A DNA stretch of 64,000 nucleotides from contig OY764216.1 in assembly GCA_963668315.1 (NCBI GenBank), positions 4,608,001-4,672,000 of the forward strand. The letters run 5' to 3'. Below the pieces are notes generated by a model, which worked only from the letters and a program-made list of their open reading frames with translations, was not told the origin of the DNA and ran no database searches. How positions within the stretch are numbered: the stretch's first letter is position 1; every line of letters begins with the position of its first letter. The DNA is from Spirochaetia bacterium. GTDB taxonomy: Bacteria > Spirochaetota > Spirochaetia > DSM-2461. This document shows, piece by piece, positions 1 through 64,000 of this stretch. The translations under genes and the position numbers were made by a program.

Positions 1-265
1 CCTCTGTCTGAAAGACATCATCAGCTTCCACTAGAATGCCCACCGTATCATTATTACCGAAGCGGTTTTCGAATTCTTCCGTGGCAATCTGTATCTGCTC
101 CCGGTCATCAAACCATCCTTCATTGGAACTTGCCATTTTTATCCGCCCCATACCGGCTAAGCCTAAAATCGTTATAACCGCGAGAAGGGCTAGAAACGGC
201 CATCTAAAACGTAACAGATTTTCCGCAGAACGCCGGAAAAATCGGTTTATGTTCATTAATTCCAT
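1..265 (-). CDS. MMPL/RND-family transporter, N-terminus (runs off window)
   Basis: Not in ORF track; read manually MELMNINRFFRRSAENLLRFRWPFLALLAVITILGLAGMGRIKM...EEFENRFGNNDTVGILVEADDVF, with AGGAGG RBS at 271-276. Confidence 0.7.
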   Translation of the reverse strand, partial: MELMNINRFFRRSAENLLRFRWPFLALLAVITILGLAGMGRIKMASSNEGWFDDREQIQIATEEFENRFGNNDTVGILVEADDVFQTE

Positions 266-375
266 AAAAACCTCCTGAATTGCAGACTAATATTGTTTGT
301 TTATGCTATTTCGATAGGATATTCTACATACTAATTCCCATACTACCGAAAAAGGGATTAATTGCGGAGATTCTT

Positions 376-1404
376 ATGGAAATGCGATTCCGGGAAATAG
401 GAGAATTAACGACCAGTCTCCAGACTTATATGAACAACTTCTCCCCCTACGATAGCTGCGATGCCGCCTGGCTTTTCGAAGCTCATGGTCTTGAGGGACA
501 TTTTGTCACGCGCACGCTTGCACCGGGATTTTCCGTAAGCTTTGTCGACGCCTCCCTGGACACGGTATTCCGCTTCAAAACGAAGTCCAGTCAAACCGGT
601 CTTGTTAAGATAGGAATAAACCTTGAAGGTATTATGGAATCAAAAATTAAAGGGTATCGCCATGAAATTTGCGGGTTTCCAGGTCAGAGTTATATTTCAC
701 GGGTAGACGGGGAGATGGAAATGGAGAGTCTAATTTCGCCACAGAAAAGGATAAGACTTCTGGAAATCCATTTTGGGAGGGATTTGTTCCGCAGTCTCTG
801 CGACGATTCGGAATGTTCCCTGACATCCTACCTGAAATCTGTCGCCGGAGAGAATGGAAATGCCTTTACATACTGCAGTACGGTACTTCCCCCGGCACAG
901 GAAGAAACCGCCCTGGATATAATTAATGCTCTCTCAAGGCCGGAGAAGGAAGCAGCAGAGGCGCTTTGCCGGGAATTCGCCCAAAGGACCATAATTCATG
1001 TGGGCCGGGGAATGCAATCGGCGAGTACTGTGATATCGGCGAGCGATATAGAGAAGATACGCCAGAGCCGTGCCTTATTGGAGGAGAACCTGATAACACC
1101 CCCTTCCCTCAAGGAAATGGCCGTAATAATCGGATTGAACGACTATAAATTAAAAGCCGGTTACCGTCAGGCATACGGATCGACTTACCACAGGACATTA
1201 ACAGAATTGCGCCTGGAAAAGGCCCGCAGGATCCTTCTTAAGAAAGATCGGTCCGTATCTGAAACGGCTATGGAGGTCGGTTACGGAAACCTGGGTGACT
1301 TCGGGATCGCCTTTAAAAAGCGCTTCGGTATGACTCCCCGTATGATGCTGGTTAATGCTTTGCCATCAGAAATAACCCAAGTTGTTGACACATTTACAGA
1401 TTAA
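376..1404 (+). CDS. AraC-family transcriptional regulator
   Basis: C-terminal double HTH (PPSLKEMA...VSETAMEVGYGNLGDFGIAFKKRFGMTP); ATG at 376 preceded by GGAG. Confidence 0.85.
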   Translation: MEMRFREIGELTTSLQTYMNNFSPYDSCDAAWLFEAHGLEGHFVTRTLAPGFSVSFVDASLDTVFRFKTKSSQTGLVKIGINLEGIMESKIKGYRHEICGFPGQSYISRVDGEMEMESLISPQKRIRLLEIHFGRDLFRSLCDDSECSLTSYLKSVAGENGNAFTYCSTVLPPAQEETALDIINALSRPEKEAAEALCREFAQRTIIHVGRGMQSASTVISASDIEKIRQSRALLEENLITPPSLKEMAVIIGLNDYKLKAGYRQAYGSTYHRTLTELRLEKARRILLKKDRSVSETAMEVGYGNLGDFGIAFKKRFGMTPRMMLVNALPSEITQVVDTFTD

Positions 1405-1448
1405 AAATAACATATCATAAAAGTATTACAATGTAATACCATATATAA

Positions 1449-2402
1449 GTGAGGCTCCCCGTGATTACATCATTCACTGAAGAATTTTCCCTTTATTTTA
1501 TTTCTCTTATCATCGAAGCCGCCGGATTCGTATTAATAGGAAGTATAATCGGAAGTGTGATAGAAGAGTTTCTTCCGGAAGATACTATTCCCCGACTAAT
1601 GCGGAATAAAACCTTCGGAGCGATACTCATAGCCGGTTTGATAGGATTGCTTCTTCCCATCTGCGAATGCGCCATAGTACCCATAGCCAAAAAGCTTATG
1701 CAAAAAGGGACTCCCCCCGCCGTGGCTATCACCTTTATGCTAGCCGCTCCCATCGTGAATTCCATCGTAGGGTTATCGACTTTCGTGGCTTTCTCTTCTG
1801 ACGTCCAGATGGTTCTTATCCGCCTGTTATCCGGTTACGTCCTCTCCGTCCTCATAGGAATGTTTTTCATTTACCCCCTAAGGAAAAACAGGGACAGTCT
1901 TATCCTTTCCGAAGACAATCACCGCAACGGATGCAGCTGCTGCCATGATTCTCATGACCATGGGCCGGTACCTGTAAAAGAGAGATTGGGACATATGGCT
2001 AAGCATACGTGGAAAGAATTTTCCGGAGCCGCCGGCTATCTGTTTATCGGAGCGGGCATAGCGGCATTTTTCCATAGTACAGTTCCCATGGGGCTTCTCG
2101 ACATATTCCACCGCTTTCCCGGAGGGGACAAGCTTTTCATGATGGCATCCGCTTTTATCCTGAATTTGTGCAGCGAAGCGGACGCTTTCGTCGCCCGCAG
2201 CTTCTCCGGCCAGTTTTCCCCCTCCGCCCTGATGGCGTTCATGGTGCTGGGCCCCATGCTTGATATAAAACTTCTGGCCATGTACAGAACCATATTCAAA
2301 CCGCGGATGATCCTTATTCTCGGCATTACGATTTTCCTATCCGTCTTCCTGTGGATTTCATTACTCGATGGGGTCGGCATTTTCCGGGGGATATCCCTAT
2401 GA
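1449..2402 (+). CDS. Permease, DUF318/YcgR-like (putative metal transport)
   Basis: PICEC motif, His/Cys-rich loop (CSCCHDSHDH), LCSEADAFVA and GPMLDIK motifs. Confidence 0.8.
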   Translation: MRLPVITSFTEEFSLYFISLIIEAAGFVLIGSIIGSVIEEFLPEDTIPRLMRNKTFGAILIAGLIGLLLPICECAIVPIAKKLMQKGTPPAVAITFMLAAPIVNSIVGLSTFVAFSSDVQMVLIRLLSGYVLSVLIGMFFIYPLRKNRDSLILSEDNHRNGCSCCHDSHDHGPVPVKERLGHMAKHTWKEFSGAAGYLFIGAGIAAFFHSTVPMGLLDIFHRFPGGDKLFMMASAFILNLCSEADAFVARSFSGQFSPSALMAFMVLGPMLDIKLLAMYRTIFKPRMILILGITIFLSVFLWISLLDGVGIFRGISL

Positions 2403-3136
2403 AGAAAAATTATTTTTCTCTCCATCTGCTGATGGTCAGCATCGGCGGACTCTTCTGGGGCACCCTCTGCCGGAGAGACTCCGGACATTGCCTGGCCGAA
2501 AAGTTCATCCATCCCCGATTTCTCTGGATTCCCTATCTTACCATGTTCATCTTCATGGCCATCACCTTGTATTTTTTGTATCTCGCTTTTTCCGGTAAAG
2601 AAGTAAAGATAGAGACTCCGCCCCCCTGGTTCCTCATAATCCCCCTTCTGCTTCTTCACCCGGCCATTAAAGCCCAGCCGGGTTCGGACGCGGTAAAGCG
2701 GCGGGGAGACGAAACTGTTCTGACCGAGACCGCCGGAGAGACTCCGATTCAAAATCCGACTTTCAAATCGAAATATCCCCTGGAACCCAAAGTCTATTCC
2801 GACGGATTGAATCATATTTCCCATATTGTTATGAATGACCAAACCTATCAGGGAAAGGACGTGGAAATCATCGGACAGGCGGCTTTTTCTGACCGGCTGC
2901 CCGAAGGTGCATTCTATCTCTTCCGTTTTATTATCTATTGCTGCGCCGCCGACGCAGTGCCCGCCGGGTTGATCGTGACAGGTTATAACGGGGAGGATAT
3001 CGAAGAGGACGGATGGTATAAGATAAAAGGAAAAGTCGGTTATCTGAAAGTGGAAGGGAAAGAGTACGTCTCCTTACAGGGCGAAAAAGTCATTCCTGCG
3101 GAAGCTCCGGATTTTCCCTACGAGAATTTGAATTAA
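2399..3136 (+). CDS. DUF1980/TIGR03943 (YcgQ-like) partner membrane protein
   Basis: FIHPR and RFIIYCCAADA motifs; ATGA overlap with upstream permease. Confidence 0.8.
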   Translation: MKKNYFSLHLLMVSIGGLFWGTLCRRDSGHCLAEKFIHPRFLWIPYLTMFIFMAITLYFLYLAFSGKEVKIETPPPWFLIIPLLLLHPAIKAQPGSDAVKRRGDETVLTETAGETPIQNPTFKSKYPLEPKVYSDGLNHISHIVMNDQTYQGKDVEIIGQAAFSDRLPEGAFYLFRFIIYCCAADAVPAGLIVTGYNGEDIEEDGWYKIKGKVGYLKVEGKEYVSLQGEKVIPAEAPDFPYENLN

Positions 3137-3174
3137 TACTTCGTATAACGAAGCGAATACTATAAGATAAGGTT

Positions 3175-4341
3175 ATGTTTATGAGATATGGTGCTATTTA
3201 CTTTACATTTTGTTTTCTTCTCCTGCCCAACGTTCTGTCGGGGCAATCCAAGCCCGCAGAAACGGCTCCATTTTTCGATCTTCGGGAAACGGAATACGTC
3301 GTCACGGTAGATCTGTCCGAACAGGTAGTCTCGGTCTATCTGGAGGGAAGCCTCGTAAAAAACATGATTTGCTCCTCGGGAATTCCCACGGCGGACAACG
3401 CCACGCCCAAGGGCCGTTTCATCATAGACGAAAGCGGAAAGAAACGGGGCGAATGGTTTTTCTCACGCACATTCAAAGAAGGTGCTGAATACTGGGTGGG
3501 CTTTATCGGAGGGATTTATCTTTTCCACTCGGTACCCATGAACGAAGAACGGGAGGTTATTCCCGCCCAGGCGGAACTATTGGGACAACCCGCCTCACAT
3601 GGCTGCATCAGACTTTCCGTGGAAGATGCAAAATGGTTCTACGAAACAATCCCTTCCGGTACGGTTCTCCATATTTTCGGAATAACTCCGGGAGAGGAGG
3701 GACTTCCCGAACCTCCTATTCAGAAAAAGGACGAAGCGACGCTCTGGCTGACCCATAATCATCAGAGTTATTACCAGAAGCATCTCCTTAGCTGCGAGGC
3801 TGCCTTGATCCGCCTTTTTCTGGCCATGGCCGGTATAGATGAGGAGGAAGAAAAGATTCTGAAGCAGATGCCCCAAGGCAACGATCCAGAGCAATCCTTT
3901 GTCTGCCTGAATATTGATCACGGACGCAGAGGAGAGGGAGGAGAGATTATCTGGGATAATTACGGCACCCATCCTCCCGTAGTGAAGGAGAGTATCGAAT
4001 ATTGGCTGGAACAGAATAAAAAGGACAGTCTCTACGATATCAGGGAAGAAAGGCTTTCCGATGGGGAACTTAAAGAGCTTTGTATCCATGACGACTCTTT
4101 TCTGGGAGCCATCATCTGGGTAATCGGCCATCCCACCCGGTGGGGAGAACCTGCCCGGGTAAACGAAAGGGGAATGGTTCTGGGCGAACATGTCAGATTC
4201 CTGAACCCCGAGCTGGACAGTTCCGGCGATTTTCTCGTCTGGGATCCGGAAGTCAGCACCGACCAGCCCCACCATTACACCTCTTTCCCCACCCGATCGG
4301 CTTTTGATTTCCGTGTATTGACGATACGTAAGAAGGAGTAG
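3175..4341 (+). CDS. L,D-transpeptidase (YkuD) fused to a C39-like peptidase domain
   Basis: Signal peptide; HSVP...SHGCIRL; C-terminal QKHLLSCEAA...GEHVRF...WDP. Confidence 0.75.
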   Translation: MFMRYGAIYFTFCFLLLPNVLSGQSKPAETAPFFDLRETEYVVTVDLSEQVVSVYLEGSLVKNMICSSGIPTADNATPKGRFIIDESGKKRGEWFFSRTFKEGAEYWVGFIGGIYLFHSVPMNEEREVIPAQAELLGQPASHGCIRLSVEDAKWFYETIPSGTVLHIFGITPGEEGLPEPPIQKKDEATLWLTHNHQSYYQKHLLSCEAALIRLFLAMAGIDEEEEKILKQMPQGNDPEQSFVCLNIDHGRRGEGGEIIWDNYGTHPPVVKESIEYWLEQNKKDSLYDIREERLSDGELKELCIHDDSFLGAIIWVIGHPTRWGEPARVNERGMVLGEHVRFLNPELDSSGDFLVWDPEVSTDQPHHYTSFPTRSAFDFRVLTIRKKE

Positions 4342-4372
4342 ATGACAACCGGCCGATATGCCGCCTCATGGT

Positions 4373-4723
4373 TCAACTACCGATCAAATGATTTGAAATA
4401 ACGGGGGCGATTTTCACCCCCGCGATAACGAAAAGAGCGATGACAAAGGTTTCTATTCCAGCCTTCATGCTTATCTCTTTCATTAAAAGTGCCGCGGCCA
4501 GATCAGTTATAACGCAAACTGCAAGAGCTCCCCAGATTCCCGTTTTCGATGAAACGAATATCATCAGAAACAACAGGGGCACCGATACCAGAATCCCCAA
4601 AAGCGCCACCAAGAACATCGGAGCGGCCGAATAGGACTTGATGATATGAGACATCCCTGCCATTCTCGGACACACGACAAAAAAACCGAAGGCAAAGGCC
4701 GATACAATTACTTCTCTGGTCAT
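4373..4723 (-). CDS. Small integral membrane protein
   Basis: 116 aa, about four hydrophobic segments, GAGG RBS, co-oriented after ABC operon. Confidence 0.65.
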   Translation of the reverse strand: MTREVIVSAFAFGFFVVCPRMAGMSHIIKSYSAAPMFLVALLGILVSVPLLFLMIFVSSKTGIWGALAVCVITDLAAALLMKEISMKAGIETFVIALFVIAGVKIAPVISNHLIGS

Positions 4724-4791
4724 ATTATCACCTCATTATAATGAAATACTAAATTAAACAGTTTACATAGGCTCCCGGTCGCCCAGTTGAA

Positions 4792-5583
4792 TTAGACGAC
4801 TGTGACCAGCGAGGCCCCGCTCCGTCTGATGGGAGTAACGGAGAGGACTCCCTCATGGCAATGTATATCGGCTTCGACCCCGTAGACCTGTTCCACATTT
4901 TTCGCAGTAAGAATATGCTCCGGTTTTCCGGAGGCATAAACCCGGCCGTCCTTCATCATGACGATTTTGTCGGCGTAGCGGGAAGCGAGGTTAAGGTCGT
5001 GAATAACCATGAGAACTCCGATAGACCTCTTATGAACCGAATTATGGATAATCTCCATCACCTCAAGCTGATGGGCTATATCAAGGGCCGAAGTAGGTTC
5101 GTCCAGAAGTAAAAAGCGCGGTTCCTGGGCAAGAGCCCTCGCGATAAGGACCCGCTGCTGCTGTCCTCCGGAAAGGCAGTTGAACTCGTTCATGGCAAGG
5201 TCCTCGAGTCCCATCTGCTCGAGGACATCGGCCACCACATCTATATCCTTATCGCTGCATCTCCATGAGAAATGGGGTTTGCGCCCCATCATGACCGTAT
5301 CGAATACGGACGCCGAAAACAACTGGGAACTGATCTGAGGAACATAACCGATAAGTCTGGCTATTTCTATTCTACTCAGGAAACCGGAATCGCTCCCGTC
5401 CAGATAAATCTTTCCGCGATCAGGTTGCTGCAGTCCCTCGATACACTTAACCAAAGTACTTTTACCGCTCCCGTTTGGCCCTACGACACAGACAATATCA
5501 TTGTCTTTTATCTCAAGATCTATCCCCTTGAGAACATCCTTCCCGGGATATGAGAAGTATAAATCCTTTGCTTCAACCTTCAT
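4792..5583 (-). CDS. Iron-siderophore/cobalamin ABC transporter ATPase
   Basis: GPNGSGKST, LSGGQQQR, LLLDEPTSALD, IHDLNLA. Confidence 0.92.
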   Translation of the reverse strand: MKVEAKDLYFSYPGKDVLKGIDLEIKDNDIVCVVGPNGSGKSTLVKCIEGLQQPDRGKIYLDGSDSGFLSRIEIARLIGYVPQISSQLFSASVFDTVMMGRKPHFSWRCSDKDIDVVADVLEQMGLEDLAMNEFNCLSGGQQQRVLIARALAQEPRFLLLDEPTSALDIAHQLEVMEIIHNSVHKRSIGVLMVIHDLNLASRYADKIVMMKDGRVYASGKPEHILTAKNVEQVYGVEADIHCHEGVLSVTPIRRSGASLVTVV

Positions 5584-6665
5584 GTTAGTCCTCCGTTTTT
5601 TTTCATGATAAGATAAACAAAGAGGGGTACGCCCAAAAAGGCCGTTACCGCTCCTACGGGAAGAATCACCGGCGACATAATCGTTCTGGCGATCGTATCG
5701 GCAAGAACCAGCAGGACGGCGCCTACCAGACCGGACGCCGGAACAAGAACCCGGTTATCGTTTCCTATGATCATCCTGACCAGATGGGGTGCGACAAGAC
5801 CTATAAATCCTATGGTTCCGGTAAAACTCACTATCCCGGCGACCATCACGGTACATACTACCATGGTAAAGATTCTCGTGCCCTGCACGTTTATCCCAAG
5901 GCTCCTGGCGCTGGCATCCCCTGTATTCATAATATTAAGGTCCCCCGATTTCCATATAAGAAGCGCTTCCCCCAGGAAAACAAGCGGAGCCGCTATGGCG
6001 ATCTTATTCCAATCCGCCTTACCGAGGTCGCCGACCGTCCAGAACACGGCGGCCTTCACGGCATCGGAATCCCCGAAATATTGGACAATTGTCGTCATGG
6101 CTTGAAAAAAGAACAGCAGGGCAAGTCCCGTAAGCACCATGGATTCGGGCGTTGCCCCCCTTCTTCCGGAAATAAGGAGAATGAGACCGGAAGACAAAAG
6201 GGAAAAAAGAAAGGCATTACCTATAATCAGATAAGAACCGCCCAATACGCCTACCCCCAGAATAATAGCCAGGGAGGCACCAAAACCGGCGGCCGATGAG
6301 ATCCCCAGCATATAGGGATCGGCCAGGGGATTCTTTAGGACAACCTGCATGGTGGCCCCGGCTGATCCAAGGGCCATTCCGGCCAAAACCCCCATGATAA
6401 TACGGGGAAGTCTCAATTTCCATATGATAATTTCCGAATTGACCGCCCCTCCGGCATGATTGCTCATGGGAAATAGCTTACGGAATAGAGTTCTATAAAC
6501 ATCGGGAAAGGAAATATCCGCTGACCCGAAAGCCACAGCCAAACCGATCAATATAAGAACTACCGGAATCAAGATGAAAACAAATAGCCTTTTTTTAAAG
6601 CAATGCTTTTCATAAGCCGCCTTAATTCCGAGGCTTCGATTCCTTAGAACCCCAATTTCAGACAT
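5580..6665 (-). CDS. FecCD/BtuC-family ABC permease
   Basis: LRLPR, NPLADPYMLGISSAA, GTIGFIGLVAPH. Confidence 0.92.
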   Translation of the reverse strand: MSEIGVLRNRSLGIKAAYEKHCFKKRLFVFILIPVVLILIGLAVAFGSADISFPDVYRTLFRKLFPMSNHAGGAVNSEIIIWKLRLPRIIMGVLAGMALGSAGATMQVVLKNPLADPYMLGISSAAGFGASLAIILGVGVLGGSYLIIGNAFLFSLLSSGLILLISGRRGATPESMVLTGLALLFFFQAMTTIVQYFGDSDAVKAAVFWTVGDLGKADWNKIAIAAPLVFLGEALLIWKSGDLNIMNTGDASARSLGINVQGTRIFTMVVCTVMVAGIVSFTGTIGFIGLVAPHLVRMIIGNDNRVLVPASGLVGAVLLVLADTIARTIMSPVILPVGAVTAFLGVPLFVYLIMKKNGGLT

Positions 6666-6837
6666 ACTAACTCCTTAAAACGCCAGAAAAGAATCTATAA
6701 CTTCAGCGTACAATGTTGCATGTTGCTAAAGATATTATTAATGCCTAATGCCTAGGCCAATAATAGTTTTCGTTTTAATTTAAAGAAAAAACCATTGTTA
6801 CGTATGGGACATGAACAATTCAGAAAACGTGAAGCTT

Positions 6838-7947
6838 CTATTCAGAATAAATAAACAAACCTCTTTCTGAAATGTCAAAATCAGTTTTGATAAATCGTGT
6901 TAAAAACTCTTGATGAATCGCTTCCGGGTAAAAGTTATGAAGTAAATCGGGATATAGTTGTTTAGCAACATAGCACACGCCTAAAAACCATAATTCCTGA
7001 CGCAGTCCGCCGTCGATAACGCATACATCACCGTTTTTTACAGCCTCCGTTCCTTCAAGGGCCGAACCGGTTTTTATCAGATCCATAATTTCTTTTGCAA
7101 AGTGATTATCCGGCGCATCATAACCGATGGCATCGCCACCCGATTGGGAGGCGAACACATCACGTACAATATAATCTGGATTCTCCATGATAACCCATTC
7201 CGGATCTACAACTATCCAGTCGCCCTTTTGCGACGATGCAATATTTATCCCGCCTGCCATGGTAATGATCGCATTGCCCAAGGGACTTTCCTTTCCATAG
7301 GTCCCGTACGGAGGGCCTTCGGTTAATCCGTATTCTCCTCCGTAAAATTCAAATACCCGTTTTCTTTCATCAACCGGTACGGCAGCTATTTTTTCCTTTA
7401 TGATGTCCAGCTGCCCCATATACCATTCGACAAAAGTTTCGGCCTCGTTATCTTTGCCGAGTATATGACCTATAAGACGAATATTTTCATCGTAAGTCTC
7501 GGGTTCAAGACGAAGGCGGACAATCGGAATAGCTCCGTTTACGGCCTTGTCGATATCTGTCGGAGTCCAATAACTGAGAAAGATTACATCCGGATTAATT
7601 TCCAGTATTTTCTCTATATCGGGAGCTGTATAATCTCCGACTTTAGGAATCTCCCCCAATAAAGGGAATATTTTTTCCGTGGAGTCCGTCATTTTACCGA
7701 TTCCGCCGACAAGTCCTTCTGCCCCTATCGCCTGAATAATGGGAACGGCATCGGGATCGACAACGACAATTTTCCTTATGGATCGGGGAATCAGCACTTC
7801 CCTTCCGGTATAATCGGTTATAGAGAAGCAGTCCTGCCCCTCCCCGGGTTCTGAAATATCACGATATTCCCGATTCCCCTCTGCTGGCAGTCTCATTACG
7901 GAAATAACGGTAAAAGTCAGAAAAAACAGAAACTTAAGTTTATCCAT
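6838..7947 (-). CDS. ABC substrate-binding protein (FepB/BtuF fold)
   Basis: ITDYTGREV, PDIEKILEINPD, VDPEWVIMENPD; AAGGAG RBS before ATG 7947. Confidence 0.85.
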   Translation of the reverse strand: MDKLKFLFFLTFTVISVMRLPAEGNREYRDISEPGEGQDCFSITDYTGREVLIPRSIRKIVVVDPDAVPIIQAIGAEGLVGGIGKMTDSTEKIFPLLGEIPKVGDYTAPDIEKILEINPDVIFLSYWTPTDIDKAVNGAIPIVRLRLEPETYDENIRLIGHILGKDNEAETFVEWYMGQLDIIKEKIAAVPVDERKRVFEFYGGEYGLTEGPPYGTYGKESPLGNAIITMAGGINIASSQKGDWIVVDPEWVIMENPDYIVRDVFASQSGGDAIGYDAPDNHFAKEIMDLIKTGSALEGTEAVKNGDVCVIDGGLRQELWFLGVCYVAKQLYPDLLHNFYPEAIHQEFLTRFIKTDFDISERGLFIYSE

Positions 7948-8010
7948 AGAATCACTCCTTATCAAAGACAATCGTCTTCATTACAGATAATTATTTGTTA
8001 TGGAAAATTA

Positions 8011-9192
8011 TTATTTCGCTGAATAAGTAAACAGACCTTGCGTCTTAACATCAAAATCAAGTCTTTGAAAGCGGGTAATATACTCCTGCTGCATCTCTAC
8101 GGGATCGATGTCCTCAAAAAGTTCTGGATGGAGCCATTTGGCCATATAGGCGAGACTGATAAACCAGGAATCTTCCGTAAGATCGCCATAGAGCAAATGT
8201 ACACGTTTGTTTTTAACAGCATCGCAGCCCTCAAAAGCCGGTTGTCCGCTCATAATGCTATTCATAAGTTCAGACGCGTAATGATCGTTAGTGACATCAT
8301 ATCCTAATTCGGGATGGTCATTTATGATATAGCACTCTCGGATTAATACCGGAGGATTTTGAGCAACGACCCACTCAGGATCAACGGTAATCCACTCCCC
8401 CTCCAATTCCTCGGATATGCTAATGCCGCCGGCCCTACCGATAAGTCGGTTCCTTAGAATATTCTCTTCTCCGAATGTACCATAGGGAGGAGGTGACGCC
8501 ATTCCGTATTCTCCCCCGTAGTAAATGAATACTTTTTGAAAATCTTCTTTGCATAAAGTCGAAATTCTCTCGTCAATAAGGGTCGTATAGCTTTTAATCC
8601 ACTCAACGAACTCCTCCGCTTCCTTTTCTTTTCCTAATATGGAACCCAATATCCGATAGGCTTCCGTGGAATTGTAATTCAACTGTACAATGGGGATTTC
8701 ATCCAGGACAGCCTGATTGAAAAGAGAGAGCCAGAAAGGTGAAGTCACGATAAAGTCAGGATTCAACTGGAGAATCAGCTCATTGTTGACGGATTGCTCC
8801 CCGACAGTAAAGGCAGGAAGCTTGGAAAGCTCTGGAAAAAAACGTTTATTTCTGGTAACGTAATCACATACGGCTCCCACAGAATCCTGTGCATTCAATG
8901 CCTTCAAGGCGGCATAGGACTGCCCCATTCCCGTTGAGAGCATTGAATTTATCGGTTTTGCAATAGTAACCCTATTCCCATAACTATCGATGACCGTAAT
9001 ATGATCTTCGGTATTTTCCATTATCCTTTCGGATTCATCTAAATCTTTTTTTTCCTCCTCCAAGGCTGATTCAGCTTTTCCCCAATTATCCTTTACTTCA
9101 TATCCGGCGTCCCCCTGCCCCGATGCGGACAGAACTCCCGACAAACAAAATAAGCTTAACAGGAACATAGATTGCACTCTTTCTCTTTTCAT
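8011..9192 (-). CDS. ABC substrate-binding protein (FepB/BtuF fold), paralogue
   Basis: VIDSYGNRVTI, VDPEWVVAQNP, YMAKWLHPELFEDIDP. Confidence 0.85.
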   Translation of the reverse strand: MKRERVQSMFLLSLFCLSGVLSASGQGDAGYEVKDNWGKAESALEEEKKDLDESERIMENTEDHITVIDSYGNRVTIAKPINSMLSTGMGQSYAALKALNAQDSVGAVCDYVTRNKRFFPELSKLPAFTVGEQSVNNELILQLNPDFIVTSPFWLSLFNQAVLDEIPIVQLNYNSTEAYRILGSILGKEKEAEEFVEWIKSYTTLIDERISTLCKEDFQKVFIYYGGEYGMASPPPYGTFGEENILRNRLIGRAGGISISEELEGEWITVDPEWVVAQNPPVLIRECYIINDHPELGYDVTNDHYASELMNSIMSGQPAFEGCDAVKNKRVHLLYGDLTEDSWFISLAYMAKWLHPELFEDIDPVEMQQEYITRFQRLDFDVKTQGLFTYSAK

Positions 9193-9368
9193 GATACTCC
9201 TTCATAAAATATATAGGAATGACATATTTAAATAGCTTTGCCAAACATTTGGAATAAAAATTACTATATGCTTACCATTATAAAGTGTCAATACGGATAT
9301 CACATAAACAGAAAAACCATCAGTAATCGTCCCTTGACAGAATAGAGACTTAGGGTTAACTATTAGGC

Positions 9369-10025
9369 ATGAAGAGATTCTTACTTATTTTGCCCGTCTC
9401 TTTATTCTTTCTTTTCCCTCTGGCAGCGCATCCCCATATGCAGCTCTATTCTCAATGTTCCCTGGATTTTACAGATGGGGAATTAACGGGACTATGGATA
9501 CAGTTTGAATTTGATAAGTTTTTTTCCAGCGAAATAATATGGGGTTATGATACCGATGGAAATGGAGAATTCGATGATGCCGAAACCGGCGAACTGAAAA
9601 AATCAGTATTATCCAGTTTTCAGGATTATAATTATTTCACTTTTATTCGTCTGGGCAAAGAGCGCATGTTTCCCGATAGGGCTGAGCATTTCTCGGCCAG
9701 GTATAAGGAGGAGGATGACCTTTTTTTTCGATTCAGAATTCCCCTTGATGATTTTCCCTACAGAGATTTTTACATAGCCATTTATGACGCCACCTTCTTC
9801 TGTGCCTGCAGACTTAACAGGGGCGATCCTGCTGCTTTTACAACGGAAACATTCTTTCGTACAGAAGGAACGGGTATTCCTCCGGTGGAAATATCCATTG
9901 AAGAAAATGATAACTACCCCGTCTACTATAATCCCCAGGGAGCCGTCAGCGATATGACCACTTACAATAAATGGAAGCCCGGTCTCCAAACGTTCATTCC
10001 AGAAGAAATTCATGTGCAATTTTAA
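9369..10025 (+). CDS. DUF1007-family periplasmic metal (Ni/Co)-binding protein
   Basis: Signal peptide followed by AHPH; EF-hand-like DTDGNGEFD; YDATFF. Confidence 0.75.
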   Translation: MKRFLLILPVSLFFLFPLAAHPHMQLYSQCSLDFTDGELTGLWIQFEFDKFFSSEIIWGYDTDGNGEFDDAETGELKKSVLSSFQDYNYFTFIRLGKERMFPDRAEHFSARYKEEDDLFFRFRIPLDDFPYRDFYIAIYDATFFCACRLNRGDPAAFTTETFFRTEGTGIPPVEISIEENDNYPVYYNPQGAVSDMTTYNKWKPGLQTFIPEEIHVQF

Positions 10026-10062
10026 AAAAGAACCGTCTGTTTCTCCATTCCAATTACCCCGG

Positions 10063-10446
10063 TGTATTTAAAAGAAAAGAACACTGTTTTTCGGAACTTT
10101 CCTTTGTTTTCTTTCCCTTCCCCTGATCCCCCAACCCCATATTTTTATCACTACCGGATGCACCCTTGATTATAAAGACGCAGAGTTTTCCGGATTAAGG
10201 ATGCGTTTTGACTTCGCCAGGATTCATAGTTCCAACATTATCGTTACCCATGACGGGGATAAGGACGGACACTTCGATGAGCATGAGACAGAGGAAATTT
10301 ATAGCAATGCCTTTGTCAATTTGGAATTTTCCCTCTTTTCAAGCTGACAGAGAAAAAAAATGAAATTTTCACCTTATACTACAATCCCCAGGGGAGTACC
10401 GTTGATGATACGGTCTACGAATACTGGTTGTTAGGCCTGTTGTCAT
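10063..10446 (+). pseudogene. Internally deleted, frameshifted DUF1007 paralogue
   Basis: Fragments PHIFITTGCTLDYKD...DGDKDGHFDEHET and YYNPQGSTVDDTVYEYW match the N- and C-termini of the upstream gene. Confidence 0.65.
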
Positions 10447-12744
10447 TTACTCCCGAGGAGATTCATATCCGTCTTCCCTGATCTCCCTGATCTCCCTGAT
10501 CTCCCTGACCGCTTTGACCATATTCTCAAGAGCCGGCTTCACTTCTTCCCATCTTCTTGTTTTCAAGCCGCAGTCGGGATTGACCCAGAAAAGAGAGCTA
10601 TCGATGACTTCTAGTCTCTGTTCTATTTGCCCCTTGTATTCTTCTATAGAAGGAATCCGAGGCGAATGGATATCGTAAACGCCTGGTCCAATCCCTTTGG
10701 AATATCCGACCTCTTTGAAAATATTCAGTAGCCGGTTTCCGCTTCTGGCAGTCTCGATCGTGATGACATCTGCATCCATCAATTCTATGGTTTCTATGAT
10801 ATCATTGAATTCACTATAGCACATATGGGTATGTATCTGCGTTTCCTTTCTAGCTTTTGAGACAGTTAGTTTGAAACTGTTAACTGCCCATTCCTCATAT
10901 TCGGGGATATTCTTCATTCTTAGGGGATACCCTTCTTTGAATGCCGCTTCGTCGACCTGGATAATCTTGATCGCCCTGTTCTGAAGGTCATCTATCTCAT
11001 CGGCCAGCGCCAGGGCTATCTGCTTTGATATTTCCGAGCGAGAAAGATCGTCCCTGACGAAAGACCAATTGATAATCGTTACGGGGCCGGTCAGCATTCC
11101 CTTCATGATCTTTTTGGTCCTGCTCTGGGCGTATCCAATCCAATTAATCGTCATCGGTTCTTTCCTGCTAATATCTCCATAAATAATCGGAGGCTTAACG
11201 CAACGGCTCCCATAGCTCTGAACCCAACCGTTGCTCGTAAAGTGAAAGCCCTTCAGCTGCTCACCGAAGTACTCAACCATATCATTCCTTTCCGGTTCGC
11301 CATGTACCAGCACGTCCAGTCCGACGACTTCCTGAATATGAATGCACTCATCGATGTATTTTCTCATCTCCTCTTCGTACTCATCGCAGGAAATCCGCCC
11401 CATTTTATAATCCCTTCTCGCCCTGCGAATTTCCGGCGTCTGGGGAAAGCTTCCTATAGTTGTGGTGGGAATGGAAGGAAGATCGAGAAGCTTTTTCTGC
11501 ACGTCAAACCTATCGGCAGCCGTCTCTTTCCTGCTGCCGTTCCCTTCCGCCCTGACCCGTTCCGTGACATAAGGACAAGTAATTAATTCTGATTTCTTTC
11601 TTTCTTCGTGGGACATCATATTCTCCACAACCCCCTTCTCTTCCTCGGAAGAGAAAGGTTCATCCCTAAAAAGTTTATCGACAAGCACTACTTCTTCTAT
11701 TTTTTCAATGGCGAAGGAGAACCACCTGTTCATATCATTTTCTGGTTCGTTTTTTACCGTGTAAGGAATATGAAGTAGAGAGCAGCTAGTGGAAACAATG
11801 ATTTTCTCCCGGTCAATCTTCTCCGCGATTTCGCAAAGTAAAGCCTTCGTTTTCTGAAGATCATTTCTCCAGATATTTCGTCCGTCCACCACACCGGCGA
11901 CAAGATGCTTGTCCGCAAGCCAATCCAGCACGGAAAGGTTATCCCTTCCATTTATAAAATCCAGTCCAACTCCCCAGATTCCTGTTCCGGCTAACTCCTC
12001 TACCGCTTCGCAGGAGTTTTCAAAGTAAGTTGTGACAATGATTTTTATTTTAGTCGATAGTGATGAGAGCCCATTATAAACGGGGTTAAGAAGGTCCAAA
12101 TACTTTCTGCAAGGATCTTTAACAAAAATTGGTTCCTCTATCTGCAGGTAAATCTCTTCATCTAGTTCGGAAAGTACATTTACTAAAGATTTGTAAACCT
12201 CGAAAATTCTGTTAAAAAAGGAAAAAGTATCGCTTCGCTCGGACATTTTGGACAGTGCGGTAAAGGTAATGGGACCTATAATGTTTATTTTGGGATGGAT
12301 TCCAAGACTTTTTGCATGATGATACTCCTTTAATATTTTCTCGGGATTGAGGTGGAATTCCATATCATTTTCAAGTTCCGGAACTATATAGTGATAATTC
12401 GTATTAAACCATTTGGTCATTTCCATGGCCGCAGCCTCTTTCACTCCCCGAGCCATGGCAAAATAACGCTCGGTTACATTGCGAATGGGGATAAAACGCT
12501 TCGGGACGGCATTGAGCATTACCACAGTATCAAGCATATTATCATAAAGACTGAAATCGTTGATGCTGATAAAACCTATCCCTCGTTTTTTCTGTTCGAG
12601 CCAGTGCTTTTCTCTTAGCTCTCCCGCCTTATCCTCTAGCTCTCCGATTGTACTTTTACCGTTCCAATAACTCTCGACGGCCCGCTTGAGCTCTCTGTTT
12701 TCTCCAATACGGGGAAATCCGGTAATTAACGTTTTTTTAGACAT
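10447..12744 (-). CDS. metE: Cobalamin-independent methionine synthase
   Basis: GFPRIG, EMTKWFNTNYHY, HGEPERNDMVEYF, HTHMCYSEF, NPDCGLKTR. Confidence 0.97.
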   Translation of the reverse strand: MSKKTLITGFPRIGENRELKRAVESYWNGKSTIGELEDKAGELREKHWLEQKKRGIGFISINDFSLYDNMLDTVVMLNAVPKRFIPIRNVTERYFAMARGVKEAAAMEMTKWFNTNYHYIVPELENDMEFHLNPEKILKEYHHAKSLGIHPKINIIGPITFTALSKMSERSDTFSFFNRIFEVYKSLVNVLSELDEEIYLQIEEPIFVKDPCRKYLDLLNPVYNGLSSLSTKIKIIVTTYFENSCEAVEELAGTGIWGVGLDFINGRDNLSVLDWLADKHLVAGVVDGRNIWRNDLQKTKALLCEIAEKIDREKIIVSTSCSLLHIPYTVKNEPENDMNRWFSFAIEKIEEVVLVDKLFRDEPFSSEEEKGVVENMMSHEERKKSELITCPYVTERVRAEGNGSRKETAADRFDVQKKLLDLPSIPTTTIGSFPQTPEIRRARRDYKMGRISCDEYEEEMRKYIDECIHIQEVVGLDVLVHGEPERNDMVEYFGEQLKGFHFTSNGWVQSYGSRCVKPPIIYGDISRKEPMTINWIGYAQSRTKKIMKGMLTGPVTIINWSFVRDDLSRSEISKQIALALADEIDDLQNRAIKIIQVDEAAFKEGYPLRMKNIPEYEEWAVNSFKLTVSKARKETQIHTHMCYSEFNDIIETIELMDADVITIETARSGNRLLNIFKEVGYSKGIGPGVYDIHSPRIPSIEEYKGQIEQRLEVIDSSLFWVNPDCGLKTRRWEEVKPALENMVKAVREIREIREIREDGYESPRE
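10475..10508. repeat. 9-bp tandem repeat (TCCCTGATC x~3.8) in metE 3' end
   Basis: Encodes REIREIREIRE. Confidence 0.9.
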
Positions 12745-12787
12745 AATGACGCCTCCTAAGTATAGAAGGAGTATAAAGAGAAATTTA

Positions 12788-12818
12788 CATAACTAAAAAT
12801 GATATATTTTTAGTTATG
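12788..12818. promoter_or_regulatory. 13-bp inverted repeat upstream of metE, candidate regulator site
   Basis: CATAACTAAAAAT-N5-ATTTTTAGTTATG. Confidence 0.5.
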
Positions 12819-13089
12819 CATGAATATTACTTATAGATATAACAATTAAACGTAAGACTATTATGAGGAAGGGCTCAAAGCGAATCCCGATGCTATATTG
12901 CAGTCATAATAGTTCTGTCTGGAAAAATTGTATTTCTTAACCAGTTCTGTACCATAGCGGATGGTTATCCATCATCCTCGGCCGTACATGCAATCCCATC
13001 GAATCGATGCGTTTCATGAAATTATTACTTACATAAGCATATCAATTTAAGCAGCCGCGAATCGGATCTGTATAAGGCTTATAATTATC

Positions 13090-13720
13090 TACTTTTTAAC
13101 GGTTGCTTGAAGAAAGTCCCATTCGACTCATTAGTGAATAATAAAGCCTCCGATATAGACTTACCTATTAAGTGCCTGTCTATAATAGAGATTTCCATGT
13201 TTACGAAGAATTGCATAGAACATTAAGCCACTCCTTCGATCTCGTGGGATGGGATTATAATCACGCTTTTTCACCCGAGATCCTTAATAAAGGGATATTA
13301 AATTGTGTCTCCTGAAAATTCCAATTCAAGGAAGATTTCTTATGAATTATCACAAATAAAAAAAGGACTCAACGTAGTATCAATACTAGACAAAAAGTAG
13401 AATTATAAAAACTCGGCCTGTCAGAACTTCAAGCAGCAGCCTCTTCCCTTCAATCTATCGATAACGGTTAATAAAGATATCAGTCCTTAACCTTAAAGAT
13501 CAAAATTTTTCCATCCCACATAGCCATACCTGACATTTAGAGTTTTTGGAATTATGTAAAGATAAACATACCATCTCAGAACGACTCGAATCGAAACTCA
13601 GAGATCTAATAGATTTTAGATATTTCTTTCATCATACTTATATTTTCATGCATGCTCTATTGCACTCCGTGAGCATATGCTCTCTTTCTTTGAATTATTC
13701 AAAAAGGAAGTAGAAGTTAA
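13090..13720 (+). pseudogene. Degraded MNT-HEPN (MntA/HepT-like) toxin-antitoxin pair
   Basis: Broken frames give ASDIDL...VYEELHRTLSHSFDLVGWD (MNT-like) and LQAAASSLQSIDNG...ISERLESKLRDLIDFRYFFHHTY (HEPN RxxxxH-like); boundaries approximate. Confidence 0.55.
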
Positions 13721-13865
13721 TTCTAGTGGAGATATCAACATTATCTGTTACACCAAGAAAATGACACCAAAAACCATGTATAACCTGCTTATTACTGACA
13801 TCATCTGCTATTTTATTTCCCCTCCCCTCTTCCCTAAATCGAAACATATGCTATAATTAGACAAT

Positions 13866-14270
13866 ACTTGATAGAAATGCAGGACGGCTTCATAACCCGA
13901 AGGCCGATGACTATAGATTTGGTTTTATGAAAACAATCTATATTAAGAAGCACCTATCCCACTACCCTATTTATTCAAAGAAAACGGCAGGAGAAATATT
14001 ATATTTAGCAGCAAGCTTCTGAATATGTTGTTTATTAAGTTCTCTCTTACCCGAAATAATCTCACTGATAACCGATTGGGGAGCAATATCACTCAAATCT
14101 GATTGTTTATGCTGGTGCTCTTCCATTAATCCTTTTAACATATCAATAGAAGATACTTTTGGCGTAGGAATATTCCCTTCATATTCATTAAGCAGATTTT
14201 TTATGTAATGATATAACCCTTTCAAATAGGTTTTCTTTTCTTCAATAATTAACCCATTTAGCTGAAGAAG
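13866..14270. repeat. 405-bp direct repeat, copy 1 (5'-truncated higA plus downstream hairpins)
   Basis: Ungapped match to 21076-21480, 22 mismatches by manual count (~95%). Confidence 0.95.
13971..14270 (-). pseudogene. 5'-truncated HigA-type antitoxin
   Basis: Near-identical to C-terminal two-thirds of 21172-21591. Confidence 0.75.
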
Positions 14271-14322
14271 CCTCAATTCGACAAGACTTTATACACTTTT
14301 CAGTATCCCTATTATCTTACTA

Positions 14323-15011
14323 TTGATTCTAGCTTTTTTACAAATAATCAGCAGGCTTAAAAAATCACTTTTACAACAGAACATCAGCATAGACATGATC
14401 ATTTTGTCAATGTCATTACTGGCAGAGCTTAAGTATCAGGAAACAGGACGCCATATTCTTCGGACCAAACAATACTGTCAGATTCTGTCTGATGCGCTGA
14501 GACATGGCAGGAAGTACAATAATGGTCTCAACTACAGTGATATAGAAAATATCGAGAGATTAGCCCCACTTCATGATATAGGAAAGGTAGAGATTCCTGA
14601 AAAGATTTTCCTTAAGCCTGGAAAACTTAACGAAGAAAAATTTGAAGTAATGAAAACCCATCAATTATGGGAGCTTATGTGCTGCAGTCTGCTATAGAGC
14701 AATTGGGAGAGTCCTCCTTCCTCTCTACCGGGATACAAATGATACTTTATCATCATGAAAAATGGGATGGTTCAGGATATCCGTATGGATTACTTGGAGA
14801 AAACATTCCTCTGGCCGCCAGGATCATGGCGGTTGCGGATGTTTACGACGCCTTAAGAAGTAAGCGCCCCTATAAGAAGCCGATAAGCCATGATGAATCA
14901 ATCCGCATTATCAGGAATGGTTCAGGGAAACACTTTCAGCCGGAACTGGTTGAAGCCTTACTGAGGATAGAAAAGGACTATGAAAGAATATCGATTGAGC
15001 TGGAAGATTGA
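14323..15011 (+). pseudogene. HD-GYP phosphodiesterase, split by a frameshift near 14660 and probably N-truncated
   Basis: ETGRH...LHDIGKV in ORF 14323-14697; HHEKWDGSGYP...ADVYDAL in ORF 14667-15011. Confidence 0.8.
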
Positions 15012-15038
15012 AAATACCGATATTTTTTTATTTTTTAT

Positions 15039-15115
15039 TTGACAGCTAAAAAATCCCATGTTAGGCTTTACTTGTCTGATAAGCAGACATCATCTATGTA
15101 TATGTCTACTTATCA
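15039..15115 (+). promoter_or_regulatory. Sigma70 promoter with operator repeats
   Basis: TTGACA-N17-TAGGCT; TTACTTGTCTGATAAGCAGACATC at 15068-15091; inverted partial copy at 15102-15115. Confidence 0.7.
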
Positions 15116-15188
15116 TTACTCTTCTTCATCATGAAGAAGGGACAGCTTATCTATAAGCTGTATTAAAAACATGTAAAAAGAGTGCCTT

Positions 15189-15755
15189 ATGGAATACGAA
15201 ATAACAAAAGAATTAGCCGACCGTGTAGTAGACATCGTTCATGGTATAACAGGTGGGGATGTGAATATCATGGTAGAAAAAGGCCTGATTATATCATCTG
15301 CCGATCCGGATCGGATAGGAACCACTCACGAGGGTGGTGTAAAAATCATGAATAGAGAACTCAGTGAGATAGCTATTACCTCTCAGATGGCTAGCACAAT
15401 CAAAGGGACAAAAGCTGGATATAACGGCGGAATCTACTATAAAAATCATTTAATCGGATGCATAGGTATCGGCGGCAATCCGGAAATTGTTAAGCCCCTG
15501 CAAAAAATGGCTGCGATCATCGTAGAGGAGACAATCGGCAGGGAAGAACAAAGAAAGGCTGAAGAAGTGTTAAGGAACGAGGCTGTTTCAAAAATTACTA
15601 ATATAGCGGAAGCAATGAATGTTCTGTCTTTGAATGGCTCAATACAGGCGGCAAAAATAGGCAGCAAAGGAAACGCATTCAAGGTAGTAGCCGTAGAAAT
15701 GAGAAATCTGGCTGAATCAATTAACAACGCTATTGATTTTTTTAAAAGGAGCTGA
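15189..15755 (+). CDS. CdaR-type sugar-diacid recognition domain fused to an MCP signalling tip
   Basis: VNIM..GLIISSADPDRIGTTHEGG (Diacid_rec); LNGSIQAAKIGSKGNAFKVVAVEMRNLAE (MCP hairpin). Confidence 0.75.
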   Translation: MEYEITKELADRVVDIVHGITGGDVNIMVEKGLIISSADPDRIGTTHEGGVKIMNRELSEIAITSQMASTIKGTKAGYNGGIYYKNHLIGCIGIGGNPEIVKPLQKMAAIIVEETIGREEQRKAEEVLRNEAVSKITNIAEAMNVLSLNGSIQAAKIGSKGNAFKVVAVEMRNLAESINNAIDFFKRS

Positions 15756-15787
15756 CGGGTGATTTGCCTTTAAAGTCTAATAATGCT

Positions 15788-15840
15788 TTGACAAATGGAA
15801 AGAAAGACAGGTATTGTTACTTATCTGATAAGCAGACATC
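15788..15840 (+). promoter_or_regulatory. Sigma70 promoter with second operator copy
   Basis: TTGACA at 15788; TTACTTATCTGATAAGCAGACATC at 15817-15840 (23/24 identical to 15068-15091). Confidence 0.7.
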
Positions 15841-15862
15841 CTATAAGTAACTGGAGTTACAC

Positions 15863-16558
15863 ATGAGAAGAAAAACAAGACTGTCTGAACAAGTTGTAGA
15901 AGAGATCGATCGAATGATCAGGGAGGAAGGATTCGGCAATGGAGACAAATTCTACTCTGAGAACGAATTGACCAAAATGCTTGATATCAGCAGAGCGTCG
16001 GTCAGAGAGGCTGTGCGGATTCTTGAGATATCAGGCCGGGTTATTGTTCGTCAGGGTAGAGGTATTTTTATACAAAATAAAATTGAGCAGGGGCTAGATA
16101 GTTTTGCCTCGTGGCTTAAGAGTAATAGTTCCCAGTTGGATGAGCACTTTGAATTGAGAATGATTCTGGATCCGAAGGCGGCAGCTTCTGCTGCCCGAAA
16201 CGCTACGGATGAGGATATTCGTGAGATGGAGAAAGCTCTTTCAAGTTTTAATCATCAGGAAGAAACAGATAACCTTGAAGGTGAAATCAAAGATGACCGG
16301 CGATTCCACCTCTCCATGGCTAAATCAACAAAAAACCGTAGTCTTTATGTTTTGATGAAAACCATGGCTGAAAATCTTAATGACGGCTGGATTTCCAGTC
16401 TTAGAATACCAGGCAGAGCACGGAAAACCATTCGGGAACACAGGGATGTTTTTCAAGCCATAAAAGATCGCAATCCGGAAAAAGCGGAAAAAGCAATGCT
16501 GAAGCATTTGGAAAACGCGTTGAAAGAGATTAAAGAATATATGAAGGAAAATAACTAA
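15863..16558 (+). CDS. FadR/GntR-family regulator
   Basis: SENELTKMLDISRASVREAVRIL wHTH; FCD domain DRRFH...EHRDVFQAI. Confidence 0.92.
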   Translation: MRRKTRLSEQVVEEIDRMIREEGFGNGDKFYSENELTKMLDISRASVREAVRILEISGRVIVRQGRGIFIQNKIEQGLDSFASWLKSNSSQLDEHFELRMILDPKAAASAARNATDEDIREMEKALSSFNHQEETDNLEGEIKDDRRFHLSMAKSTKNRSLYVLMKTMAENLNDGWISSLRIPGRARKTIREHRDVFQAIKDRNPEKAEKAMLKHLENALKEIKEYMKENN

Positions 16559-16587
16559 CCGGATTCGGTTCATATTAGGAGAATACT

Positions 16588-17427
16588 TTGTTTATCAGAA
16601 TAACGACTCTCGTGGAAAACAGCAAGGGAGAACATCTCGGTTTAGTCCATGAACACGGGCTTTCATTTTTGATAGAAAAGGACGGAAAATCCTTCCTTTT
16701 TGATACAGGACAGGGAGATGCTATCATTCGGAATGCACAGAAGCTTGCTCTGGATATTTTCAGTGTGGGCGATATTATTCTCAGTCACGGCCACTATGAT
16801 CACAGTGGAGGAATCACCTCCCTTTTAAAAGAAGGGGGTTCCGCGTTTACTCCGAGAATTCATGTCCACAAAGGCTTTTTCATCCCCAAATACGGCATGC
16901 ATAATAATCGAGCAGAATTTCTAGGCAATGATTTCACTCCAGAAGACCTTAGAAATCATGGTTGCCCGATCAGTACATGTCATAGCGGAATTAAAACTAT
17001 TGCAGAGGGTGTCTGGATCGTTGGCGATTTTGGAAAAAACCATCCCGAGGAGGTTATCAGCGAGCGCTTCTGCCTTTTAACTGACAAAGGAATGGAACCG
17101 GATATGTTTACCGATGAAATCATGATGGTTATTGACAGCCCTAAAGGACTAATCCTGTTAGCCGGATGCTCCCATCCGGGAATTATGAATATGATTGATA
17201 CGGTCTGCAGCCATTTTGACAAAAATATCTATGCCATATTGGGAGGGACCCACCTTGTTGAAGCCGGTGAAACACAGCTGAAGAGCGCAACAGGATATCT
17301 TTACGATCTGGACTGTCAGGTAATAGGCGTTTCACACTGCACAGGCAAGGATGTCATGGAGACTCTGAGCAAAACCGATCAAAGATTTTTTCACAACCGC
17401 ACAGGAAGTTCGCTGATCATCAGCTGA
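16588..17427 (+). CDS. MBL-fold metallo-hydrolase
   Basis: EHGLS, FDTG, SHGHYDHSGG, GCSHPG, GGTHL, HCTG. Confidence 0.9.
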   Translation: MFIRITTLVENSKGEHLGLVHEHGLSFLIEKDGKSFLFDTGQGDAIIRNAQKLALDIFSVGDIILSHGHYDHSGGITSLLKEGGSAFTPRIHVHKGFFIPKYGMHNNRAEFLGNDFTPEDLRNHGCPISTCHSGIKTIAEGVWIVGDFGKNHPEEVISERFCLLTDKGMEPDMFTDEIMMVIDSPKGLILLAGCSHPGIMNMIDTVCSHFDKNIYAILGGTHLVEAGETQLKSATGYLYDLDCQVIGVSHCTGKDVMETLSKTDQRFFHNRTGSSLIIS

Positions 17428-17465
17428 CTTTTTGAATAATAACAAAATTCCCAAGGAGGAAGTTT

Positions 17466-18809
17466 ATGACCAGTGGATTATTTCTATTCGGAATAATTAT
17501 CATTGCAATCGTCGGGATGATTCTGCTCATCTCCAAGCTTAAATGGCACCCCTTTTTAGTGCTCATTCTGGCTGCGTACTTTATAGGACTGGCAACAGGT
17601 ATGCCGGTGGACAAGATTATCGATGTCATCAAGTCCGGTTTCGGAGGTATCCTCGGCAGTATCGGAATTGTCATCATCGCCGGAACAATCATTGGAACCA
17701 TTCTGGAAAAAACTGGCGCTGCCCTGACCATGGCTAATTCCATTCTGAATCTTGTAGGCAAAAAGAGAGCCCCGCTGACTATGAGCCTAACAGGTTATGT
17801 AGCCAGTATTCCCGTTTTCTGTGATTCGGGGTTCGTCATCCTATCGCCTATCAACAGAGCTCTGGCTGAAAAATCGGGAGTATCTCTGGCTGTTATGGCC
17901 ACGGCACTCAGTTCCGGTCTTTACGCGACCCATTGCCTTGTTCCCCCCACTCCCGGCCCTATCATCATGGCAGGAACCCTGAACGCTGATCTGGGACTAG
18001 TCATCCTTACCGGTCTTCTTGTCTCCATTCCCGTTATGCTTGCCGGATATTTTTACGCTATAAAAGTGGCTGCCCGCTATCAGATCGATGCCAATCCCGA
18101 AGTCAGCCTGGATGATCTCCTGGCAAAATATGGAAAACTTCCCGGTGTTGTTCCGAGTTTTGCTCCCATTATCCTGCCCATTATCCTGATCGCCTTCAAG
18201 TCTATTGCGGATTTTCCCTCTGCGCCCTTCGGTGACGGATTTATAAAGAACTTTTTTGACTTTATCGGTAACCCCGTAACGGCCCTGATCATGGGGATCG
18301 GACTGGCCACAACCCTTATTCCAAAGAAAGAGAAAAGTGAAACTTTCAATTGGATTTCGGAAGGGATAAAGCATTCTGCTTCTATTCTTGCTATCACCGG
18401 CGCCGGCGGAGCGTTGGGGCAGCTGTTAAGGGAACTTCCCTTGGCAGATGCTCTGAGCAATTCCCTGCTCCAGATGAATCTGGGCCTTCTGATTCCCTTT
18501 ATCATAGCGATGCTGCTTAAATCAGCCATGGGGGCTTCTACTGTTGCCATGATCTTAACCTCAGCTATGGTAGCTCCCCTTATGGCTCAGATGGGCCTGA
18601 CAACCGAAATGGCTAAAGTCCTGACTGTTTTGGCAATAGGAGCCGGTTCGATGACCGTTTCTCATGCTAATGACAGCTATTTCTGGGTGGTTTCACAGTT
18701 CTCCGATATGGATACTCAGACCGCATACAAATGTCAGACGGGCGTAACCCTGGTTCAGGGAGTCGTATCTATCGTCATTATCCAGATCATTGCTTTGATT
18801 GCCCTTTAA
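17466..18809 (+). CDS. GntP-family (gluconate/glycerate) permease
   Basis: IPVFCDSGFVIL, HCLVPPTPGP, SHANDSYFWVV. Confidence 0.92.
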   Translation: MTSGLFLFGIIIIAIVGMILLISKLKWHPFLVLILAAYFIGLATGMPVDKIIDVIKSGFGGILGSIGIVIIAGTIIGTILEKTGAALTMANSILNLVGKKRAPLTMSLTGYVASIPVFCDSGFVILSPINRALAEKSGVSLAVMATALSSGLYATHCLVPPTPGPIIMAGTLNADLGLVILTGLLVSIPVMLAGYFYAIKVAARYQIDANPEVSLDDLLAKYGKLPGVVPSFAPIILPIILIAFKSIADFPSAPFGDGFIKNFFDFIGNPVTALIMGIGLATTLIPKKEKSETFNWISEGIKHSASILAITGAGGALGQLLRELPLADALSNSLLQMNLGLLIPFIIAMLLKSAMGASTVAMILTSAMVAPLMAQMGLTTEMAKVLTVLAIGAGSMTVSHANDSYFWVVSQFSDMDTQTAYKCQTGVTLVQGVVSIVIIQIIALIAL

Positions 18810-18935
18810 GGCTAGTTAAAGCTGATCCGGATAAAACACCAGCGACAGGAGTGCAATCATCAACTGCGAAACGATGTCACCGCGCCCCTGTCTGCTGATT
18901 TATATAAATGATATTACATAAACGGATAAACCGCA

Positions 18936-19580
18936 ATGAACAGAATCAAATTGTTTTTTTTCAATCGTTTTGCACTGAATGCATATATCAGTCAGGACTA
19001 TCCAAAGGCTCTTTTCTGGTATGAGAAGATTCTCAATACGAATACGGAAAGAGTTGGTCTGATGCATAATATCGGTTTGTGTCACTTTGCCATGAATGAC
19101 TATGACAATGCGGAAACTTTTTTGCTGGAAGAACTCAGCCGCTACGGAGACACGGATGGAAGGTTGAGGACTCTGGGCGATCTATATTACCGCTGGAAAA
19201 AAGGAGACCAGGCCCTTGTATTTTACAGGAGGCTCCATGATTATCTCAATCAGGATGAATGCTGGCTGAAGATTCGTATCGCCTTGCTGGAAAATGGAGC
19301 GAAAACACAAAAGGCGCTCTGTGCAGCTGATAGGCTGGATGAAGCTCTTGAGAAAATGAAATGCGGATTAGCGGATGATGCACGAAACCTCCTGGAACTG
19401 GGAGCAGAAGAAGATCCCAGCAGTTTTCAGATTCTGAACAACCTCGGAATCATTGCTCTGCAGGAAGATAACGATGCTGCTAAAGCGGTCTCCTTCTTCG
19501 AACAAGCCGAAAAACTGATGCCGATTCCCATGCACAGAGCCAACTTGAAAAAAGCCCGTAGTATTATGCTGCAGGAATAA
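18936..19580 (+). CDS. TPR-repeat protein
   Basis: HNIGLCHFAMNDYDNAE and NNLGIIAL...AVSFFEQA TPR-like patterns. Confidence 0.7.
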   Translation: MNRIKLFFFNRFALNAYISQDYPKALFWYEKILNTNTERVGLMHNIGLCHFAMNDYDNAETFLLEELSRYGDTDGRLRTLGDLYYRWKKGDQALVFYRRLHDYLNQDECWLKIRIALLENGAKTQKALCAADRLDEALEKMKCGLADDARNLLELGAEEDPSSFQILNNLGIIALQEDNDAAKAVSFFEQAEKLMPIPMHRANLKKARSIMLQE

Positions 19581-19661
19581 TAAGAAAAAACAGATTTTTT
19601 TGATATAGGGACCAATGTATTCACACTGTGGATTTAAGGAATAGAGGAGAAAAGTACATTC

Positions 19662-20801
19662 ATGAAAATTGTCATAGCACCGGATTCTTTTAAGGGAACA
19701 AACACCAGTCTAGCGGTAGCCAGCCATATAGAAGAAGGCATTTTAAGGGTTTACCCTGATGCTCAGTGCATAAAAGTACCTGTTGCGGATGGTGGAGAAG
19801 GTACCGTCGACTCGGTTATCGATGCGCTTGGAGGGAAAAAAGAGACTGTAAAGGTCTGCGGACCGCTAGGAAAAAAAAGAAATGCCACTTATGGTCTTGC
19901 CGGAGAAACTGCGGTTATTGAGATGGCAGAAGCATCTGGGCTCCCCCTTATTCCTGATGACAAGAGAAATCCCATGTTAGCGACAAGCCGTGGAACCGGG
20001 GATTTGATTTTAGACGCCCTGGATAAGGGGTGCCGCAAAATCATTATGGGAATCGGGGGAAGTGCCACAAATGATGGGGGAACCGGACTGGCCCGGGCAC
20101 TGGGATACCGATTTCTGGATGCTGACGGCACTGAACTTTTAGAAGGCGGTGGTTCTTTAGATAACTTAGCTTCTATAGATGTTTCCGCCGTGGATAAACG
20201 ATTAAAAGATGTGGAAATCATGGTGGCCTGTGATGTAACAAACCCTCTTCTGGGTGAAGAAGGGGCATCCTTTGTTTACGGTCCGCAGAAGGGAGCCGAT
20301 CCCTCTATGGTACGGCATCTGGATAAAGCCCTGGAACGCCTGGCTGATATCGCGGAAAATTGCTTGGGAATAGAAGCCCGGAATATCCCGGGAAGCGGTG
20401 CCGCCGGTGGACTTGGATTCGGTTTGATCGCTTTCTGCGGTGCGGATCTGAAATCGGGAATCGATATAGTCCTGGATACGGTAAAATTGGACAGTTATTT
20501 CGGGGATGCCGACTTGGTTATTACCGGAGAAGGGAGAATGGACAGTCAGTCAGTCAATGGAAAAGTTCCCGTCGGAGTCGCAGGAAGAGCAAAAAAACAT
20601 GGGCTCCCTGTGCTAGCAATCGTCGGCGATATGGGACCGGGCGCCATGGATGTGCTGCCATACGGGGTTGATAGTATAATGAGTACGGTGAACAGAGCTA
20701 TGCCTTTGAACGAGGCTTTAGATAAGTCGTCCCCTCTAATGGTGGAAGCAGCCGAAAGAGCAATGAGAATGATTGCTATGGGTATGTCTCTTAATAAATA
20801 A
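19662..20801 (+). CDS. glxK: Glycerate kinase (GlxK/GarK family)
   Basis: IAPDSFKG, ADGGEGT, GGSATNDGG, ITGEGRMD. Confidence 0.92.
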   Translation: MKIVIAPDSFKGTNTSLAVASHIEEGILRVYPDAQCIKVPVADGGEGTVDSVIDALGGKKETVKVCGPLGKKRNATYGLAGETAVIEMAEASGLPLIPDDKRNPMLATSRGTGDLILDALDKGCRKIIMGIGGSATNDGGTGLARALGYRFLDADGTELLEGGGSLDNLASIDVSAVDKRLKDVEIMVACDVTNPLLGEEGASFVYGPQKGADPSMVRHLDKALERLADIAENCLGIEARNIPGSGAAGGLGFGLIAFCGADLKSGIDIVLDTVKLDSYFGDADLVITGEGRMDSQSVNGKVPVGVAGRAKKHGLPVLAIVGDMGPGAMDVLPYGVDSIMSTVNRAMPLNEALDKSSPLMVEAAERAMRMIAMGMSLNK

Positions 20802-20952
20802 TAATCTCTGAAAATCAATTGTATTTATTTTTAGATGCTATGAGAAACAAAACCATGTCGCAACAAAAATCACGCCATGCTTAGCACCCTAACCTAAAAC
20901 AACGGCACAGTATACAGAGTAAGAGATAGACCCTTATGCTCTTTATATAATG

Positions 20953-20981
20953 AGCACTTTCTCCGGAAGGTGCTTTTTTTT
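20953..20981 (+). terminator. Intrinsic terminator
   Basis: AGCACTTTC-TCCG-GAAGGTGCT followed by a T run. Confidence 0.7.
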
Positions 20982-21075
20982 ATATAGTACTATTTCCGGG
21001 ATTCATCCTTTCCAATCAAATTACACCAAGACTCCAGAATCATGATATAATATGCTATCTATAGTAGTAGAATAA

Positions 21076-21480
21076 ACTTGATAGAAATAGAGGACGGCCT
21101 CATAACTCGAAGGCCGATGACTATAGATTTGGTTTTATGAAAACAATCTATATTAAGAGGCACCTATTCCACTACCCTATTTTTTCAAAGAAAACGGCGG
21201 GTGAAATATTATATTTAGCAGCAAGTTTCTGAATATGTTGTTTATTAAGTTCTCTCTTCCCCGAAATAATCTCACTGATAACCGATTGGGGAGCAATATC
21301 ACTCAAATCTGATTGTTTATGCTGATGCTCTTCCATTAATCCTTGTAACATATCAATAGGAGATACTTTTGGCGTAGGAATATTTCCTTCATATTCTTTA
21401 AGCTGACTTTTTATGTAATGATATAACCCTTTCAAATAGGTTTTCTTTTCTTCAATAATTAACTCTTTCAGCTGGAGAAG
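21076..21480. repeat. 405-bp direct repeat, copy 2
   Basis: Matches 13866-14270 at offset 7210. Confidence 0.95.
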
Positions 21481-21591
21481 AATATCTTCGGCCCTAATAG
21501 CATCGGAATCAGTTTTTATTTGGATAGAGGTCAATTCTTCCATAACTGAAATATTTGCTTTATCTAAAAAATTATCCAGTGAAGTAATCAT
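21172..21591 (-). CDS. higA: HigA-type HTH antitoxin (no adjacent toxin seen)
   Basis: LMEEHQHKQSDLSDIAPQSVISEIISGKRELNKQHIQKLAAKYNISPAVFF. Confidence 0.75.
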   Translation of the reverse strand: MITSLDNFLDKANISVMEELTSIQIKTDSDAIRAEDILLQLKELIIEEKKTYLKGLYHYIKSQLKEYEGNIPTPKVSPIDMLQGLMEEHQHKQSDLSDIAPQSVISEIISGKRELNKQHIQKLAAKYNISPAVFFEKIG

Positions 21592-22225
21592 AATTAACTC
21601 CCAACATGATATTATCAAAAAACACCAAATAGTCTCTTAAACAATATCCTATATAGATTATAGTTTAGCTCTATACGACAAGGATTTACAAGAAACGTTT
21701 TATTATATTCCGTTTTAAATCAAACTTATCTTTCTATGTATCATTCCTTTTCATTTGATAAGTTCAAATAAAATCACCAATGCTGAAACGATAATCATAC
21801 TTCTCTTATATCCTATCAAAAGTTACGTTCTATCCTTCGTAAATATTCTTCTGATCTTCTAAATCCTTTAAACAATGCCGATCAATATTCTTTCTTTTAA
21901 AACAGCTTGTCAATCATCCGTTCATTAATGTCTTTGTTTTAGAAGCTTGAAATACTTTTTTTATTTCTTTACAACATAGAGAATTACAAAACGAATCGCG
22001 CGCTATTTTATTATATTACAAAGATTTACGCAATATAGCGTTTACCCATATACAGCCTTTGTTTTACAACTATATACACATATAACAAAGATTTAACTGT
22101 TAGCGCTTTACATGCTTTATCTTGCATAGCTAACAGTTAAGGATAAAGTTAAGAAAATCAATATATAAATTACACAATAGATTTAAATAACTGAATGAGA
22201 AAAGATCAGAATTAAAAGTAATTTT

Positions 22226-22255
22226 CCCAAAAAGGTCACCGGTGACCTTTTTGGG
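22226..22255. repeat. Perfect 30-bp palindrome
   Basis: CCCAAAAAGGTCACC|GGTGACCTTTTTGGG. Confidence 0.95.
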
Positions 22256-22501
22256 GATTTAACAGGAATTTGACATTAAACGAGAGCCTTCCGATCTACA
22301 TACTCCTGATATTCATATCTCAAAAAGAAACATATTATTGTCTATATTTTTTCTAAAGAAAAAGCCTATAATCTCCATTAAGAACTCTTGCCAGGGATAT
22401 TGTCTTTGAAGATTCTTGCTTCATTCCATCTAATGATCGTATTTTTCCTCCCTGATGGTAGGCTGACGATCCATTTCTATCTACCCTGATGTGATAAGTA
22501 C

Positions 22502-22921
22502 TCACAGATCTGATACATCTCCAAATAAATCCAGCATAAATCTTCCATTATTTTTAGAAATTGATTTAACAAAAGATTTCCTAAAATTTTCATAACGTGA
22601 AGTAGCACTTTTTCTAGCACCTTCCCTCTTTTCATTATTATCAGGCAATGCAGGATTATAGATAAAAAAGCCGTAAAGAAAAGAATCAAAATACTTCATG
22701 AACAAATCTAGTTCTTTATACAATCTATTTATATTCTCAGAGCTTTCTGAAATAGATTTTGATAATACATCAATCATGCTTGATTCCTTTTCCAATTTCT
22801 CATATGCAGCGTCTCTAATAAAATCAGAGAGAGTATAGTTCTTACTACAGAAATTATCCATTATTTTCTTTTTAATATTTATTGGTATACGAATATTAAT
22901 ACTAGTTTTAACACTTGACAT
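22502..22921 (-). CDS. Ribbon-helix-helix (CopG/MobC-like) protein
   Basis: SINIRIP...TLSDFIRDAAYEKL; C-terminal FF.YNPALP...ARKSATSRYENF resembles CopG proteins of conjugative elements. Confidence 0.55.
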   Translation of the reverse strand: MSSVKTSINIRIPINIKKKIMDNFCSKNYTLSDFIRDAAYEKLEKESSMIDVLSKSISESSENINRLYKELDLFMKYFDSFLYGFFIYNPALPDNNEKREGARKSATSRYENFRKSFVKSISKNNGRFMLDLFGDVSDL

Positions 22922-23114
22922 AGTTTTATACTCCTTATTCTATTCTATATAAACAATTAAAAGTCGTAAAAACCTCATAAAGTATCATTATATAATATTC
23001 TATCCCGTATGAGGTTTTACAATATAGAGAGTTTATCTTACGAATCTATACTTACTCTAAAGGGAATTACGATTATACTCCCTTTATCTAGCAAAGATCC
23101 TAAAAAAGCTATAA

Positions 23115-24026
23115 CTATTCAGATTTCCATGGTACTCTTTCATTCAATTCTTTCAAATTGGATTCATTAAATGGAAACTCCCCCCTCGACCTCTTTGCCA
23201 GATTCTCTTTATCACTTGAATGAAACGAAGATGAAAACTTCTGGCTACGATTAGGAAGATTAGGATCGGTATGAGGCCTTTCCTTCCATTTCTCAGAACG
23301 TAACCAACTAATGGCATTTGGAATAAATTTCCGATTATCCTTTTGCCATTCTTCAGTAGTCATCCAATCAGAAACAAGAGCAATATGATCTTCAAGAACT
23401 GGCAGATTATGAATATTCAAAAACAAAGCTAAGGTCTCATTCTTGTCACACTTTCTTGGATAGTGTTCCCACCATTTCTCAAAATCCAGTTTTTTCTGTT
23501 TCAGGTCTTCATTCTCTTCTAGTTTAGGTTCTTCTTGTCTTTTCTCTTCTAGTCTAGCTGTGACAGTCTGTGACTCGTCATTGACTGTCACAGACATGTC
23601 ATAGACAGCCTCATACGCATCAAACCAATTAGGGGTAGCCAGCCTACCAATCTTTTTCTGCTCTGCCACTTGTGCCTTATAGACTTTAATCAGCTTTTGG
23701 AGTTTCTTTGAACGCGTCGCTGATGTAAGAAGGAATTTATAGATCTTATGACAGGAAATCTCTCCTGATTGTTCAAGGGTTAATAGATCTTGATTACACA
23801 TGAAATGAATCATCTGTTCAACTCGCGAAGTATTACCATTGTAAAATTGGGCAATATCTTCACATGTTTCCTCCAACGTCGGTAGAGGGCTATAATCTTC
23901 TATAGCCTCTGTAATCGACTCAATAATCAAACAGTATAATCCATAGCCTTCAATACCATATCTTTCGAATACTCTTCTGATTTTTGGATCATGCCTCATT
24001 GTACCCAGGTGCTGAAAATATCTCAT
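23115..24026 (-). CDS. Phage-type replication initiator-like protein
   Basis: HDPKIRRVFERYGIEGYGLYCLIIE N-terminus; FEKWWEHYPRK...FIPNAISWL C-terminus; internal short repeats. Confidence 0.7.
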   Translation of the reverse strand: MRYFQHLGTMRHDPKIRRVFERYGIEGYGLYCLIIESITEAIEDYSPLPTLEETCEDIAQFYNGNTSRVEQMIHFMCNQDLLTLEQSGEISCHKIYKFLLTSATRSKKLQKLIKVYKAQVAEQKKIGRLATPNWFDAYEAVYDMSVTVNDESQTVTARLEEKRQEEPKLEENEDLKQKKLDFEKWWEHYPRKCDKNETLALFLNIHNLPVLEDHIALVSDWMTTEEWQKDNRKFIPNAISWLRSEKWKERPHTDPNLPNRSQKFSSSFHSSDKENLAKRSRGEFPFNESNLKELNERVPWKSE

Positions 24027-24217
24027 CTGGCCCCCCTAATCCTACTATCCTGAAAATCCGCTGTGATCTTTTGGGATTTAGTTCCAGACCACTCAATCCT
24101 AACCAGTCTAGAATCATGCAGGTGGACTTTAAGTGAAATACAGCCATACGCTGGAATAGTCTGAAATACCTCCAAAAAATCTGGAGCAATTTCTTCTAGA
24201 AGTTCTTTAGCTTTCAT
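24023..24217 (-). CDS. Small hypothetical protein
   Basis: 64 aa, overlaps both neighbours in the xis-rep operon. Confidence 0.55.
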   Translation of the reverse strand: MKAKELLEEIAPDFLEVFQTIPAYGCISLKVHLHDSRLVRIEWSGTKSQKITADFQDSRIRGAR

Positions 24218-24404
24218 CTATAACCTCCCAACCATCATATGACCCATTAAGAAGATTATCTATAAATGACTCGGGAACACGTATCTGCTTCCCAATTCTT
24301 ACGTGTGGAATCGCATCATTTGCGATATGACGTATGAATGTTGAATAACTGATACCTAATCTATCAGTAACTTCCGTAGGTGTTAAAAATTTATCATTAC
24401 CCAT
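24207..24404 (-). CDS. Excisionase-like HTH protein
   Basis: FLTPTEVTDRLGISYSTF...IPHVRIGKQIRVP. Confidence 0.8.
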   Translation of the reverse strand: MGNDKFLTPTEVTDRLGISYSTFIRHIANDAIPHVRIGKQIRVPESFIDNLLNGSYDGWEVIDES

Positions 24405-24524
24405 CTTTCTACTCCAATAATTATTATTGATTGCAATCATTGGGTAAATGATAGAATTCGTATCAATTTACGAATACGTGTAAAAGTAGTGGAAAATGGG
24501 TAAAAAACAGGGAGGAAGAAGCTA

Positions 24525-25053
24525 CGAGCCACCCCGTGTTTTCCTGAGACACAATTATTTGAGAGAATAGTTTCATGAAAAAGCGGATCATCTATATTCT
24601 TCCATATAAAAGTTGGCTGATGGGTTTTACAATCTATGAATACAGATTCAACCTTGGATGCCTTGGAACAAGCTATTTTTGCTCGATCCCAAGAGAAAAA
24701 TCTTATCCATCAAAGTTACAGAGGTATTCTGTATTTATTAATTAGGTACTCAGAACGCCAATCTGAATCAGGATTTTCTCCATCAGTTAGTAGCGTTAGT
24801 CATATAATAATGCCACGGACGAGACAATCAATGGTCGTTTTTAAGCGGAGATGATTTGGAAAAGAAGTTCTTGGAAAACAATGGAAGACTCAGAATTAGC
24901 CATTCTGGAATAGGAGGACTGGTTCAAGAATCACAGACTTTTGGTGCCAATCGTAGATAATCTTCCCTAAGAATACGAAATGCTGTAAAATAAAAGAGTT
25001 AAAGGTTCGTCTGAATTAGTAGGACTCAAATAAAAAAATCTCTGGGCGGTTCA
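24525..25053 (+). mobile_element. Internally deleted IS3-family remnant with 3-bp CTA target duplication
   Basis: Ends CGAGCCACCCC / GGGCGGTTCA; degenerate DALEQAIFAR...LIHQSYRG..Y..IRYSER integrase core; CTA at 24522-24524 and 25054-25056. Confidence 0.8.
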
Positions 25054-26037
25054 CTATTTCAAGGGGAAACATTTGTGCCAATTATCTTCAAGAGACCGTT
25101 CAGAAAGAACCTCCCCTGTCTTTTTAATTAAATTGGGAAAATGTACTTTGGGGTTTAAATCGGGAGAATCTTTATAATGCATCTGAACGAATTTAATTAT
25201 TGAACATGTTAATTGATATCGACCATCGCCGATCCTCTTAATATATTGCTCTTTTTCTAGATTTTTCAAAACTGATAATACTTGTTCGTATGGATCATGA
25301 ATTAAATCATCCTTTAATAAAATCTCATTCAGAAGGATTTCATAGTCTACCAAATGTAACAGATGCAAATTGAATAGAAACTCCTGATTCTCATTATACT
25401 TGAAAGCCGTTCTCTCTTCTTTAAGTACAATAAGAATTCTAGGGATAATATCCGCAAAACTAAGAAGTTCACAAGCATTTACAAAATCAAGAACAGAAGT
25501 TTCCTCTGACATTCGAATAACCTGTTCTATAACACGAGGATTAATATCCTCTGATTCATTTCGATATAGAATAGAAGCAAGTAAGATTAAAAATCTCTTT
25601 GCATCATTAACATTTCTTATAATGATTTTCTTTTTTTGTTCATGGCTCAATACATCATATCTATTTTTTAAATAAAGCTCATATTCTATCTGTTCATCCG
25701 TAAAGAACTTTACATTTTCCTCAATATACTCAAACTGTTGATCCAACTCGCGCTTAAGAAGCTCTTGGGATGGATCAAGTTGATCTAGTTCCTCTGATAT
25801 GTTCTTCTGCTCTATTTGAGTATGTTGTAAAAGCTGATTTTCAAAAAATGTTTCTTGATAAAAAGAGAATAATGCATCATCCTCAAGATTTTGAGGAATG
25901 GGTAAAAATAAATCCGCATATTTCGCCCGGAAGAAAAGATCATTGGTTTGACCGCTTCTTATAGCATATTCAACATTTTTATAAATCTCAGTTCTTAGTG
26001 ATCCATCATCCGGATAATATTTATGTATTCTAATCAT
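25054..26037 (-). CDS. Hypothetical protein
   Basis: 327-aa ORF coupled to the XRE gene; no motif recognised. Confidence 0.65.
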   Translation of the reverse strand: MIRIHKYYPDDGSLRTEIYKNVEYAIRSGQTNDLFFRAKYADLFLPIPQNLEDDALFSFYQETFFENQLLQHTQIEQKNISEELDQLDPSQELLKRELDQQFEYIEENVKFFTDEQIEYELYLKNRYDVLSHEQKKKIIIRNVNDAKRFLILLASILYRNESEDINPRVIEQVIRMSEETSVLDFVNACELLSFADIIPRILIVLKEERTAFKYNENQEFLFNLHLLHLVDYEILLNEILLKDDLIHDPYEQVLSVLKNLEKEQYIKRIGDGRYQLTCSIIKFVQMHYKDSPDLNPKVHFPNLIKKTGEVLSERSLEDNWHKCFPLK

Positions 26038-26251
26038 TCAATGCTTCTTCTATTGATCTAACTATCTCCCACGCAGGACATCCAATACCACGTGCTATTC
26101 TTATAATTGTTTTCAATGAAGGCATCTTCTTACCGGTTTCTATTTCGGATAAAAAAGCTTTACTCATATCTATACGATTTATGAGTTCATCTTGGGATAA
26201 TCCGGATTTTTTTCTATAGTTACTTATTACTGAACCTATAACTTCCTTCAT
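26030..26251 (-). CDS. XRE-family HTH regulator
   Basis: RKKSGLSQDEL...SKAFLSEIETGKKMPSLKTIIRIA. Confidence 0.88.
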   Translation of the reverse strand: MKEVIGSVISNYRKKSGLSQDELINRIDMSKAFLSEIETGKKMPSLKTIIRIARGIGCPAWEIVRSIEEALND

Positions 26252-26677
26252 TGGAGATAATTATATTAGTTTACGCCTTACAATATGATACGCTATTGAA
26301 TATCATCAATAGTCATATGGATGTATAGGTTACATTAAAGACCTTCTTCCCTGTAACTATTCTCATAGTAGAAAAAAAAAGCCTGCCTTCTCCACCAAGC
26401 GTTACAACGAGTTTTATCAGTATTTCTTATCTACTAAAGCAGCCTTGTCATAGGCATTGTCAAACAAATCGTAATTATTAAAGCCAAATGAGTTATACCA
26501 TACGTATTATTATGAACATAGATTTCTAATATAATAATCTATTACGCTAAAGCGTTATACCAAGTATACCTAATCGTCAATACTATATAATAATGAATTA
26601 AGATAGTTGGAATTATCAATTAATGATGATATTTTAAAAACATTGAATCTTTATTTTTTTTACCTGGAGATATATTT

Positions 26678-26989
26678 ATGGAACAAAATTCGGTTTGTCG
26701 TACAAAACAGTTCTGGGGGATTTGTTTTAATGATAGAAACACAAATTCACCGTATGAGGGAGATTATCTACTGGGAGAAGCTATTTTAAGATTTCACAAT
26801 GGATATCTACATAGCCGTTTAGAAAACGGAAATATAATCCCGGCAGTTGAGTTTCCAGATTTCCATATGGAATACTACTATGAAGGAAAACTACACCGTG
26901 AAGAAAAAGCCGCGATCAGCTCAGATTATGGTAGTATTAAGGAATACTGGGAAAATGGAGAACTTATCAAGGTAGAAACATTTGAATAA
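26678..26989 (+). CDS. Hypothetical protein with LHR..PA/EYWENG-type repeats
   Basis: GGAG RBS; NGYLH...PAVE, EGKLHREEKAAI...KEYWENG. Confidence 0.55.
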   Translation: MEQNSVCRTKQFWGICFNDRNTNSPYEGDYLLGEAILRFHNGYLHSRLENGNIIPAVEFPDFHMEYYYEGKLHREEKAAISSDYGSIKEYWENGELIKVETFE

Positions 26990-27036
26990 GTATTATTTTT
27001 CTGTCTATCTTCAATAGTTGCTTTCTAACAGTCTAT

Positions 27037-27130
27037 CCCGCTCCTCCTTCAAAAGTACATTGTCGGGCAAAAAAACCGCAGCACGGCCGGTCTCTTTCAA
27101 CATAGTGCGAATGTACTGTAGAAAGTTAAG
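27037..27130 (-). pseudogene. Type I R-M methyltransferase (HsdM) fragment
   Basis: LNFLQYIRTMLKETGRAAVFLPDNVL(F)EGGAG with one frameshift. Confidence 0.65.
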
Positions 27131-27427
27131 ACCATCCGAGGTCCAATAAAGCCTTGATTTGCTGCTGTTTTTCTATTTTCAGTACATTCCCCACACTCTA
27201 TCCTCCAAATAGAGGATAAAGGTTAAAAATATTGTCTGAAAATGGCCGCTTTTATGTGCCCGTTAACACAATAGCATCATTTTCGTTTTTGATCTCAAGT
27301 ATTATTTTTTCTTCCACCTCCATTTTCTTATACTCAAGAGAATCATAAATATAAGGCTCATCATCACCCTGATCATGCATTTTATCAAATGCTTCCTTCC
27401 AGCCTATCCGAGTCCCTGCGGATAATC

Positions 27428-27679
27428 TCATTCTATTAACTTAAGCTGGTTATCCCTATTTTCCAGTTTTAGTACAGGTCGATTTGTAGCAGATCCCATA
27501 TCTATTATGCATGCCTTCAATTCCTCAAGACTTGAACCAAAAGGGATAAAAGGTTCTGCATCCCAATAGAGGATATCATCTTCTTAATTGTAATAGACTT
27601 CCCGTATTTGAAAATCTGCTTCTTTAGTCTTCTTTATATAAATAACTCAAAAATCAAAACTATCAATTTCATTATTCAT
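27428..27679 (-). pseudogene. Small hypothetical gene with two in-frame stops
   Basis: MNNEIDSFDF*VIY...IREVYYN*EDDILYWDAEPFIPFGSSLEELK; AAGGA upstream. Confidence 0.5.
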
Positions 27680-27701
27680 TTCGTCACCAATTCCTTAAGA
27701 T

Positions 27702-28496
27702 CTACTCATCGAGACGACGATCAGAATAACTTGGAATACCAAGATCATTTTTTTCAAATGCATCAAGATTGAGAATACCCCTTGAATCAAATTCACATGG
27801 AATATAATTATCCTTAACAAGAATCAATCCCTTCTCAACCATGTATTGGATTATGTCATTGGAATAATAGTTAAGTTCAAGAATCATTACTGGAAGTTTT
27901 TTAAAGTCATTTAAAATAGTGGAAAAAATAATATCTATAATTTCGTATAAAAATCGTGGATCAGAATCATAATTAAACGCACATAATTCTAAACAATGAC
28001 TTCTGTAGAATGTCCTACCAATAATGAATCGTTCAGTAGACAATCTAGTCCAAATTCCTATTGAACCTTTGACTACTATATGCTTACCAGCATCCCCAAT
28101 ATTTGGATTTCTCAGAAAAAATAGGCCATCTTGGCACCTAGAATGGATAGAAATATGATTTGATAAAATTCGAGAATAGCATTCTTTCTCTGATAATGAA
28201 AATTCAGATAAATTCATCTCAAAAGAATCGAAAAAACGATATAATTCTTCTTCAGGAATACCATATCTAGAAATGGCTTTATATAAAAGGGGAAGATCGA
28301 CATTTACATTCCTATGAATTATCTCTTCATCTGAGCCAAAGTGATACCTAATATCCGATATGTTATCTAAACCACCGAAAGAGATCAACTCATCATATAA
28401 ATCATTTAATTTAATTTTCGGATTTAGTTTTTTACTATAATAGTAAACAGGTCTGACGATCTTTTTGATAAAAGATCTATACTCTTTTGCATTCAT
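27702..28496 (-). CDS. Hypothetical protein
   Basis: GAGGAG RBS before MNAKEY; low GC. Confidence 0.65.
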   Translation of the reverse strand: MNAKEYRSFIKKIVRPVYYYSKKLNPKIKLNDLYDELISFGGLDNISDIRYHFGSDEEIIHRNVNVDLPLLYKAISRYGIPEEELYRFFDSFEMNLSEFSLSEKECYSRILSNHISIHSRCQDGLFFLRNPNIGDAGKHIVVKGSIGIWTRLSTERFIIGRTFYRSHCLELCAFNYDSDPRFLYEIIDIIFSTILNDFKKLPVMILELNYYSNDIIQYMVEKGLILVKDNYIPCEFDSRGILNLDAFEKNDLGIPSYSDRRLDE

Positions 28497-28705
28497 AATT
28501 ATACTCCTCTCATTGCAATCTAACCCCTCTTTACTGAATCGCAATAATTGTAAAATTATGATAAAAAAGAATAAAAACTTATGTTGGCATCTAGGAGGAG
28601 AACCTGTTTAAGCTTTACTTCACTAAGTATAAAATGTTTAATAACATTAATCAATTATTTGAGGGTAAGAAAGAAAATTGTTCAAACTAGACTTCCCCGA
28701 TTTCT

Positions 28706-28813
28706 ATACAACGTAAGATTTCTATCCTGCAGAACCCAAATAAAAAAAGTCCCCCTGGTAGCATCCATATCGTCAAAACATCCACCGCTTCTGCGGGATA
28801 GAACTCGTTGTAC
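28706..28813 (-). other. Atypical attC-like hairpin terminating the recombinase/IS91-like unit
   Basis: Minus strand GTACAAC GAG TTCTATCCCGCAGAA ... TTCTGCAGGATAGAA ATCTTAC GTTGTAT; asymmetric spacer. Confidence 0.6.
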
Positions 28814-29099
28814 TCAACCGACTGTATGAAAAAGCTTTCTCCATGGGTCTTGTATTGAATTTCCAGCTTACATGAAAAGTATAATACTGTTCCCTTAATT
28901 AAGAAATAGTGATTTTCCCACTTACCGTAAGAAATAATCCCTATTCCCCTTTGGGAAGAATTATAAAAAGGGCTTTCCCGGGGAAAGTGAGGCATAAAAG
29001 AACAAAGCTCCCCCACGAATCCTATGAACAGGACACGGGTGAGAATAATCGTTCGTATTTTTCCATCAACAATTATCACAGGCCGAGGGCCTGGTCACT

Positions 29100-30259
29100 T
29101 CAGGATACCCTGCAAGGATTTGGCTCAGGACCATGAATACTCCGCCTATTTCCATACAATCCCATGAAGATCATCTCTTTTCCGCATTTGCAACAGACTT
29201 TTTTCTCAAAGTCCCAAGTCTCGACATCCTTATGCGACTCATACTCATTCGCTGGATTTTCTCCTGGTTCATGGGAAAAATCGGGGAGTTCCGTTATGAA
29301 TTGCCGCACTTGCCTTAGGGATTCCCGCCTGTTATGATTACTCATATAACCGAAATATCGTATCTTTCTCATCCCCTTGGGCAAAAGATGAAGAAGAAAA
29401 CGATCAATGAATTCCTCCAAAGGGAGAACCATCCTTTTTCTCTTGTGGCCGGAGGCTCTGTCAATCCATGTGAAATTGACTCTGTCTCCATCTGTGGCAA
29501 CAATCCGCTGCTCGCTGATTCCCACACGGTGTGTATATCGGCCCAGGTACTTAACAACCTGAGCAGGATTTCCAAAAGGCTTTTTGGCATAAACCACAAA
29601 GTTTTTCCGCGCGGCACTCTGTAGATTTTTCTCATAGAGAACCCTGTCGCCAAAGAGAGCCCCCTTATCACAGTATTTTCTGAGTGAACTCAGCAGCTTC
29701 CCCCGAAAAACGACAGACAATTTCTTCACCGGCACCAGATATTTGGGATTCCCCTCAATCCAGTGAGATTTATCAGGAGAGAGGCCTCCCCGGGTAGAAT
29801 ACAGTGCACATGAGGATGATAAAGCAGTTTCTGCGTCCATGTATGAAGAACTGATAATCCCCCTACACCGGCCCCGAGATTCTCCGGATTCTGACATACC
29901 TCAAGAAGTGTCTTATGGGCACTATGAAAAAGAGCTTTGTAGAATAGTTGATGATTCGCACCAGCCAAGTGAAGCAGTTCATGGGGAACCGTAAAGACCA
30001 CATGAAAATAGGGAACCGGCAATAATTCTTCCAGCCGCTTGTCCACCCACCGGACACGGGACGCTCCCTGGCACAAGGGGCAGTGCCTGTCCCGGCAGGA
30101 ATTGTAATGAGTTTCTTTATGCCCGCATTCGCAAACCAAGGTATTACCACCCATCCGATGGGTATGGCAATCCGAAATATGTCCCAGAACCACCCGTTCT
30201 CTCCTGTTCAAACCGGGAAGAGTTTTCCCTATCTCTGCTATTTCTCCCAATTTACTCAT
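29100..30259 (-). pseudogene. IS91-family (Y2 HUH) transposase, 1-nt frameshift at 29788-29791
   Basis: Zn-binding NSCRDRHCPLCQ, YFHVVFTVP, HPHVHCI (HUH), YLGRY (Y2), RKIRYFG; one G missing from PGGG codons. Confidence 0.88.
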
Positions 30260-31115
30260 GAACCGCTTCCCCTCCCTTCAAAGAATCAAGAGGATTGCGG
30301 ACGGTTCTTATATGATGGGCGGCAATATGCAAATATTTTTCCGTCGTCTGGATATCGGAATGGCCTAGAAGAGCCTGTATCGTTCGCAAATCAGTTCCGG
30401 CCTCAAGAAGGTGCGTGGCAAAGGAGTGACGAAAAGTATGGGGAGTCACATGTCTCTCCAATCCTGCTCTCACGGTAAGATTTTGGATGAATCTCTGAAT
30501 GGTAGAGGTATGCATCTTCACATGCCCCCCTCTGCCGGGAAACAGCCATTCATCGGGTTTGACACGGCAGGACCGATAATAAGCCCGTAAAATCTCCAGC
30601 AAATCGGCGCTTAACTGGACTTTTCTATCCTTACCGCCTTTCCCCTGGCGGACATGAAGCAGCATATTCTTACTGTCGATATCGGTGATTTTTAGATTAA
30701 CAAGTTCGCCTATTCTCAAACCGGTACTGTAAAGAGTGGCGACAATAGCATAGTGGCGGGGATTTTTCCGGACTTCAGAAAGCAACAGGGATACTTCCTT
30801 TTTGTTCATTACCTCGGGTAGTTTTTTTCTCATCTTCTGAAAAGGAATATGATTCACCGGCCAATCGACGCCTCTTACTTTCTGAAAATAAAACCGGAGC
30901 GCACAGACCATTTGGTTAAAATGGGACCAGGAAACCTTTTCCTGGTGCACCAGATAATATTGCCATTCATGAATATCTTCGAGTGTTACCAAATCAATGG
31001 GCTTCTCTAGATGGGTCAGATACTTTTTCAGTACGGCGACATAGGTTGATATCGTTTTTTCTGCATAATTGCGGATCACCATGGCTTTGCGCATGGCTTC
31101 TAATTCTTGTGTCAT
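30252..31115 (-). CDS. Tyrosine recombinase (IS91-associated, Xer/IntI-related, lacks IntI-specific insertion)
   Basis: RNYAEKTISTY SAM-like N-terminus; TGLRIGE, GKGGKDR, HTFRHSFATHLLEAG, LLGH, TEKY. Confidence 0.9.
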   Translation of the reverse strand: MTQELEAMRKAMVIRNYAEKTISTYVAVLKKYLTHLEKPIDLVTLEDIHEWQYYLVHQEKVSWSHFNQMVCALRFYFQKVRGVDWPVNHIPFQKMRKKLPEVMNKKEVSLLLSEVRKNPRHYAIVATLYSTGLRIGELVNLKITDIDSKNMLLHVRQGKGGKDRKVQLSADLLEILRAYYRSCRVKPDEWLFPGRGGHVKMHTSTIQRFIQNLTVRAGLERHVTPHTFRHSFATHLLEAGTDLRTIQALLGHSDIQTTEKYLHIAAHHIRTVRNPLDSLKGGEAVHE

Positions 31116-31228
31116 ATAACACCTCCGCCTCTATTGTGAAAAGAGTGACGGATTTATATAACCGGGGAATCTTGATAGGTGGAGAAAAGTGTGATGGTGT
31201 TGAATCCACCGCTGGGTACAGCGGTTTA

Positions 31229-31336
31229 GTTCAACGCCCGCATAACCTGTTTTCCGTACATGGCAGAAATCCTGCCTGCGAAGCAGAAAAGCAGGATTTG
31301 TGCCATAGGAAAATCAGGTTCATGCGATTGTTATAC
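31229..31336 (-). other. attC site
   Basis: R'' GTATAAC, L'' GCATGAAC (extra G) versus L' GTTATGC, second bulge CTGATTTTCC/GGAAAACAG, long stem, R' GTTGAAC; 108 bp. Confidence 0.85.
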
Positions 31337-31523
31337 GGTCCGTTCTTTTTCCCACATCTTTCTCGCTCCCGCCGGAACACAGGAAATGGGTGAAGGTGAT
31401 TCTTATTGATCTATTTTTCATTCTGCTCCATTACCATACTTGAAAGCAAGTCCGAAAACTGATCTGGATGCTTTTCCTTGATTCATATTAAATTGGAATT
31501 GGCAGTAGTCTTCATCTCTGCTG

Positions 31524-32966
31524 CTACTGGTCAAAAAGTAAGCAAGTTGGCGTATAGTTACAGGCACCGCTCCACTCATAACACTGGACAGGTGCTGTCG
31601 CATTTAGCCTATGTCCTAAGAAGAGGGCCAGATGGGAGGGCCCCGCGAAAAATAAGTGTATCTTATCTATAGAAGTCTTGGAAAGCTCAGTGGTAATTGC
31701 CAGCTTCAACTGATTCACCACAACATTTGTATGTTCTGGTGATAAAATAGGAGATGAGCTATTTAGGCTAAGAATTGAAGCTTCTCCAAGGTTTAGCGAA
31801 GGTAGAGCGGGCTTTACATTTTCCTTTATATCACGTGCGATCCCTATAACAATAACCAGATCGGAGCTTATACCATTGTCTTTTATGATAGTGAACTTGT
31901 ATGGTGGTGTTTTTTCGTTTGGAAATGAATCTGTAGACCAGATTTCATTTCGATATATGAGATCAATCGCAAATCCAGAAACTGCAGAGAATATAGACCC
32001 TATTGCTAAGGAAGTAGAGAGACGACGGCTACCAGATAAAGAGATTCTACGTGATTTACGATTCTCCTTAATCCAACTGATTGTATCTACTAATTCACCA
32101 ATTATATGTGCGTTCCAATGCTCAGGGGTAGGATATTCTCTTTTTTCGCCTCCGAAAAATGAATTCCATTGAAAACACAAGTCAGTACTATTGCAGATCT
32201 CTGTATTCGTAGAAGTATGCAGTGATATTGATTGTTCTGGTGGGCATTTTTTCTTCAGTACATCATTAATTGAAGCCTCTAAATCTATACGAAATACAGG
32301 TTCATTAAGCTTTTTGATTCGTGATTCAAATTCTGAGAATAATAAACCGATCTCTCTACTTGTTAGATCTTCAAATCTTGGTAGGTTCTCGTCAAGCCCT
32401 TGGCGGAAGAGCGCTTCTGCATCATTGCGAGCCAAGCTGAAATTTGGAAGTATTCTAACATGATCAAAAAGAAAACGAGCATCTTGCACTGAGTGTCCGG
32501 TATTTGCTACACGTTGTTCAAACTCTTTGTAAGTATTATTAATTACCGATGACTGGGAACCATAAAAATCATATGGTTCTCTCACTCTTCGGAGTGCATG
32601 TTCTATAGATTCTATCTCCGGTGAAATCCCAACAGAAGCTAATGTGAATGATCTATAAGTACTTGGACATCCTGCATGAATTTCTTTGAATCGATTAATC
32701 TCGTCCCAGAACTCAGCAGGAGTTACTCGATGATCTTTTGCCTCCCAAAGATCAATAATCATTCCTTGACCCGGAATGAAAAACTTGATTTCAATATCAC
32801 CGATTAGTTCACTGGCAATTGCAGTAAAACCTTCTTGTGCAAGCCATTTGGGAAGTTGGGATAAAAGTACTCCATCCTGAAAAGTAAAACCCTTCTGAGC
32901 TATTTCACCTCCCGTAGATTGAGGTTCAAGCAGTGATGGAGTTGGTTTAGAATTTTTCTTTGTCAT
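31524..32966 (-). CDS. cap4: CBASS Cap4-type effector (endonuclease + SAVED)
   Basis: SLLEPQSTGGEIAQKGFTFQD...DIEI...EAKDH...EFWDEINRFK as recalled for Cap4 nucleases; SAVED tail IHLFFAGPSHLALFLGHRLN...YEW...Y. Confidence 0.88.
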   Translation of the reverse strand: MTKKNSKPTPSLLEPQSTGGEIAQKGFTFQDGVLLSQLPKWLAQEGFTAIASELIGDIEIKFFIPGQGMIIDLWEAKDHRVTPAEFWDEINRFKEIHAGCPSTYRSFTLASVGISPEIESIEHALRRVREPYDFYGSQSSVINNTYKEFEQRVANTGHSVQDARFLFDHVRILPNFSLARNDAEALFRQGLDENLPRFEDLTSREIGLLFSEFESRIKKLNEPVFRIDLEASINDVLKKKCPPEQSISLHTSTNTEICNSTDLCFQWNSFFGGEKREYPTPEHWNAHIIGELVDTISWIKENRKSRRISLSGSRRLSTSLAIGSIFSAVSGFAIDLIYRNEIWSTDSFPNEKTPPYKFTIIKDNGISSDLVIVIGIARDIKENVKPALPSLNLGEASILSLNSSSPILSPEHTNVVVNQLKLAITTELSKTSIDKIHLFFAGPSHLALFLGHRLNATAPVQCYEWSGACNYTPTCLLFDQ

Positions 32967-33435
32967 ATATGTCGTTCTCCAATACAGTTTCTATCGGTTC
33001 ATATGATCCCTCTGGGAAAAAAATATATGAAGCTGCATCAAAGTTGATTCCAGATTGTTTTACAAGTAGCAGCATTACGAAATTCGCTCCAACAGATTTA
33101 TCTCCAACGATTCTAAACATTGTATTAACATCTGTGATGCTTGGATTTAAACTGAAAGCAGGGTGGGAATGCCATTCTCCTAAGTAATTGTACCGTTTAT
33201 ATTCAAAATTTGTTCTACGGAAAAAACTCTGGAGAGTAGATGCCAAACCTTTTAAAACACGTATAAACGATGTAAATGTACCTGTTTGGTGTTGGATAGT
33301 TATCTCCACCACACGGAATGTATTTTCAGCGACATGTTCTCCCATCAAAATACCGCCTATTTCTTTATCCCCAGCTATTTTGAGAGAATCATGCAGTCGA
33401 TTTATAATCTTACTCGGCAGAAGAATTTTGATCAT
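32947..33435 (-). CDS. cap3: CBASS Cap3 JAB/Mov34 peptidase
   Basis: EIGGILMG, YLGEWHSHP...PSITD. Confidence 0.9.
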   Translation of the reverse strand: MIKILLPSKIINRLHDSLKIAGDKEIGGILMGEHVAENTFRVVEITIQHQTGTFTSFIRVLKGLASTLQSFFRRTNFEYKRYNYLGEWHSHPAFSLNPSITDVNTMFRIVGDKSVGANFVMLLLVKQSGINFDAASYIFFPEGSYEPIETVLENDIYDKEKF

Positions 33436-35197
33436 TCTTTTTCTCCAATAGTTTACCAATAAACTCAACAGTATCTTTTTTTATTTGTTCTGTTGGCTGT
33501 TTAGATCCTATGTGTGTCTCCTTTAGGTGTTTAGTATCAATAGGAATATTATGAAATGGTTGAGAAAATACCCAGGATCTTTTTAATCCGATTAAGTATA
33601 GCGAGTATGGGTAGGTTGACGGTTCTCGATCCAAGACTGTGTCTATAGCCAAATTAGTTGCATTGGATGCTATTACATTAACATCTGCATCCGAGGCTAT
33701 TATTACATGTCCTTCAGTATTTTCTAAAGCGTAAGATGTTGTTGCGACTCCCTCCTCAAAAGGATGTTCCTCTGTATATCGCAAGTAAGCTGCTCGTATA
33801 ACTTGAGGATCAGGGTCCTTCTTCGGGCGACTTCTTGCTATCAATCCACCAATTCCTCCAGCAAATACTTCTGCCCATATAAGAGGTACCTTATTTTGCC
33901 GGAAAACTCCTGACATTATATTGAAAACCTGAGATGAGGCAGTCATATCCAATATCATGTCGCATTGAGATAACTTATCGAGTACTCCATTTAATACAGC
34001 AGGATTCTCTTGACCTGTAACATTTACCTTGGAGATCTCTATTTTCGCATCATACACGATACTGTCGATGGCTTTGGCAACAGCAGCAGCTTTATGCTCT
34101 CCAACGCTGTTCCAATCAAGTTCATGGCGGCATAAGTTTTCAGGCATTAGAATGTCATCATCAACTAAAAAAAAATCTTTCACACCCATACGGGCAACAG
34201 ACACAGCGACTTTTGATCCAAGAGAACCAAGACCAATTATTCCAATTCGTTTCTCGGCTAAGGTTTGCAATTCAACTTGTGTACGGGGTAGGTTTGAATT
34301 ATTATCAGGTATTATGTTGCCGGTATGCCAAAGTTCATCTTCTTTATAGGACGTGAAAACATGGAGAACATGATCTTGATCAGTAATAATAATTACTCCA
34401 GGAGGTTTTTCGAGTCCATATTTCGGTATGGATTCTGACCAAGAAAGAGATATATCCTTATAGCCAGCTGCTTTAAGAGCCTCTTCCATCTCACTCAACG
34501 TCGAAAGCTTAGTTATGGAAGAATGTTTAAGTTCTGTGGTGAAAATAAGACCCTGACTGAACCATACATTTCTCTTATTACGGAGTGTGTTGGGAATCTC
34601 TGCATCTTTCCATTCATCAAAAGAAAGTGGTGAAACCTCATGAATAAGGAGTGTATAGGCATCTCTTTGATACTGATTTGAGTATCGAATCGTTCCTGAT
34701 GTTAGATTTGGAAGTGATCCAACATACTGTTGTAGTTTATTGCCTATATAAATTCGTTCAATAGTCTTTCGGAGTTTCTGACCCATGGTAAGATAATGTC
34801 GTGATGGAGCAATCACAGAAGTCTCTGATCCGAGAGGATTCTCTATTTCAAGAAGTCTGAATACGCTTTCCAGAACTTGTGCTCCAGTGACCGTAGAAAT
34901 CCATGTATCAGGGCCCCATTCGAGACAAAGTGAACCATCTCTGTATTGATGTGATGACCATGATTCTGAAGGATTTGCCGGTCGAACTATGGGGGGCGCA
35001 AAAGGAAAATGATTCGGATAAGTCATCAGAATATTGTACGTGATGCCATGGGCTTTTACAGCTGCATTAATAGCGAGTCCGTCACTTGATAATGTCCACT
35101 CAGTGCCGATGAGCCAACTATTGTTATGATGAAGCTGAGTAATGGCCGTTCGTTCCTCGTTCAATCGATCCGGATTAGATAAAAACCAGAAATCCAT
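33410..35197 (-). CDS. cap2: CBASS Cap2 E2-E1 (ThiF) fusion
   Basis: E2-like YPNHFPFAPP...HQY..GSLCL; E1 IGLGSLGS...DDD...ENLCRH. Confidence 0.9.
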   Translation of the reverse strand: MDFWFLSNPDRLNEERTAITQLHHNNSWLIGTEWTLSSDGLAINAAVKAHGITYNILMTYPNHFPFAPPIVRPANPSESWSSHQYRDGSLCLEWGPDTWISTVTGAQVLESVFRLLEIENPLGSETSVIAPSRHYLTMGQKLRKTIERIYIGNKLQQYVGSLPNLTSGTIRYSNQYQRDAYTLLIHEVSPLSFDEWKDAEIPNTLRNKRNVWFSQGLIFTTELKHSSITKLSTLSEMEEALKAAGYKDISLSWSESIPKYGLEKPPGVIIITDQDHVLHVFTSYKEDELWHTGNIIPDNNSNLPRTQVELQTLAEKRIGIIGLGSLGSKVAVSVARMGVKDFFLVDDDILMPENLCRHELDWNSVGEHKAAAVAKAIDSIVYDAKIEISKVNVTGQENPAVLNGVLDKLSQCDMILDMTASSQVFNIMSGVFRQNKVPLIWAEVFAGGIGGLIARSRPKKDPDPQVIRAAYLRYTEEHPFEEGVATTSYALENTEGHVIIASDADVNVIASNATNLAIDTVLDREPSTYPYSLYLIGLKRSWVFSQPFHNIPIDTKHLKETHIGSKQPTEQIKKDTVEFIGKLLEKKNDQNSSAE

Positions 35198-36201
35198 TAT
35201 GCAAATTTCCCCGGTCGTTTTGGTGTAATTGGTTTATTAGGAAAAGACAGGCCGTCAGAGATGACCGCTGCAGATAGAAGACCCTCATCTCTTGAATCAG
35301 ATTTTCCAGATGTTGGAAATCGATCTCCAAATAGAATTCGCCATTTACCAAGAGCAGTCTGATCATCCTGCTCTTCACAAGCTTCTCGGCCAAGTTCTCC
35401 ATGATTTTTTGCCTTATTATAGAATCCCTTGAAGGCATCAAATGACATCCCGTTTGTAATTGAATTTCCTGGTACTGCCGGATCTTCAATAAATGGAACG
35501 ATTCCACTATCAATTGCCCATGAATATTTCTCAACAAATCTTTCGAGTGTTCCCAGGAAAAGTTCTACATATTGAGTTTCATTAAGATCGGCACACTCTG
35601 ATGCAATAACTTCAATAACAAATCCCTTAGGCTTTTTATTTACTGTAGGATTCTCTCTACGCCACCACTTTAGAAGTTTAACCAGAGGTTTGAATACCCC
35701 ATTACTGGATTTATTAACATCCGTAGTCCATAGAGTATGGCCAGGAGGATTTGTAACAAGCCACTCTCCAAGTTTTCGATCAGGAATGTATAATGTACCT
35801 TCTATTCCATTGGGGGCAATTATCGGAACTACATCCATGTCAGTTTTCGATGTTTCTATACCGACAGACCGTGCTTGCCGGCGTATATTGGAATACTCTT
35901 TAGCTAAGGTTTTATAAAGCAATTCAATAACATCACCTGGTTTGTCTGAAAGTGTATGATTTGTAACAACTATTATATCAACGTCGGGGCGATCGGTATC
36001 TCCATTTTTCATATGTGGTCTTATGGCTGTATCACGTTTATAAGAACCTGAAAGAAATGTTGCGGTATGATACTCTTTAAAATCTTCATCAGCTTGAAGA
36101 AAATTCCTTAGTTTAGTGTGAGCTGAGCTTGCATTTGCCTTTGTTGTTGAACTAGGTTCTATATCTCTTAGAAAGTCCTTGAACTGTGATTGAATTGACA
36201 T
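35197..36201 (-). CDS. CD-NTase (cGAS/DncV-like cyclic oligonucleotide synthase)
   Basis: [14 protein letters not shown]...DVDII, MDVVP, TNP, KLLKWWR; tail [11 protein letters not shown] typical of Cap2 substrates. Confidence 0.9.
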
Positions 36202-36248
36202 TTAATAGCCCCCTTCGATACAATTTTACACTTTTTTAGATTTTATCC

Positions 36249-36355
36249 GTATAACGCCGTTTTGAGCTGCTGGCTTTGTCCCGAAGGGTTGGCGTAGTTT
36301 TTGAGAACTCAAAAACTATGACAAAAAAACAGACTGCTCCAAAACCTTGTTATGT
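36249..36355 (-). other. attC site
   Basis: R'' ACATAAC contains the stop codon of the 81-aa ORF; L'' TTTTGGAGC (extra G) versus L' GCTCAAAA; inner stem TAGTTTTTGAG/CTCAAAAACTA; R' GTTATAC; 107 bp. Confidence 0.87.
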
Positions 36356-36595
36356 GTCTCTTTCCTTCTTTAATATTTCTAATTCTATTAATCGCATTTT
36401 ATATGCTAAATATGAGATACTAATCATTGATATATTTGTCGTAAAAATTATAGAAACATATAGAATTAACTGATTTACAGTTAGGTTTTGAGTGATATTA
36501 TTACCAAAGATTATTGTTAGGGCTAATATTGTAAGAATAGCGATTATGAAGATTATCTCATAAACCCAGAATATTTTCACTATTTTTTCTTTCAC
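36350..36595 (-). CDS. Small two-TM membrane protein (last gene of cassette 1)
   Basis: Two hydrophobic helices; GAGGAGG upstream of GTG; TAA inside attC R''. Confidence 0.65.
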   Translation of the reverse strand: MKEKIVKIFWVYEIIFIIAILTILALTIIFGNNITQNLTVNQLILYVSIIFTTNISMISISYLAYKMRLIELEILKKERDT

Positions 36596-37166
36596 GCTTT
36601 AACCCTCCTCTAACTGTTTCTTGTTTAACTTTTTCCCACTCTGCCTTTAGTATTTTTTTGATATTCTTCCTTAATCTTTCAATATATTTATCATCAATTT
36701 CTAGATAATATTTTCCTTGGTAAATTCTTTTTAACTTTTCTAAATCTTTGATCAAATTAATGTCATCATCATCATTCAATCTTAAAATGGATAATTCGAT
36801 TTTTGTCACTATTTCATAATTTTTTGATTCTCTTAGCTTTTTTTCATGAGATATATCACGAACAAAGTCGTTATATTCATAAAGATCTTCAGAGCTAGGA
36901 TCATCACCAGGATAACCGACCTCTTTGTCATCAATTTCAACTTTTTGACAAAATCTCAAAGTACTTGTATGTGATAATATTTGAGAGAAATCATTTCTGA
37001 GTGTATCAATCCATAAAATTCTTTGATTTGTAACTGTTTCGATGTATTTTTGTGTCTTTATATTTTTTCTAGTATATACGACTGTCAATAAAGAAATTAC
37101 TACTGCTAAAAATGCAACTATAGTTGATACGTTATCAAGTATGAAATTTTTCAAAGAAACCTCCAA
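36558..37166 (-). CDS. Hypothetical protein with N-terminal TM helix
   Basis: TIVAFLAVVISLLTVVY followed by a charged helical domain. Confidence 0.7.
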   Translation of the reverse strand: MEVSLKNFILDNVSTIVAFLAVVISLLTVVYTRKNIKTQKYIETVTNQRILWIDTLRNDFSQILSHTSTLRFCQKVEIDDKEVGYPGDDPSSEDLYEYNDFVRDISHEKKLRESKNYEIVTKIELSILRLNDDDDINLIKDLEKLKRIYQGKYYLEIDDKYIERLRKNIKKILKAEWEKVKQETVRGGLKRERKNSENILGL

Positions 37167-37167
37167 T

Positions 37168-38823
37168 TTAAAGTTTTTTTCCAGTTATTTTTAAAAATTC
37201 ATCTTCCGAAATATACTTATTGGGATGAACATCAGATGAAAGGTTAAATACTAGTTTTCTTAGCTTTTCGTACTTTGGATTTGTATCAAAATCATCACGT
37301 AAAATATGCTGATAAACATTGTAAGGTTTGTCTTTCTCAATACTTTCTCCTAAGTAATAATCCTCAAAATCAGTAATATGTACTATTGGATATACAAGAC
37401 CAGATGATTTTTGACATTCTTCAAGAATTCTCTTATTTATCGTCCACATAGGATTTCTCTTCCCTGCTTTTGTTGTCTCTGTATCAGAATCATGAAGAGC
37501 TATTGCTTTTGATTTGAATTTATTTATGATCTTAATGTAGGTAGGAATATTTGCTTTCCCTCTGCAATTTAATATATGAAAACCATCAGTATCATATTTA
37601 TTACAAAGAATTTTTAGAGCCGTTTCTTCTGTTTCTCCTTCTATCAGTACTATGTTTTCATAAAAGAAAAACTCATTTGTTAACGGATTACAAAGATTAA
37701 TCATTTTCAAATTATTCTTTTCATCTGTTGAAAATTCTGATTCTTCGGTTTGAAAGTATCTAATACTTTCTTGATTATTAGAAACCTTAATTATCGTTGT
37801 ATGATCTTTACTGAGGTCAATAAACACAGGGCTATGTGTTGTACATATAATTTGCCATCCAGCAACTTCAGATAAAGCATAGAGCGCTTCTCTCGCAGAC
37901 CTTACAACAGATGGATGTAGATTTACTTCAGGTTCATCTAATAATAAAACTTTAGGATCGCTGTTAGTAACATTCATTCTTCCTTTTTTAAGGATACCCT
38001 TACTTGCATAAGCTTTTATGGCTGACCATAGGAATGCTCTTTGAATACCTGATCCTTGATTACACAAAGGAGCTTTCATATTATTTGTAGTAAATATAAA
38101 TTGACTACCTTCCTTTATTGACTTTTCAGGTTCAAATTTTCCAACATTTGTGTCAAATATTACGCCTGTATCTGGGAAAGAAGATTGCATCGATTCTATT
38201 AATGAATCATTTATTTCATTAAGATCTGATGATATCTCTTTTTCAATTTCTTTACCCAATACTCTTATCTGATCGACAATTTTGGTTATTTTAGTTTTAT
38301 CCTTAGCAATGCTTTTAGATACTTCTTTCGCAATTAAATCTTTAACAATTGTTTCTAATTTATCTGTTGTATCAAATGGACTAATTCTTATTGGAACTGG
38401 CAGTTTACTCTTTAAAATTGAATCCCAACCTCCAGCTCCTCCTGGTTTCCATGTGTTGGTTTTATTGCTGAAACTAAATTTCTTTCCTTTTTCATCAGGA
38501 GCATTCCACTCAAATTGGAATTTCGAGCAATTACCATATTCTTGATCATCAGCGATAAACCATTCCTGACCTATTGATTTAATATCGTCTTCTGTAATGT
38601 CATCAAAAATGCCGGTTATTCTTACAGGTTTTGAAATATCTTGATCATTGAAATCAGTTAGTTTTAATGCACTACCTAATGAGAAATAAGCTTCATATGC
38701 ATCCAATACAGTCGATTTACAACAATTATTTGGTCCAATTAGCACAACAATTTCATTAATTAATATCTTTATTGGATTTTTAATTCCTTTGAAATTCTCA
38801 ATTTCTAAAGCTTTTAATTTCAT
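37168..38823 (-). CDS. OLD-family ABC-ATPase + TOPRIM nuclease
   Basis: IENFKGI, GPNNCCKST, QGSGIQR, LLLDEPEVNLHP, TTHSP, LIEGETE, HDSD; AGGAG RBS. Confidence 0.88.
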   Translation of the reverse strand: MKLKALEIENFKGIKNPIKILINEIVVLIGPNNCCKSTVLDAYEAYFSLGSALKLTDFNDQDISKPVRITGIFDDITEDDIKSIGQEWFIADDQEYGNCSKFQFEWNAPDEKGKKFSFSNKTNTWKPGGAGGWDSILKSKLPVPIRISPFDTTDKLETIVKDLIAKEVSKSIAKDKTKITKIVDQIRVLGKEIEKEISSDLNEINDSLIESMQSSFPDTGVIFDTNVGKFEPEKSIKEGSQFIFTTNNMKAPLCNQGSGIQRAFLWSAIKAYASKGILKKGRMNVTNSDPKVLLLDEPEVNLHPSVVRSAREALYALSEVAGWQIICTTHSPVFIDLSKDHTTIIKVSNNQESIRYFQTEESEFSTDEKNNLKMINLCNPLTNEFFFYENIVLIEGETEETALKILCNKYDTDGFHILNCRGKANIPTYIKIINKFKSKAIALHDSDTETTKAGKRNPMWTINKRILEECQKSSGLVYPIVHITDFEDYYLGESIEKDKPYNVYQHILRDDFDTNPKYEKLRKLVFNLSSDVHPNKYISEDEFLKITGKKL

Positions 38824-38848
38824 ATGAACTCCTGAACATTTATTATAC

Positions 38849-38885
38849 ACATAACAATACAGTTATACTGTATCAATACAATACT
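38849..38885 (-). other. attI-like simple recombination site
   Basis: Minus strand GTATTGTATTGATACA GTATAAC TGTATT GTTATGT; GTTATGTGT is complementary to ACACATAAC at the end of cassette 1. Confidence 0.6.
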
Positions 38886-39010
38886 CAGCCCATATTGTGT
38901 TCCTGAAAACTATAAATAGCCTTTAAATACCATCAAAGCCATGTTTAAAGATGAAAGATAAAGAGCAAAAAGTACTTATTTCGCCCCTTTTATATCTTCA
39001 CATATTATTC

Positions 39011-39039
39011 ACAATACACCCAAATCATTCATCCATCAA
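39011..39039 (-). promoter_or_regulatory. Candidate Pc-like promoter facing the cassettes
   Basis: TTGATG-N17-TATTGT. Confidence 0.35.
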
Positions 39040-39080
39040 CATTTTTACAATATAATAAGACAATTAAAAGTAAGCAAAAA

Positions 39081-39110
39081 TAAAAAAAGCCCGGTTTTAT
39101 ACCGAGCTAA
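39081..39110 (-). terminator. Intrinsic terminator after the integrase operon
   Basis: AGCTCGGT-ATAAA-ACCGGGGCT followed by a T run on the minus strand. Confidence 0.6.
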
Positions 39111-39130
39111 AATATCAAGTGAGGCCCCTC

Positions 39131-39739
39131 CTATATTCCGGATAACCTTCGCCTTATCCGCCTCACCTCATTATCATCATCCTCAACCCAGACACATACT
39201 AAACGCTTCCCCTCCCCTATCTTTTCCCTGGCTTCAGTCAGAGAAAACCCCTTAATCTTATTCTCCCCAATGTACAAAGACGCACCTCGTACCGTCATGA
39301 TTCCGTCAACGGGTATAACAGGATATACGTTTAGCTCATCACGCTTGCGGATATTGTAATCTTTTAACTGTCTCACACTCATGGATTTAAGGCGCTTAAA
39401 ATACATGGGATCACGATCAGCAATAGTAGAATCGATCATCTGCACTTTACTAAGATTGTCCGAAAGTTTGATATTTTCACCCTTCAATTCCAATTGATAA
39501 CGTAAAAATAGCTCGCCCGCATGGGCAAGTCTCAGACTCTCCCGATACTTCAAATGAGTCCTCTCCATCCTAATGTAATCTTTCCATGACTTGGCTACTT
39601 GTAAGTACAACCCTTCCATCTTAATCGTCGCCAAGGCCACAGCCAGATTAGCCATGGCCTTCTTAACGCCATACTCTACGGATCTCATGAAACCCTCGAT
39701 ATCATAAAGGGTGGTACCCTCAGGAAAAAACTCATTCAT
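39131..39739 (-). CDS. Hypothetical protein translationally coupled to the integrase
   Basis: ATGA overlap with integrase stop; 202 aa. Confidence 0.7.
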   Translation of the reverse strand: MNEFFPEGTTLYDIEGFMRSVEYGVKKAMANLAVALATIKMEGLYLQVAKSWKDYIRMERTHLKYRESLRLAHAGELFLRYQLELKGENIKLSDNLSKVQMIDSTIADRDPMYFKRLKSMSVRQLKDYNIRKRDELNVYPVIPVDGIMTVRGASLYIGENKIKGFSLTEAREKIGEGKRLVCVWVEDDDNEVRRIRRRLSGI

Positions 39740-40893
39740 ACCACACCCCTTTCCAGCTTCTGCCTGGCATCAGTGAAATTGATGACCTGTCCCGCATGAG
39801 AATACCTATCCATCATATTACTGCTCTTATGTCCCGCCAAAGCCATAATCGCCAGATCAGGCAAACCGGCCATTCGTGCCAAAGTTACAAAGCTATGACG
39901 AAGCCCATGGAAAGTAAGGTTGCGTTTCTTCCGCTGTTCCTCATCAATCCCCAGATTGCGTAAAAGACGAATGAATCCCTTCCTTATAATAGTGTTACTA
40001 AAAGGTTCATCAACAGACTCTTTAGAAAAATGGACAAAATCATTCTCACCCGTTCGGGGAGAAATCCTTTTCAAATTCAGAAGGATAGGAATAAGAGAAC
40101 TATGAAGTATAGTCTGTCGATTTGATCCAGCCTTACATCCCTTAAGTCCCTCCGAATCCACCCAATTATGACGAATATTCAGCAGTTGCCGATCAAAGTC
40201 TATATCCCCCCACTGCAACCCCCGTACTTCTCCTCTACGAAGCCCACAGAAAGCTGCAAGAAGTATAGCCGACTTAACCCTCAAATCATCCTCTTGAAGC
40301 CCCAGAAGGGCTTCAGTTTCGTCTACAGTAAGTACTCCCCTCTCCTTCTCCTGGTATCGAATCGGAGAGATTTTCAATAGTGGATTCTCAGGAATCTCAT
40401 CCCGACTATAAGCGAAGGAATAAGCAGTTTTCAAAGTCTGAATAAGTGTATTAATCCGTCTCTTCCCTACACCCTTCTCAACCAGCCAGAGCTTCCAGTC
40501 ATTCACCATACCGGCGGTCAGCTCACTGATTCTCAGCTTCTTAAAGGGAGGATAGGTTTCGATATAATATTTGATACCCGATTGATTCACCCTTAGGTAA
40601 TCAGCGGAAAGAGGACGTCCTTCCACCAGGCTGCGATACTTACAGTACCGACTCCCTTCCTGCCAGAAATCCTTTAGAAATGTGATTAGATAGCTGTAAT
40701 CCTCAAAGGACACTTCCTCGGCCATAACAAGAGCTTTATTGTAAGCTTCCTGCCAGCGGCCCTTCTTTCCTTTGACCTCTACCCCTGTGGAACGGGTAGC
40801 CTCATAACGATTGGTAGAAGGGTTCAGAAACCTCACATACCATACAGAACCTGCCTTCAAATTCCTTATAAACAAGGAAACCGGAGCCCGCAT
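39736..40893 (-). CDS. Phage/island-type tyrosine integrase
   Basis: GLRRGE, FHGLRHSF, AGHKS, DRYSH; AGGAGG RBS before ATG 40893; adjacent to tRNA 3' end. Confidence 0.92.
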   Translation of the reverse strand: MRAPVSLFIRNLKAGSVWYVRFLNPSTNRYEATRSTGVEVKGKKGRWQEAYNKALVMAEEVSFEDYSYLITFLKDFWQEGSRYCKYRSLVEGRPLSADYLRVNQSGIKYYIETYPPFKKLRISELTAGMVNDWKLWLVEKGVGKRRINTLIQTLKTAYSFAYSRDEIPENPLLKISPIRYQEKERGVLTVDETEALLGLQEDDLRVKSAILLAAFCGLRRGEVRGLQWGDIDFDRQLLNIRHNWVDSEGLKGCKAGSNRQTILHSSLIPILLNLKRISPRTGENDFVHFSKESVDEPFSNTIIRKGFIRLLRNLGIDEEQRKKRNLTFHGLRHSFVTLARMAGLPDLAIMALAGHKSSNMMDRYSHAGQVINFTDARQKLERGVV

Positions 40894-40914
40894 AAAACCT
40901 CCTTTCTTTCGAAA

Positions 40915-40937
40915 ACGTGTAACACGACGTGTAACAC
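40915..40937. repeat. Direct repeat ACGTGTAACAC x2, candidate integrase arm-type sites
   Basis: 40915-40925 and 40927-40937, between tRNA and integrase start. Confidence 0.6.
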
Positions 40938-41049
40938 CTTGGGTTTTATTACGATCTCCGGTTTTCCGGTCGAAAGTAATAATCAAATTGACTACTACCA
41001 AGTTCTTACTATACATAAAATTATATACAAGTAATGAACTTTTGTAAGT

Positions 41050-41123
41050 TGGGCCCACAAGGACTTGAACCTGGGACATCTTGATTATGAGTCAAGCGCT
41101 CTAACCAACTGAGCTATAGGCCC
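41050..41123 (-). tRNA. tRNA with CAT anticodon (probably Ile2, otherwise Met); CCA not encoded
   Basis: GGGCCTATAGCTCAGTTGGTTAGAGCGCTTGACTCATAATCAAGATGTCCCAGGTTCAAGTCCTTGTGGGCCCA folds as a cloverleaf. Confidence 0.95.
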
Positions 41124-41258
41124 TTATACGAGCGACAATACTACTTAAAAGTCTGACTTCTGTCAATAGCCCCGAAAACAATAATCCCCCCCTTTCTCCT
41201 CTATGTAAAAATGCCTAAGACTTGAGCATCCCCCCGAAAAGGCATACAATAGCGGATT

Positions 41259-42050
41259 ATGCACATAATCGACGCCCACGCCCACATTTTCCCCCCGAAA
41301 ATCGCCCGGAAAGCCAGTCGCTCCATCGGCTCCTTCTACGACGCCCCCATCCAGTACAACGGCTCGATCGAAGAGCTGATCGCCAGCGGGGATAAAATCT
41401 CCGTCGATTACTACATCGTCCATTCCACCGCGACCAAGGCGGATCAGGTCTGCTCCATAAACGACTTCATCATCGACTCCTGCCGGGTCGAATCCCGCTT
41501 CATCGGCTTCGGCACCATGCACCCCGCCTTCTCCGATGTCCGCGGCGAATTCACCCGCATGCAGGCGGGCGGACTCAAAGGCCTGAAACTCCACCCCGAC
41601 TTCCAGAACGTCGCCGCCGACGATCCCTCCCTGGACCCGACCTACGAGGAACTGGTCTCCCGCGACATGCCCGTCCTTATCCACGCCGGCGATTTCCGCT
41701 ACGACTTTTCCGGTCCCCTCCGCCTCTCCCGGGTTCTGGACAGGCATCCCCGCCTCAAAATGATCGCCGCCCACTTCGGAGGCTACACCCAATGGAAGGA
41801 GTCCTTCGACCATCTGGCCGGCCGCAACTGCTGGTTCGACACCTCCAGCACCCTCTGGGAACTCCCCGCCGACAAAGCCCGCCTGATCTTCGAAAAACAC
41901 GGCGCCGACCGTTTCCTCTTCGGCTCCGATTTTCCCATGTGGGACCACTCCGAAGAGCTGAAAAGGCTGGAAATGCTCAACCTGAGCGACAAGGAACTAC
42001 AGGCCGTCCTCTGGGACAACGCCGCCGACCTCCTCTCCTTGGCCCCCTAG
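41259..42050 (+). CDS. Amidohydrolase_2-family protein
   Basis: IIDAHAH, GLKLHP, IHAG, AAHFGG, LFGSDFP. Confidence 0.9.
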   Translation: MHIIDAHAHIFPPKIARKASRSIGSFYDAPIQYNGSIEELIASGDKISVDYYIVHSTATKADQVCSINDFIIDSCRVESRFIGFGTMHPAFSDVRGEFTRMQAGGLKGLKLHPDFQNVAADDPSLDPTYEELVSRDMPVLIHAGDFRYDFSGPLRLSRVLDRHPRLKMIAAHFGGYTQWKESFDHLAGRNCWFDTSSTLWELPADKARLIFEKHGADRFLFGSDFPMWDHSEELKRLEMLNLSDKELQAVLWDNAADLLSLAP

Positions 42051-42244
42051 GCGAAAGGCCCCTTCCCCGACCCGATTCATGGGGGAGCCCCCGCTCACGC
42101 GGGCCGGGCTTTCCCCTCCAATTCGCTTAACCAGGATGCTGTTTCCGGCTTCCCGCCGGGCATCCTTGGCTCATTTCCGGTACAATCCCTGTCTCGATTT
42201 CCTTTTTGCTTGATCTTCCCGGGGAAACAAAATAAAATGAACCC

Positions 42245-43177
42245 ATGGACAGACCTGACTATACCTGGAGAGACCTCCGTTCCGAGGAACATCGTCTTGC
42301 GGCGGAAATCATGGGACGGGAGGCTGTCAGCCTATCTCCCATTCCCACGGACCTGACAGAAGTACTGCGCCGGGACTTCCCCGTGAAAGCCGTCCTTTTC
42401 GATATATACGGGACTCTCCTTATCTCGGGAACGGGCGATATCAGCATTTCCCAGGAAAAGGATAATAACTTCCGCCTGGACGCCGGTATGGAGGGAACGG
42501 AATTTTCCCGTCTCCCCCGGGAATACCGCAGCCAGGACCTGACGGGAGCCCTGAAGGATGTCATCAAAGACATCCACCGGGAACGGCGTGACCAGGGGGC
42601 CGACTATCCCGAAGTGGATATCATTACCGTATGGGACAGGGTCCTCTCCCGGTTTAAAACGGAGCGGTTCATCGATAAGGATTACTCCCTCCGCTCCCTT
42701 GTCCATCTGGCCGCCTACCACGAGATTGTATCCAATCCCGTCTGGGAGATGCCCGGAGCTTTCGCCCTCCTGTCCTCCCTGAAGAAAAAAGGCTATCCCA
42801 TGGGCATCGTCTCCAATGCCCAGTTCTATACGCCCCTGACGATGGAAACCCTCTCGGGACGGTCCCTGGCCGATCTGGGATTTACCGAAGAGCTCTGCTC
42901 CTGGTCCTATAAACTGTTAAGGGGCAAACCCTCCCCCGACCTGTTTAAAGCCCCCCTGGAAGAACTCAAGGCGGGAGGCATCAGCCCGGAAGAAGTTCTC
43001 TACGTGGGAAATGACATGCTTAACGATATATACACATCCCGTTTATGGGGATGTAAAACAGCCCTTTTCGCCGGAGACCAGCGCTCTCTCCGCCTGAGGG
43101 AAGGTGACGAGCGCTGCACCGGCCTGGAACCGGATCTGATCCTGACCGATCTTAATCAGCTTGAGGAGCTACTGTGA
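42245..43177 (+). CDS. HAD-family hydrolase
   Basis: FDIYGTL, IVSN, KPSP, YVGNDMLNDI. Confidence 0.88.
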   Translation: MDRPDYTWRDLRSEEHRLAAEIMGREAVSLSPIPTDLTEVLRRDFPVKAVLFDIYGTLLISGTGDISISQEKDNNFRLDAGMEGTEFSRLPREYRSQDLTGALKDVIKDIHRERRDQGADYPEVDIITVWDRVLSRFKTERFIDKDYSLRSLVHLAAYHEIVSNPVWEMPGAFALLSSLKKKGYPMGIVSNAQFYTPLTMETLSGRSLADLGFTEELCSWSYKLLRGKPSPDLFKAPLEELKAGGISPEEVLYVGNDMLNDIYTSRLWGCKTALFAGDQRSLRLREGDERCTGLEPDLILTDLNQLEELL

Positions 43178-44145
43178 GTACCCAGATAGAAAATAAGCCC
43201 GAAAAAGGGCGCAAGGAAAAAAAACAGAAGAAAGAGAAAAGAGCCAAAGCTCCCCAAAAAAAGCCGAATAAGTCCATACGGCGGTTCCGGCGCTGGCTGA
43301 CCTTTCTCATATTTCTGGTATTCGCCGGCTTTGTCGCCTATACGGGATGGGTGCAGTACGATATTCCCGAAGGATACGGCGGTATGATACACACCAAATT
43401 CTCCTATCGGGACGGGGAGTGGACCGGCGGATTTGATAAGGCGCTCACCGTGCATGACGGCCTTCACTGGCGCTGGGAAAAACTCTTCCCCACCAATCTC
43501 ACCCTCCATGTTTACCCCCTGGACATAAGAACGGTCACCCTCTCCTCAAAGGGCACCCTCCCCTCGGGAGACATCTACCTGGCTTTTGTGGAAGAACAGG
43601 GTACAAGCCGCTTCGACTGGGATATCCGCGTCTCCCTCACCTACCGCCTCAAAGAGGAGAGCGTACCCCAGCTGGCCGCAGAAGAGGGGATCTTCCCGGA
43701 AGATCTGGAAGATTTTTTCATGAAGGAAGAAGAGCTAATGGAAAGGGAGATCTACGGTTACCTGAAGGATTATGCCCCCCAGGAGAGCAGTTCCGCCTAC
43801 TGGAGCGATCTGGAGGATAAACTGAATAAGCAGCACCCCTACCTGGAGATCACCTCTCTGGTCCCCGACTCCCTGAAGCTGCCCGATCTGGTGTTCTACG
43901 AAAAATCCCGCAGCCTCTACTTCGCCTATCTGGACGAAAAGAACCGAGCCCTGGAAGAGATGATCAGCCGGGTTGCCCCGAAAACGGCGGTCAACGAGGA
44001 AAAAATGAAAGTCCTTGAGGAGTACGGGAAAGTCCTTACCGAATACCCCGTTCTCATCGATTTCTTTGCTCTGGATAAGAACAACGATTTCGGCCGTTAC
44101 CTTCCCAGCGAACTTATGCCGGAAAATCTGGAAGCGTCCGAATAA
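43174..44145 (+). CDS. Membrane-anchored hypothetical protein (SPFH-like)
   Basis: Basic N-terminus, one TM, GLHWRWEKLFP. Confidence 0.6.
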   Translation: MSTQIENKPEKGRKEKKQKKEKRAKAPQKKPNKSIRRFRRWLTFLIFLVFAGFVAYTGWVQYDIPEGYGGMIHTKFSYRDGEWTGGFDKALTVHDGLHWRWEKLFPTNLTLHVYPLDIRTVTLSSKGTLPSGDIYLAFVEEQGTSRFDWDIRVSLTYRLKEESVPQLAAEEGIFPEDLEDFFMKEEELMEREIYGYLKDYAPQESSSAYWSDLEDKLNKQHPYLEITSLVPDSLKLPDLVFYEKSRSLYFAYLDEKNRALEEMISRVAPKTAVNEEKMKVLEEYGKVLTEYPVLIDFFALDKNNDFGRYLPSELMPENLEASE

Positions 44146-44773
44146 CCAGAAGAGAACCCTTCTCTCTTTTCAAACGCACCTTTGTTTCGACAAAGCGGTT
44201 GCTCAAGCTCAGCTCACCCCGGCCCCAGCGAACCGGCTCCAGGGGCCAGCGGAGACCTTCGGAATGAAAAAAGATATCCCTGTTCCCCAGGGGATAAAAG
44301 GAGATGACCTCCCCCGGCGATCCGTCCATCTCGATAGACTCCCCCAGAGGGAAAATCTCCTCCCGCCCTGAAATCCACAGGCTGGGGACACGGGGGCCTT
44401 CAAACAGGGCCAGCAGGGCCAGGGTATGATCAAGCCGTCCTTCCCCTCCCCCGATGAGCACCCTTCTCTCATAACCTTGAATCTCATCAAGAGCCAGTTC
44501 CGTATCGGTATAATCCTTATCCGCGGGAAATATCTTCACCCGCTCCCCGGGAAAATCATCCAGGGCGGCCCTGTTTCCCAGAGAGTCCATATCTCCCACA
44601 ATCATGTCAGGCCGGAACCCGTAGGAGAGGGCCTGGTCAAGGCCGGAATCGGCGGCGACAAGATAGTCGCACTCTTTCAGTAAGGGAGCCACGGCGGCAA
44701 GGGGAGGAGCGGCGCCCCCGGTAATAACAATAGCAAGTGAGCCTTTCATAGAATTATTTATAAAATATTTCAT
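44114..44773 (-). CDS. thiN: Thiamine diphosphokinase
   Basis: AADSG, GDMDS, KDYTDTELAL, GRLDH, LSLSN; true start may be the second Met. Confidence 0.88.
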   Translation of the reverse strand: MKYFINNSMKGSLAIVITGGAAPPLAAVAPLLKECDYLVAADSGLDQALSYGFRPDMIVGDMDSLGNRAALDDFPGERVKIFPADKDYTDTELALDEIQGYERRVLIGGGEGRLDHTLALLALFEGPRVPSLWISGREEIFPLGESIEMDGSPGEVISFYPLGNRDIFFHSEGLRWPLEPVRWGRGELSLSNRFVETKVRLKREKGSLLVIRTLPDFPA

Positions 44774-44781
44774 AAAAAAAC

Positions 44782-44808
44782 TAAAGGCCCTTCTTCAAAA
44801 TCCGAAAA
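44782..44808 (+). promoter_or_regulatory. Sigma28 (FliA) promoter of flagellin
   Basis: TAAA-N15-TCCGAAAA. Confidence 0.7.
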
Positions 44809-44888
44809 TGATGATAGGGATTCAGGATGAATCCTTTGTGAATAGGGATGTTCACATACTTTTTCTTAGATCAAGGAGGATCTAAACT

Positions 44889-45749
44889 ATGATTATTAAT
44901 CACAATATGTCCGCACTGTATTCCAACAGACAGCTGGGTGTAAACAACCTCAACACAACCAAAGCTATGGAGAAACTCTCCTCAGGTTTGAGAATCAACA
45001 GAGCCGGTGACGATGCTGCCGGTCTGGCCATCTCTGAAAAAATGAGAGCCCAGATTGAAGGTTTGAACCAGGCTTCCCGGAATGCCGGCGACGGTATCAG
45101 CTTCATCCAGACTTCAGAAGGTTACCTCCAGGAAACTTCCGACGCTCTCAGAAGAATCAGAGAGCTGGCCGTACAGTCTTCCAACGGTATCTACTCCAGC
45201 GAAGACCGCATGCAGATCCAGGTGGAAGTGTCTCAGCTGGTTGACGAAATCGACAGAATCGCATCCCATGCCCAGTTCAACGGCATGAACATGCTTACCG
45301 GCCGTTTTGCCAAAGAGACGGGACTGAACTCCGTAACGTCCTCCATGTGGCTGCACATCGGTGCCAATATGGACCAGAGAGAGCAGGTTTTCATCGGAAC
45401 CATGACTTCCAGTTCTCTGGGTGTCCGCCAGATAGGTACGGGAATCATCATGTCCCTTTCCACCCCCGAGCAGGCCAACAGAAACATCGGCGTTCTCGAT
45501 GCCGCCCTCAAGGTGGTCAATAAGCAGAGAGCCGACCTGGGTGCCTACCAGAACAGACTGGAAATGGCCGTGAAGGGTATCGATGTCGCCGCAGAAAACC
45601 TGCAGGCTTCCGAATCCCGCATCCGCGACGCGGATATGGCTCAGGAAAGCATCGAGTATGCCCGCCAGAATATTCTCAGCCAGAGTGCCAATGCTATGCT
45701 GGCTCAGGCCAATACCAGAGGACAGCAGGTACTTTCCTTGCTGCAGTAA
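44889..45749 (+). CDS. flaB: Flagellar filament core protein (spirochaete FlaB)
   Basis: [51 protein letters not shown]. Confidence 0.97.
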
Positions 45750-45848
45750 TCGTAATAAAGCCGGCTTTTCCCGAATTTCCCGATTTGGGGGACTCCGGTT
45801 ATTGCGTTTTCCTAACTATTTTCGTTATTATTCCCGTAATGACATACG

Positions 45849-45872
45849 AACCGGCCTCAGGGCCGGTTTTTT
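45849..45872 (+). terminator. Intrinsic terminator-like hairpin
   Basis: AACCGGCC-TCAG-GGCCGGTTTTTT. Confidence 0.6.
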
Positions 45873-45883
45873 TGAGGATTTGA

Positions 45884-47254
45884 ATGAACCGTGAATTAAC
45901 AGTACCCCCGGAAATATATGAAATGGCCGAGATTTTCCATAAAGCCGGCTATGAATCTTTTCTCGTCGGGGGCGCCGTGCGCGATCAGCTGCTGGGACGG
46001 GATGCCAAGGACTGGGACCTTACCACCAATGCCCTGCCAGAGCAGGTGATCAAAATCTTCCGCCATGTCATCCCCACGGGGATCAAACACGGCACGGTTA
46101 CGGTCATCTATAAAAAATATCACGTGGAAGTCACTACTTACCGGGTGGACGGTAAATACACCGACGGGCGCCGTCCCGATAAAATCTCCTTCAGCCCCAG
46201 TCTGGAAGAGGACCTGAAACGGCGGGATTTCACCATCAATTCCATCGCCTACGACCTGATAAACCGCTGCCTCGTCGACCCCAATAACGGGCTGGCCGAT
46301 CTGGAAGCCAAACAGATACGGGCCATTGGCGTGGCAAAGGAGAGGTTCGACGAAGACGGACTCAGATCCATAAGGGCCTGCCGCTTCGCCGCCCAGCTGA
46401 ATTTCAATGTCACGGCCGAAACGTTCAGGGGCATTAAAGAGACCCATTACCGCATTCCCGGTCTCTCCAAAGAGAGGATATACGAGGAGCTCATGAAAAT
46501 CATGGGAACCGAAACGCCCTCTCTCAGCTTCAAACTCTTCCGCGATACGGGGCTTCTGAGAATACTGTTCCCCGAGCTTTATGCCTGCATCGGCGTAAAA
46601 CAGAAGGGAAGCCACTCCTACGATGTATTCGAGCACTCCCTCTATGCCTGCGACGGGGTCCCCCCCACCCATAAGGAAGTCCGCATCGCCGCCCTTTTCC
46701 ATGATATCGGCAAACCGGGGGTAATGAAAACCGGAGAGGATGGAATTGCCACCTTCCATAACCATGAGAAGTTATCCGAATCCATGGCACGGAAAATCAT
46801 GCTCCGCTACCGCTTTCCCGTTAAATCCATGAATAAAATATCCCATCTCATTCTCTGTCATATGTTTCATTATGAGCCGTCTTGGACGGACAGCGCCGTT
46901 AGACGCCTCATCGCCAGGGTGGGCGTGGAAAACCTGGAAGATCTATTCCTTCTTCGCATGGGTGATATCTGGGGTACGGCCCGTAAAGAAAGAAACAACG
47001 AAAGGCTGAATCAGCTTAAGGAGCGGATCGAAAGCGTCCTTCAAGAGGAGAATGCCTTCTCCATCAGGGATCTCAAAATCAACGGCTCCATTCTCCATAA
47101 GCGGGGAGAAATCCCCAAATCCCGTCAGATGGGACGGGTTCTGGAATACCTTCTGGAAACAGTACTGGACGATCCGTCGCTGAATGAGGAAGATCTTTTA
47201 CTGCAAAAGGGAATGGATTATTACCGGGACGTACTTGTTTCGAAAAACTCGTAG
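45884..47254 (+). CDS. cca: CCA-adding tRNA nucleotidyltransferase (with HD domain)
   Basis: VGGAVRD, DWD, DLKRRDFTINS, ERIYEEL, FHDIGKP. Confidence 0.88.
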   Translation: MNRELTVPPEIYEMAEIFHKAGYESFLVGGAVRDQLLGRDAKDWDLTTNALPEQVIKIFRHVIPTGIKHGTVTVIYKKYHVEVTTYRVDGKYTDGRRPDKISFSPSLEEDLKRRDFTINSIAYDLINRCLVDPNNGLADLEAKQIRAIGVAKERFDEDGLRSIRACRFAAQLNFNVTAETFRGIKETHYRIPGLSKERIYEELMKIMGTETPSLSFKLFRDTGLLRILFPELYACIGVKQKGSHSYDVFEHSLYACDGVPPTHKEVRIAALFHDIGKPGVMKTGEDGIATFHNHEKLSESMARKIMLRYRFPVKSMNKISHLILCHMFHYEPSWTDSAVRRLIARVGVENLEDLFLLRMGDIWGTARKERNNERLNQLKERIESVLQEENAFSIRDLKINGSILHKRGEIPKSRQMGRVLEYLLETVLDDPSLNEEDLLLQKGMDYYRDVLVSKNS

Positions 47255-47979
47255 GCCAAACGGGCGGCTTCCTGCTCGGCCTTCTTCTTATTGGAACCCG
47301 TACCGGGCCCGAAAACCTTATCGTTGATTTTTACTTCCATATTGTAGACCCTGTCATGATCGGGTCCATCCACGGATACCACATGATAGCGGGGACAGCA
47401 CTTATACTTTTTCTGGATCATTTCCTGAAGGAGAGTTTTATAATCGCGGTAATGCTTTTTCTCGTTGACCTTCTCAATCTCGGGCTTAAGCTTCTCCAGA
47501 ACGAAATCAGTAACGAGCTTGAAACCGGAATCGAGAAAATACGCGCCGATGACGGCTTCCATGCAGTCGGCAAGCAAAGCCGGCTTGTTCCGTCCTCCCG
47601 AATACTCTTCTCCCTTTCCGACGAGAATATAATTATCAATCTTTATTTTCTTCGCCACTTTGACGAGGCAGGACTCGCTCACCACGTAGGACTTTATCTT
47701 GGCAAGTTCCCCTTCCACGCTGTCCGGGTAGAGATGATAGAGATAATCGGCCACAATAAGACCAAGAACGGAGTCACCGAGGAATTCGAGTTTCTCGTTA
47801 TTGTCTATGGAGGCGGGATATTCGTTTGTATAGGAACGATGGCAAAAAGCCAGGTTTAGAAGATTTTCATCCTTGAATTTAATGGATGCAATCTGTTGGA
47901 AGTCAGCTAATTCCCTTCTCCTCACCGCATTAATCTGGGGCGAAGAAAAGGGAATGTTCTTGGAACCGAAAAGTTTCAC
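47221..47979 (-). CDS. rnc: Ribonuclease III
   Basis: NEKLEFLGDSVL, ADCMEAVIGA, dsRBD KTLLQE...KKKAEQEAA. Confidence 0.96.
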   Translation of the reverse strand: MKLFGSKNIPFSSPQINAVRRRELADFQQIASIKFKDENLLNLAFCHRSYTNEYPASIDNNEKLEFLGDSVLGLIVADYLYHLYPDSVEGELAKIKSYVVSESCLVKVAKKIKIDNYILVGKGEEYSGGRNKPALLADCMEAVIGAYFLDSGFKLVTDFVLEKLKPEIEKVNEKKHYRDYKTLLQEMIQKKYKCCPRYHVVSVDGPDHDRVYNMEVKINDKVFGPGTGSNKKKAEQEAARLAYEFFETSTSR

Positions 47980-47988
47980 CGGAAGGGA

Positions 47989-48225
47989 TTAGCCCTTCTG
48001 TTCGATGATGTAGTCCAGAGCGTCCTGGACTTTCTCGAATTCGGTAGCCTTTTCGTCGGGCACGCTAACACCCATTTCGGAATTGATAGCGTAAAGCAGC
48101 TCGTACGTGTCGAGACTGTCTGCGCCCAGATCCTCGCGGAAGCGGGACTCGGGAGTTACCTTGTCCTTCTCCACTTCAAGTTTGTCTACGATGATTTCCT
48201 GTAACTGTTCAAAAAGATCTGCCAT
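47989..48225 (-). CDS. acpP: Acyl carrier protein
   Basis: DLGADSLD. Confidence 0.95.
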   Translation of the reverse strand: MADLFEQLQEIIVDKLEVEKDKVTPESRFREDLGADSLDTYELLYAINSEMGVSVPDEKATEFEKVQDALDYIIEQKG

Positions 48226-48240
48226 TCCAGCACTCCTTAA

Positions 48241-48432
48241 TTAATCGGCCATCTCTTGGGGCTCGATGATTTGTTTTCCTCTGTAAAAACCACATTTGGG
48301 ACATACCCGGTGTCTGAGAACTTTGTTTCCGCAGTTTCCGCAGGCAACCAGATTGGGAGCAGTCATTGCCATGTTAATGGAACGACGTCTCCTAGTCCTC
48401 GCTTTAGAAGTCTTATATTTAGGGACTGCCAT
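48241..48432 (-). CDS. rpmF: 50S ribosomal protein L32
   Basis: MAVPKYKTSKARTRRRR...CGNCG...HRVCPKCGFY. Confidence 0.96.
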   Translation of the reverse strand: MAVPKYKTSKARTRRRRSINMAMTAPNLVACGNCGNKVLRHRVCPKCGFYRGKQIIEPQEMAD

Positions 48433-48539
48433 GTTTACCTCGCAAATAATTATATACCGGCCATCACAATATACTATAGACAAAAAATTGTCAATAATAA
48501 GAGCAGACTATGTGAAAAATGTTTGCCAGTATGGATTTA

Positions 48540-49022
48540 CTATAACAATTTTTCTTTGAGGAGGTCTTCCACCTCGGGTGTTATCATATTGGAGACATCT
48601 CCTCCCAGGGTAATCAGCTCCCGAACGACCGAAGCCCTCAGTACAAAGTATTGAGGGTCTGTGGGAAGAAAGACCGTCTCTATGTTCGAATTCAATGATT
48701 TATTGATCATGGACAATTCGAACTCATAGCCGAAATCGGACAGGGGACGCAACCCCCGGACGATGACTTTTATGTCGTTGTTCTGTGCATAATCTACAAC
48801 AAGGCTGCTCCATTTAACCACGTTAACCTGGGAGAGACCCTCGTTATCGACCATTCCCTTCATGAACTCGACTCTTTCATCGGCGGAGAGCAGATGCTTC
48901 TTCTGATTGTTATCGGCTATGACAACATCAAGTGAATCATACAGGCGGGATGCCCTTTTAATGAGGTTCAGATGTCCTAGAGTCGGAGGATCAAAGGATC
49001 CGGGGAAAGCTGCTTTAACCAT
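48540..49022 (-). CDS. coaD: Phosphopantetheine adenylyltransferase
   Basis: PGSFDPPTLGH, RGLR..DFGYE. Confidence 0.96.
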   Translation of the reverse strand: MVKAAFPGSFDPPTLGHLNLIKRASRLYDSLDVVIADNNQKKHLLSADERVEFMKGMVDNEGLSQVNVVKWSSLVVDYAQNNDIKVIVRGLRPLSDFGYEFELSMINKSLNSNIETVFLPTDPQYFVLRASVVRELITLGGDVSNMITPEVEDLLKEKLL

Positions 49023-49122
49023 AGTACAAGACTATAACGTTTTTTTCCCATCCGGTCAAAGGAAGGTTCACTTTTTTTTTTATTACTTTGACAAAAAAAA
49101 AAGAAAGTTATAAACTGATTTT

Positions 49123-49695
49123 ATGAAAATGAATATACATTTCCCGGCTTTTGCTGGGATTTTTTTACTACTGTTTATTTCCTGTTCTTCCGAACCGGAT
49201 GTCATTCAGGAAACGGAGAATGAGGAAACAGTCACGGTACAGGAAACTGAAGAGACCGTTGTGGCCGAACCTGTAGAGGAAGTGACTGTTCAGGAACCGG
49301 AAGAAGAAGTTTTCGAGGTAACACAGGAAGTTTATGATCAGACTTTCGATGAAATAAGTGCGCTGATAGAAAAATTAGATGAAATTATAGCCAAAAAGAA
49401 CTATACTTCATGGAAGGAGAACCTTTCCCAGGCATACATCGATACGAACAGCGATAAGGAACTTCTGAAGAAAAAATCGGAAAGCCCCATCCTTCAGATG
49501 AACGAAATTATACTGAGGGATCTGAAGGATTACTTCGATTACGTGGTTGTCCCCTCTCGAATGAGTCTGAATTTGGAAGAAATTGACTTTGAAGATGAAA
49601 ATCATGTAACGGCATGGACGATTTTTAACGATAATAAAACTAAGCTGTACCAACTGGAATTAATCGACGGATCATGGAAGATCAGCGTCTGGTAG
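49123..49695 (+). CDS. Lipoprotein
   Basis: Lipobox LFISC; acidic linker. Confidence 0.75.
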   Translation: MKMNIHFPAFAGIFLLLFISCSSEPDVIQETENEETVTVQETEETVVAEPVEEVTVQEPEEEVFEVTQEVYDQTFDEISALIEKLDEIIAKKNYTSWKENLSQAYIDTNSDKELLKKKSESPILQMNEIILRDLKDYFDYVVVPSRMSLNLEEIDFEDENHVTAWTIFNDNKTKLYQLELIDGSWKISVW

Positions 49696-49741
49696 GAATT
49701 TCAGCGGAAAAACGGCGCTTTGCAAACGCACTTCAAGGAGT

Positions 49742-50431
49742 TTGAGAATGAAATATATGATTACACTGTTAGCGGTCTTTTTCGCAGTGCTGCCTCTGGC
49801 TGCCCAGAGTGACGGAATGACCGTTGAAGAGGCCTATCTTCAAAGCGCCAAGAAAGTACAGAGACTAAAAACTCTGGCCGGTCAGGAAGACAGGGATGCC
49901 AAACTGATGGCTCTGCAGGATATCGAGCGTCTTATTGAAGACGGAGTGGGCGGCAATGAGGAAGCCGTCATTGAGATTCTGACGGACATGGGCCGCGAAG
50001 GTACGGGACGCATCTACATGGAACAGGGAACGATGAAAAACAACTTTCCCGAAGTAAGAAGAAAGTCCGTGGAACTTCTCGGCGAGATCGGCGGTGAAGA
50101 GTCCCGCCGGGCCATCACCGACATACTCGGCCAGGAAAACGAACCCATGGTTATGTCCGAAGCCGTTGTCGCTCTGGCCAAGATCGGCCCCGATGAGGAC
50201 GGCATCACTCTGCAGGTTATGGCAAACGCCATGAACAGCCAGACGGCCCTGAACCGCGACAACAATTTCGCCTACGCCTATCTGACCTCCATAGAGATCA
50301 TGAGCGAAAACGGTTATGAGCTGACCGACGAGTATCTCATCGCCGAGCTTGTGAAGCTGTTTGATATGAGAAACGGCTACAACACGGTTGTCAGAAAGAA
50401 AGCAATGGAAGTATTCAGGAATCTGCAGTAA
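49742..50431 (+). CDS. Exported HEAT-repeat protein
   Basis: PEVRRKSVELLGEIG, EPMVMSEAVVALAKIG. Confidence 0.75.
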   Translation: MRMKYMITLLAVFFAVLPLAAQSDGMTVEEAYLQSAKKVQRLKTLAGQEDRDAKLMALQDIERLIEDGVGGNEEAVIEILTDMGREGTGRIYMEQGTMKNNFPEVRRKSVELLGEIGGEESRRAITDILGQENEPMVMSEAVVALAKIGPDEDGITLQVMANAMNSQTALNRDNNFAYAYLTSIEIMSENGYELTDEYLIAELVKLFDMRNGYNTVVRKKAMEVFRNLQ

Positions 50432-50463
50432 ACAGATTAAAGGTGTAACCATTAAAATACAAA

Positions 50464-50490
50464 GCCGGCCTCACAGGGCCGGTTTTTTTT
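50464..50490 (+). terminator. Intrinsic terminator
   Basis: CCGGCC-TCACAG-GGCCGG followed by a T run. Confidence 0.65.
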
Positions 50491-50598
50491 CGGCCCGAGT
50501 CCTTTCCCGCACGGGGGGCTTATACCGGTCACCGCACCTGGGGATACCCAAAAAAAGACCGCCCATGACAGGCGGCCCCTTTTCTTAACGAAAGAACA

Positions 50599-51042
50599 TC
50601 ACTTTCTCTGAAAATCCACGTCCTGACGCATTTTCAAACGCCATTCCTCACGGTTATCCAGCTGCTCATAAGCGACTTTTCGAATAATGACCAGTTTCCC
50701 CTTTTGGTACTCCTCATCATTCACCACTCCGAAATCCCCCTTTCCCAGATAGATCAGAGTCTCCCCTTCCTGGAGATTCTCCTTCTCCTTAATCCGGGAT
50801 AGGACGCAGTCAAAGTGGGCCGGAACCCCCTCTCCCATCAGAGAAAGGGCCGATGTGATATCCTTGATAGGTTCGCCACAGACGGGGCAGTCGGCAACTT
50901 CCCGAACCAGAGGCTTGAGGGCGATCCCCGGTCTGGGCGCCTTGACAGGCTTCTGATCTCCCTTCTTATTTTTCTGGCCTCCGCTGCGGTTCGGGGTTTT
51001 CTTATTCTTGTTCCAACGCCGCGATCTGTTATTTGAACTCAT
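50599..51042 (-). CDS. Hypothetical protein with Zn-ribbon-like motif
   Basis: CPVCGEPI...PAHFDCV...YLGKGDFG. Confidence 0.7.
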   Translation of the reverse strand: MSSNNRSRRWNKNKKTPNRSGGQKNKKGDQKPVKAPRPGIALKPLVREVADCPVCGEPIKDITSALSLMGEGVPAHFDCVLSRIKEKENLQEGETLIYLGKGDFGVVNDEEYQKGKLVIIRKVAYEQLDNREEWRLKMRQDVDFQRK

Positions 51043-51241
51043 ACTTCTCCTCGTTCAAGTGGACAATTTCATTTGTCAGTTTAACTGCGATCCTCTGTAC
51101 AGCCTGATTGAGGTATGTTCTGTCATTTATCATGTTCTTCAACTCCTCAAGCCGTTTCGGATCGGTCTCTTTTGCAATTCTTACCATTCGGAGCTCCTTC
51201 TCCCTTTGGCGCCTTTCGGCTCCTAGAATGCATTTTCCCAA
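51029..51241 (-). CDS. Small hypothetical protein (start uncertain)
   Basis: LEELKNMINDRTYLNQAVQRIA; operon context. Confidence 0.55.
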   Translation of the reverse strand: MGKCILGAERRQREKELRMVRIAKETDPKRLEELKNMINDRTYLNQAVQRIAVKLTNEIVHLNEEKYEFK

Positions 51242-51570
51242 TGATCCAGCTTATCCATCCTCCCTGACAGATAAATCAGATCGAATCTCGCTCTGCAGGA
51301 TTTTAACTCACTGTTTCCCAGAAGATAATACTCCGCAGACCTCCTTATCCGTTTTCGTTTTTTCCCGTCGACGGCATACTGTAAGTCCTCCGCTGTGAAT
51401 ACTTCCCAGCTTTTGACTTCCACGAATACCACAAGATTACCTTTTCTGACGATAATGTCAATCTCCCCGGCGGGGCAAATGTAATTACGCGCCAGAAGAC
51501 TGTAACCCTGTTCCCGTAGGTACTCGGCCGCCTTCTCTTCTCCTTTCCGTCCTTTCAGGTAATTAAGCAT
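51223..51570 (-). CDS. yraN: YraN-family putative endonuclease
   Basis: GEEKAAEYL, GEIDII, FVEVK, RFD. Confidence 0.9.
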   Translation of the reverse strand: MLNYLKGRKGEEKAAEYLREQGYSLLARNYICPAGEIDIIVRKGNLVVFVEVKSWEVFTAEDLQYAVDGKKRKRIRRSAEYYLLGNSELKSCRARFDLIYLSGRMDKLDHWENAF

Positions 51571-52703
51571 TACTTGTGAAGGGACAGAAGATCCTTTATA
51601 TCCAAAGCCCTGGTGATAAACAGGGATTTGTTCTCCAGTAAATTAATGGTCGGCCCCGTGTCTCCCCGGTATTCCGTACCCTCCGCATCGATGAGCAGAA
51701 TAATCTCAGGCCGCAGGGGCGCCTCTTTATTAACGCCGATGACCCGGGCTATACTGGAATCGCTCATCATAACCAGACTTCCCAGGGGGTAAATTCCCAT
51801 ACTGCGGATAAATATCTTCAGAATATCCGGATCGAACCTCCGGCAGTTATCGCTGAGAATATTCTTCATGGCCTCATAGCCTACCATGGAATTCCGGTAG
51901 GGCCTCTCGCTGATCATGGCCTCGTAGGCATCGGCTATGGAGGTAATGCGTGAGAGGTAGTTGATCTCGTCTCCCTTCAGAGCCTGGGGATATCCCTCCC
52001 CGTCCCATCTTTCATGATGCTGCAGGGCTATCTGGGCGATATCGTCCGAAAGCCCCAGATCTCCCGTTATAATCTGATAGGAGTAAAGCGGATGGGAGCG
52101 CATGACCTGAAGCTCTTCCTTCTCCAGCTGGCCGTCCTTTGACTTGATGTTCTCCGGCACCCTGAGCATTCCCACATCGTGAAGAAGAGCCCCGTCGGCC
52201 AGCTCCATGAGGGTATCATCGTCCAGTCCCAGGGAGATTCCTATGTTCAGGGCCATGATGGCGGAGTTAAAGGCACTCTTGGCCGATTCCAGATTGGAGG
52301 AGTTGTTGCACAAAATCAGCCTGACCGATTCGAACTGCTTCTCCTTCACCCGGGAAACGATCTCCCCGGACAAAGCGTCCAGTTCATCGCGGGTGATATT
52401 TTCCATACGGCTGATTTTTTCCATCAGTCCGTTCAGTTTTTCCACCGTATTGGAGTAGAACTCAAAGAGCTCCGTATCGGAAGGAACGCCCCACATCTGC
52501 TGGGAATCGGGCTGAAAAAGAGGGGGAAGCGAACGAATATGGCCTTCCGTCTCCACCTGGGTAATTCCCCATTTCCTCAGACGTTCTATATCCTTCTGTT
52601 TGATTTTTATTCCGGCGGGGACAAAAAGACTGTTGCCTTCGAGAAAAACGGGCTGATCGAATTCCATGCCCGGTTCAAGATCATCTACTTGCAATATATT
52701 CAT
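51570..52703 (-). CDS. HD-GYP phosphodiesterase
   Basis: LHDVGM, HHERWDGEGYP, IADAYEAM, YPLGS. Confidence 0.9.
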   Translation of the reverse strand: MNILQVDDLEPGMEFDQPVFLEGNSLFVPAGIKIKQKDIERLRKWGITQVETEGHIRSLPPLFQPDSQQMWGVPSDTELFEFYSNTVEKLNGLMEKISRMENITRDELDALSGEIVSRVKEKQFESVRLILCNNSSNLESAKSAFNSAIMALNIGISLGLDDDTLMELADGALLHDVGMLRVPENIKSKDGQLEKEELQVMRSHPLYSYQIITGDLGLSDDIAQIALQHHERWDGEGYPQALKGDEINYLSRITSIADAYEAMISERPYRNSMVGYEAMKNILSDNCRRFDPDILKIFIRSMGIYPLGSLVMMSDSSIARVIGVNKEAPLRPEIILLIDAEGTEYRGDTGPTINLLENKSLFITRALDIKDLLSLHK

Positions 52704-52963
52704 CCCTTATCCTCCAGAGAATACACAAAACTAAGGATCTCGGCGGTTATCCCGTAATACTCCTCGGGAATTTCCCGTCCTAACTCCACAGTATACAGAC
52801 TTTCCGCCAGAGCGGGAATATCCATAACGGGAATCCCTTCTTCCCGGGCTTTCGCTTCGATCCTGTCGGCCCTATGACCCTGTCCCTTTGCCGTAACGAC
52901 GGGGGCGTTATGCAGCTCTTTTTTATATTCAAGGGCTACCGCCTTGTTTCTGCCTTCTTTCAT
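52700..52963 (-). CDS. FlhB C-terminal-like (EscU/YscU) protein
   Basis: KAVALEY...APVVTAKG...EIPEEYY..TAEILSFVY. Confidence 0.88.
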   Translation of the reverse strand: MKEGRNKAVALEYKKELHNAPVVTAKGQGHRADRIEAKAREEGIPVMDIPALAESLYTVELGREIPEEYYGITAEILSFVYSLEDKG

Positions 52964-53745
52964 AGGACGATGTCAACCATATGGTCCGGTTCTCTATTAC
53001 CAGTATCGGAAAAAAAAGAATCCTCCTGTAAGATTTTCATTCTCTTTTCCACGGAAATTCCATATCCCGCCATATTCCTCCGGAATTCCTCCCATGAAGC
53101 GGGCGGATCGCCGATCAGCCCTTCGTCATCGGTATAGACTTCCATCAGCCCCTGAGCGTCTCTTTTTCTTCTGAGAAGGAACTCCCAGGATCGCCCGCCC
53201 TTCTGAAGAGAGAGGGACATGCCGTCCTCCCTTTCCCCGTCCAGAGAAAGAAGGACAGCTCCCCTCCCTCCTTTCCGGCGGAAGAGACGGAGATAAACCT
53301 CTTCCCCGACAAGGGGGAGAGTCTGATTTTCCCGGTTCCCCGGAAGAAGGTCCTCCCCTTCTCCCCTGGCGGCCGGATCAAGACTCTTTTCCCTGACCAG
53401 AAGCCATAAATCCCGCCACTCTGCCCGGGAAAGCCGAATGCCTCTCTTCTCAAGGAGCAGATGAAGCATCAGGGCCTGCTTTCTCTCCTCCGGGGGCAGT
53501 TGGGCCATCCGGTCAAGAATCTCTCCCCCGTCCATACGGGCTTCCAGCTTAAGGAGATCCCCCATCAGCCTCACAAGGGGTGATGAAAGAATGGGACTGT
53601 TCCGGAAAACCGCGGGAGCGGCATTGGGGACGGAAGATCCCTTGCGGTCAGGACTCCTTCCGCTTCCGGCAGAACGGCTGTGCGCTGCCTTCTCGCCCCG
53701 GGGAAGAGGGCCGGCTCCTTTGCCGCCTGAAGAGGGGATCTTCAA
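52960..53745 (-). CDS. Hypothetical protein
   Basis: Overlap-coupled in the operon; no motif recognised. Confidence 0.55.
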   Translation of the reverse strand: MKIPSSGGKGAGPLPRGEKAAHSRSAGSGRSPDRKGSSVPNAAPAVFRNSPILSSPLVRLMGDLLKLEARMDGGEILDRMAQLPPEERKQALMLHLLLEKRGIRLSRAEWRDLWLLVREKSLDPAARGEGEDLLPGNRENQTLPLVGEEVYLRLFRRKGGRGAVLLSLDGEREDGMSLSLQKGGRSWEFLLRRKRDAQGLMEVYTDDEGLIGDPPASWEEFRRNMAGYGISVEKRMKILQEDSFFSDTGNREPDHMVDIVL

Positions 53746-54593
53746 AACCGGACAACCCCGGAGGAGGGATCGTATAACTCGAAAACGAAGCCCTTCTCCC
53801 TTAACTCATCGATCAGCCGGGGAAGGGCTTCCAGAAGAACCTCCCGGTCTCCCCTGTCATGGAGCAGAACGGTGGAAGAGTGCTTCCAGAGGATCTGCCT
53901 TTCCAGGGAGCCGATCAGTTCGTCGGCATCATGGCTGTTATCGGTGACGTTCCAGTCCATATAGATATACCCGCGCCGTGTTATCCTGTCCTTCAGGTCC
54001 GCCATAAGAAGGGCCCCTTCCTCCTCGCTGCAGAGAGAGTTCCGCGATCCTCCGGGAAAGCGGACGAACATGGACCGGGTTCCCGTTACCTTCCAGATAA
54101 GCTCTTCGTTTCGGTTGAAATCCTCCATAAAGGATTCTCCGGAACGGTAAATAACGGAGTAGTCATGGGAATAGGTATGATTTCCGATGATATGCCCTTC
54201 CCCCACGGCCCTTCGGAGGAGCTCCTCCCGGGAAGAGGTCACATTGACCCCGTTAATAAAAAAGAGAGCCCGGACGTTTTTATCCTTGAGAATATCCAGG
54301 AGGTCTTCCGTTATGGCTGAAGGGCCGTCGTCAAAGGTCAGCATCACCCGGGGAGAATCATCCGAGCTCAGTGACCTGACCTCTTCCATGAGATCAAGAT
54401 TGCGTTCGGAATCCTTTCGTATCCGGTTTTCCGCCAGGGCCAGCTCCTCGCGGGACTGAAAAAGCCTCTCCTCTTCCCTTCTGAGCCGGTTGTTCTGTCC
54501 GGCGAGCAGAGCCGCGGAGAGGGACGTGAAGAAGAGAAAACACAGGGCTAGAAGAAGATAAATCCTTTTTCTCATGTAAATATAATGGGACAA
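53742..54593 (-). CDS. Polysaccharide deacetylase (NodB)
   Basis: LTFDDGP, GNHTYSH, RFPGGS, VLLHD. Confidence 0.92.
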   Translation of the reverse strand: MSHYIYMRKRIYLLLALCFLFFTSLSAALLAGQNNRLRREEERLFQSREELALAENRIRKDSERNLDLMEEVRSLSSDDSPRVMLTFDDGPSAITEDLLDILKDKNVRALFFINGVNVTSSREELLRRAVGEGHIIGNHTYSHDYSVIYRSGESFMEDFNRNEELIWKVTGTRSMFVRFPGGSRNSLCSEEEGALLMADLKDRITRRGYIYMDWNVTDNSHDADELIGSLERQILWKHSSTVLLHDRGDREVLLEALPRLIDELREKGFVFELYDPSSGVVRF

Positions 54594-55342
54594 AGAAGAA
54601 GGAGGGTCAAGAGAATAAGAATCATTCCGTCCCGGAACCGGAAATGCAGAGGTTCAAGCCAGGTCCGTTCCCCCGGATGATCGAGACCGCGGTTAATCAG
54701 GGCAAAGGAGAGCTGTTCGCTGTCCCTCAGTGCCGAAACGATAACCGCCGTGAGCAGGGGAATCAGGTTTCCCAGCCTTTCGAAGAACCGCCCGTTCTCC
54801 AGTTCCATTCCCCTGGCCTGCTGAGCCTGGCGGATCTTCTGCCACCGGTCGGTAAAATCGGGGACGGACTGCAGCGCCAGGACAGCGGTAAAAGCCCAGT
54901 GGTAGGGAAACCCCATGGTCACAAGGGAGTGGATGAATGCCGACTGGCTGACCGCGGCAAGAGGATAGTAGCAGAGAAAGACAATAACGCAGAGGCGTAG
55001 GACCATAAGGGCGCTTGAGGAGAGGTTGTCGGTGCCCAGCCGGATAAAGCGCCAGGCGAAAAATGTACCCTCCCGGGAGGGAGAGAAGAGAGGCCAGAGA
55101 ATCAGTATGAACAGAACAAGGGGAAGAAGTTTCTTCCAGACGGAGGGAAGAACCCTTGCGCCGCCGGAGAGAGGAAGAAAGAGAAGATGGACGGCCAGAA
55201 GCATAACCAGGAGCCACAGGGGGCTGCGGTAGAAAAAAAGCGCCCCCAGTGCCAGCAGAACGCCGATGATGCGGGTTCGGGGATCAATCATGCCTTTTCT
55301 CCCCGCCCAGACGGATTTCTCTGTCCGCCAGGGTCTCAACAA
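54572..55342 (-). CDS. ECF transporter T component
   Basis: IDPRTRI, QAQQARG, ALINRG; true start probably the downstream Met. Confidence 0.85.
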   Translation of the reverse strand: MLRPWRTEKSVWAGRKGMIDPRTRIIGVLLALGALFFYRSPLWLLVMLLAVHLLFLPLSGGARVLPSVWKKLLPLVLFILILWPLFSPSREGTFFAWRFIRLGTDNLSSSALMVLRLCVIVFLCYYPLAAVSQSAFIHSLVTMGFPYHWAFTAVLALQSVPDFTDRWQKIRQAQQARGMELENGRFFERLGNLIPLLTAVIVSALRDSEQLSFALINRGLDHPGERTWLEPLHFRFRDGMILILLTLLLLCPIIFT

Positions 55343-56693
55343 GAGCCGGATTATGGCTGATCAGAAGAAAGCCCTTCCCCCGGGCAGTTCCTTCCCTCAC
55401 ATAGCGGACAATCCCTTCCAGGCCCGACCGGTCCTGTCCCCAGTCCGGTTCGTCAAGAATGACAAAGGGTGTGTCCCGGGCGTATACCGAGGCCAGGGCG
55501 ACCCGTTTTCTCAAGGCGAAGCTTAGAAGAGCCGGAGGCAGATCCCCGTAGCCGGTCAGACCGAATTCGGCCAGAACACCGCTGATAGTCTCCTCATCCG
55601 GATCCAGCCCGAAGGAGATCTCCTCCCTCACCGTGGAATTGAAGAGCTGGTAATCGGGATTCTGAAAAAGATACCCCAGACAGGAGGACCGCCCGGCGAT
55701 GGAAAGTCCCGTAAGATCCTTCTCTCCGAACTTCAGGGCCCCTCTCTGCATGGGCAAAAGTCCCATCATCAGGGAGGCCAGGGTCGTCTTCCCCGACCCG
55801 TTGGCGCCGGTGAGACATACCGTCCTGCCCGGTTCAAGGGTCAGGGAAAAATTCTCGAAAAGAGTCGGATACCCGGGATAGGCGAACCGGACATTCTCCA
55901 GGACAAGAGAAGGATGTTCCGGTGGATTAAAGGCTTTCTTTGAGCCGCCGCTATTTCCCGAAAAGCTGAAAGGGGAAGGACTATTCACTTCGGACAGCCC
56001 TCCCCTCTCCATGCGGAAGAGGCGGGAGGCTCCGTATTCGCTCCTGTCCCTTTCTTTCTCGGCCAGGACGATGGTTTTTCCCTGTTCCCGGTTTAGCCTG
56101 AGAAGAAGGGCCTGTATCTCCCGGGCTCCCTCGGGGTCCAGGGCGGAAAGGGGTTCATCCAGCAGATAGACCGGCGGATCCCAGGCAAGAAGGACAGCCA
56201 GAAGCAGGCGCTGCTTCTCTCCCCCGGAAAGTTCGCGGGGCTTTCTTTCCTCCATCCCGGAAAGACCGACAAAAGCCAGATTCTCTTCTATCCGCTTCTC
56301 CATATCCACTCGGAAGATTCCGCGGTTCTGCAGGGGGAAGGCGACTTCCTCCCTGACGGTGGGCGTGAAAAGCTGGGTATGGGGATTCTGGAAAGCGGCC
56401 CCCGCCGTTTCGGAGAGAACCGAAGGGTTGAGTGTTCTGATTTCCCTTTCCCCTATGAAAAGGGATCCGCCTATTTTCCCGCCGGTCACATGGGGGATCA
56501 TCCCGCACAGGGCCAGCAGCAAAGTGCTTTTCCCGCTGCCCGATTCCCCCGTGATGAGGGCAAAATCACCCTTGTCCAGGGAGAAGCTGATGCGGTCCAG
56601 TGCCCGACGGCTGAAAAAATCCGAAGCCCCGGCCTTTTCCTTCAAATCGCCGGGAACGGGATAGGTGAAGGAAAACTCCTCCGCTCTTATCAC
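55284..56693 (-). CDS. ECF transporter duplicated ATPase
   Basis: GESGSGKST and GANGSGKTT, FQNP x2, LDEP x2. Confidence 0.9.
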   Translation of the reverse strand: MIRAEEFSFTYPVPGDLKEKAGASDFFSRRALDRISFSLDKGDFALITGESGSGKSTLLLALCGMIPHVTGGKIGGSLFIGEREIRTLNPSVLSETAGAAFQNPHTQLFTPTVREEVAFPLQNRGIFRVDMEKRIEENLAFVGLSGMEERKPRELSGGEKQRLLLAVLLAWDPPVYLLDEPLSALDPEGAREIQALLLRLNREQGKTIVLAEKERDRSEYGASRLFRMERGGLSEVNSPSPFSFSGNSGGSKKAFNPPEHPSLVLENVRFAYPGYPTLFENFSLTLEPGRTVCLTGANGSGKTTLASLMMGLLPMQRGALKFGEKDLTGLSIAGRSSCLGYLFQNPDYQLFNSTVREEISFGLDPDEETISGVLAEFGLTGYGDLPPALLSFALRKRVALASVYARDTPFVILDEPDWGQDRSGLEGIVRYVREGTARGKGFLLISHNPALVETLADREIRLGGEKRHD

Positions 56694-57226
56694 TCTTCTT
56701 CCCAGCTGCGGCGGGATGTCATTTCCGTAAGGGGGGGATAGGCCTTTCTTACGGCGTAAACCAGGGGAATCCCGGCGAGCCCTCCGGCGGCGACCTGAAA
56801 ACAGTTTCCCGGGATCTCACTCAGAGCGGGCCCGGCGCCGTACAGAACTGCGGCGGCGGAGAAGTAGCCCCCCACCATGATCACGCCTCCGGCCAGAACT
56901 CCGAGGATATAGGAAACCAGGGTTCCCTTCCGGCCGATGAATCCGGCCAGTAGCCCCTGTAGTCCGTGAATGATGAAAGAGAGAATCATCCAGTGGGGAT
57001 ACCCGCCGATAAGATCGGCCAGCCCCGTCCCCAGTCCGGCGGTCAGTCCGCCCACAAGGGGCCCGAAGGCATAGGCGGAAAAATAGACGGCCACATCGGC
57101 CAGGGTGATATACCCCCTGGTCGGTGCGACGGGAATTCTTACGATAAGGGTGAAAACTATGGTAACGGCCGTCATAAGTGCCACCAGGGCAATCAGGCGT
57201 ATTTTTGATGCGTTATATTTCTCCAT
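56690..57226 (-). CDS. ECF transporter S component
   Basis: IRIPVAPTRGYITLAD...GLGTGLADLIGGY. Confidence 0.88.
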   Translation of the reverse strand: MEKYNASKIRLIALVALMTAVTIVFTLIVRIPVAPTRGYITLADVAVYFSAYAFGPLVGGLTAGLGTGLADLIGGYPHWMILSFIIHGLQGLLAGFIGRKGTLVSYILGVLAGGVIMVGGYFSAAAVLYGAGPALSEIPGNCFQVAAGGLAGIPLVYAVRKAYPPLTEMTSRRSWEEE

Positions 57227-57281
57227 AGGAGCATCATAATTCAGTTAAGCCGTTCCGGTCAATAAGAGGAGGAAAAAGGGG

Positions 57282-58472
57282 TTAATTTTCCAGTATGGTA
57301 ATCTCGACCCGGCGGTTTTTCACCCGCCCCGCCTCGGTCTCATTGGGTGCGATCGGTTCGGCGGCTCCCAGTCCACGGGTCATGATGAGCCTTTCGGGAT
57401 TTTCCATGTTCTCCCGCAGGAAAGCCGCCGTATTGGCCGCTCTCTGCTCGGAAAGGATAACTCCCGCATCCCAGTCGCCCACATCGGCGGCATGACCGGT
57501 AATAAGCAGGTCCCTGTCTCCGTAATAATCCAGTATCTTGGCTATCTCCCGCAGGCGGATCTTCTCCTCTTCCCTGAGCACGGGAGAATCGGGATCAAAG
57601 TGTATGTTATGCAGGGTAATGGTAATCCCCTCGTCCTCCAGGGAGACATCCGTATCTTCCAGTTCAGAGAGAGCTTCGCCCACGTCCGCCGCCGCCTGTT
57701 CCGTCAGATCCTCATGGACCGTATAAACGGCGCTTCTGACACCGTCGTAGATGACTTCCTGCCCGTCGGCCATGTCAAAGATTATGTAGAAATCCTCGGA
57801 AATCTGATAGGGCATACCCTTTTCACGGTCCCAGAGCATGGTTCTCTCTGAACGCCCCCGTACCCGTGCCGGATAGAAGTACCCGGCAATGACTTCGGGG
57901 CTGTTATTGTGAAAGATATCGTAAACCATTTCAAAATGGTCGTAGGTTTCCCCTTCGTACTCCACCTCTCCCAGATAGGTATACTCCACATTTATGGGAA
58001 ATCGTATTTCCATCACATCGTAATTTCGGCTTAAATCATGAACCTCTTCCCCCGTGGCTTTCCAGCTGTCGCCGGGGGAGATATCCCGGTCCTCGAAGAG
58101 GGGAAAATTCCGCATTACCGGACTCAGGTATTTCTTATCAACTTCCATACGGCCCAGGCCGTCCCGTTTGAAGTAGATCGTACTCTGTTCGGAAAGCTCG
58201 AAGATCTGCTGGTTCCCCTGGGCGACCTCCTCCAGGTAGTAAAAATCCCCCCGGTTCTCCGTCCATTCCCCGTCTCCGCCCTCAACTTCGATTGAAACCT
58301 TGCCCGTCACACGGCCGGACTGAAGATAGGCGCCGTTCAGGTAGACATCCTCGGCGGTTACCGACTCAATACTGTATTTATCCCCTTTCTCCAGACCGAA
58401 ACGAAAAGCCTCTCCGTACAATGTCAGGGATAGGAAAAAAAACAGGGGAATAAGAATTTTTGTCAGTTTCAT
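57282..58472 (-). CDS. OmpA-family protein
   Basis: IHFDPDS, ITGH, LSEQRA, NRRVEI. Confidence 0.88.
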   Translation of the reverse strand: MKLTKILIPLFFFLSLTLYGEAFRFGLEKGDKYSIESVTAEDVYLNGAYLQSGRVTGKVSIEVEGGDGEWTENRGDFYYLEEVAQGNQQIFELSEQSTIYFKRDGLGRMEVDKKYLSPVMRNFPLFEDRDISPGDSWKATGEEVHDLSRNYDVMEIRFPINVEYTYLGEVEYEGETYDHFEMVYDIFHNNSPEVIAGYFYPARVRGRSERTMLWDREKGMPYQISEDFYIIFDMADGQEVIYDGVRSAVYTVHEDLTEQAAADVGEALSELEDTDVSLEDEGITITLHNIHFDPDSPVLREEEKIRLREIAKILDYYGDRDLLITGHAADVGDWDAGVILSEQRAANTAAFLRENMENPERLIMTRGLGAAEPIAPNETEAGRVKNRRVEITILEN

Positions 58473-59907
58473 GCTATATTATCGGCATATAAAACATAAG
58501 TTATTAAAAAAGTCGGGAAAAACATGTCAGCACAAAAAACTTTACAACCGCTCATTGATGGGGCAGAATAGACCCATGGGACTTATCGGAATCATAAACA
58601 GAGACAAAGATGTCAAGGCTCTCTTCGATAATCTGCAAGAGACGGATCTGGGAAAGACGTACGATTTCATATACCTCAGGAGCGAAGAGGAGGCGGTTCA
58701 GTTCCTGAACAACGAACTCCCCCACCTTATCGTGGTGAATTTCACCGATCTCCAGCTGGATATTTCGGGTATCATGGAGAGAATCGCCGGGGACCACTGG
58801 CTATATGACTTCGGAATCATCGCTCTCTACCACAGGGACGAGATCAACGAAGAGGATCTGGAGGAGGAGTACGGGGACTACAACATCATTCTGTCCCTGA
58901 CCTACGAACAGATCAATTCCGACCTTATCCCCCCCCTCCGGCTCATAGAAAGAAACTGCCAGCTGGTGCTGCAGAAACCTCTGAGTTCCACCTTGACGGG
59001 AGAGATCTCCGGGTCCTTCATCATAGGAAACAACCTGGACAACCTCTACCTCTACGCCCGGATCCTCATCCACTCCCTGGCCAAAGACGGCCTGATTGAG
59101 TGGTCGCGCACGGAACAGATACAATCCGCCCTCATCGAACTGCTCATCAACGCCATCGAACACGGCAACTGCCGCATCGGTTTCGAAGAGCGGGAAAAAG
59201 CCCGGGAGCGGGGAATCGAAGCCAACGAGCTGGTAGCCATAAAATCCCAGAACACCCTTTACTGCACCCGCAAGGTCACCCTCTCCTGGGAGAAAAGGGA
59301 GGATAAGCTTTACATCAAGATAACCGATCAGGGCGACGGGTTCGACACGACAAAGCTGAATCTGGAACTGGCCAACGATGAGCCCCTTTCCGTCAGCGGC
59401 GGGGGCATAGCCATGGCCAACATGATTGCCGACGATCTCTTCTACAACGAAAAGGGGAACTGCGCCACCATGGTGCTGAACCTGAAGGAAGAGGAGGACC
59501 GCCCCATACCCGAAGGATTCGTCAACGAGGAGGTTCTTGTGGTCAACCCGGGGGACGTGGTCATCCAGGAAGGGACCACCAGCGACTCCCTCTACTATAT
59601 CAGCCGGGGAACCTTCTCTGTATACGCGGGTAATAAAAAGGTGGCCCGCCTGGACGGAAGCGACGTGTTCATGGGGGAGATGGCTTTTCTGATGAACAAC
59701 ACCCGCTCGGCCTCGGTAGTGGCCGACGTGCCGGGCCGTCTGGTCAAGATCACCAGGGAAGCCTTTCTGAACGTGCTGCGCAACTATCCCCACTACGGCA
59801 TCTATCTCTCCCGTCTTCTGGCCCAGCGGCTGGACCGGGCCAATAAGCTGAATTTCCAGCTGAAGAAGGAGCTGGCCGAAAGGGAGGAGGAACCGGCAGC
59901 CCTTTAA
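58471..59907 (+). CDS. HATPase_c (anti-sigma-like) + cyclic-nucleotide-binding domain protein
   Basis: ELLINAIEHGN, DQGDGFD, FYNEKGN; GEMAF...RSASV; true start probably near 58576. Confidence 0.85.
   Translation: MLYYRHIKHKLLKKSGKTCQHKKLYNRSLMGQNRPMGLIGIINRDKDVKALFDNLQETDLGKTYDFIYLRSEEEAVQFLNNELPHLIVVNFTDLQLDISGIMERIAGDHWLYDFGIIALYHRDEINEEDLEEEYGDYNIILSLTYEQINSDLIPPLRLIERNCQLVLQKPLSSTLTGEISGSFIIGNNLDNLYLYARILIHSLAKDGLIEWSRTEQIQSALIELLINAIEHGNCRIGFEEREKARERGIEANELVAIKSQNTLYCTRKVTLSWEKREDKLYIKITDQGDGFDTTKLNLELANDEPLSVSGGGIAMANMIADDLFYNEKGNCATMVLNLKEEEDRPIPEGFVNEEVLVVNPGDVVIQEGTTSDSLYYISRGTFSVYAGNKKVARLDGSDVFMGEMAFLMNNTRSASVVADVPGRLVKITREAFLNVLRNYPHYGIYLSRLLAQRLDRANKLNFQLKKELAEREEEPAAL
59890..59906. 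repeat. 17-bp direct repeat, copy 1
   Basis: GAACCGGCAGCCCTTTA, identical at 61531-61547. Confidence 0.9.
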
Positions 59908-60439
59908 AGGATAACCCGTCCCGAGTTCCGCGCCTCCAGATCTCTGGTGGCCTTACGGATTTCTCCCCTTTCATGGAGCTTCAATAACAGGATAAGAAAT
60001 AAACCGATAAGGGCGGTAATCCCCTGAAAGATACGCCTGAATAGTAAAATCTTGGGAATAAGTTGCCCTGAAGCGGCTGAAATAATCGCCCCTAACGACT
60101 GATAACCGCCTATCTCAGTACTGACCTTGTTCCTGAGCGCCGCATAGGTTCTCTTCATAACGTATTTATGAGCATATCGATTAAAAGGGATGGGAAGTTT
60201 ACCGGTAAGTTCTTCCATAGTTTCGTCAAACCTGCCTGAATACTCTGCCAGTTCACCGGGAGAAATATCTTTTATCCAGGCATAATCAGTATTGTTTTCA
60301 AGAATATCCATAACTTCGGAAGTCCACCGTTCGGTCTGGTCCGTAAGAATATTACCGGCAGTAAAGAGTAGAAGAATTGCCCCAATCGTAACGGCGCCTA
60401 TCAATATTATCCATATATTACTGCCTTTATTCGCCATCA
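59904..60439 (-). CDS. Hypothetical membrane protein
   Basis: MMANKGSNIWIILIG...; TM segments at both ends. Confidence 0.6.
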
Positions 60440-60852
60440 TGACTCCGATGGTTATCCGCGGGATAAGGTATGATAACCAGAGAGCTGTCCCTTTCTCCCG
60501 CGAAAAAACCTTTGTAGTATTTTTTTCTGATAATCCGGTAGCGCCATCTGCAACCGAGTTCACAGAGAACATCATACACCATCATACGTCCGCAGGGAGC
60601 CGACATAAACTGTTCAAAACTGGCATCATCAAAATAATGGCGGTTTTTTGCCAGAAGCACTGTTCGTGCCCGATATCTGCGTCCTATGGAACTGTGAAGT
60701 TCTACAGCCTTTATTATAATAAATACTAATAACAGCCCACCTACTCCTACAGCTATCGGATGAAGGTCTATAATGATCCCCAAAACGACCAGTAGAAGAG
60801 CGCCGATATCAAGAATAAAAGCCCATAGATTCAAAAAAATGAAAGTTCGCAT
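60427..60852 (-). CDS. Hypothetical membrane protein
   Basis: Two N-terminal TMs, FMSAPCGR; GAGGA upstream; non-ATG start in sequence. Confidence 0.55.
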   Translation of the reverse strand: MRTFIFLNLWAFILDIGALLLVVLGIIIDLHPIAVGVGGLLLVFIIIKAVELHSSIGRRYRARTVLLAKNRHYFDDASFEQFMSAPCGRMMVYDVLCELGCRWRYRIIRKKYYKGFFAGERDSSLVIIPYPADNHRSHDGE

Positions 60853-60897
60853 TAATTCCTCTGTAAGCCGATCCGGAATGTCACTCCCTGTACTGTA

Positions 60898-61311
60898 CTA
60901 ATGGGTAAGAGCGTTATAGAACTGCTCTACATATTTGAGCATATCCTCTTCGCTGCTTCCCTTAACCGGATATGTGGCATTTTCAGTATGGCCCTGAAAA
61001 TGGAAAGCATAATAGGGAAAACAGCCGCAGGTAGTTACCCGACTATACCCTACTTCCATGACGGAATTGGGCATGATAACATTCATATTGCGTGAACTCG
61101 GAACGCAATAGCAGGTGATGACTTCACTGTACATAATAACCCGTTTATTGGTTACCACAAGGGTGGACTTTCGTTTTGTACCAAGGATTTTCAGAATGAA
61201 AGCCGTAAATTTGGCCAGTGCCTGAGTAAGCGGATTGGCTCCTCCACCGTATATATCGCCTTCCACTTTAAAAACCAGTTCTTCCCCTTCTGTCAATTTG
61301 AGTTCTTTCAT
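60898..61311 (-). CDS. Hypothetical protein (bacterial PH-like, Cys-containing)
   Basis: AAGGAG RBS; LVVTNKRVI. Confidence 0.65.
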   Translation of the reverse strand: MKELKLTEGEELVFKVEGDIYGGGANPLTQALAKFTAFILKILGTKRKSTLVVTNKRVIMYSEVITCYCVPSSRNMNVIMPNSVMEVGYSRVTTCGCFPYYAFHFQGHTENATYPVKGSSEEDMLKYVEQFYNALTH

Positions 61312-61437
61312 AGATACTCCTTAAATTAATTTGTTCCAGATTGTAACATTCAACATCGACAATAGCAAATCTTTTTTTATTTTTTTACATTCACTAAAAT
61401 TGAATATAATAAACAGAAATATCTTAAATTATACCCT

Positions 61438-61547
61438 AAAAAAATCCCCTCCCGGAACCGACTCCGAAAGGGAATTTACAGCGCAGGGAAAAACTACTTC
61501 TCCAGTTCGTTCTCAATCATCTCCCAGAAAGAACCGGCAGCCCTTTA
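61438..61547. repeat. Diverged copy of uraA 3' end + terminator fused to a copy of the cNMP gene 3' end
   Basis: 61438-61523 resembles 62801-62888 (EMIENELEK* versus EMIEDGLKK*); 61531-61547 equals 59890-59906. Confidence 0.8.
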
Positions 61548-61562
61548 GGGCCGCCGCAGGAT

Positions 61563-62702
61563 TTACGTAAGGCTCGACCCGTTCTTGATCCGGGATTTAT
61601 TCTCATACATCATCAGATCGGCTTCATGAATCACCTGCCCCAGAGACAGGCCTTTCCCCGGAGGAAAAACAGCCCATCCAATGCTCAAAGAAAGTCGGTA
61701 AGGCCTTCCTCCCTTCTGATTCTCCTCTTCAACCGCCCCGTTGATCCGGCGGATGATTTTTTCGATCTCCCCCGGTTCCTCCTCCTCCAGAAGGATGAGA
61801 AATTCATCTCCCCCGAATCGGGCGACCCGGTCTATCCCCTTTACCCGGCCGGACAGGATGGCGGCGACGGAGACCAGAGCCCTGTCTCCCTCCTTGTGCC
61901 CATAGGTATCATTAATCCCTTTGAAATCATTAAAATCCACCATGAGCAGGGAGAAAGCTCCCTTCCTTCCCGCATCCCGGATTCTCGACTGGAGAAGATC
62001 ATCCATCTGCTGCCTGTTGATAAGACCGGTCAGATAGTCCCGGATCTCCTTCTGGGTCTCAAGATAGACATAGGTAAACATAACCGCCAGAGCGACGGAG
62101 GGCCAGATGAAACTGGAACCGTAGAAAAGGCACTGGATTATCATCCCGAGAACGGGGAGGGAGCCGAAAAGACAGGTTGTGTGAAAAACCTTCCGGTCCC
62201 CCCTCACCCCGCTCTGGAAAAAGAGAGAAAAGGATGAGACAATAAGCAGAATACTTATGGCCACCACCACATACATCCCCGTTTCCCGGTGATAGTTATT
62301 GTTCCCGTCAACGGAAAAGACGAAATCCGTAAAGAGGGAATAGACCATGATGAGAGAAGATATTGCCAGGGGAAACATATAGAATCCCCTTTTTCTTAAT
62401 CTCTCAACCGATTCATGGAGCTGATAATCCAGATAGCATAGCCAGGCGATGAGAGGGAGAGGCTCCAGCATATAGAAAATGAAGGAAGTAAAATAGGTCA
62501 GATAATAGCTGGAGCCCTGAGCGCCGTCGGTCAGCCAGGAGAGGGAGTCGGCAATCAGCAAAAGAATGGTGCTCCAGCTCAACAAAAGAAAAAGCCGGGT
62601 GGAAAAGGTCCTGATGGGGTTCTTGAGAAAGATGACACAGTTAATGATCAGGAGCACCATGATCATGATAATATCAATGTCGATAATTACATATTTATCC
62701 AT
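61563..62702 (-). CDS. Membrane-bound diguanylate cyclase
   Basis: Multiple TMs; DYLTGLINR, FKGINDTYGH, RFGGDEF. Confidence 0.92.
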   Translation of the reverse strand: MDKYVIIDIDIIMIMVLLIINCVIFLKNPIRTFSTRLFLLLSWSTILLLIADSLSWLTDGAQGSSYYLTYFTSFIFYMLEPLPLIAWLCYLDYQLHESVERLRKRGFYMFPLAISSLIMVYSLFTDFVFSVDGNNNYHRETGMYVVVAISILLIVSSFSLFFQSGVRGDRKVFHTTCLFGSLPVLGMIIQCLFYGSSFIWPSVALAVMFTYVYLETQKEIRDYLTGLINRQQMDDLLQSRIRDAGRKGAFSLLMVDFNDFKGINDTYGHKEGDRALVSVAAILSGRVKGIDRVARFGGDEFLILLEEEEPGEIEKIIRRINGAVEEENQKGGRPYRLSLSIGWAVFPPGKGLSLGQVIHEADLMMYENKSRIKNGSSLT

Positions 62703-62858
62703 GGGATAATCCTTTAGCCCTTTCCTCCCGGAATAGAGGGGGACAGGGAGATTATCGGCGCAATTATCTATAACCGTCTCTCTTTTTTGACAGGACGACT
62801 AAAAAAATCCCCCAACCGGAACCGAATCCGCCTGGGGGATATTCCGTAAAAGGAAGGA

Positions 62859-64000
62859 CTACTTCTTCAGTCCGTCCTCAATCATCTCTTCCGCCGTTTC
62901 TTCGGGAATATCGTCCAGAGACTGGGGCAGCACCAGATTAAGGATGATACCGACGACCGCGGCCAGAGCGACACCGCCCAGCTCGAAGTGCAGATCCGCC
63001 CCCAGGGGGAACCGGATCATACCGCCGCCGATACCTACGACCAGAATAACCGAGGAGATGGTCAGGTGGCGCTTCTCGCCGTAATTCACGCCGCTTTCCA
63101 CCACCGTTCTGATACCGGCCGAAGCGATGATACCGAAAAGCATCATGCTCACGCCGCCCATGACGGGAACGGGAATCGTCTGAATCAGGGCACCGAACTT
63201 CTGGATAAAGGAGAGAACCACCGCCACGACGGCGGCGCCGCCGATAACCCAGACGCTGTAGACACGGGTAATGGCCATAACGCCGATGTTCTCGCCGTAA
63301 GTCGTATTGGGAGGTCCGCCGAAGAGGGAAGCCACCGCCGTGGCGATACCGTCGCCCGCCAGGGTTCTGTGCAGACCGGGATCCTTGTAGAAATCCTTTC
63401 CCACCACCTTGCTCAGAACCAGGGTGTCCCCCAGATGCTCGGCGATGGTCGCCAGGGACACGATAAGGAAAGTCAGGATGGGGACCCAGTGAAACTTGGG
63501 GGCCACAGGTTTGGTAAAGCCGAACCAGGCCGCCTCTTTCACCGCCGTATAATCGATCAGGTGAAAAACGGGAAAGAACGCGCCCATGACCAAAGTGAAG
63601 ACATAGCCCCCCACGATCCCCAGAAGGATGGGAATCACGTTGAAAAATCCCTTGAGGACGATGGAGGAGACCACCGCGATAGCCAGGGAGACCAGGGCGA
63701 TCGTAAAATAGGCCAGATGATAGTCGCCGGTACTGGCGGTCATGGCCATATCCATGGCGGTAGGAGCCAGAGTCAGACCGATGACAATAATAACGGAACC
63801 GATAACCACGGGAGGCAGAACCCTGTCCATCCAGCCGATGCCGAAGCGCCCGATGATAAAAGCAATCACGCAGTAAAAAAGACCGGCGCAGAAAGCTCCG
63901 CCCATCGCATAGGCCACGCCGAAATCAGCGGAAGTGGAAATCGCGATAATAGGGGCGATAAAGGCAAAGGACGAGCCCAGAAAGGCGGGGACTTTCCCTT
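62859..64000 (-). CDS. uraA: Uracil/xanthine (NCS2) permease, 5' end outside window
   Basis: PAFLGSSFAF, EHLGD, PPNTTYGENIGVMAIT. Confidence 0.9.
   Translation of the reverse strand, partial: GKVPAFLGSSFAFIAPIIAISTSADFGVAYAMGGAFCAGLFYCVIAFIIGRFGIGWMDRVLPPVVIGSVIIVIGLTLAPTAMDMAMTASTGDYHLAYFTIALVSLAIAVVSSIVLKGFFNVIPILLGIVGGYVFTLVMGAFFPVFHLIDYTAVKEAAWFGFTKPVAPKFHWVPILTFLIVSLATIAEHLGDTLVLSKVVGKDFYKDPGLHRTLAGDGIATAVASLFGGPPNTTYGENIGVMAITRVYSVWVIGGAAVVAVVLSFIQKFGALIQTIPVPVMGGVSMMLFGIIASAGIRTVVESGVNYGEKRHLTISSVILVVGIGGGMIRFPLGADLHFELGGVALAAVVGIILNLVLPQSLDDIPEETAEEMIEDGLKK

Follow-up and report, generated by a model that had tools for sequence, protein, structure and literature searches.

Analysis of a 64,000-nt stretch of contig OY764216.1 (hereafter, the window) revealed an integrase-less array of cassettes, one of which is a defence cassette of unusual size, all array features being located on the minus strand. 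In the explanation that we favor, with a probability of about 0.65, an OLD nuclease cassette and a CBASS cassette would have entered a tRNA-Met island at a secondary GTT through the trans action of the chromosomal IntI of the host, and a recombinase-plus-IS91 element would later have placed itself on the GTT of the attC that ends the CBASS cassette. Where the units begin and end, which genes they hold, the host-family membership of two attC sites, the presence of an intact intI in another part of the genome, and the element's fixed ends in its relatives were all observed; from these we infer the enzyme behind each insertion, the order of events, the transport of the array between hosts by the island, and the element's folded-end cycle with its Y2 circle.

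Architecture of the island and the array

The island bears the following features next to the array:

41050-41123, minus strand: tRNA-Met(CAT), the likely integration target of the island
39736-40893, minus strand: island tyrosine integrase, 385 aa (PF00589; TIGR02249 only 28.8 bits)
39131-39739, minus strand: 202-aa partner ORF of the island family, with three more copies in the genome, each behind an integrase

An initial annotation of this DNA had described a tRNA-integrated island. Both the tRNA-Met and the integrase are indeed present, but the 47-bp copy of the tRNA-Met 3' end is situated at C1:4524001-4524047, 125 kb off and outside the window, and a search for the island's right end within the window found no tRNA repeat. 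The integrase start was set at the ATG behind a ribosome-binding site, the open reading frame scan giving 39736-41079, and the partner ORF had no family match in Pfam or PHROGs. Rfam searches of the window returned tRNA only, and the promoter scan gave 17 matches where chance alone predicts 17.3. The genome has four islands of this family, and three of them, the present one included, carry cassette sites downstream of the integrase and partner ORF. The sister island at C1:4859-4872 kb contains a SIR2-HerA cassette along with four attC sites, and a long cassette site of a second type is found in the tRNA-Pro island. The island may be pictured as the vehicle that would carry the array between hosts.

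The four G/TT crossovers claimed previously, at 38855, 36255, 31235, and 28712, were all found on the minus strand, where they delimit the following parts:

38849-38885, minus strand: entry site, crossover G/TT at 38855, ATAAC-6-GTT within a 7-bp palindrome
36255-38854, minus strand: cassette 1, 2,600 bp, 29.6% GC
31235-36254, minus strand: cassette 2, 5,020 bp, a whole four-gene CBASS operon with no internal attC
28712-31234, minus strand: unit 3, 2,523 bp, 45.7% GC, boundaries kept in relatives

The head of each unit is complementary to its own tail, at 9/9 positions in cassette 1, 9/9 in cassette 2, and 12/14 in unit 3, which reproduces the earlier counts as given. These matches go beyond chance, because two heads among the 22 other cassette heads of the genome share an identical 9-mer just 1.3% of the time; the 9-mer of the CBASS cassette head recurs in one of those 22. 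The motif GTTGTATAG at 28712 was also considered as the head of a fourth cassette, and no complementary tail was present in 20500-28712. Its three other genomic copies are arms of composite sites, and the fourth-cassette reading was rejected.

Two defence cassettes, one carrying a complete CBASS operon

Cassette 1 encodes two proteins:

37168-38823, minus strand: OLD-family ATPase-TOPRIM nuclease, 551 aa (PADLOC Old 273.8 bits; Pfam AAA_15 and OLD-like TOPRIM)
36558-37166, minus strand: 202-aa ORF, the second gene beside OLD

The latter had no match in Pfam, PADLOC, NCBIfam, or PHROGs, and no other copy of the OLD protein was identified among 38 genomes. Cassette 2 encodes four proteins, all in open frames:

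35197-36201, minus strand: CD-NTase (SMODS cyclase), 334 aa (Pfam and PADLOC)
33410-35197, minus strand: Cap2-like E2-E1 protein, 595 aa (PADLOC E1-E2 600.5 bits)
32947-33435, minus strand: Cap3-like JAB protease, 162 aa (Pfam and PADLOC)
31524-32966, minus strand: Cap4 endonuclease-SAVED effector, 480 aa (NF051438 206.3 bits, cut-off 160)

In type II CBASS, a single operon encodes a CD-NTase, Cap2 (E1-E2), Cap3 (JAB), and an effector. The predicted genes of cassette 2 conform to this definition, and the operon is predicted to be anti-phage. Homology to a non-cassette CBASS relative is confined to the stretch from the ribosome-binding site to the stop codon (36213-31533). As in 17 of 35 related CBASS loci, the four genes follow the same order; the window operon differs in having a cassette head on one side and an attC on the other, whereas none of the 11 evaluable relatives ends in an attC, and the large CBASS cassette is therefore a single case, which counts against the favored explanation. 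No other copy of the CD-NTase (E<=1e-40) was present among 401 genomes.

The attC sites belong to the family of the host integron

Both cassettes end in an attC site:

36249-36355, minus strand: attC of cassette 1, canonical, host family (89.5 bits; nhmmer E 3e-16)
31229-31336, minus strand: attC of cassette 2, canonical, host family (75.1 bits)

Whether attC models would score these two ranges had been posed as a check on the array, and the bit scores given here come from a home-built covariance model of 22 attC sites outside the window. Both sites display the R''/L''/L'/R' architecture with an extra base in L'', and in both the bottom-strand fold is the more stable one (-21.6 vs. -17.5 kcal/mol for 36249-36355, and -30.9 vs. 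-29.5 kcal/mol for 31229-31336). The two canonical folds with an extra L'' base that had been proposed are thus borne out by features and bit scores alike.

Genome-wide, 36 distinct attC sites of one family were counted, two of them in this array. An intact IntI of 411 aa (C1:3134145-3135380, 360.9 bits) heads its own array 1.5 Mb from the window and is the sole match in the genome above the TIGR02249 cut-off of 265, so the previous statement that there is no IntI gene holds within the window but not for the genome. The intI array has a cassette segment in common with an intI-less array that lies 150 kb from it, at 95% over 407 nt. For units 1 and 2, the gene content, the host IntI, and the attC family support the earlier reading of a defence cassette array served by IntI in trans. 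IntI is reported to use secondary GWT sites for insertion, a route by which small CALINs may originate (10.1101/2022.09.11.507474; PMC4889954).

A different origin, in which a once complete integron had its intI lost or rearranged away and the array is a detached block of it that then became island-borne, appears very unlikely to us. CALINs can come from intI loss or rearrangement, according to PMC4889954, and the genome's arrays are full of insertion sequences. Nevertheless, no intI remnant was found near the window, where TIGR02249 matched only the recombinase of unit 3 and, at a low score, the integrase of the island; upstream of 38855 there is neither an insertion sequence end nor an attC remnant, and the head of cassette 1 is intact right at the entry GTT.

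The entry site at 38855

The entry site had been labeled attI-like. The pattern exists, yet its score against a matrix of 13 attI candidates, chosen by eye from family genomes, was no better than 27% of background, with the qualification that attI sites are poorly conserved and that two true sites were also weak in leave-one-out scoring (3.7% and 15%). By the same matrix, the resident attI of the host integron ranks in the top 0.4%, and the entry site of the sister island in the top 0.12%. On this comparison of sequences, 38855 is more likely a secondary GTT site than a family-type attI. A collapsed attC at 38855 was also considered and rejected, no matching head being present in the upstream intergenic DNA.

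The ATAAC, 6 nt, GTT pattern occurs at 0.19% of 4,191 AT-rich GTT sites. Such an unusually neat inverted pair is not needed for a random secondary site and counts against the favored explanation, as does the attI-scoring entry site of the sister island.

The island family might instead bear its own docking site, either an orphan attI or an attI mimic, and be specialized in hitch-hiking, gathering defence cassettes by means of the host IntI. This would fit the cassette sites found downstream of the integrase and partner ORF in three of four family islands, the attI-like score of the sister entry site, and the presence of two cassettes behind one entry site. We consider it unlikely, since the window site mismatches the family attI matrix, is not common to the sister islands, and is absent from the same tRNA site in the same-genus genome G013. 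When the site was searched as a conserved attI with a 16-mer in 37-38 family genomes, matches appeared in four other genomes, all in coding DNA, with four matches for the control, as expected by chance; a search of viral contigs gave 0 matches. Moreover, no host-family attC was present in L021-L024, four stretches of related islands in other genomes, on short contigs.

Unit 3 is a recombinase-IS91 element with its own end site

Unit 3 comprises the following features:

31205-31235, minus strand: head with GTT, GAAC, and a short palindrome, terIS-like (GAAC and palindrome in 29 located heads)
30252-31115, minus strand: tyrosine recombinase, 287 aa (TIGR02249 198.5 bits, below the 265 cut-off)
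29100-30259, minus strand: IS91-family Y2 transposase, frameshifted into two overlapping frames (NF033538 above cut-off in both)
28706-28820, minus strand: private end hairpin, crossover G/TT at 28712, whose 14-nt arm is complementary to the head

Judging by these predicted features, unit 3 is not an ordinary cassette but a distinct element of two genes that has an end site of its own. The 28706-28820 range was rejected as a standard attC, having no covariance match at E<=10, no extrahelical base, and central spacers of 3 vs. 7 nt. The putative recombinase retains all catalytic motifs and shares 30% identity with the host IntI, and it lacks the IntI-specific insertion (profile positions 180-235 unmatched); by insertion and family score, it is not an IntI. 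The Y2 gene is a single long frame in two relatives (L031 and L032), and at its frameshift four runs showed no indel relative to the window.

The element is placed at the R' GTT of the CBASS attC in forward orientation. In relatives at 80-82%, the same GTT marks the start, and the attC in front of it differs (61.5 bits in L031, 28.6 bits in L033), and a second-study contig displayed the same unit 3 head after yet another attC. Three copies that are 99.7-99.96% identical occupy three sites in a single Bacteroidota genome, where each end bears GTT and the flanks differ. Overall, GTT at both ends and variable bases beyond the far end were observed in the window and eight relatives. An IntI above the cut-off was absent in five of five hosts of distant relatives, these being draft or metagenome assemblies of unstated completeness. 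An element of this type may use a folded end site of its own to excise and integrate, the single-stranded circle being produced by the Y2 protein, whose gene is disrupted in the present copy.

The initial annotation had left room for mobilization of the array by a non-IntI recombinase, in which case the unit 3 enzyme would have built the array or would reshuffle it. Its complete catalytic motifs and its resemblance to IntI are compatible with such a role, and the element lands on an attC GTT; therefore, its recombinase or IntI must process attC as a target. This option is highly improbable, however: the IntI insertion is missing, the attC pair belongs to the host IntI family whereas unit 3's own end has another geometry, the relatives arrive alone and cargo-free after unrelated attC sites, and unit 3 is the sole copy in a genome having 36 such attC sites.

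In the IS91 family, terIS is a tetranucleotide next to a palindrome, and oriIS abuts a fixed target tetranucleotide, with nothing repeated at both ends (PMC13181058). Unit 3 resembles IS91, IS801, and IS1294 (PMC13181058) in its Y2 HUH transposase and in the tetranucleotide and palindrome at its terIS-like end, but differs in having GTT at both ends, four variable bases after the far end without a fixed tetranucleotide, a terminal 14-nt inverted repeat, a private hairpin, and an attC crossover as target. IS91 members with an upstream recombinase include ISShvi3, located next to attC in Shewanella (PMC9229058). A recombinase and IS91 pair is also present on pNGR234a. Our literature search returned no account of how ends of the unit 3 type are built or of the rule by which their target is chosen. 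CTX phage and other IMEXs use a rolling-circle single strand, a folded attachment site, and a tyrosine recombinase, with dif as the target. By analogy, the proposed logic of unit 3 would be the same, except that it has its own recombinase and targets attC rather than dif; these phages and IMEXs are mentioned in PMC9345347. The unit 3 element ties rolling-circle transposases to integron-type recombination.

Comparison with known integron arrays and defence cassettes

With no intI adjacent to it, the array is not a complete integron. Two attC sites on one strand (by the home-built model) and no intI nearby correspond to a CALIN, whereas the <4 kb spacing of that class is exceeded, the gap between the two attC being 4,912 bp. 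The IntegronFinder default clusters attC sites <4 kb apart, double the length of the largest cassettes then known (~2 kb; PMC4889954), and it would therefore not cluster these sites. CALINs and SALINs (Cury et al. 2016, PMC4889954; Loot et al., 10.1101/2022.09.11.507474) share with this array the attC-bounded cassettes, the lack of a neighboring intI, an integron elsewhere, and, here probably, a first insertion at a plain GTT; the array here differs in riding a tRNA island and in its attC gap beyond 4 kb.

Integron defence systems were described as streamlined and said to "never exceed 2 components", and the sole CBASS-like integron cassette met in the text of these preprints has two ORFs (10.1101/2024.07.02.601686; 10.1101/2024.07.02.601719). 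Defence genes as cargo are common to those anti-phage cassettes and to the present one, which differs in holding four full-length genes in one 5,020-bp cassette. The CBASS cassette is accordingly larger than the integron defence cassettes in the published text, although the preprints' supplementary system lists may hold larger ones. We tentatively speculate that cassettes could package entire multi-gene defence operons of at least 5 kb that are systematically missed by the 4-kb rule, such that the "streamlined" rule would be partly an artefact, that in these spirochaetes a family of intI-less tRNA islands might dock them with the host integrase and ferry them from one lineage to another, and that a self-integrating rolling-circle element having an attC-like site of its own might parasitize the same crossover. 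The locus provides a concrete reason for repeating integron-defence surveys at a wider distance threshold. Cassette genesis is treated as an open question in PMC5371416; the cargo here coincides precisely with an operon of four genes, running from the ribosome-binding site to the final stop codon, a size that any model of cassette genesis must allow and one that is directly testable.

Stability and spread of the array

Neither a circle, an empty site, nor an alternative cassette at these junctions was detected in the contigs of five runs, which drop rare variants; this lack of observed recombination counts against the favored explanation. Two contig joints (31239 to 36249 and 25686 to 39072), with 24-letter sides from other attC sites or repeats, were left uncounted. 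Among 401 genomes, no relative with this island's flanks was found, and the 280-aa ORF right of the array occurred in no other; partner-ORF scans of genome and metagenome contigs likewise yielded no island relatives with other cassettes. Second-study contigs preserve the cassette order of the window, their island pieces differing by 0-1 letters and the adjoining chromosome by 99/1,077, a divergent flank that could be another strain of a mixed sample. The array, which was initially called swappable and would be so if its cassettes exchange as we infer, lies in the orientation that limits excision; orientation is reported to limit cassette excision in PMC5371416.

The cassette array and its attC sites

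The initial annotation had placed four G/TT junctions on the minus strand, and our analysis located them at the same positions (38855, 36255, 31235, and 28712), delimiting the following features:

38849..38885, minus strand, entry site with crossover at 38855
36255..38854, minus strand, cassette 1 (2,600 bp), encoding an OLD-family ATPase–TOPRIM nuclease and a 202-aa ORF of no assigned family; attC at 36249-36355
31235..36254, minus strand, cassette 2 (5,020 bp), encoding a CD-NTase, Cap2-like E1-E2, Cap3-like JAB, and Cap4-SAVED, whose four reading frames are open and abut one another; attC at 31229-31336
28712..31234, minus strand, unit 3 (2,523 bp), encoding a 287-aa tyrosine recombinase and an IS91-family Y2 transposase split by a frameshift

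A tRNA-Met, the island integrase, and a partner ORF lie upstream of the array. The Y2 frameshift is considered real because no indel was found at the break in four sequencing runs. As had been proposed, each head is complementary to the end of its own unit, over 9 bases of R'' in units 1 and 2 and at 12 of 14 bases in unit 3; a 9-mer common to two heads occurred in 1.3% of pairs among 22 other cassette heads of the same genome. The canonical attC folds claimed for the ends of units 1 and 2 were borne out by two models. An nhmmer profile built from 16 non-window sites matched them at E values of 3e-16 and 8e-11, and a covariance model trained on 22 non-window sites, with compensatory changes in 21 of 32 pairs, scored 89.5 bits for unit 1 and 75.1 bits for unit 2, with no match at the end of unit 3 and none inside the cassettes. 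Recombinogenic pairing of the two sites had computed probabilities of 0.90 and 0.56. The cassette array is real and accounted for by known integron biology.

Only one IntI in the genome exceeded the family cut-off. Its gene, intact and coding for 411 aa, lies at 3134145-3135380 of the chromosome contig (C1), at the head of its own array; IntI was present in 24 of 38 family genomes. Over the whole chromosome, the attC model gave 37 matches at 36 distinct sites, of which the window contains two. A 407-nt cassette segment of the intI array recurs at 95% identity in an array lacking intI 150 kb away, which fits cassette exchange in trans. The available portions of earlier work document insertion by a distant IntI at secondary GWT sites (10.1101/2022.09.11.507474) and place half of CALINs on replicons encoding IntI (PMC4889954). 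The resident integron's first cassette (C1:3135521-3140831), directly behind attI, contains a 1,278-aa ORF and an insertion sequence, and lone cassettes were found at plain GTT sites (C1:2135427 and 2958986) with no intI anywhere near.

A complete CBASS operon in one cassette

In the available text of a survey preprint, integron defence systems have two components at most (10.1101/2024.07.02.601686), whereas the window cassette holds four genes. The size and completeness of this CBASS cassette are new, as a single case so far. Among 23 others measured in the genome, only one of 5,310 bp, which holds an insertion sequence, is longer; the SIR2-HerA cassette of the sister island reaches 3,327 bp. 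IntegronFinder, as described in the accessible part of PMC4889954, groups attC sites only below a spacing of 4 kb, a limit set at double the size of the largest cassettes known at the time; the two window sites are 4,912 bp apart, and the CBASS cassette would therefore go uncounted at its default.

Related CBASS loci from metagenomes (n = 35) contained all four genes in 17 cases and both flanks in 11, and none of these 11 operons ended in an attC by model or heuristic scan, although divergent sites could escape both. DNA similarity to the closest relative (70%) spans 36213-31533, from the ribosome-binding site to the last codons. Because of this limited span and the attC-free ends of the relatives, packaging of the operon, with a cassette head on one side and an attC on the other, likely took place in the present lineage and may have occurred by cassette genesis or by operon insertion into a small existing cassette.

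Unit 3, a probable attC-homing element

Three relatives of unit 3 (80–82% protein identity) share the start GTTGAAC. The two with upstream sequence are preceded by different attC sites (61.5 and 28.6 bits), and in a second-study contig the identical 30-nt head follows a further, distinct attC-like sequence. The far end, reached in two relatives, is conserved as far as GTT and divergent beyond. Among 29 located heads, our own selection with several near-duplicates, the triplet before GAAC was GTT in 19, ATT in one, and other triplets in nine Bacillota (mostly Clostridiaceae). The Y2 gene lies downstream of a related recombinase in 33 of 79 loci. One Bacteroidota genome carries three copies (99.7–99.96% identical) at three sites with GTT at both ends, and this gene pair, with ends of like design, is also found on rhizobial plasmids. 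No IntI exceeded the cut-off in five hosts of distant relatives, whose genomes are of unstated completeness.

Unit 3 is one more copy of this attC-homing element class, of which we found no description in the available text of the literature searched; PMC9229058, in its accessible part, mentions an IS91-like element adjoining attC, without end-structure or target analysis. Whereas classical IS91 elements insert beside a fixed tetranucleotide (PMC13181058, available text), here the bases beyond the far end are variable. For unit 3 as a whole, a circle mechanism combining both proteins is likely: the recombinase would join the element ends at GTT, the joined ends would fold better than the integrated form (computed at -19.2 versus -14.8 kcal/mol), the Y2 protein would make a single-stranded circle, and the recombinase would insert it at an attC crossover.

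Two Aquimarina loci (L086 and L097) carry short recombinases without Y2, where shared sequence stops at GTT and different DNA follows; in this they look like a Bacteroidota integron platform. Immediately to the right of the 28712 junction (28687-28700) is a 12-nt motif that is found again at C1:3400415 and in the first cassette of the resident integron.

The entry site

The entry site had been called attI-like. It has a rare inverted pair (0.19% of AT-rich GTT sites) but probably does not resemble the family attI. A matrix from 13 candidates selected visually in the DNA preceding intI genes of the family was ranked against 4,191 AT-rich GTT sites, placing the resident attI in the top 0.4% and the first junction of the sister island in the top 0.12%; the window site was matched by 27% of the background. 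Two true candidates were also weak in leave-one-out, so this ranking is indicative and not decisive. Because of this background-level score, and since conservation was not seen in any relative reached, the site is best read as a putative secondary site. A dedicated docking site carried by the island is kept as the main rival because three of the four islands of this tRNA-island family in the genome bear cassette sites, although the same matrix score and lack of conservation favour the secondary site.

The sister island (C1:4859354-4871790) encodes an integrase, partner ORF, RecT, Gam-like and SSB proteins. It also has an attI-like site at 4864575 that no intI accompanies, and four cassettes, one of them holding the 3.3-kb SIR2-HerA pair.

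Island extent and turnover

The tRNA 3' end is repeated over 47 bp at a distance of 125 kb, and the island therefore probably extends far past the window. Tandem islands at tRNA-Met occupy C1:4482963-4649123, with 3' repeats at 4524001 (47 bp) and 4482963 (20 bp), and a further integrase at C1:4522617-4523798. Right of the array, the island contains a replication-initiator-like ORF (23115-24026; PF14297, with PHROGs replication initiation matches). A 413-nt segment of the window (21068-21480) has a second copy at C1:4621858-4622270 (94%), and contigs of two studies stop near this segment.

Pieces of a second-study run are almost identical to the window, with 0, 0, and 1 letters changed in 24000-31134, 31231-36303, and 36278-41078, respectively, whereas 41049-42127 is covered by a single contig that departs from it at 99 letters and 8 gaps. 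The contrast suggests that island and array were recently transferred together, although the sample may also be mixed and three of the runs may be the window's own source. One contig has 48 nt of unrelated sequence, probably another insertion, in place of the unit 3 head after 31231.

GC skew places the bottom strands of the attC sites on the template of the leading strand, matching the resident array; excision is limited in this orientation (PMC5371416, available text). The array, which the initial annotation had called swappable, is therefore likely a slow-turnover store rather than a rapidly shuffled one, and second-study contigs keep the window's cassette order.

A second cassette system

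At C1:5010731-5031600, a 266-aa recombinase that lacks the IntI insertion is divergent from a row of ~15 genes, between which lie long (150–200 nt) TAAC...GTT sites belonging to another family. These sites are also present in a tRNA-Pro island (C1:3437-3446 kb), with a shared 919-nt segment at 94%. This region is a second cassette system in the genome. At C1:3437806, 4547465, 5021656, and 5025230, host-family attC hairpins lie inside longer second-type sites with complementary arms flanking them, so that one site lies within another.

Follow-up and report, generated by a model that had tools for sequence, protein, structure and literature searches.

Can a complete, multi-gene immune system be carried as a single integron cassette? 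The question is raised by a locus on the minus strand of a Spirochaetia genome, within a window of 64,000 nucleotides (the whole stretch of DNA that was analysed), where a four-gene operon of the cyclic-oligonucleotide-based type known as type II CBASS lies between two attC sites. The features concerned are as follows.

36249..36355, minus strand: attC_A (inverse core ACATAAC, core GTTATAC; crossover after G 36255)
35197..36201, minus strand: CD-NTase, CdnD-like (334 aa)
33410..35197, minus strand: Cap2, E2-E1 (595 aa)
32947..33468, minus strand: Cap3 JAB isopeptidase (alternative start at 33435, where an ATG is the probable start)
31524..32966, minus strand: Cap4 endonuclease-SAVED effector (480 aa)
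31411..31521, minus strand: remnant of an AAA_13 (RloC-like) ATPase gene, namely its decayed 3' end (36 codons with one internal stop)
31229..31336, minus strand: attC_B (inverse core GTATAAC, core GTTGAAC; crossover after G 31235)
31235..36254, minus strand: CBASS cassette (5,020 bp, 39% GC)

The 5,020-bp unit is occupied by four intact genes, each of which overlaps the next, and the preliminary description of a complete four-gene type II CBASS is borne out by PADLOC (Cyclase 3e-137, E1-E2 1e-180, JAB 3e-55, endonuclease effector 1e-87) and by Pfam (SMODS in the CD-NTase, UQ_con and ThiF in Cap2, Prok-JAB in Cap3, Cap4_nuclease and SAVED in Cap4). The same four components make up the type II CBASS of Bacillus cereus (CdnD, Cap2, Cap3, Cap4; PDB 9SA4; PMC11153139, PMC13424991), whose cyclase matches that of the host with an E-value of 8e-133. 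Residues S51-G-S-Y54, P72-DVDI, T150, H155 and the C-terminal alanine of the host cyclase are found at equal positions in B. cereus CdnD, every specificity residue of which is kept, and the SGSY motif together with the histidine at Lid 2 predicts cA3 as the likely product. The NCBIfam cyclase_a and cyclase_b subfamilies were ruled out for this cyclase (scores of 98 and 111 vs. a cut-off of 200). In Cap2, the catalytic cysteine C91 is present in 13 of 13 homologues and carries the same number in B. cereus Cap2, and C412, conserved in 12 of 13, would correspond to B. cereus C403, an equivalence drawn from conservation only. Cap3 contains E36 and the HxH..S..D motif (HSH..S..D). Cap4 exceeds the cut-off of NF051438 (206 bits vs. 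160) and matches PDB 6VM5 (E 1e-54) as well as 6VM6. As far as sequence can tell, the operon thus has a CD-NTase with an intact active site, an E2+E1 Cap2, a JAB Cap3 and a nucleotide-sensing effector, as expected of a type II CBASS, which in itself is ordinary. Unlike the B. cereus CBASS, however, that of the host is bounded by attC sites; its product, its conjugation to PspA and the protection that it would confer are predicted by likeness.

Both bounding sites have the attributes of genuine attC sites. Their R boxes are paired in the predicted fold (pairing probability 0.94 for attC_A, 0.62 for attC_B, and 0.97 for the attC of the predicted circle), with z-scores of -5.1 (attC_A) and -8.0 (attC_B) against 200 mononucleotide shuffles, and both can be aligned with a further 15 attC sites from the genome, those of the intI array among them. 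The closing attC has an AAC/GTT R box, an L box with an extrahelical base and a folded bottom strand; the G/TT core is complementary to the unit's own inverse core, the genes lie in attC orientation, and transposases and insertion sequences are absent inside the unit. GTTATAC, the core after attC_A, is the exact complement (7/7) of GTATAAC, the inverse core of attC_B, and since the cores are complementary in this register, the unit ends at 36254 and 31235, which confirms the coordinates first proposed. Such a 7/7 match is seen in 21 of 26 adjacent attC pairs of the genome vs. 106 of 930 random pairs; because GTATAAC is a frequent inverse core (5 of 31), the match at attC_B has a chance background of about 1 in 6 (near 16%). 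The ATG of the cyclase lies 47 nt past the core of attC_A.

The claim that no attC lies inside the unit was also upheld by a covariance model, which with default filters returned only attC_A, attC_B and their antisense echoes, and with filters off gave a best inner score of 12.7 bits (E 0.78). Both modes were needed, because the model with filters off missed long (approximately 170-nt) attC variants that the default filters caught. As attC_A and attC_B belonged to the training set of the model, their own scores are not independent. The attC sites went undetected in a search for direct repeats. Elsewhere, a copy of attC_A (98% identical) sits in the complete integron of a relative (G432), and near-identical copies of attC_B flank unrelated genes, behind or before them, at all 11 of the relatives' sites inspected. 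The premise that cassettes are typically single-gene and mostly under about 1 kb has to be adjusted for this family, whose in-register cassettes have a median length of 1,374 bp and repeatedly hold several genes.

Within a tRNA-anchored island, the other parts of which are listed below, the CBASS unit takes second place in a small array of cassettes that lacks an integrase.

41050..41123, minus strand: tRNA (CAT anticodon), integration site of the island
39736..41079, minus strand: island tyrosine integrase, not IntI (447 aa; Pfam PF00589; TIGR02249 28.8 bits)
39131..39739, minus strand: companion gene of the island integrase (202 aa)
38849..38868, minus strand: probable array landing site, putatively attG- or attI-like in function (G at 38855)
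36255..38854, minus strand: first cassette (2.6 kb, three genes, 30% GC; ends set by register)
37168-38850, minus strand: OLD-family ATPase-Toprim nuclease (PADLOC Old 5.7e-82)
28690..31234, minus strand: downstream unit (left end approximate)
30252-31115, minus strand: 287-aa tyrosine recombinase of the downstream unit (TIGR02249 198.5 bits vs. 265)
29726-30259 and 29100-29897, minus strand: frameshifted IS91-family transposase of the downstream unit

The 3' 47 bp of the tRNA are repeated approximately 125 kb off, outside the window (C1:4524001-4524047), and the island integrase and its 202-aa companion occur as a pair three further times in the genome. The landing site consists of an inverse-core-like GTATAAC, 6 nt and the core GTTATGT, which is unique within the 9 kb upstream of attC_A and is a 7/7 complement of the attC_A inverse core. 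It also fits a putative attG signature, in which TAA stands 7 nt ahead of the core; 19 of the 588 GTT sites of the island have this signature, and little weight is given to it. Besides the OLD gene, for which 37 family genomes yielded no close relative, the first cassette contains ORFs of 202 and 81 aa to which no function was assigned. No attC precedes this cassette, which begins at a GTT core, as is described for cassettes inserted at attG sites (10.1101/2022.09.11.507474), a report that gives precedent for cassettes landing outside integrons. For the downstream unit, no closing attC was found with the covariance model, and an inverted-repeat search for the far end of the IS91 unit found none; an intact, attC-closed relative of the unit exists in L032.

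A group of clustered attC sites without an integrase is known as a CALIN (Cury 2016, PMC4889954), and the locus resembles one in that its cassettes are bounded by attC sites and lie apart from intI, which the genome has elsewhere. The published rule, however, calls for two or more attC sites with less than 4 kb between them, 4 kb being twice the largest known cassette of approximately 2 kb (PMC4889954), and the 4.9 kb between attC_A and attC_B would make of them two single sites rather than a CALIN. The host array works like a CALIN yet falls outside its operational definition, as judged by the published rule.

Which integrase could serve these sites? An adjacent intI with attI is absent from the locus, where the neighboring recombinases score 198.5 and 28.8 bits against the TIGR02249 cut-off of 265. 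The 287-aa recombinase was considered as the cognate IntI and rejected, being below the cut-off with a match that skips the IntI-specific region. The host does encode an intact IntI 1.5 Mb from the CBASS (C1:3134145-3135380; TIGR02249 361 bits vs. the cut-off of 265), at the head of an 11-site array whose first unit carries a 1,278-aa Dsr1-like defence gene. attC_A and attC_B are of the same attC family as this array, and the 5-kb unit would likely be excisable by the host's own integron integrase. The suggestion that the operon is expressed from an upstream array promoter found no support, there being no intI/attI/Pc platform at the locus, and a promoter scan returned promoter-like sites at chance level (31 vs. 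31.2 expected).

From the Cap4 stop to attC_B there is a tail of 187 bp, and in it a gene remnant that the preliminary description overlooked. It begins 2 nt past the Cap4 stop, ends 74 bp from attC_B, and is 73% identical over 85 nt to a gene of a relative (G423). In a C-terminal profile search the remnant was the top genome-wide match (E 0.005; the next, 1.4), and its full-length homologue is Pfam AAA_13. In another relative (G406), an AAA_13 gene begins directly behind an attC. The remnant, from a gene unrelated to the CBASS, is a scar that suggests fusion of the CBASS onto the attC of an older cassette. The tail may instead be donor flank, because no attC lies behind any of the seven closest AAA_13 homologues (0/7) and that of G423, the sole neighborhood read, sits in a type I restriction locus.

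Whether the unit has moved was pursued through a search for further copies. Only the host's own was found among 401 genomes of the phylum (1/401), matches in 60 relatives were of attC size only, the closest cyclase among 393 hits in the protein collection was 72-73% identical, the best of 14 plasmid records reached 61%, and viral contigs gave none. At homologous CBASS loci, whose cyclases are 39-77% identical to that of the cassette, no match to the attC model was found (0/55; 19 genome and 36 metagenome loci), the model being family-specific and blind to other attC families. Generic attC scans at homologous operons gave scattered candidates only, and none of 22 homologous loci passed a generic register test (two with less than 100 bp of downstream DNA), which the window itself passes. 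Two other genomes of the 37 in the family have SMODS cyclases, with no attC within approximately 1.5 kb. The BLAST comparison originally proposed for the unit thus yielded no second context, and the absence of attC at homologous operons, offered at the outset as grounds for refutation, does not refute the cassette, because the cyclases are only 39-77% identical and cassette status is acquired. What stands is a single attC-bounded cassette in structure, for whose excision only IntI is needed; movement as a unit is what we infer. Given its size and orientation, excision is probably rare. [quoted passage not shown]

The same observations could be read as a CBASS that came by another route (insertion and deletion, either illegitimate or linked to a transposase) and only happens to lie between two attC sites: a cassette in form, too long for a useful excision rate, that moves only when the island does. 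The remnant at the 3' junction, the want of a second copy and of attC at homologues, the effects of size and leading-strand-template orientation, and the insertion sequences and introns that abound in these arrays are all in keeping with it, as is the age of the structure, which must be old because the remnant has had time to decay. We nevertheless regard it as unlikely, since the cyclase starts so near the core without a foreign leader, as is typical of cassette genes, the register is perfect with both sites still well folded, no transposase or insertion sequence lies inside, and further 3-5 kb in-register defence cassettes occur in the family. Less likely still is a de novo origin, in which the CBASS abutted a broken AAA_13 gene in a donor defence island and an attC was added to the whole block, flank included. 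The attC-free AAA_13 homologues, the restriction island around that of G423 and the 74 bp between remnant stop and attC_B would suit such an origin, whereas the AAA_13 family is present as a cassette gene in G406 and tblastn detected no AAA_13 gene at any of the 55 homologous CBASS loci (weakest hit E 0.88).

A coincidental bracket, with attC_B belonging to a downstream recombinase-IS91 element that mobilizes upstream DNA, is highly improbable. That element does start exactly at the attC_B core and its recombinase is IntI-like (198 bits); yet the attC_B copies beside unrelated genes at 11 of 11 sites largely refute the idea, the L032 version has its own attC at the far end, the recombinase is under the IntI cut-off and skips the IntI-specific region, and the transposase is frameshifted. 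The reading that we favor, and consider probable, is that the unit is an integron cassette with an intact type II CBASS, in an integrase-less tRNA-island array; a distant IntI would excise or move it in trans, probably rarely, and it was likely born by joining a CBASS block to an older AAA_13-ATPase cassette's tail and attC. The CBASS could have taken the place of most of that cassette's gene, or a deletion could have fused a CBASS cassette to the next cassette; either event would leave one excisable unit. IntI would bind attC_A and attC_B through their folded bottom strands, cut each of them at G/TT and release a circle with a fully paired attC. By analogy with the 65%-identical B. cereus system, the cyclase would make cA3 upon infection, Cap2 would conjugate the cyclase's C-terminal alanine to a host protein, likely PspA (two PspA/IM30 genes are present in the host genome), Cap3 would reverse this conjugation, and cA3-bound Cap4 would degrade DNA and abort the infection.

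Anti-phage systems are similarly stored in cassettes of sedentary and mobile integrons (10.1101/2024.07.02.601686; 10.1101/2024.07.02.601719), for instance the two-ORF type I CBASS-like brc135. According to Darracq, the 783 defence systems in cassettes "never exceed 2 components" and are shortened (10.1101/2024.07.02.601686); the host unit, in contrast, has four full-length genes in 5 kb, and a relative's cassette has a three-gene Lamassu (LmuA-LmuC-LmuB) in 3.7 kb (3,741 bp). Other large in-register defence cassettes are SIR2-HerA (3,327 bp) in the same genome and, in relatives, HamAB (3,134 bp), Old with DRT8 (3,524 bp), and a methylase with an ATPase/kinase and an ORF (4,777 bp). The CBASS and Lamassu cassettes contradict the two-component ceiling of the largest published survey, which may in part be a detection artefact, as the 4.9-kb spacing exceeds IntegronFinder's 4-kb cut-off; this default distance would be a specific, checkable cause for missing the larger defence cassettes. 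For the question of how cassettes arise, the remnant at the 3' junction is of interest, as it suggests that an operon can adopt an attC that is already in place. More speculatively, and with chances that we place short of even, the integrons of this bacterial family may make a routine of packing defence systems of three and four genes at full size (type II CBASS, Lamassu, SIR2-HerA, Hachiman) into one cassette of 3-5 kb each, grafting operons onto an older cassette's attC and parking the products on tRNA islands that a single chromosomal IntI serves in trans. The two-gene ceiling would then be an artefact of a 4-kb search window and Vibrio-heavy sampling, and the remnant scar a fossil of the birth of a giant cassette.

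Four open reading frames, each overlapping the next, run on the minus strand of the window from 36201 to 31524. PADLOC and Pfam name them as a CD-NTase, an E2-E1 Cap2, a JAB Cap3 and an endonuclease-SAVED Cap4 (the last above its NCBIfam cut-off), which confirms the complete four-gene type II CBASS of the preliminary description. The top solved relative of the cyclase is PDB 9SA4 (E 8e-133), identified in the available text of PMC13424991 as B. cereus CdnD. Like CdnD, the host cyclase carries the specificity motifs SGSY (51-54) and PDVDI (72-76), T150, H155 and a C-terminal Ala at identical positions; section 6 of that paper links the serine and histidine to cA3. Immunity in B. cereus requires Cap2 C91, Cap2 C403 and the terminal Ala of the cyclase, which becomes conjugated to PspA (available text of PMC11153139). 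Host Cap2 resembles B. cereus Cap2 in keeping C91, invariant among homologues; C412 is nearly invariant. Two PspA/IM30 genes are present in the host. The Cap4 alignment with PDB 6VM5 and 6VM6 spans the nuclease motif, within which we presumptively assign the catalytic residues. Every activity step of the host system is a predicted one.

A generic attC scan of the window gives seven candidates, two of them convincing (attC_A and attC_B). The locus contains:

41050-41123, tRNA
39131-41079, integrase and ~200-aa gene module
36255-38868, first cassette with its landing site, upstream of attC_A (2.6 kb; OLD nuclease and two unknown ORFs)
36355-36249, minus strand, attC_A
36254-31235, minus strand, CBASS unit
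31336-31229, minus strand, attC_B
28690-31234, recombinase and frameshifted IS91 transposase, downstream of attC_B

The GTTATAC core at the end of attC_A exactly complements GTATAAC, the opening inverse core of attC_B; the unit between the crossovers is therefore 5,020 bp, bearing out the ~5.0 kb proposed between attC 36249 and attC 31336. Both sites can be aligned with 15 further attC sites of the host genome (5.62 Mb, one contig), and attC_A is 84% identical to a site of the host intI array and 98% identical to one in a complete integron of a relative (G432). A covariance model trained on these 17 host sites gives 37 matches in the host genome (36 distinct sites) and has matches in 25/38 family genomes; under both filter settings it finds no attC inside the CBASS unit, where the preliminary description had noticed none. 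Register at 7/7 positions is seen in 21/26 adjacent host attC pairs vs 106/930 random pairs and is thus a good marker, although the match between attC_A and attC_B raises the odds only about fivefold because its inverse core is common (5/31). R-box pairing probabilities (attC_A, 0.94; attC_B, 0.62; predicted circle, 0.97), which constrain only the three R-box pairs and differ from published pfold values, lie inside the spread seen at 21 other host sites (0.50-0.98).

At 73% over 85 nt, the 187-bp tail that separates attC_B from the Cap4 stop matches an 817-aa AAA_13 ATPase gene, which we take to be RloC-like, in a type I restriction locus of the relative G423. This tail keeps the final 36 codons of the gene, with one internal stop and an onset 2 nt past the Cap4 stop. 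In a six-frame genome search with a C-terminal profile of seven homologues, one of them itself found via the tail, the tail is the best match (E 0.005; next 1.4); the remainder of the gene was not found in the host genome. The CBASS block thus became attached to the end of an older gene, and did so in a donor island or else on an older cassette (by graft or deletion fusion). No attC lies behind any of seven close AAA_13 homologues, and a more distant one in the relative G406 begins right behind an attC; the scar hints at how the unit arose. Whichever its origin, a folded attC site now stands at each end of the CBASS unit. The recombinase-IS91 unit begins at the core of attC_B, and no closing attC was found for it in the window. 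Its recombinase falls below the IntI cut-off, an intact relative (L032:4198-6690) is closed by its own attC, and near copies of attC_B flank unrelated genes at 11/11 sites inspected; attC_B therefore closes the CBASS unit, and its assignment to the IS91 element is rejected. In L032, a homologous CBASS lies 1.3 kb beyond the recombinase-IS91 unit, without a closing attC.

No second copy of the unit, and no such CBASS operon, was found in 400 phylum genomes or 60 relatives, the nearest cyclase being 72-73% identical to that of the host. Homologous operons of other phyla retain the gene order; the covariance model finds attC at 0/55 homologous loci, and 0/22 pass the register test, which the window passes. 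The preliminary description had held such absence to count against a cassette; the absence was found, but it does not refute the reading, and it fits capture within the host lineage. By the host GC skew (minimum near 0.77 Mb, maximum near 3.59 Mb), the leading-strand template carries the bottom strands of the attC sites. With sites so oriented, a 3 kb cassette, the largest tested, recombined poorly (available text of PMC5371416), and a Vibrio cassette whose sites lie 4 kb from each other was not recovered (available text of 10.64898/2026.03.17.712381); from these orientation and size data, excision of the CBASS unit would likely be possible yet rare. The observation as a whole is confirmed, and the single excisable cassette mostly holds as structure (two folded attC sites, register, no inner attC); movement was not borne out by a second copy, and we infer that the unit is probably mobile as one piece.

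Other large cassettes occur in the host and in relatives, whose stretches were selected for having attC hits. In the host, an in-register cassette of 3,327 bp carries SIR2-HerA (L108:10463-13790). Among the matches listed, 66/105 adjacent attC pairs of the relatives are in register (median 1,374 bp), and seven in-register units exceed 3 kb, four without an IS-like ORF; three large ones rechecked with filters off have no inner attC. The CBASS unit is the biggest IS-free in-register cassette among the matches listed.

In-register cassettes above 3 kb without an IS-like ORF in relatives.
L106:13575-17490; 3,741 bp; LmuA-LmuC-LmuB (three-gene Lamassu)
L142:14547-17855; 3,134 bp; HamAB (Hachiman)
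L130:8738-12437; 3,524 bp; split Old and DRT8
L129:11478-16423; 4,777 bp; methylase, ATPase/kinase and ORF

Several other arrangements were seen. An LmuB 3' end precedes the 98% copy of attC_A in G432 (L094:13732-14115), an SspE gene interrupted by an IS precedes the first attC of another cluster (L110:2959-7156), and four near-identical 135-nt attC sites at ~400 bp spacing in G406 (L115:3027-4358) are tandem tiny-cassette copies. A 512-aa transposase-like ORF recurs ~80 nt behind an attC core (GTTGAGA; L094, L106, L137, L139, L142), and reverse-transcriptase-like ORFs (426-440 aa) lie antisense before attC sites with altered inverse core (L097, L138, L140, L141, L143); the former is likely an IS that targets attC, and the latter are likely group II introns.

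The CBASS itself is ordinary, and the size of the cassette is unusual. In the available text of Darracq et al. (10.1101/2024.07.02.601686), 783 cassette defence systems found with IntegronFinder default options have at most two components, in contrast to four here. IntegronFinder clusters attC sites that lie <4 kb from one another, a limit equal to twice the length of the largest known cassette (available text of PMC4889954), whereas attC_A and attC_B, separated by 4.9 kb, would escape its defaults. The 3.7-kb Lamassu cassette falls below this limit, so sampling must matter too. Kieffer et al. (10.1101/2024.07.02.601719; available text) describe a type I CBASS-like cassette with two ORFs; our literature searches turned up no type II CBASS cassette, and Getz et al. 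2025 or the journal version and supplementary tables of Darracq et al. could hold one.

One host IntI exceeds the TIGR02249 cut-off (C1:3134145-3135380), followed by an attC array headed by a 1,278-aa Dsr1-like gene; no IntI is found at the CBASS locus in the window. The first unit of the resident integron (L011:5521-10837; C1:3135521-3140837), in register with the attI core, holds an IS481 and this PIN/Dsr1-like defence gene. The first cassette at the CBASS locus starts at the sole GTTATGT within 9 kb, which exactly complements the inverse core of attC_A; no attC precedes this start, and its short inverse-core/6-nt/core site is a likely candidate for a natural attG- or attI-like landing site.

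The 447-aa integrase adjoining the tRNA is an island integrase, and the last 47 bp (3') of the tRNA are repeated about 125 kb away. A low-GC block (22500-26990) encodes an XRE regulator and a phage-replisome-like protein (Pfam Lin1244_N) and is a probable replication module of the island; elsewhere, the end of a HigA-like antitoxin gene is duplicated (413 bp, 94%; 13858-14270 and 21068-21480), and the two copies bracket a 7.2-kb metabolic block. The module of integrase and ~200-aa (202-aa) gene has four host copies (the window copy and C1:3446470-3448127, 4839381-4841307 and 4859702-4861314), three of them directly behind a tRNA. Three copies (window, C1:3.447 Mb and C1:4.860 Mb) are followed downstream by attC sites. 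The island offers a second transfer route for the CBASS unit, and these data suggest that integrase-module islands act as integrase-less carriers of cassettes.
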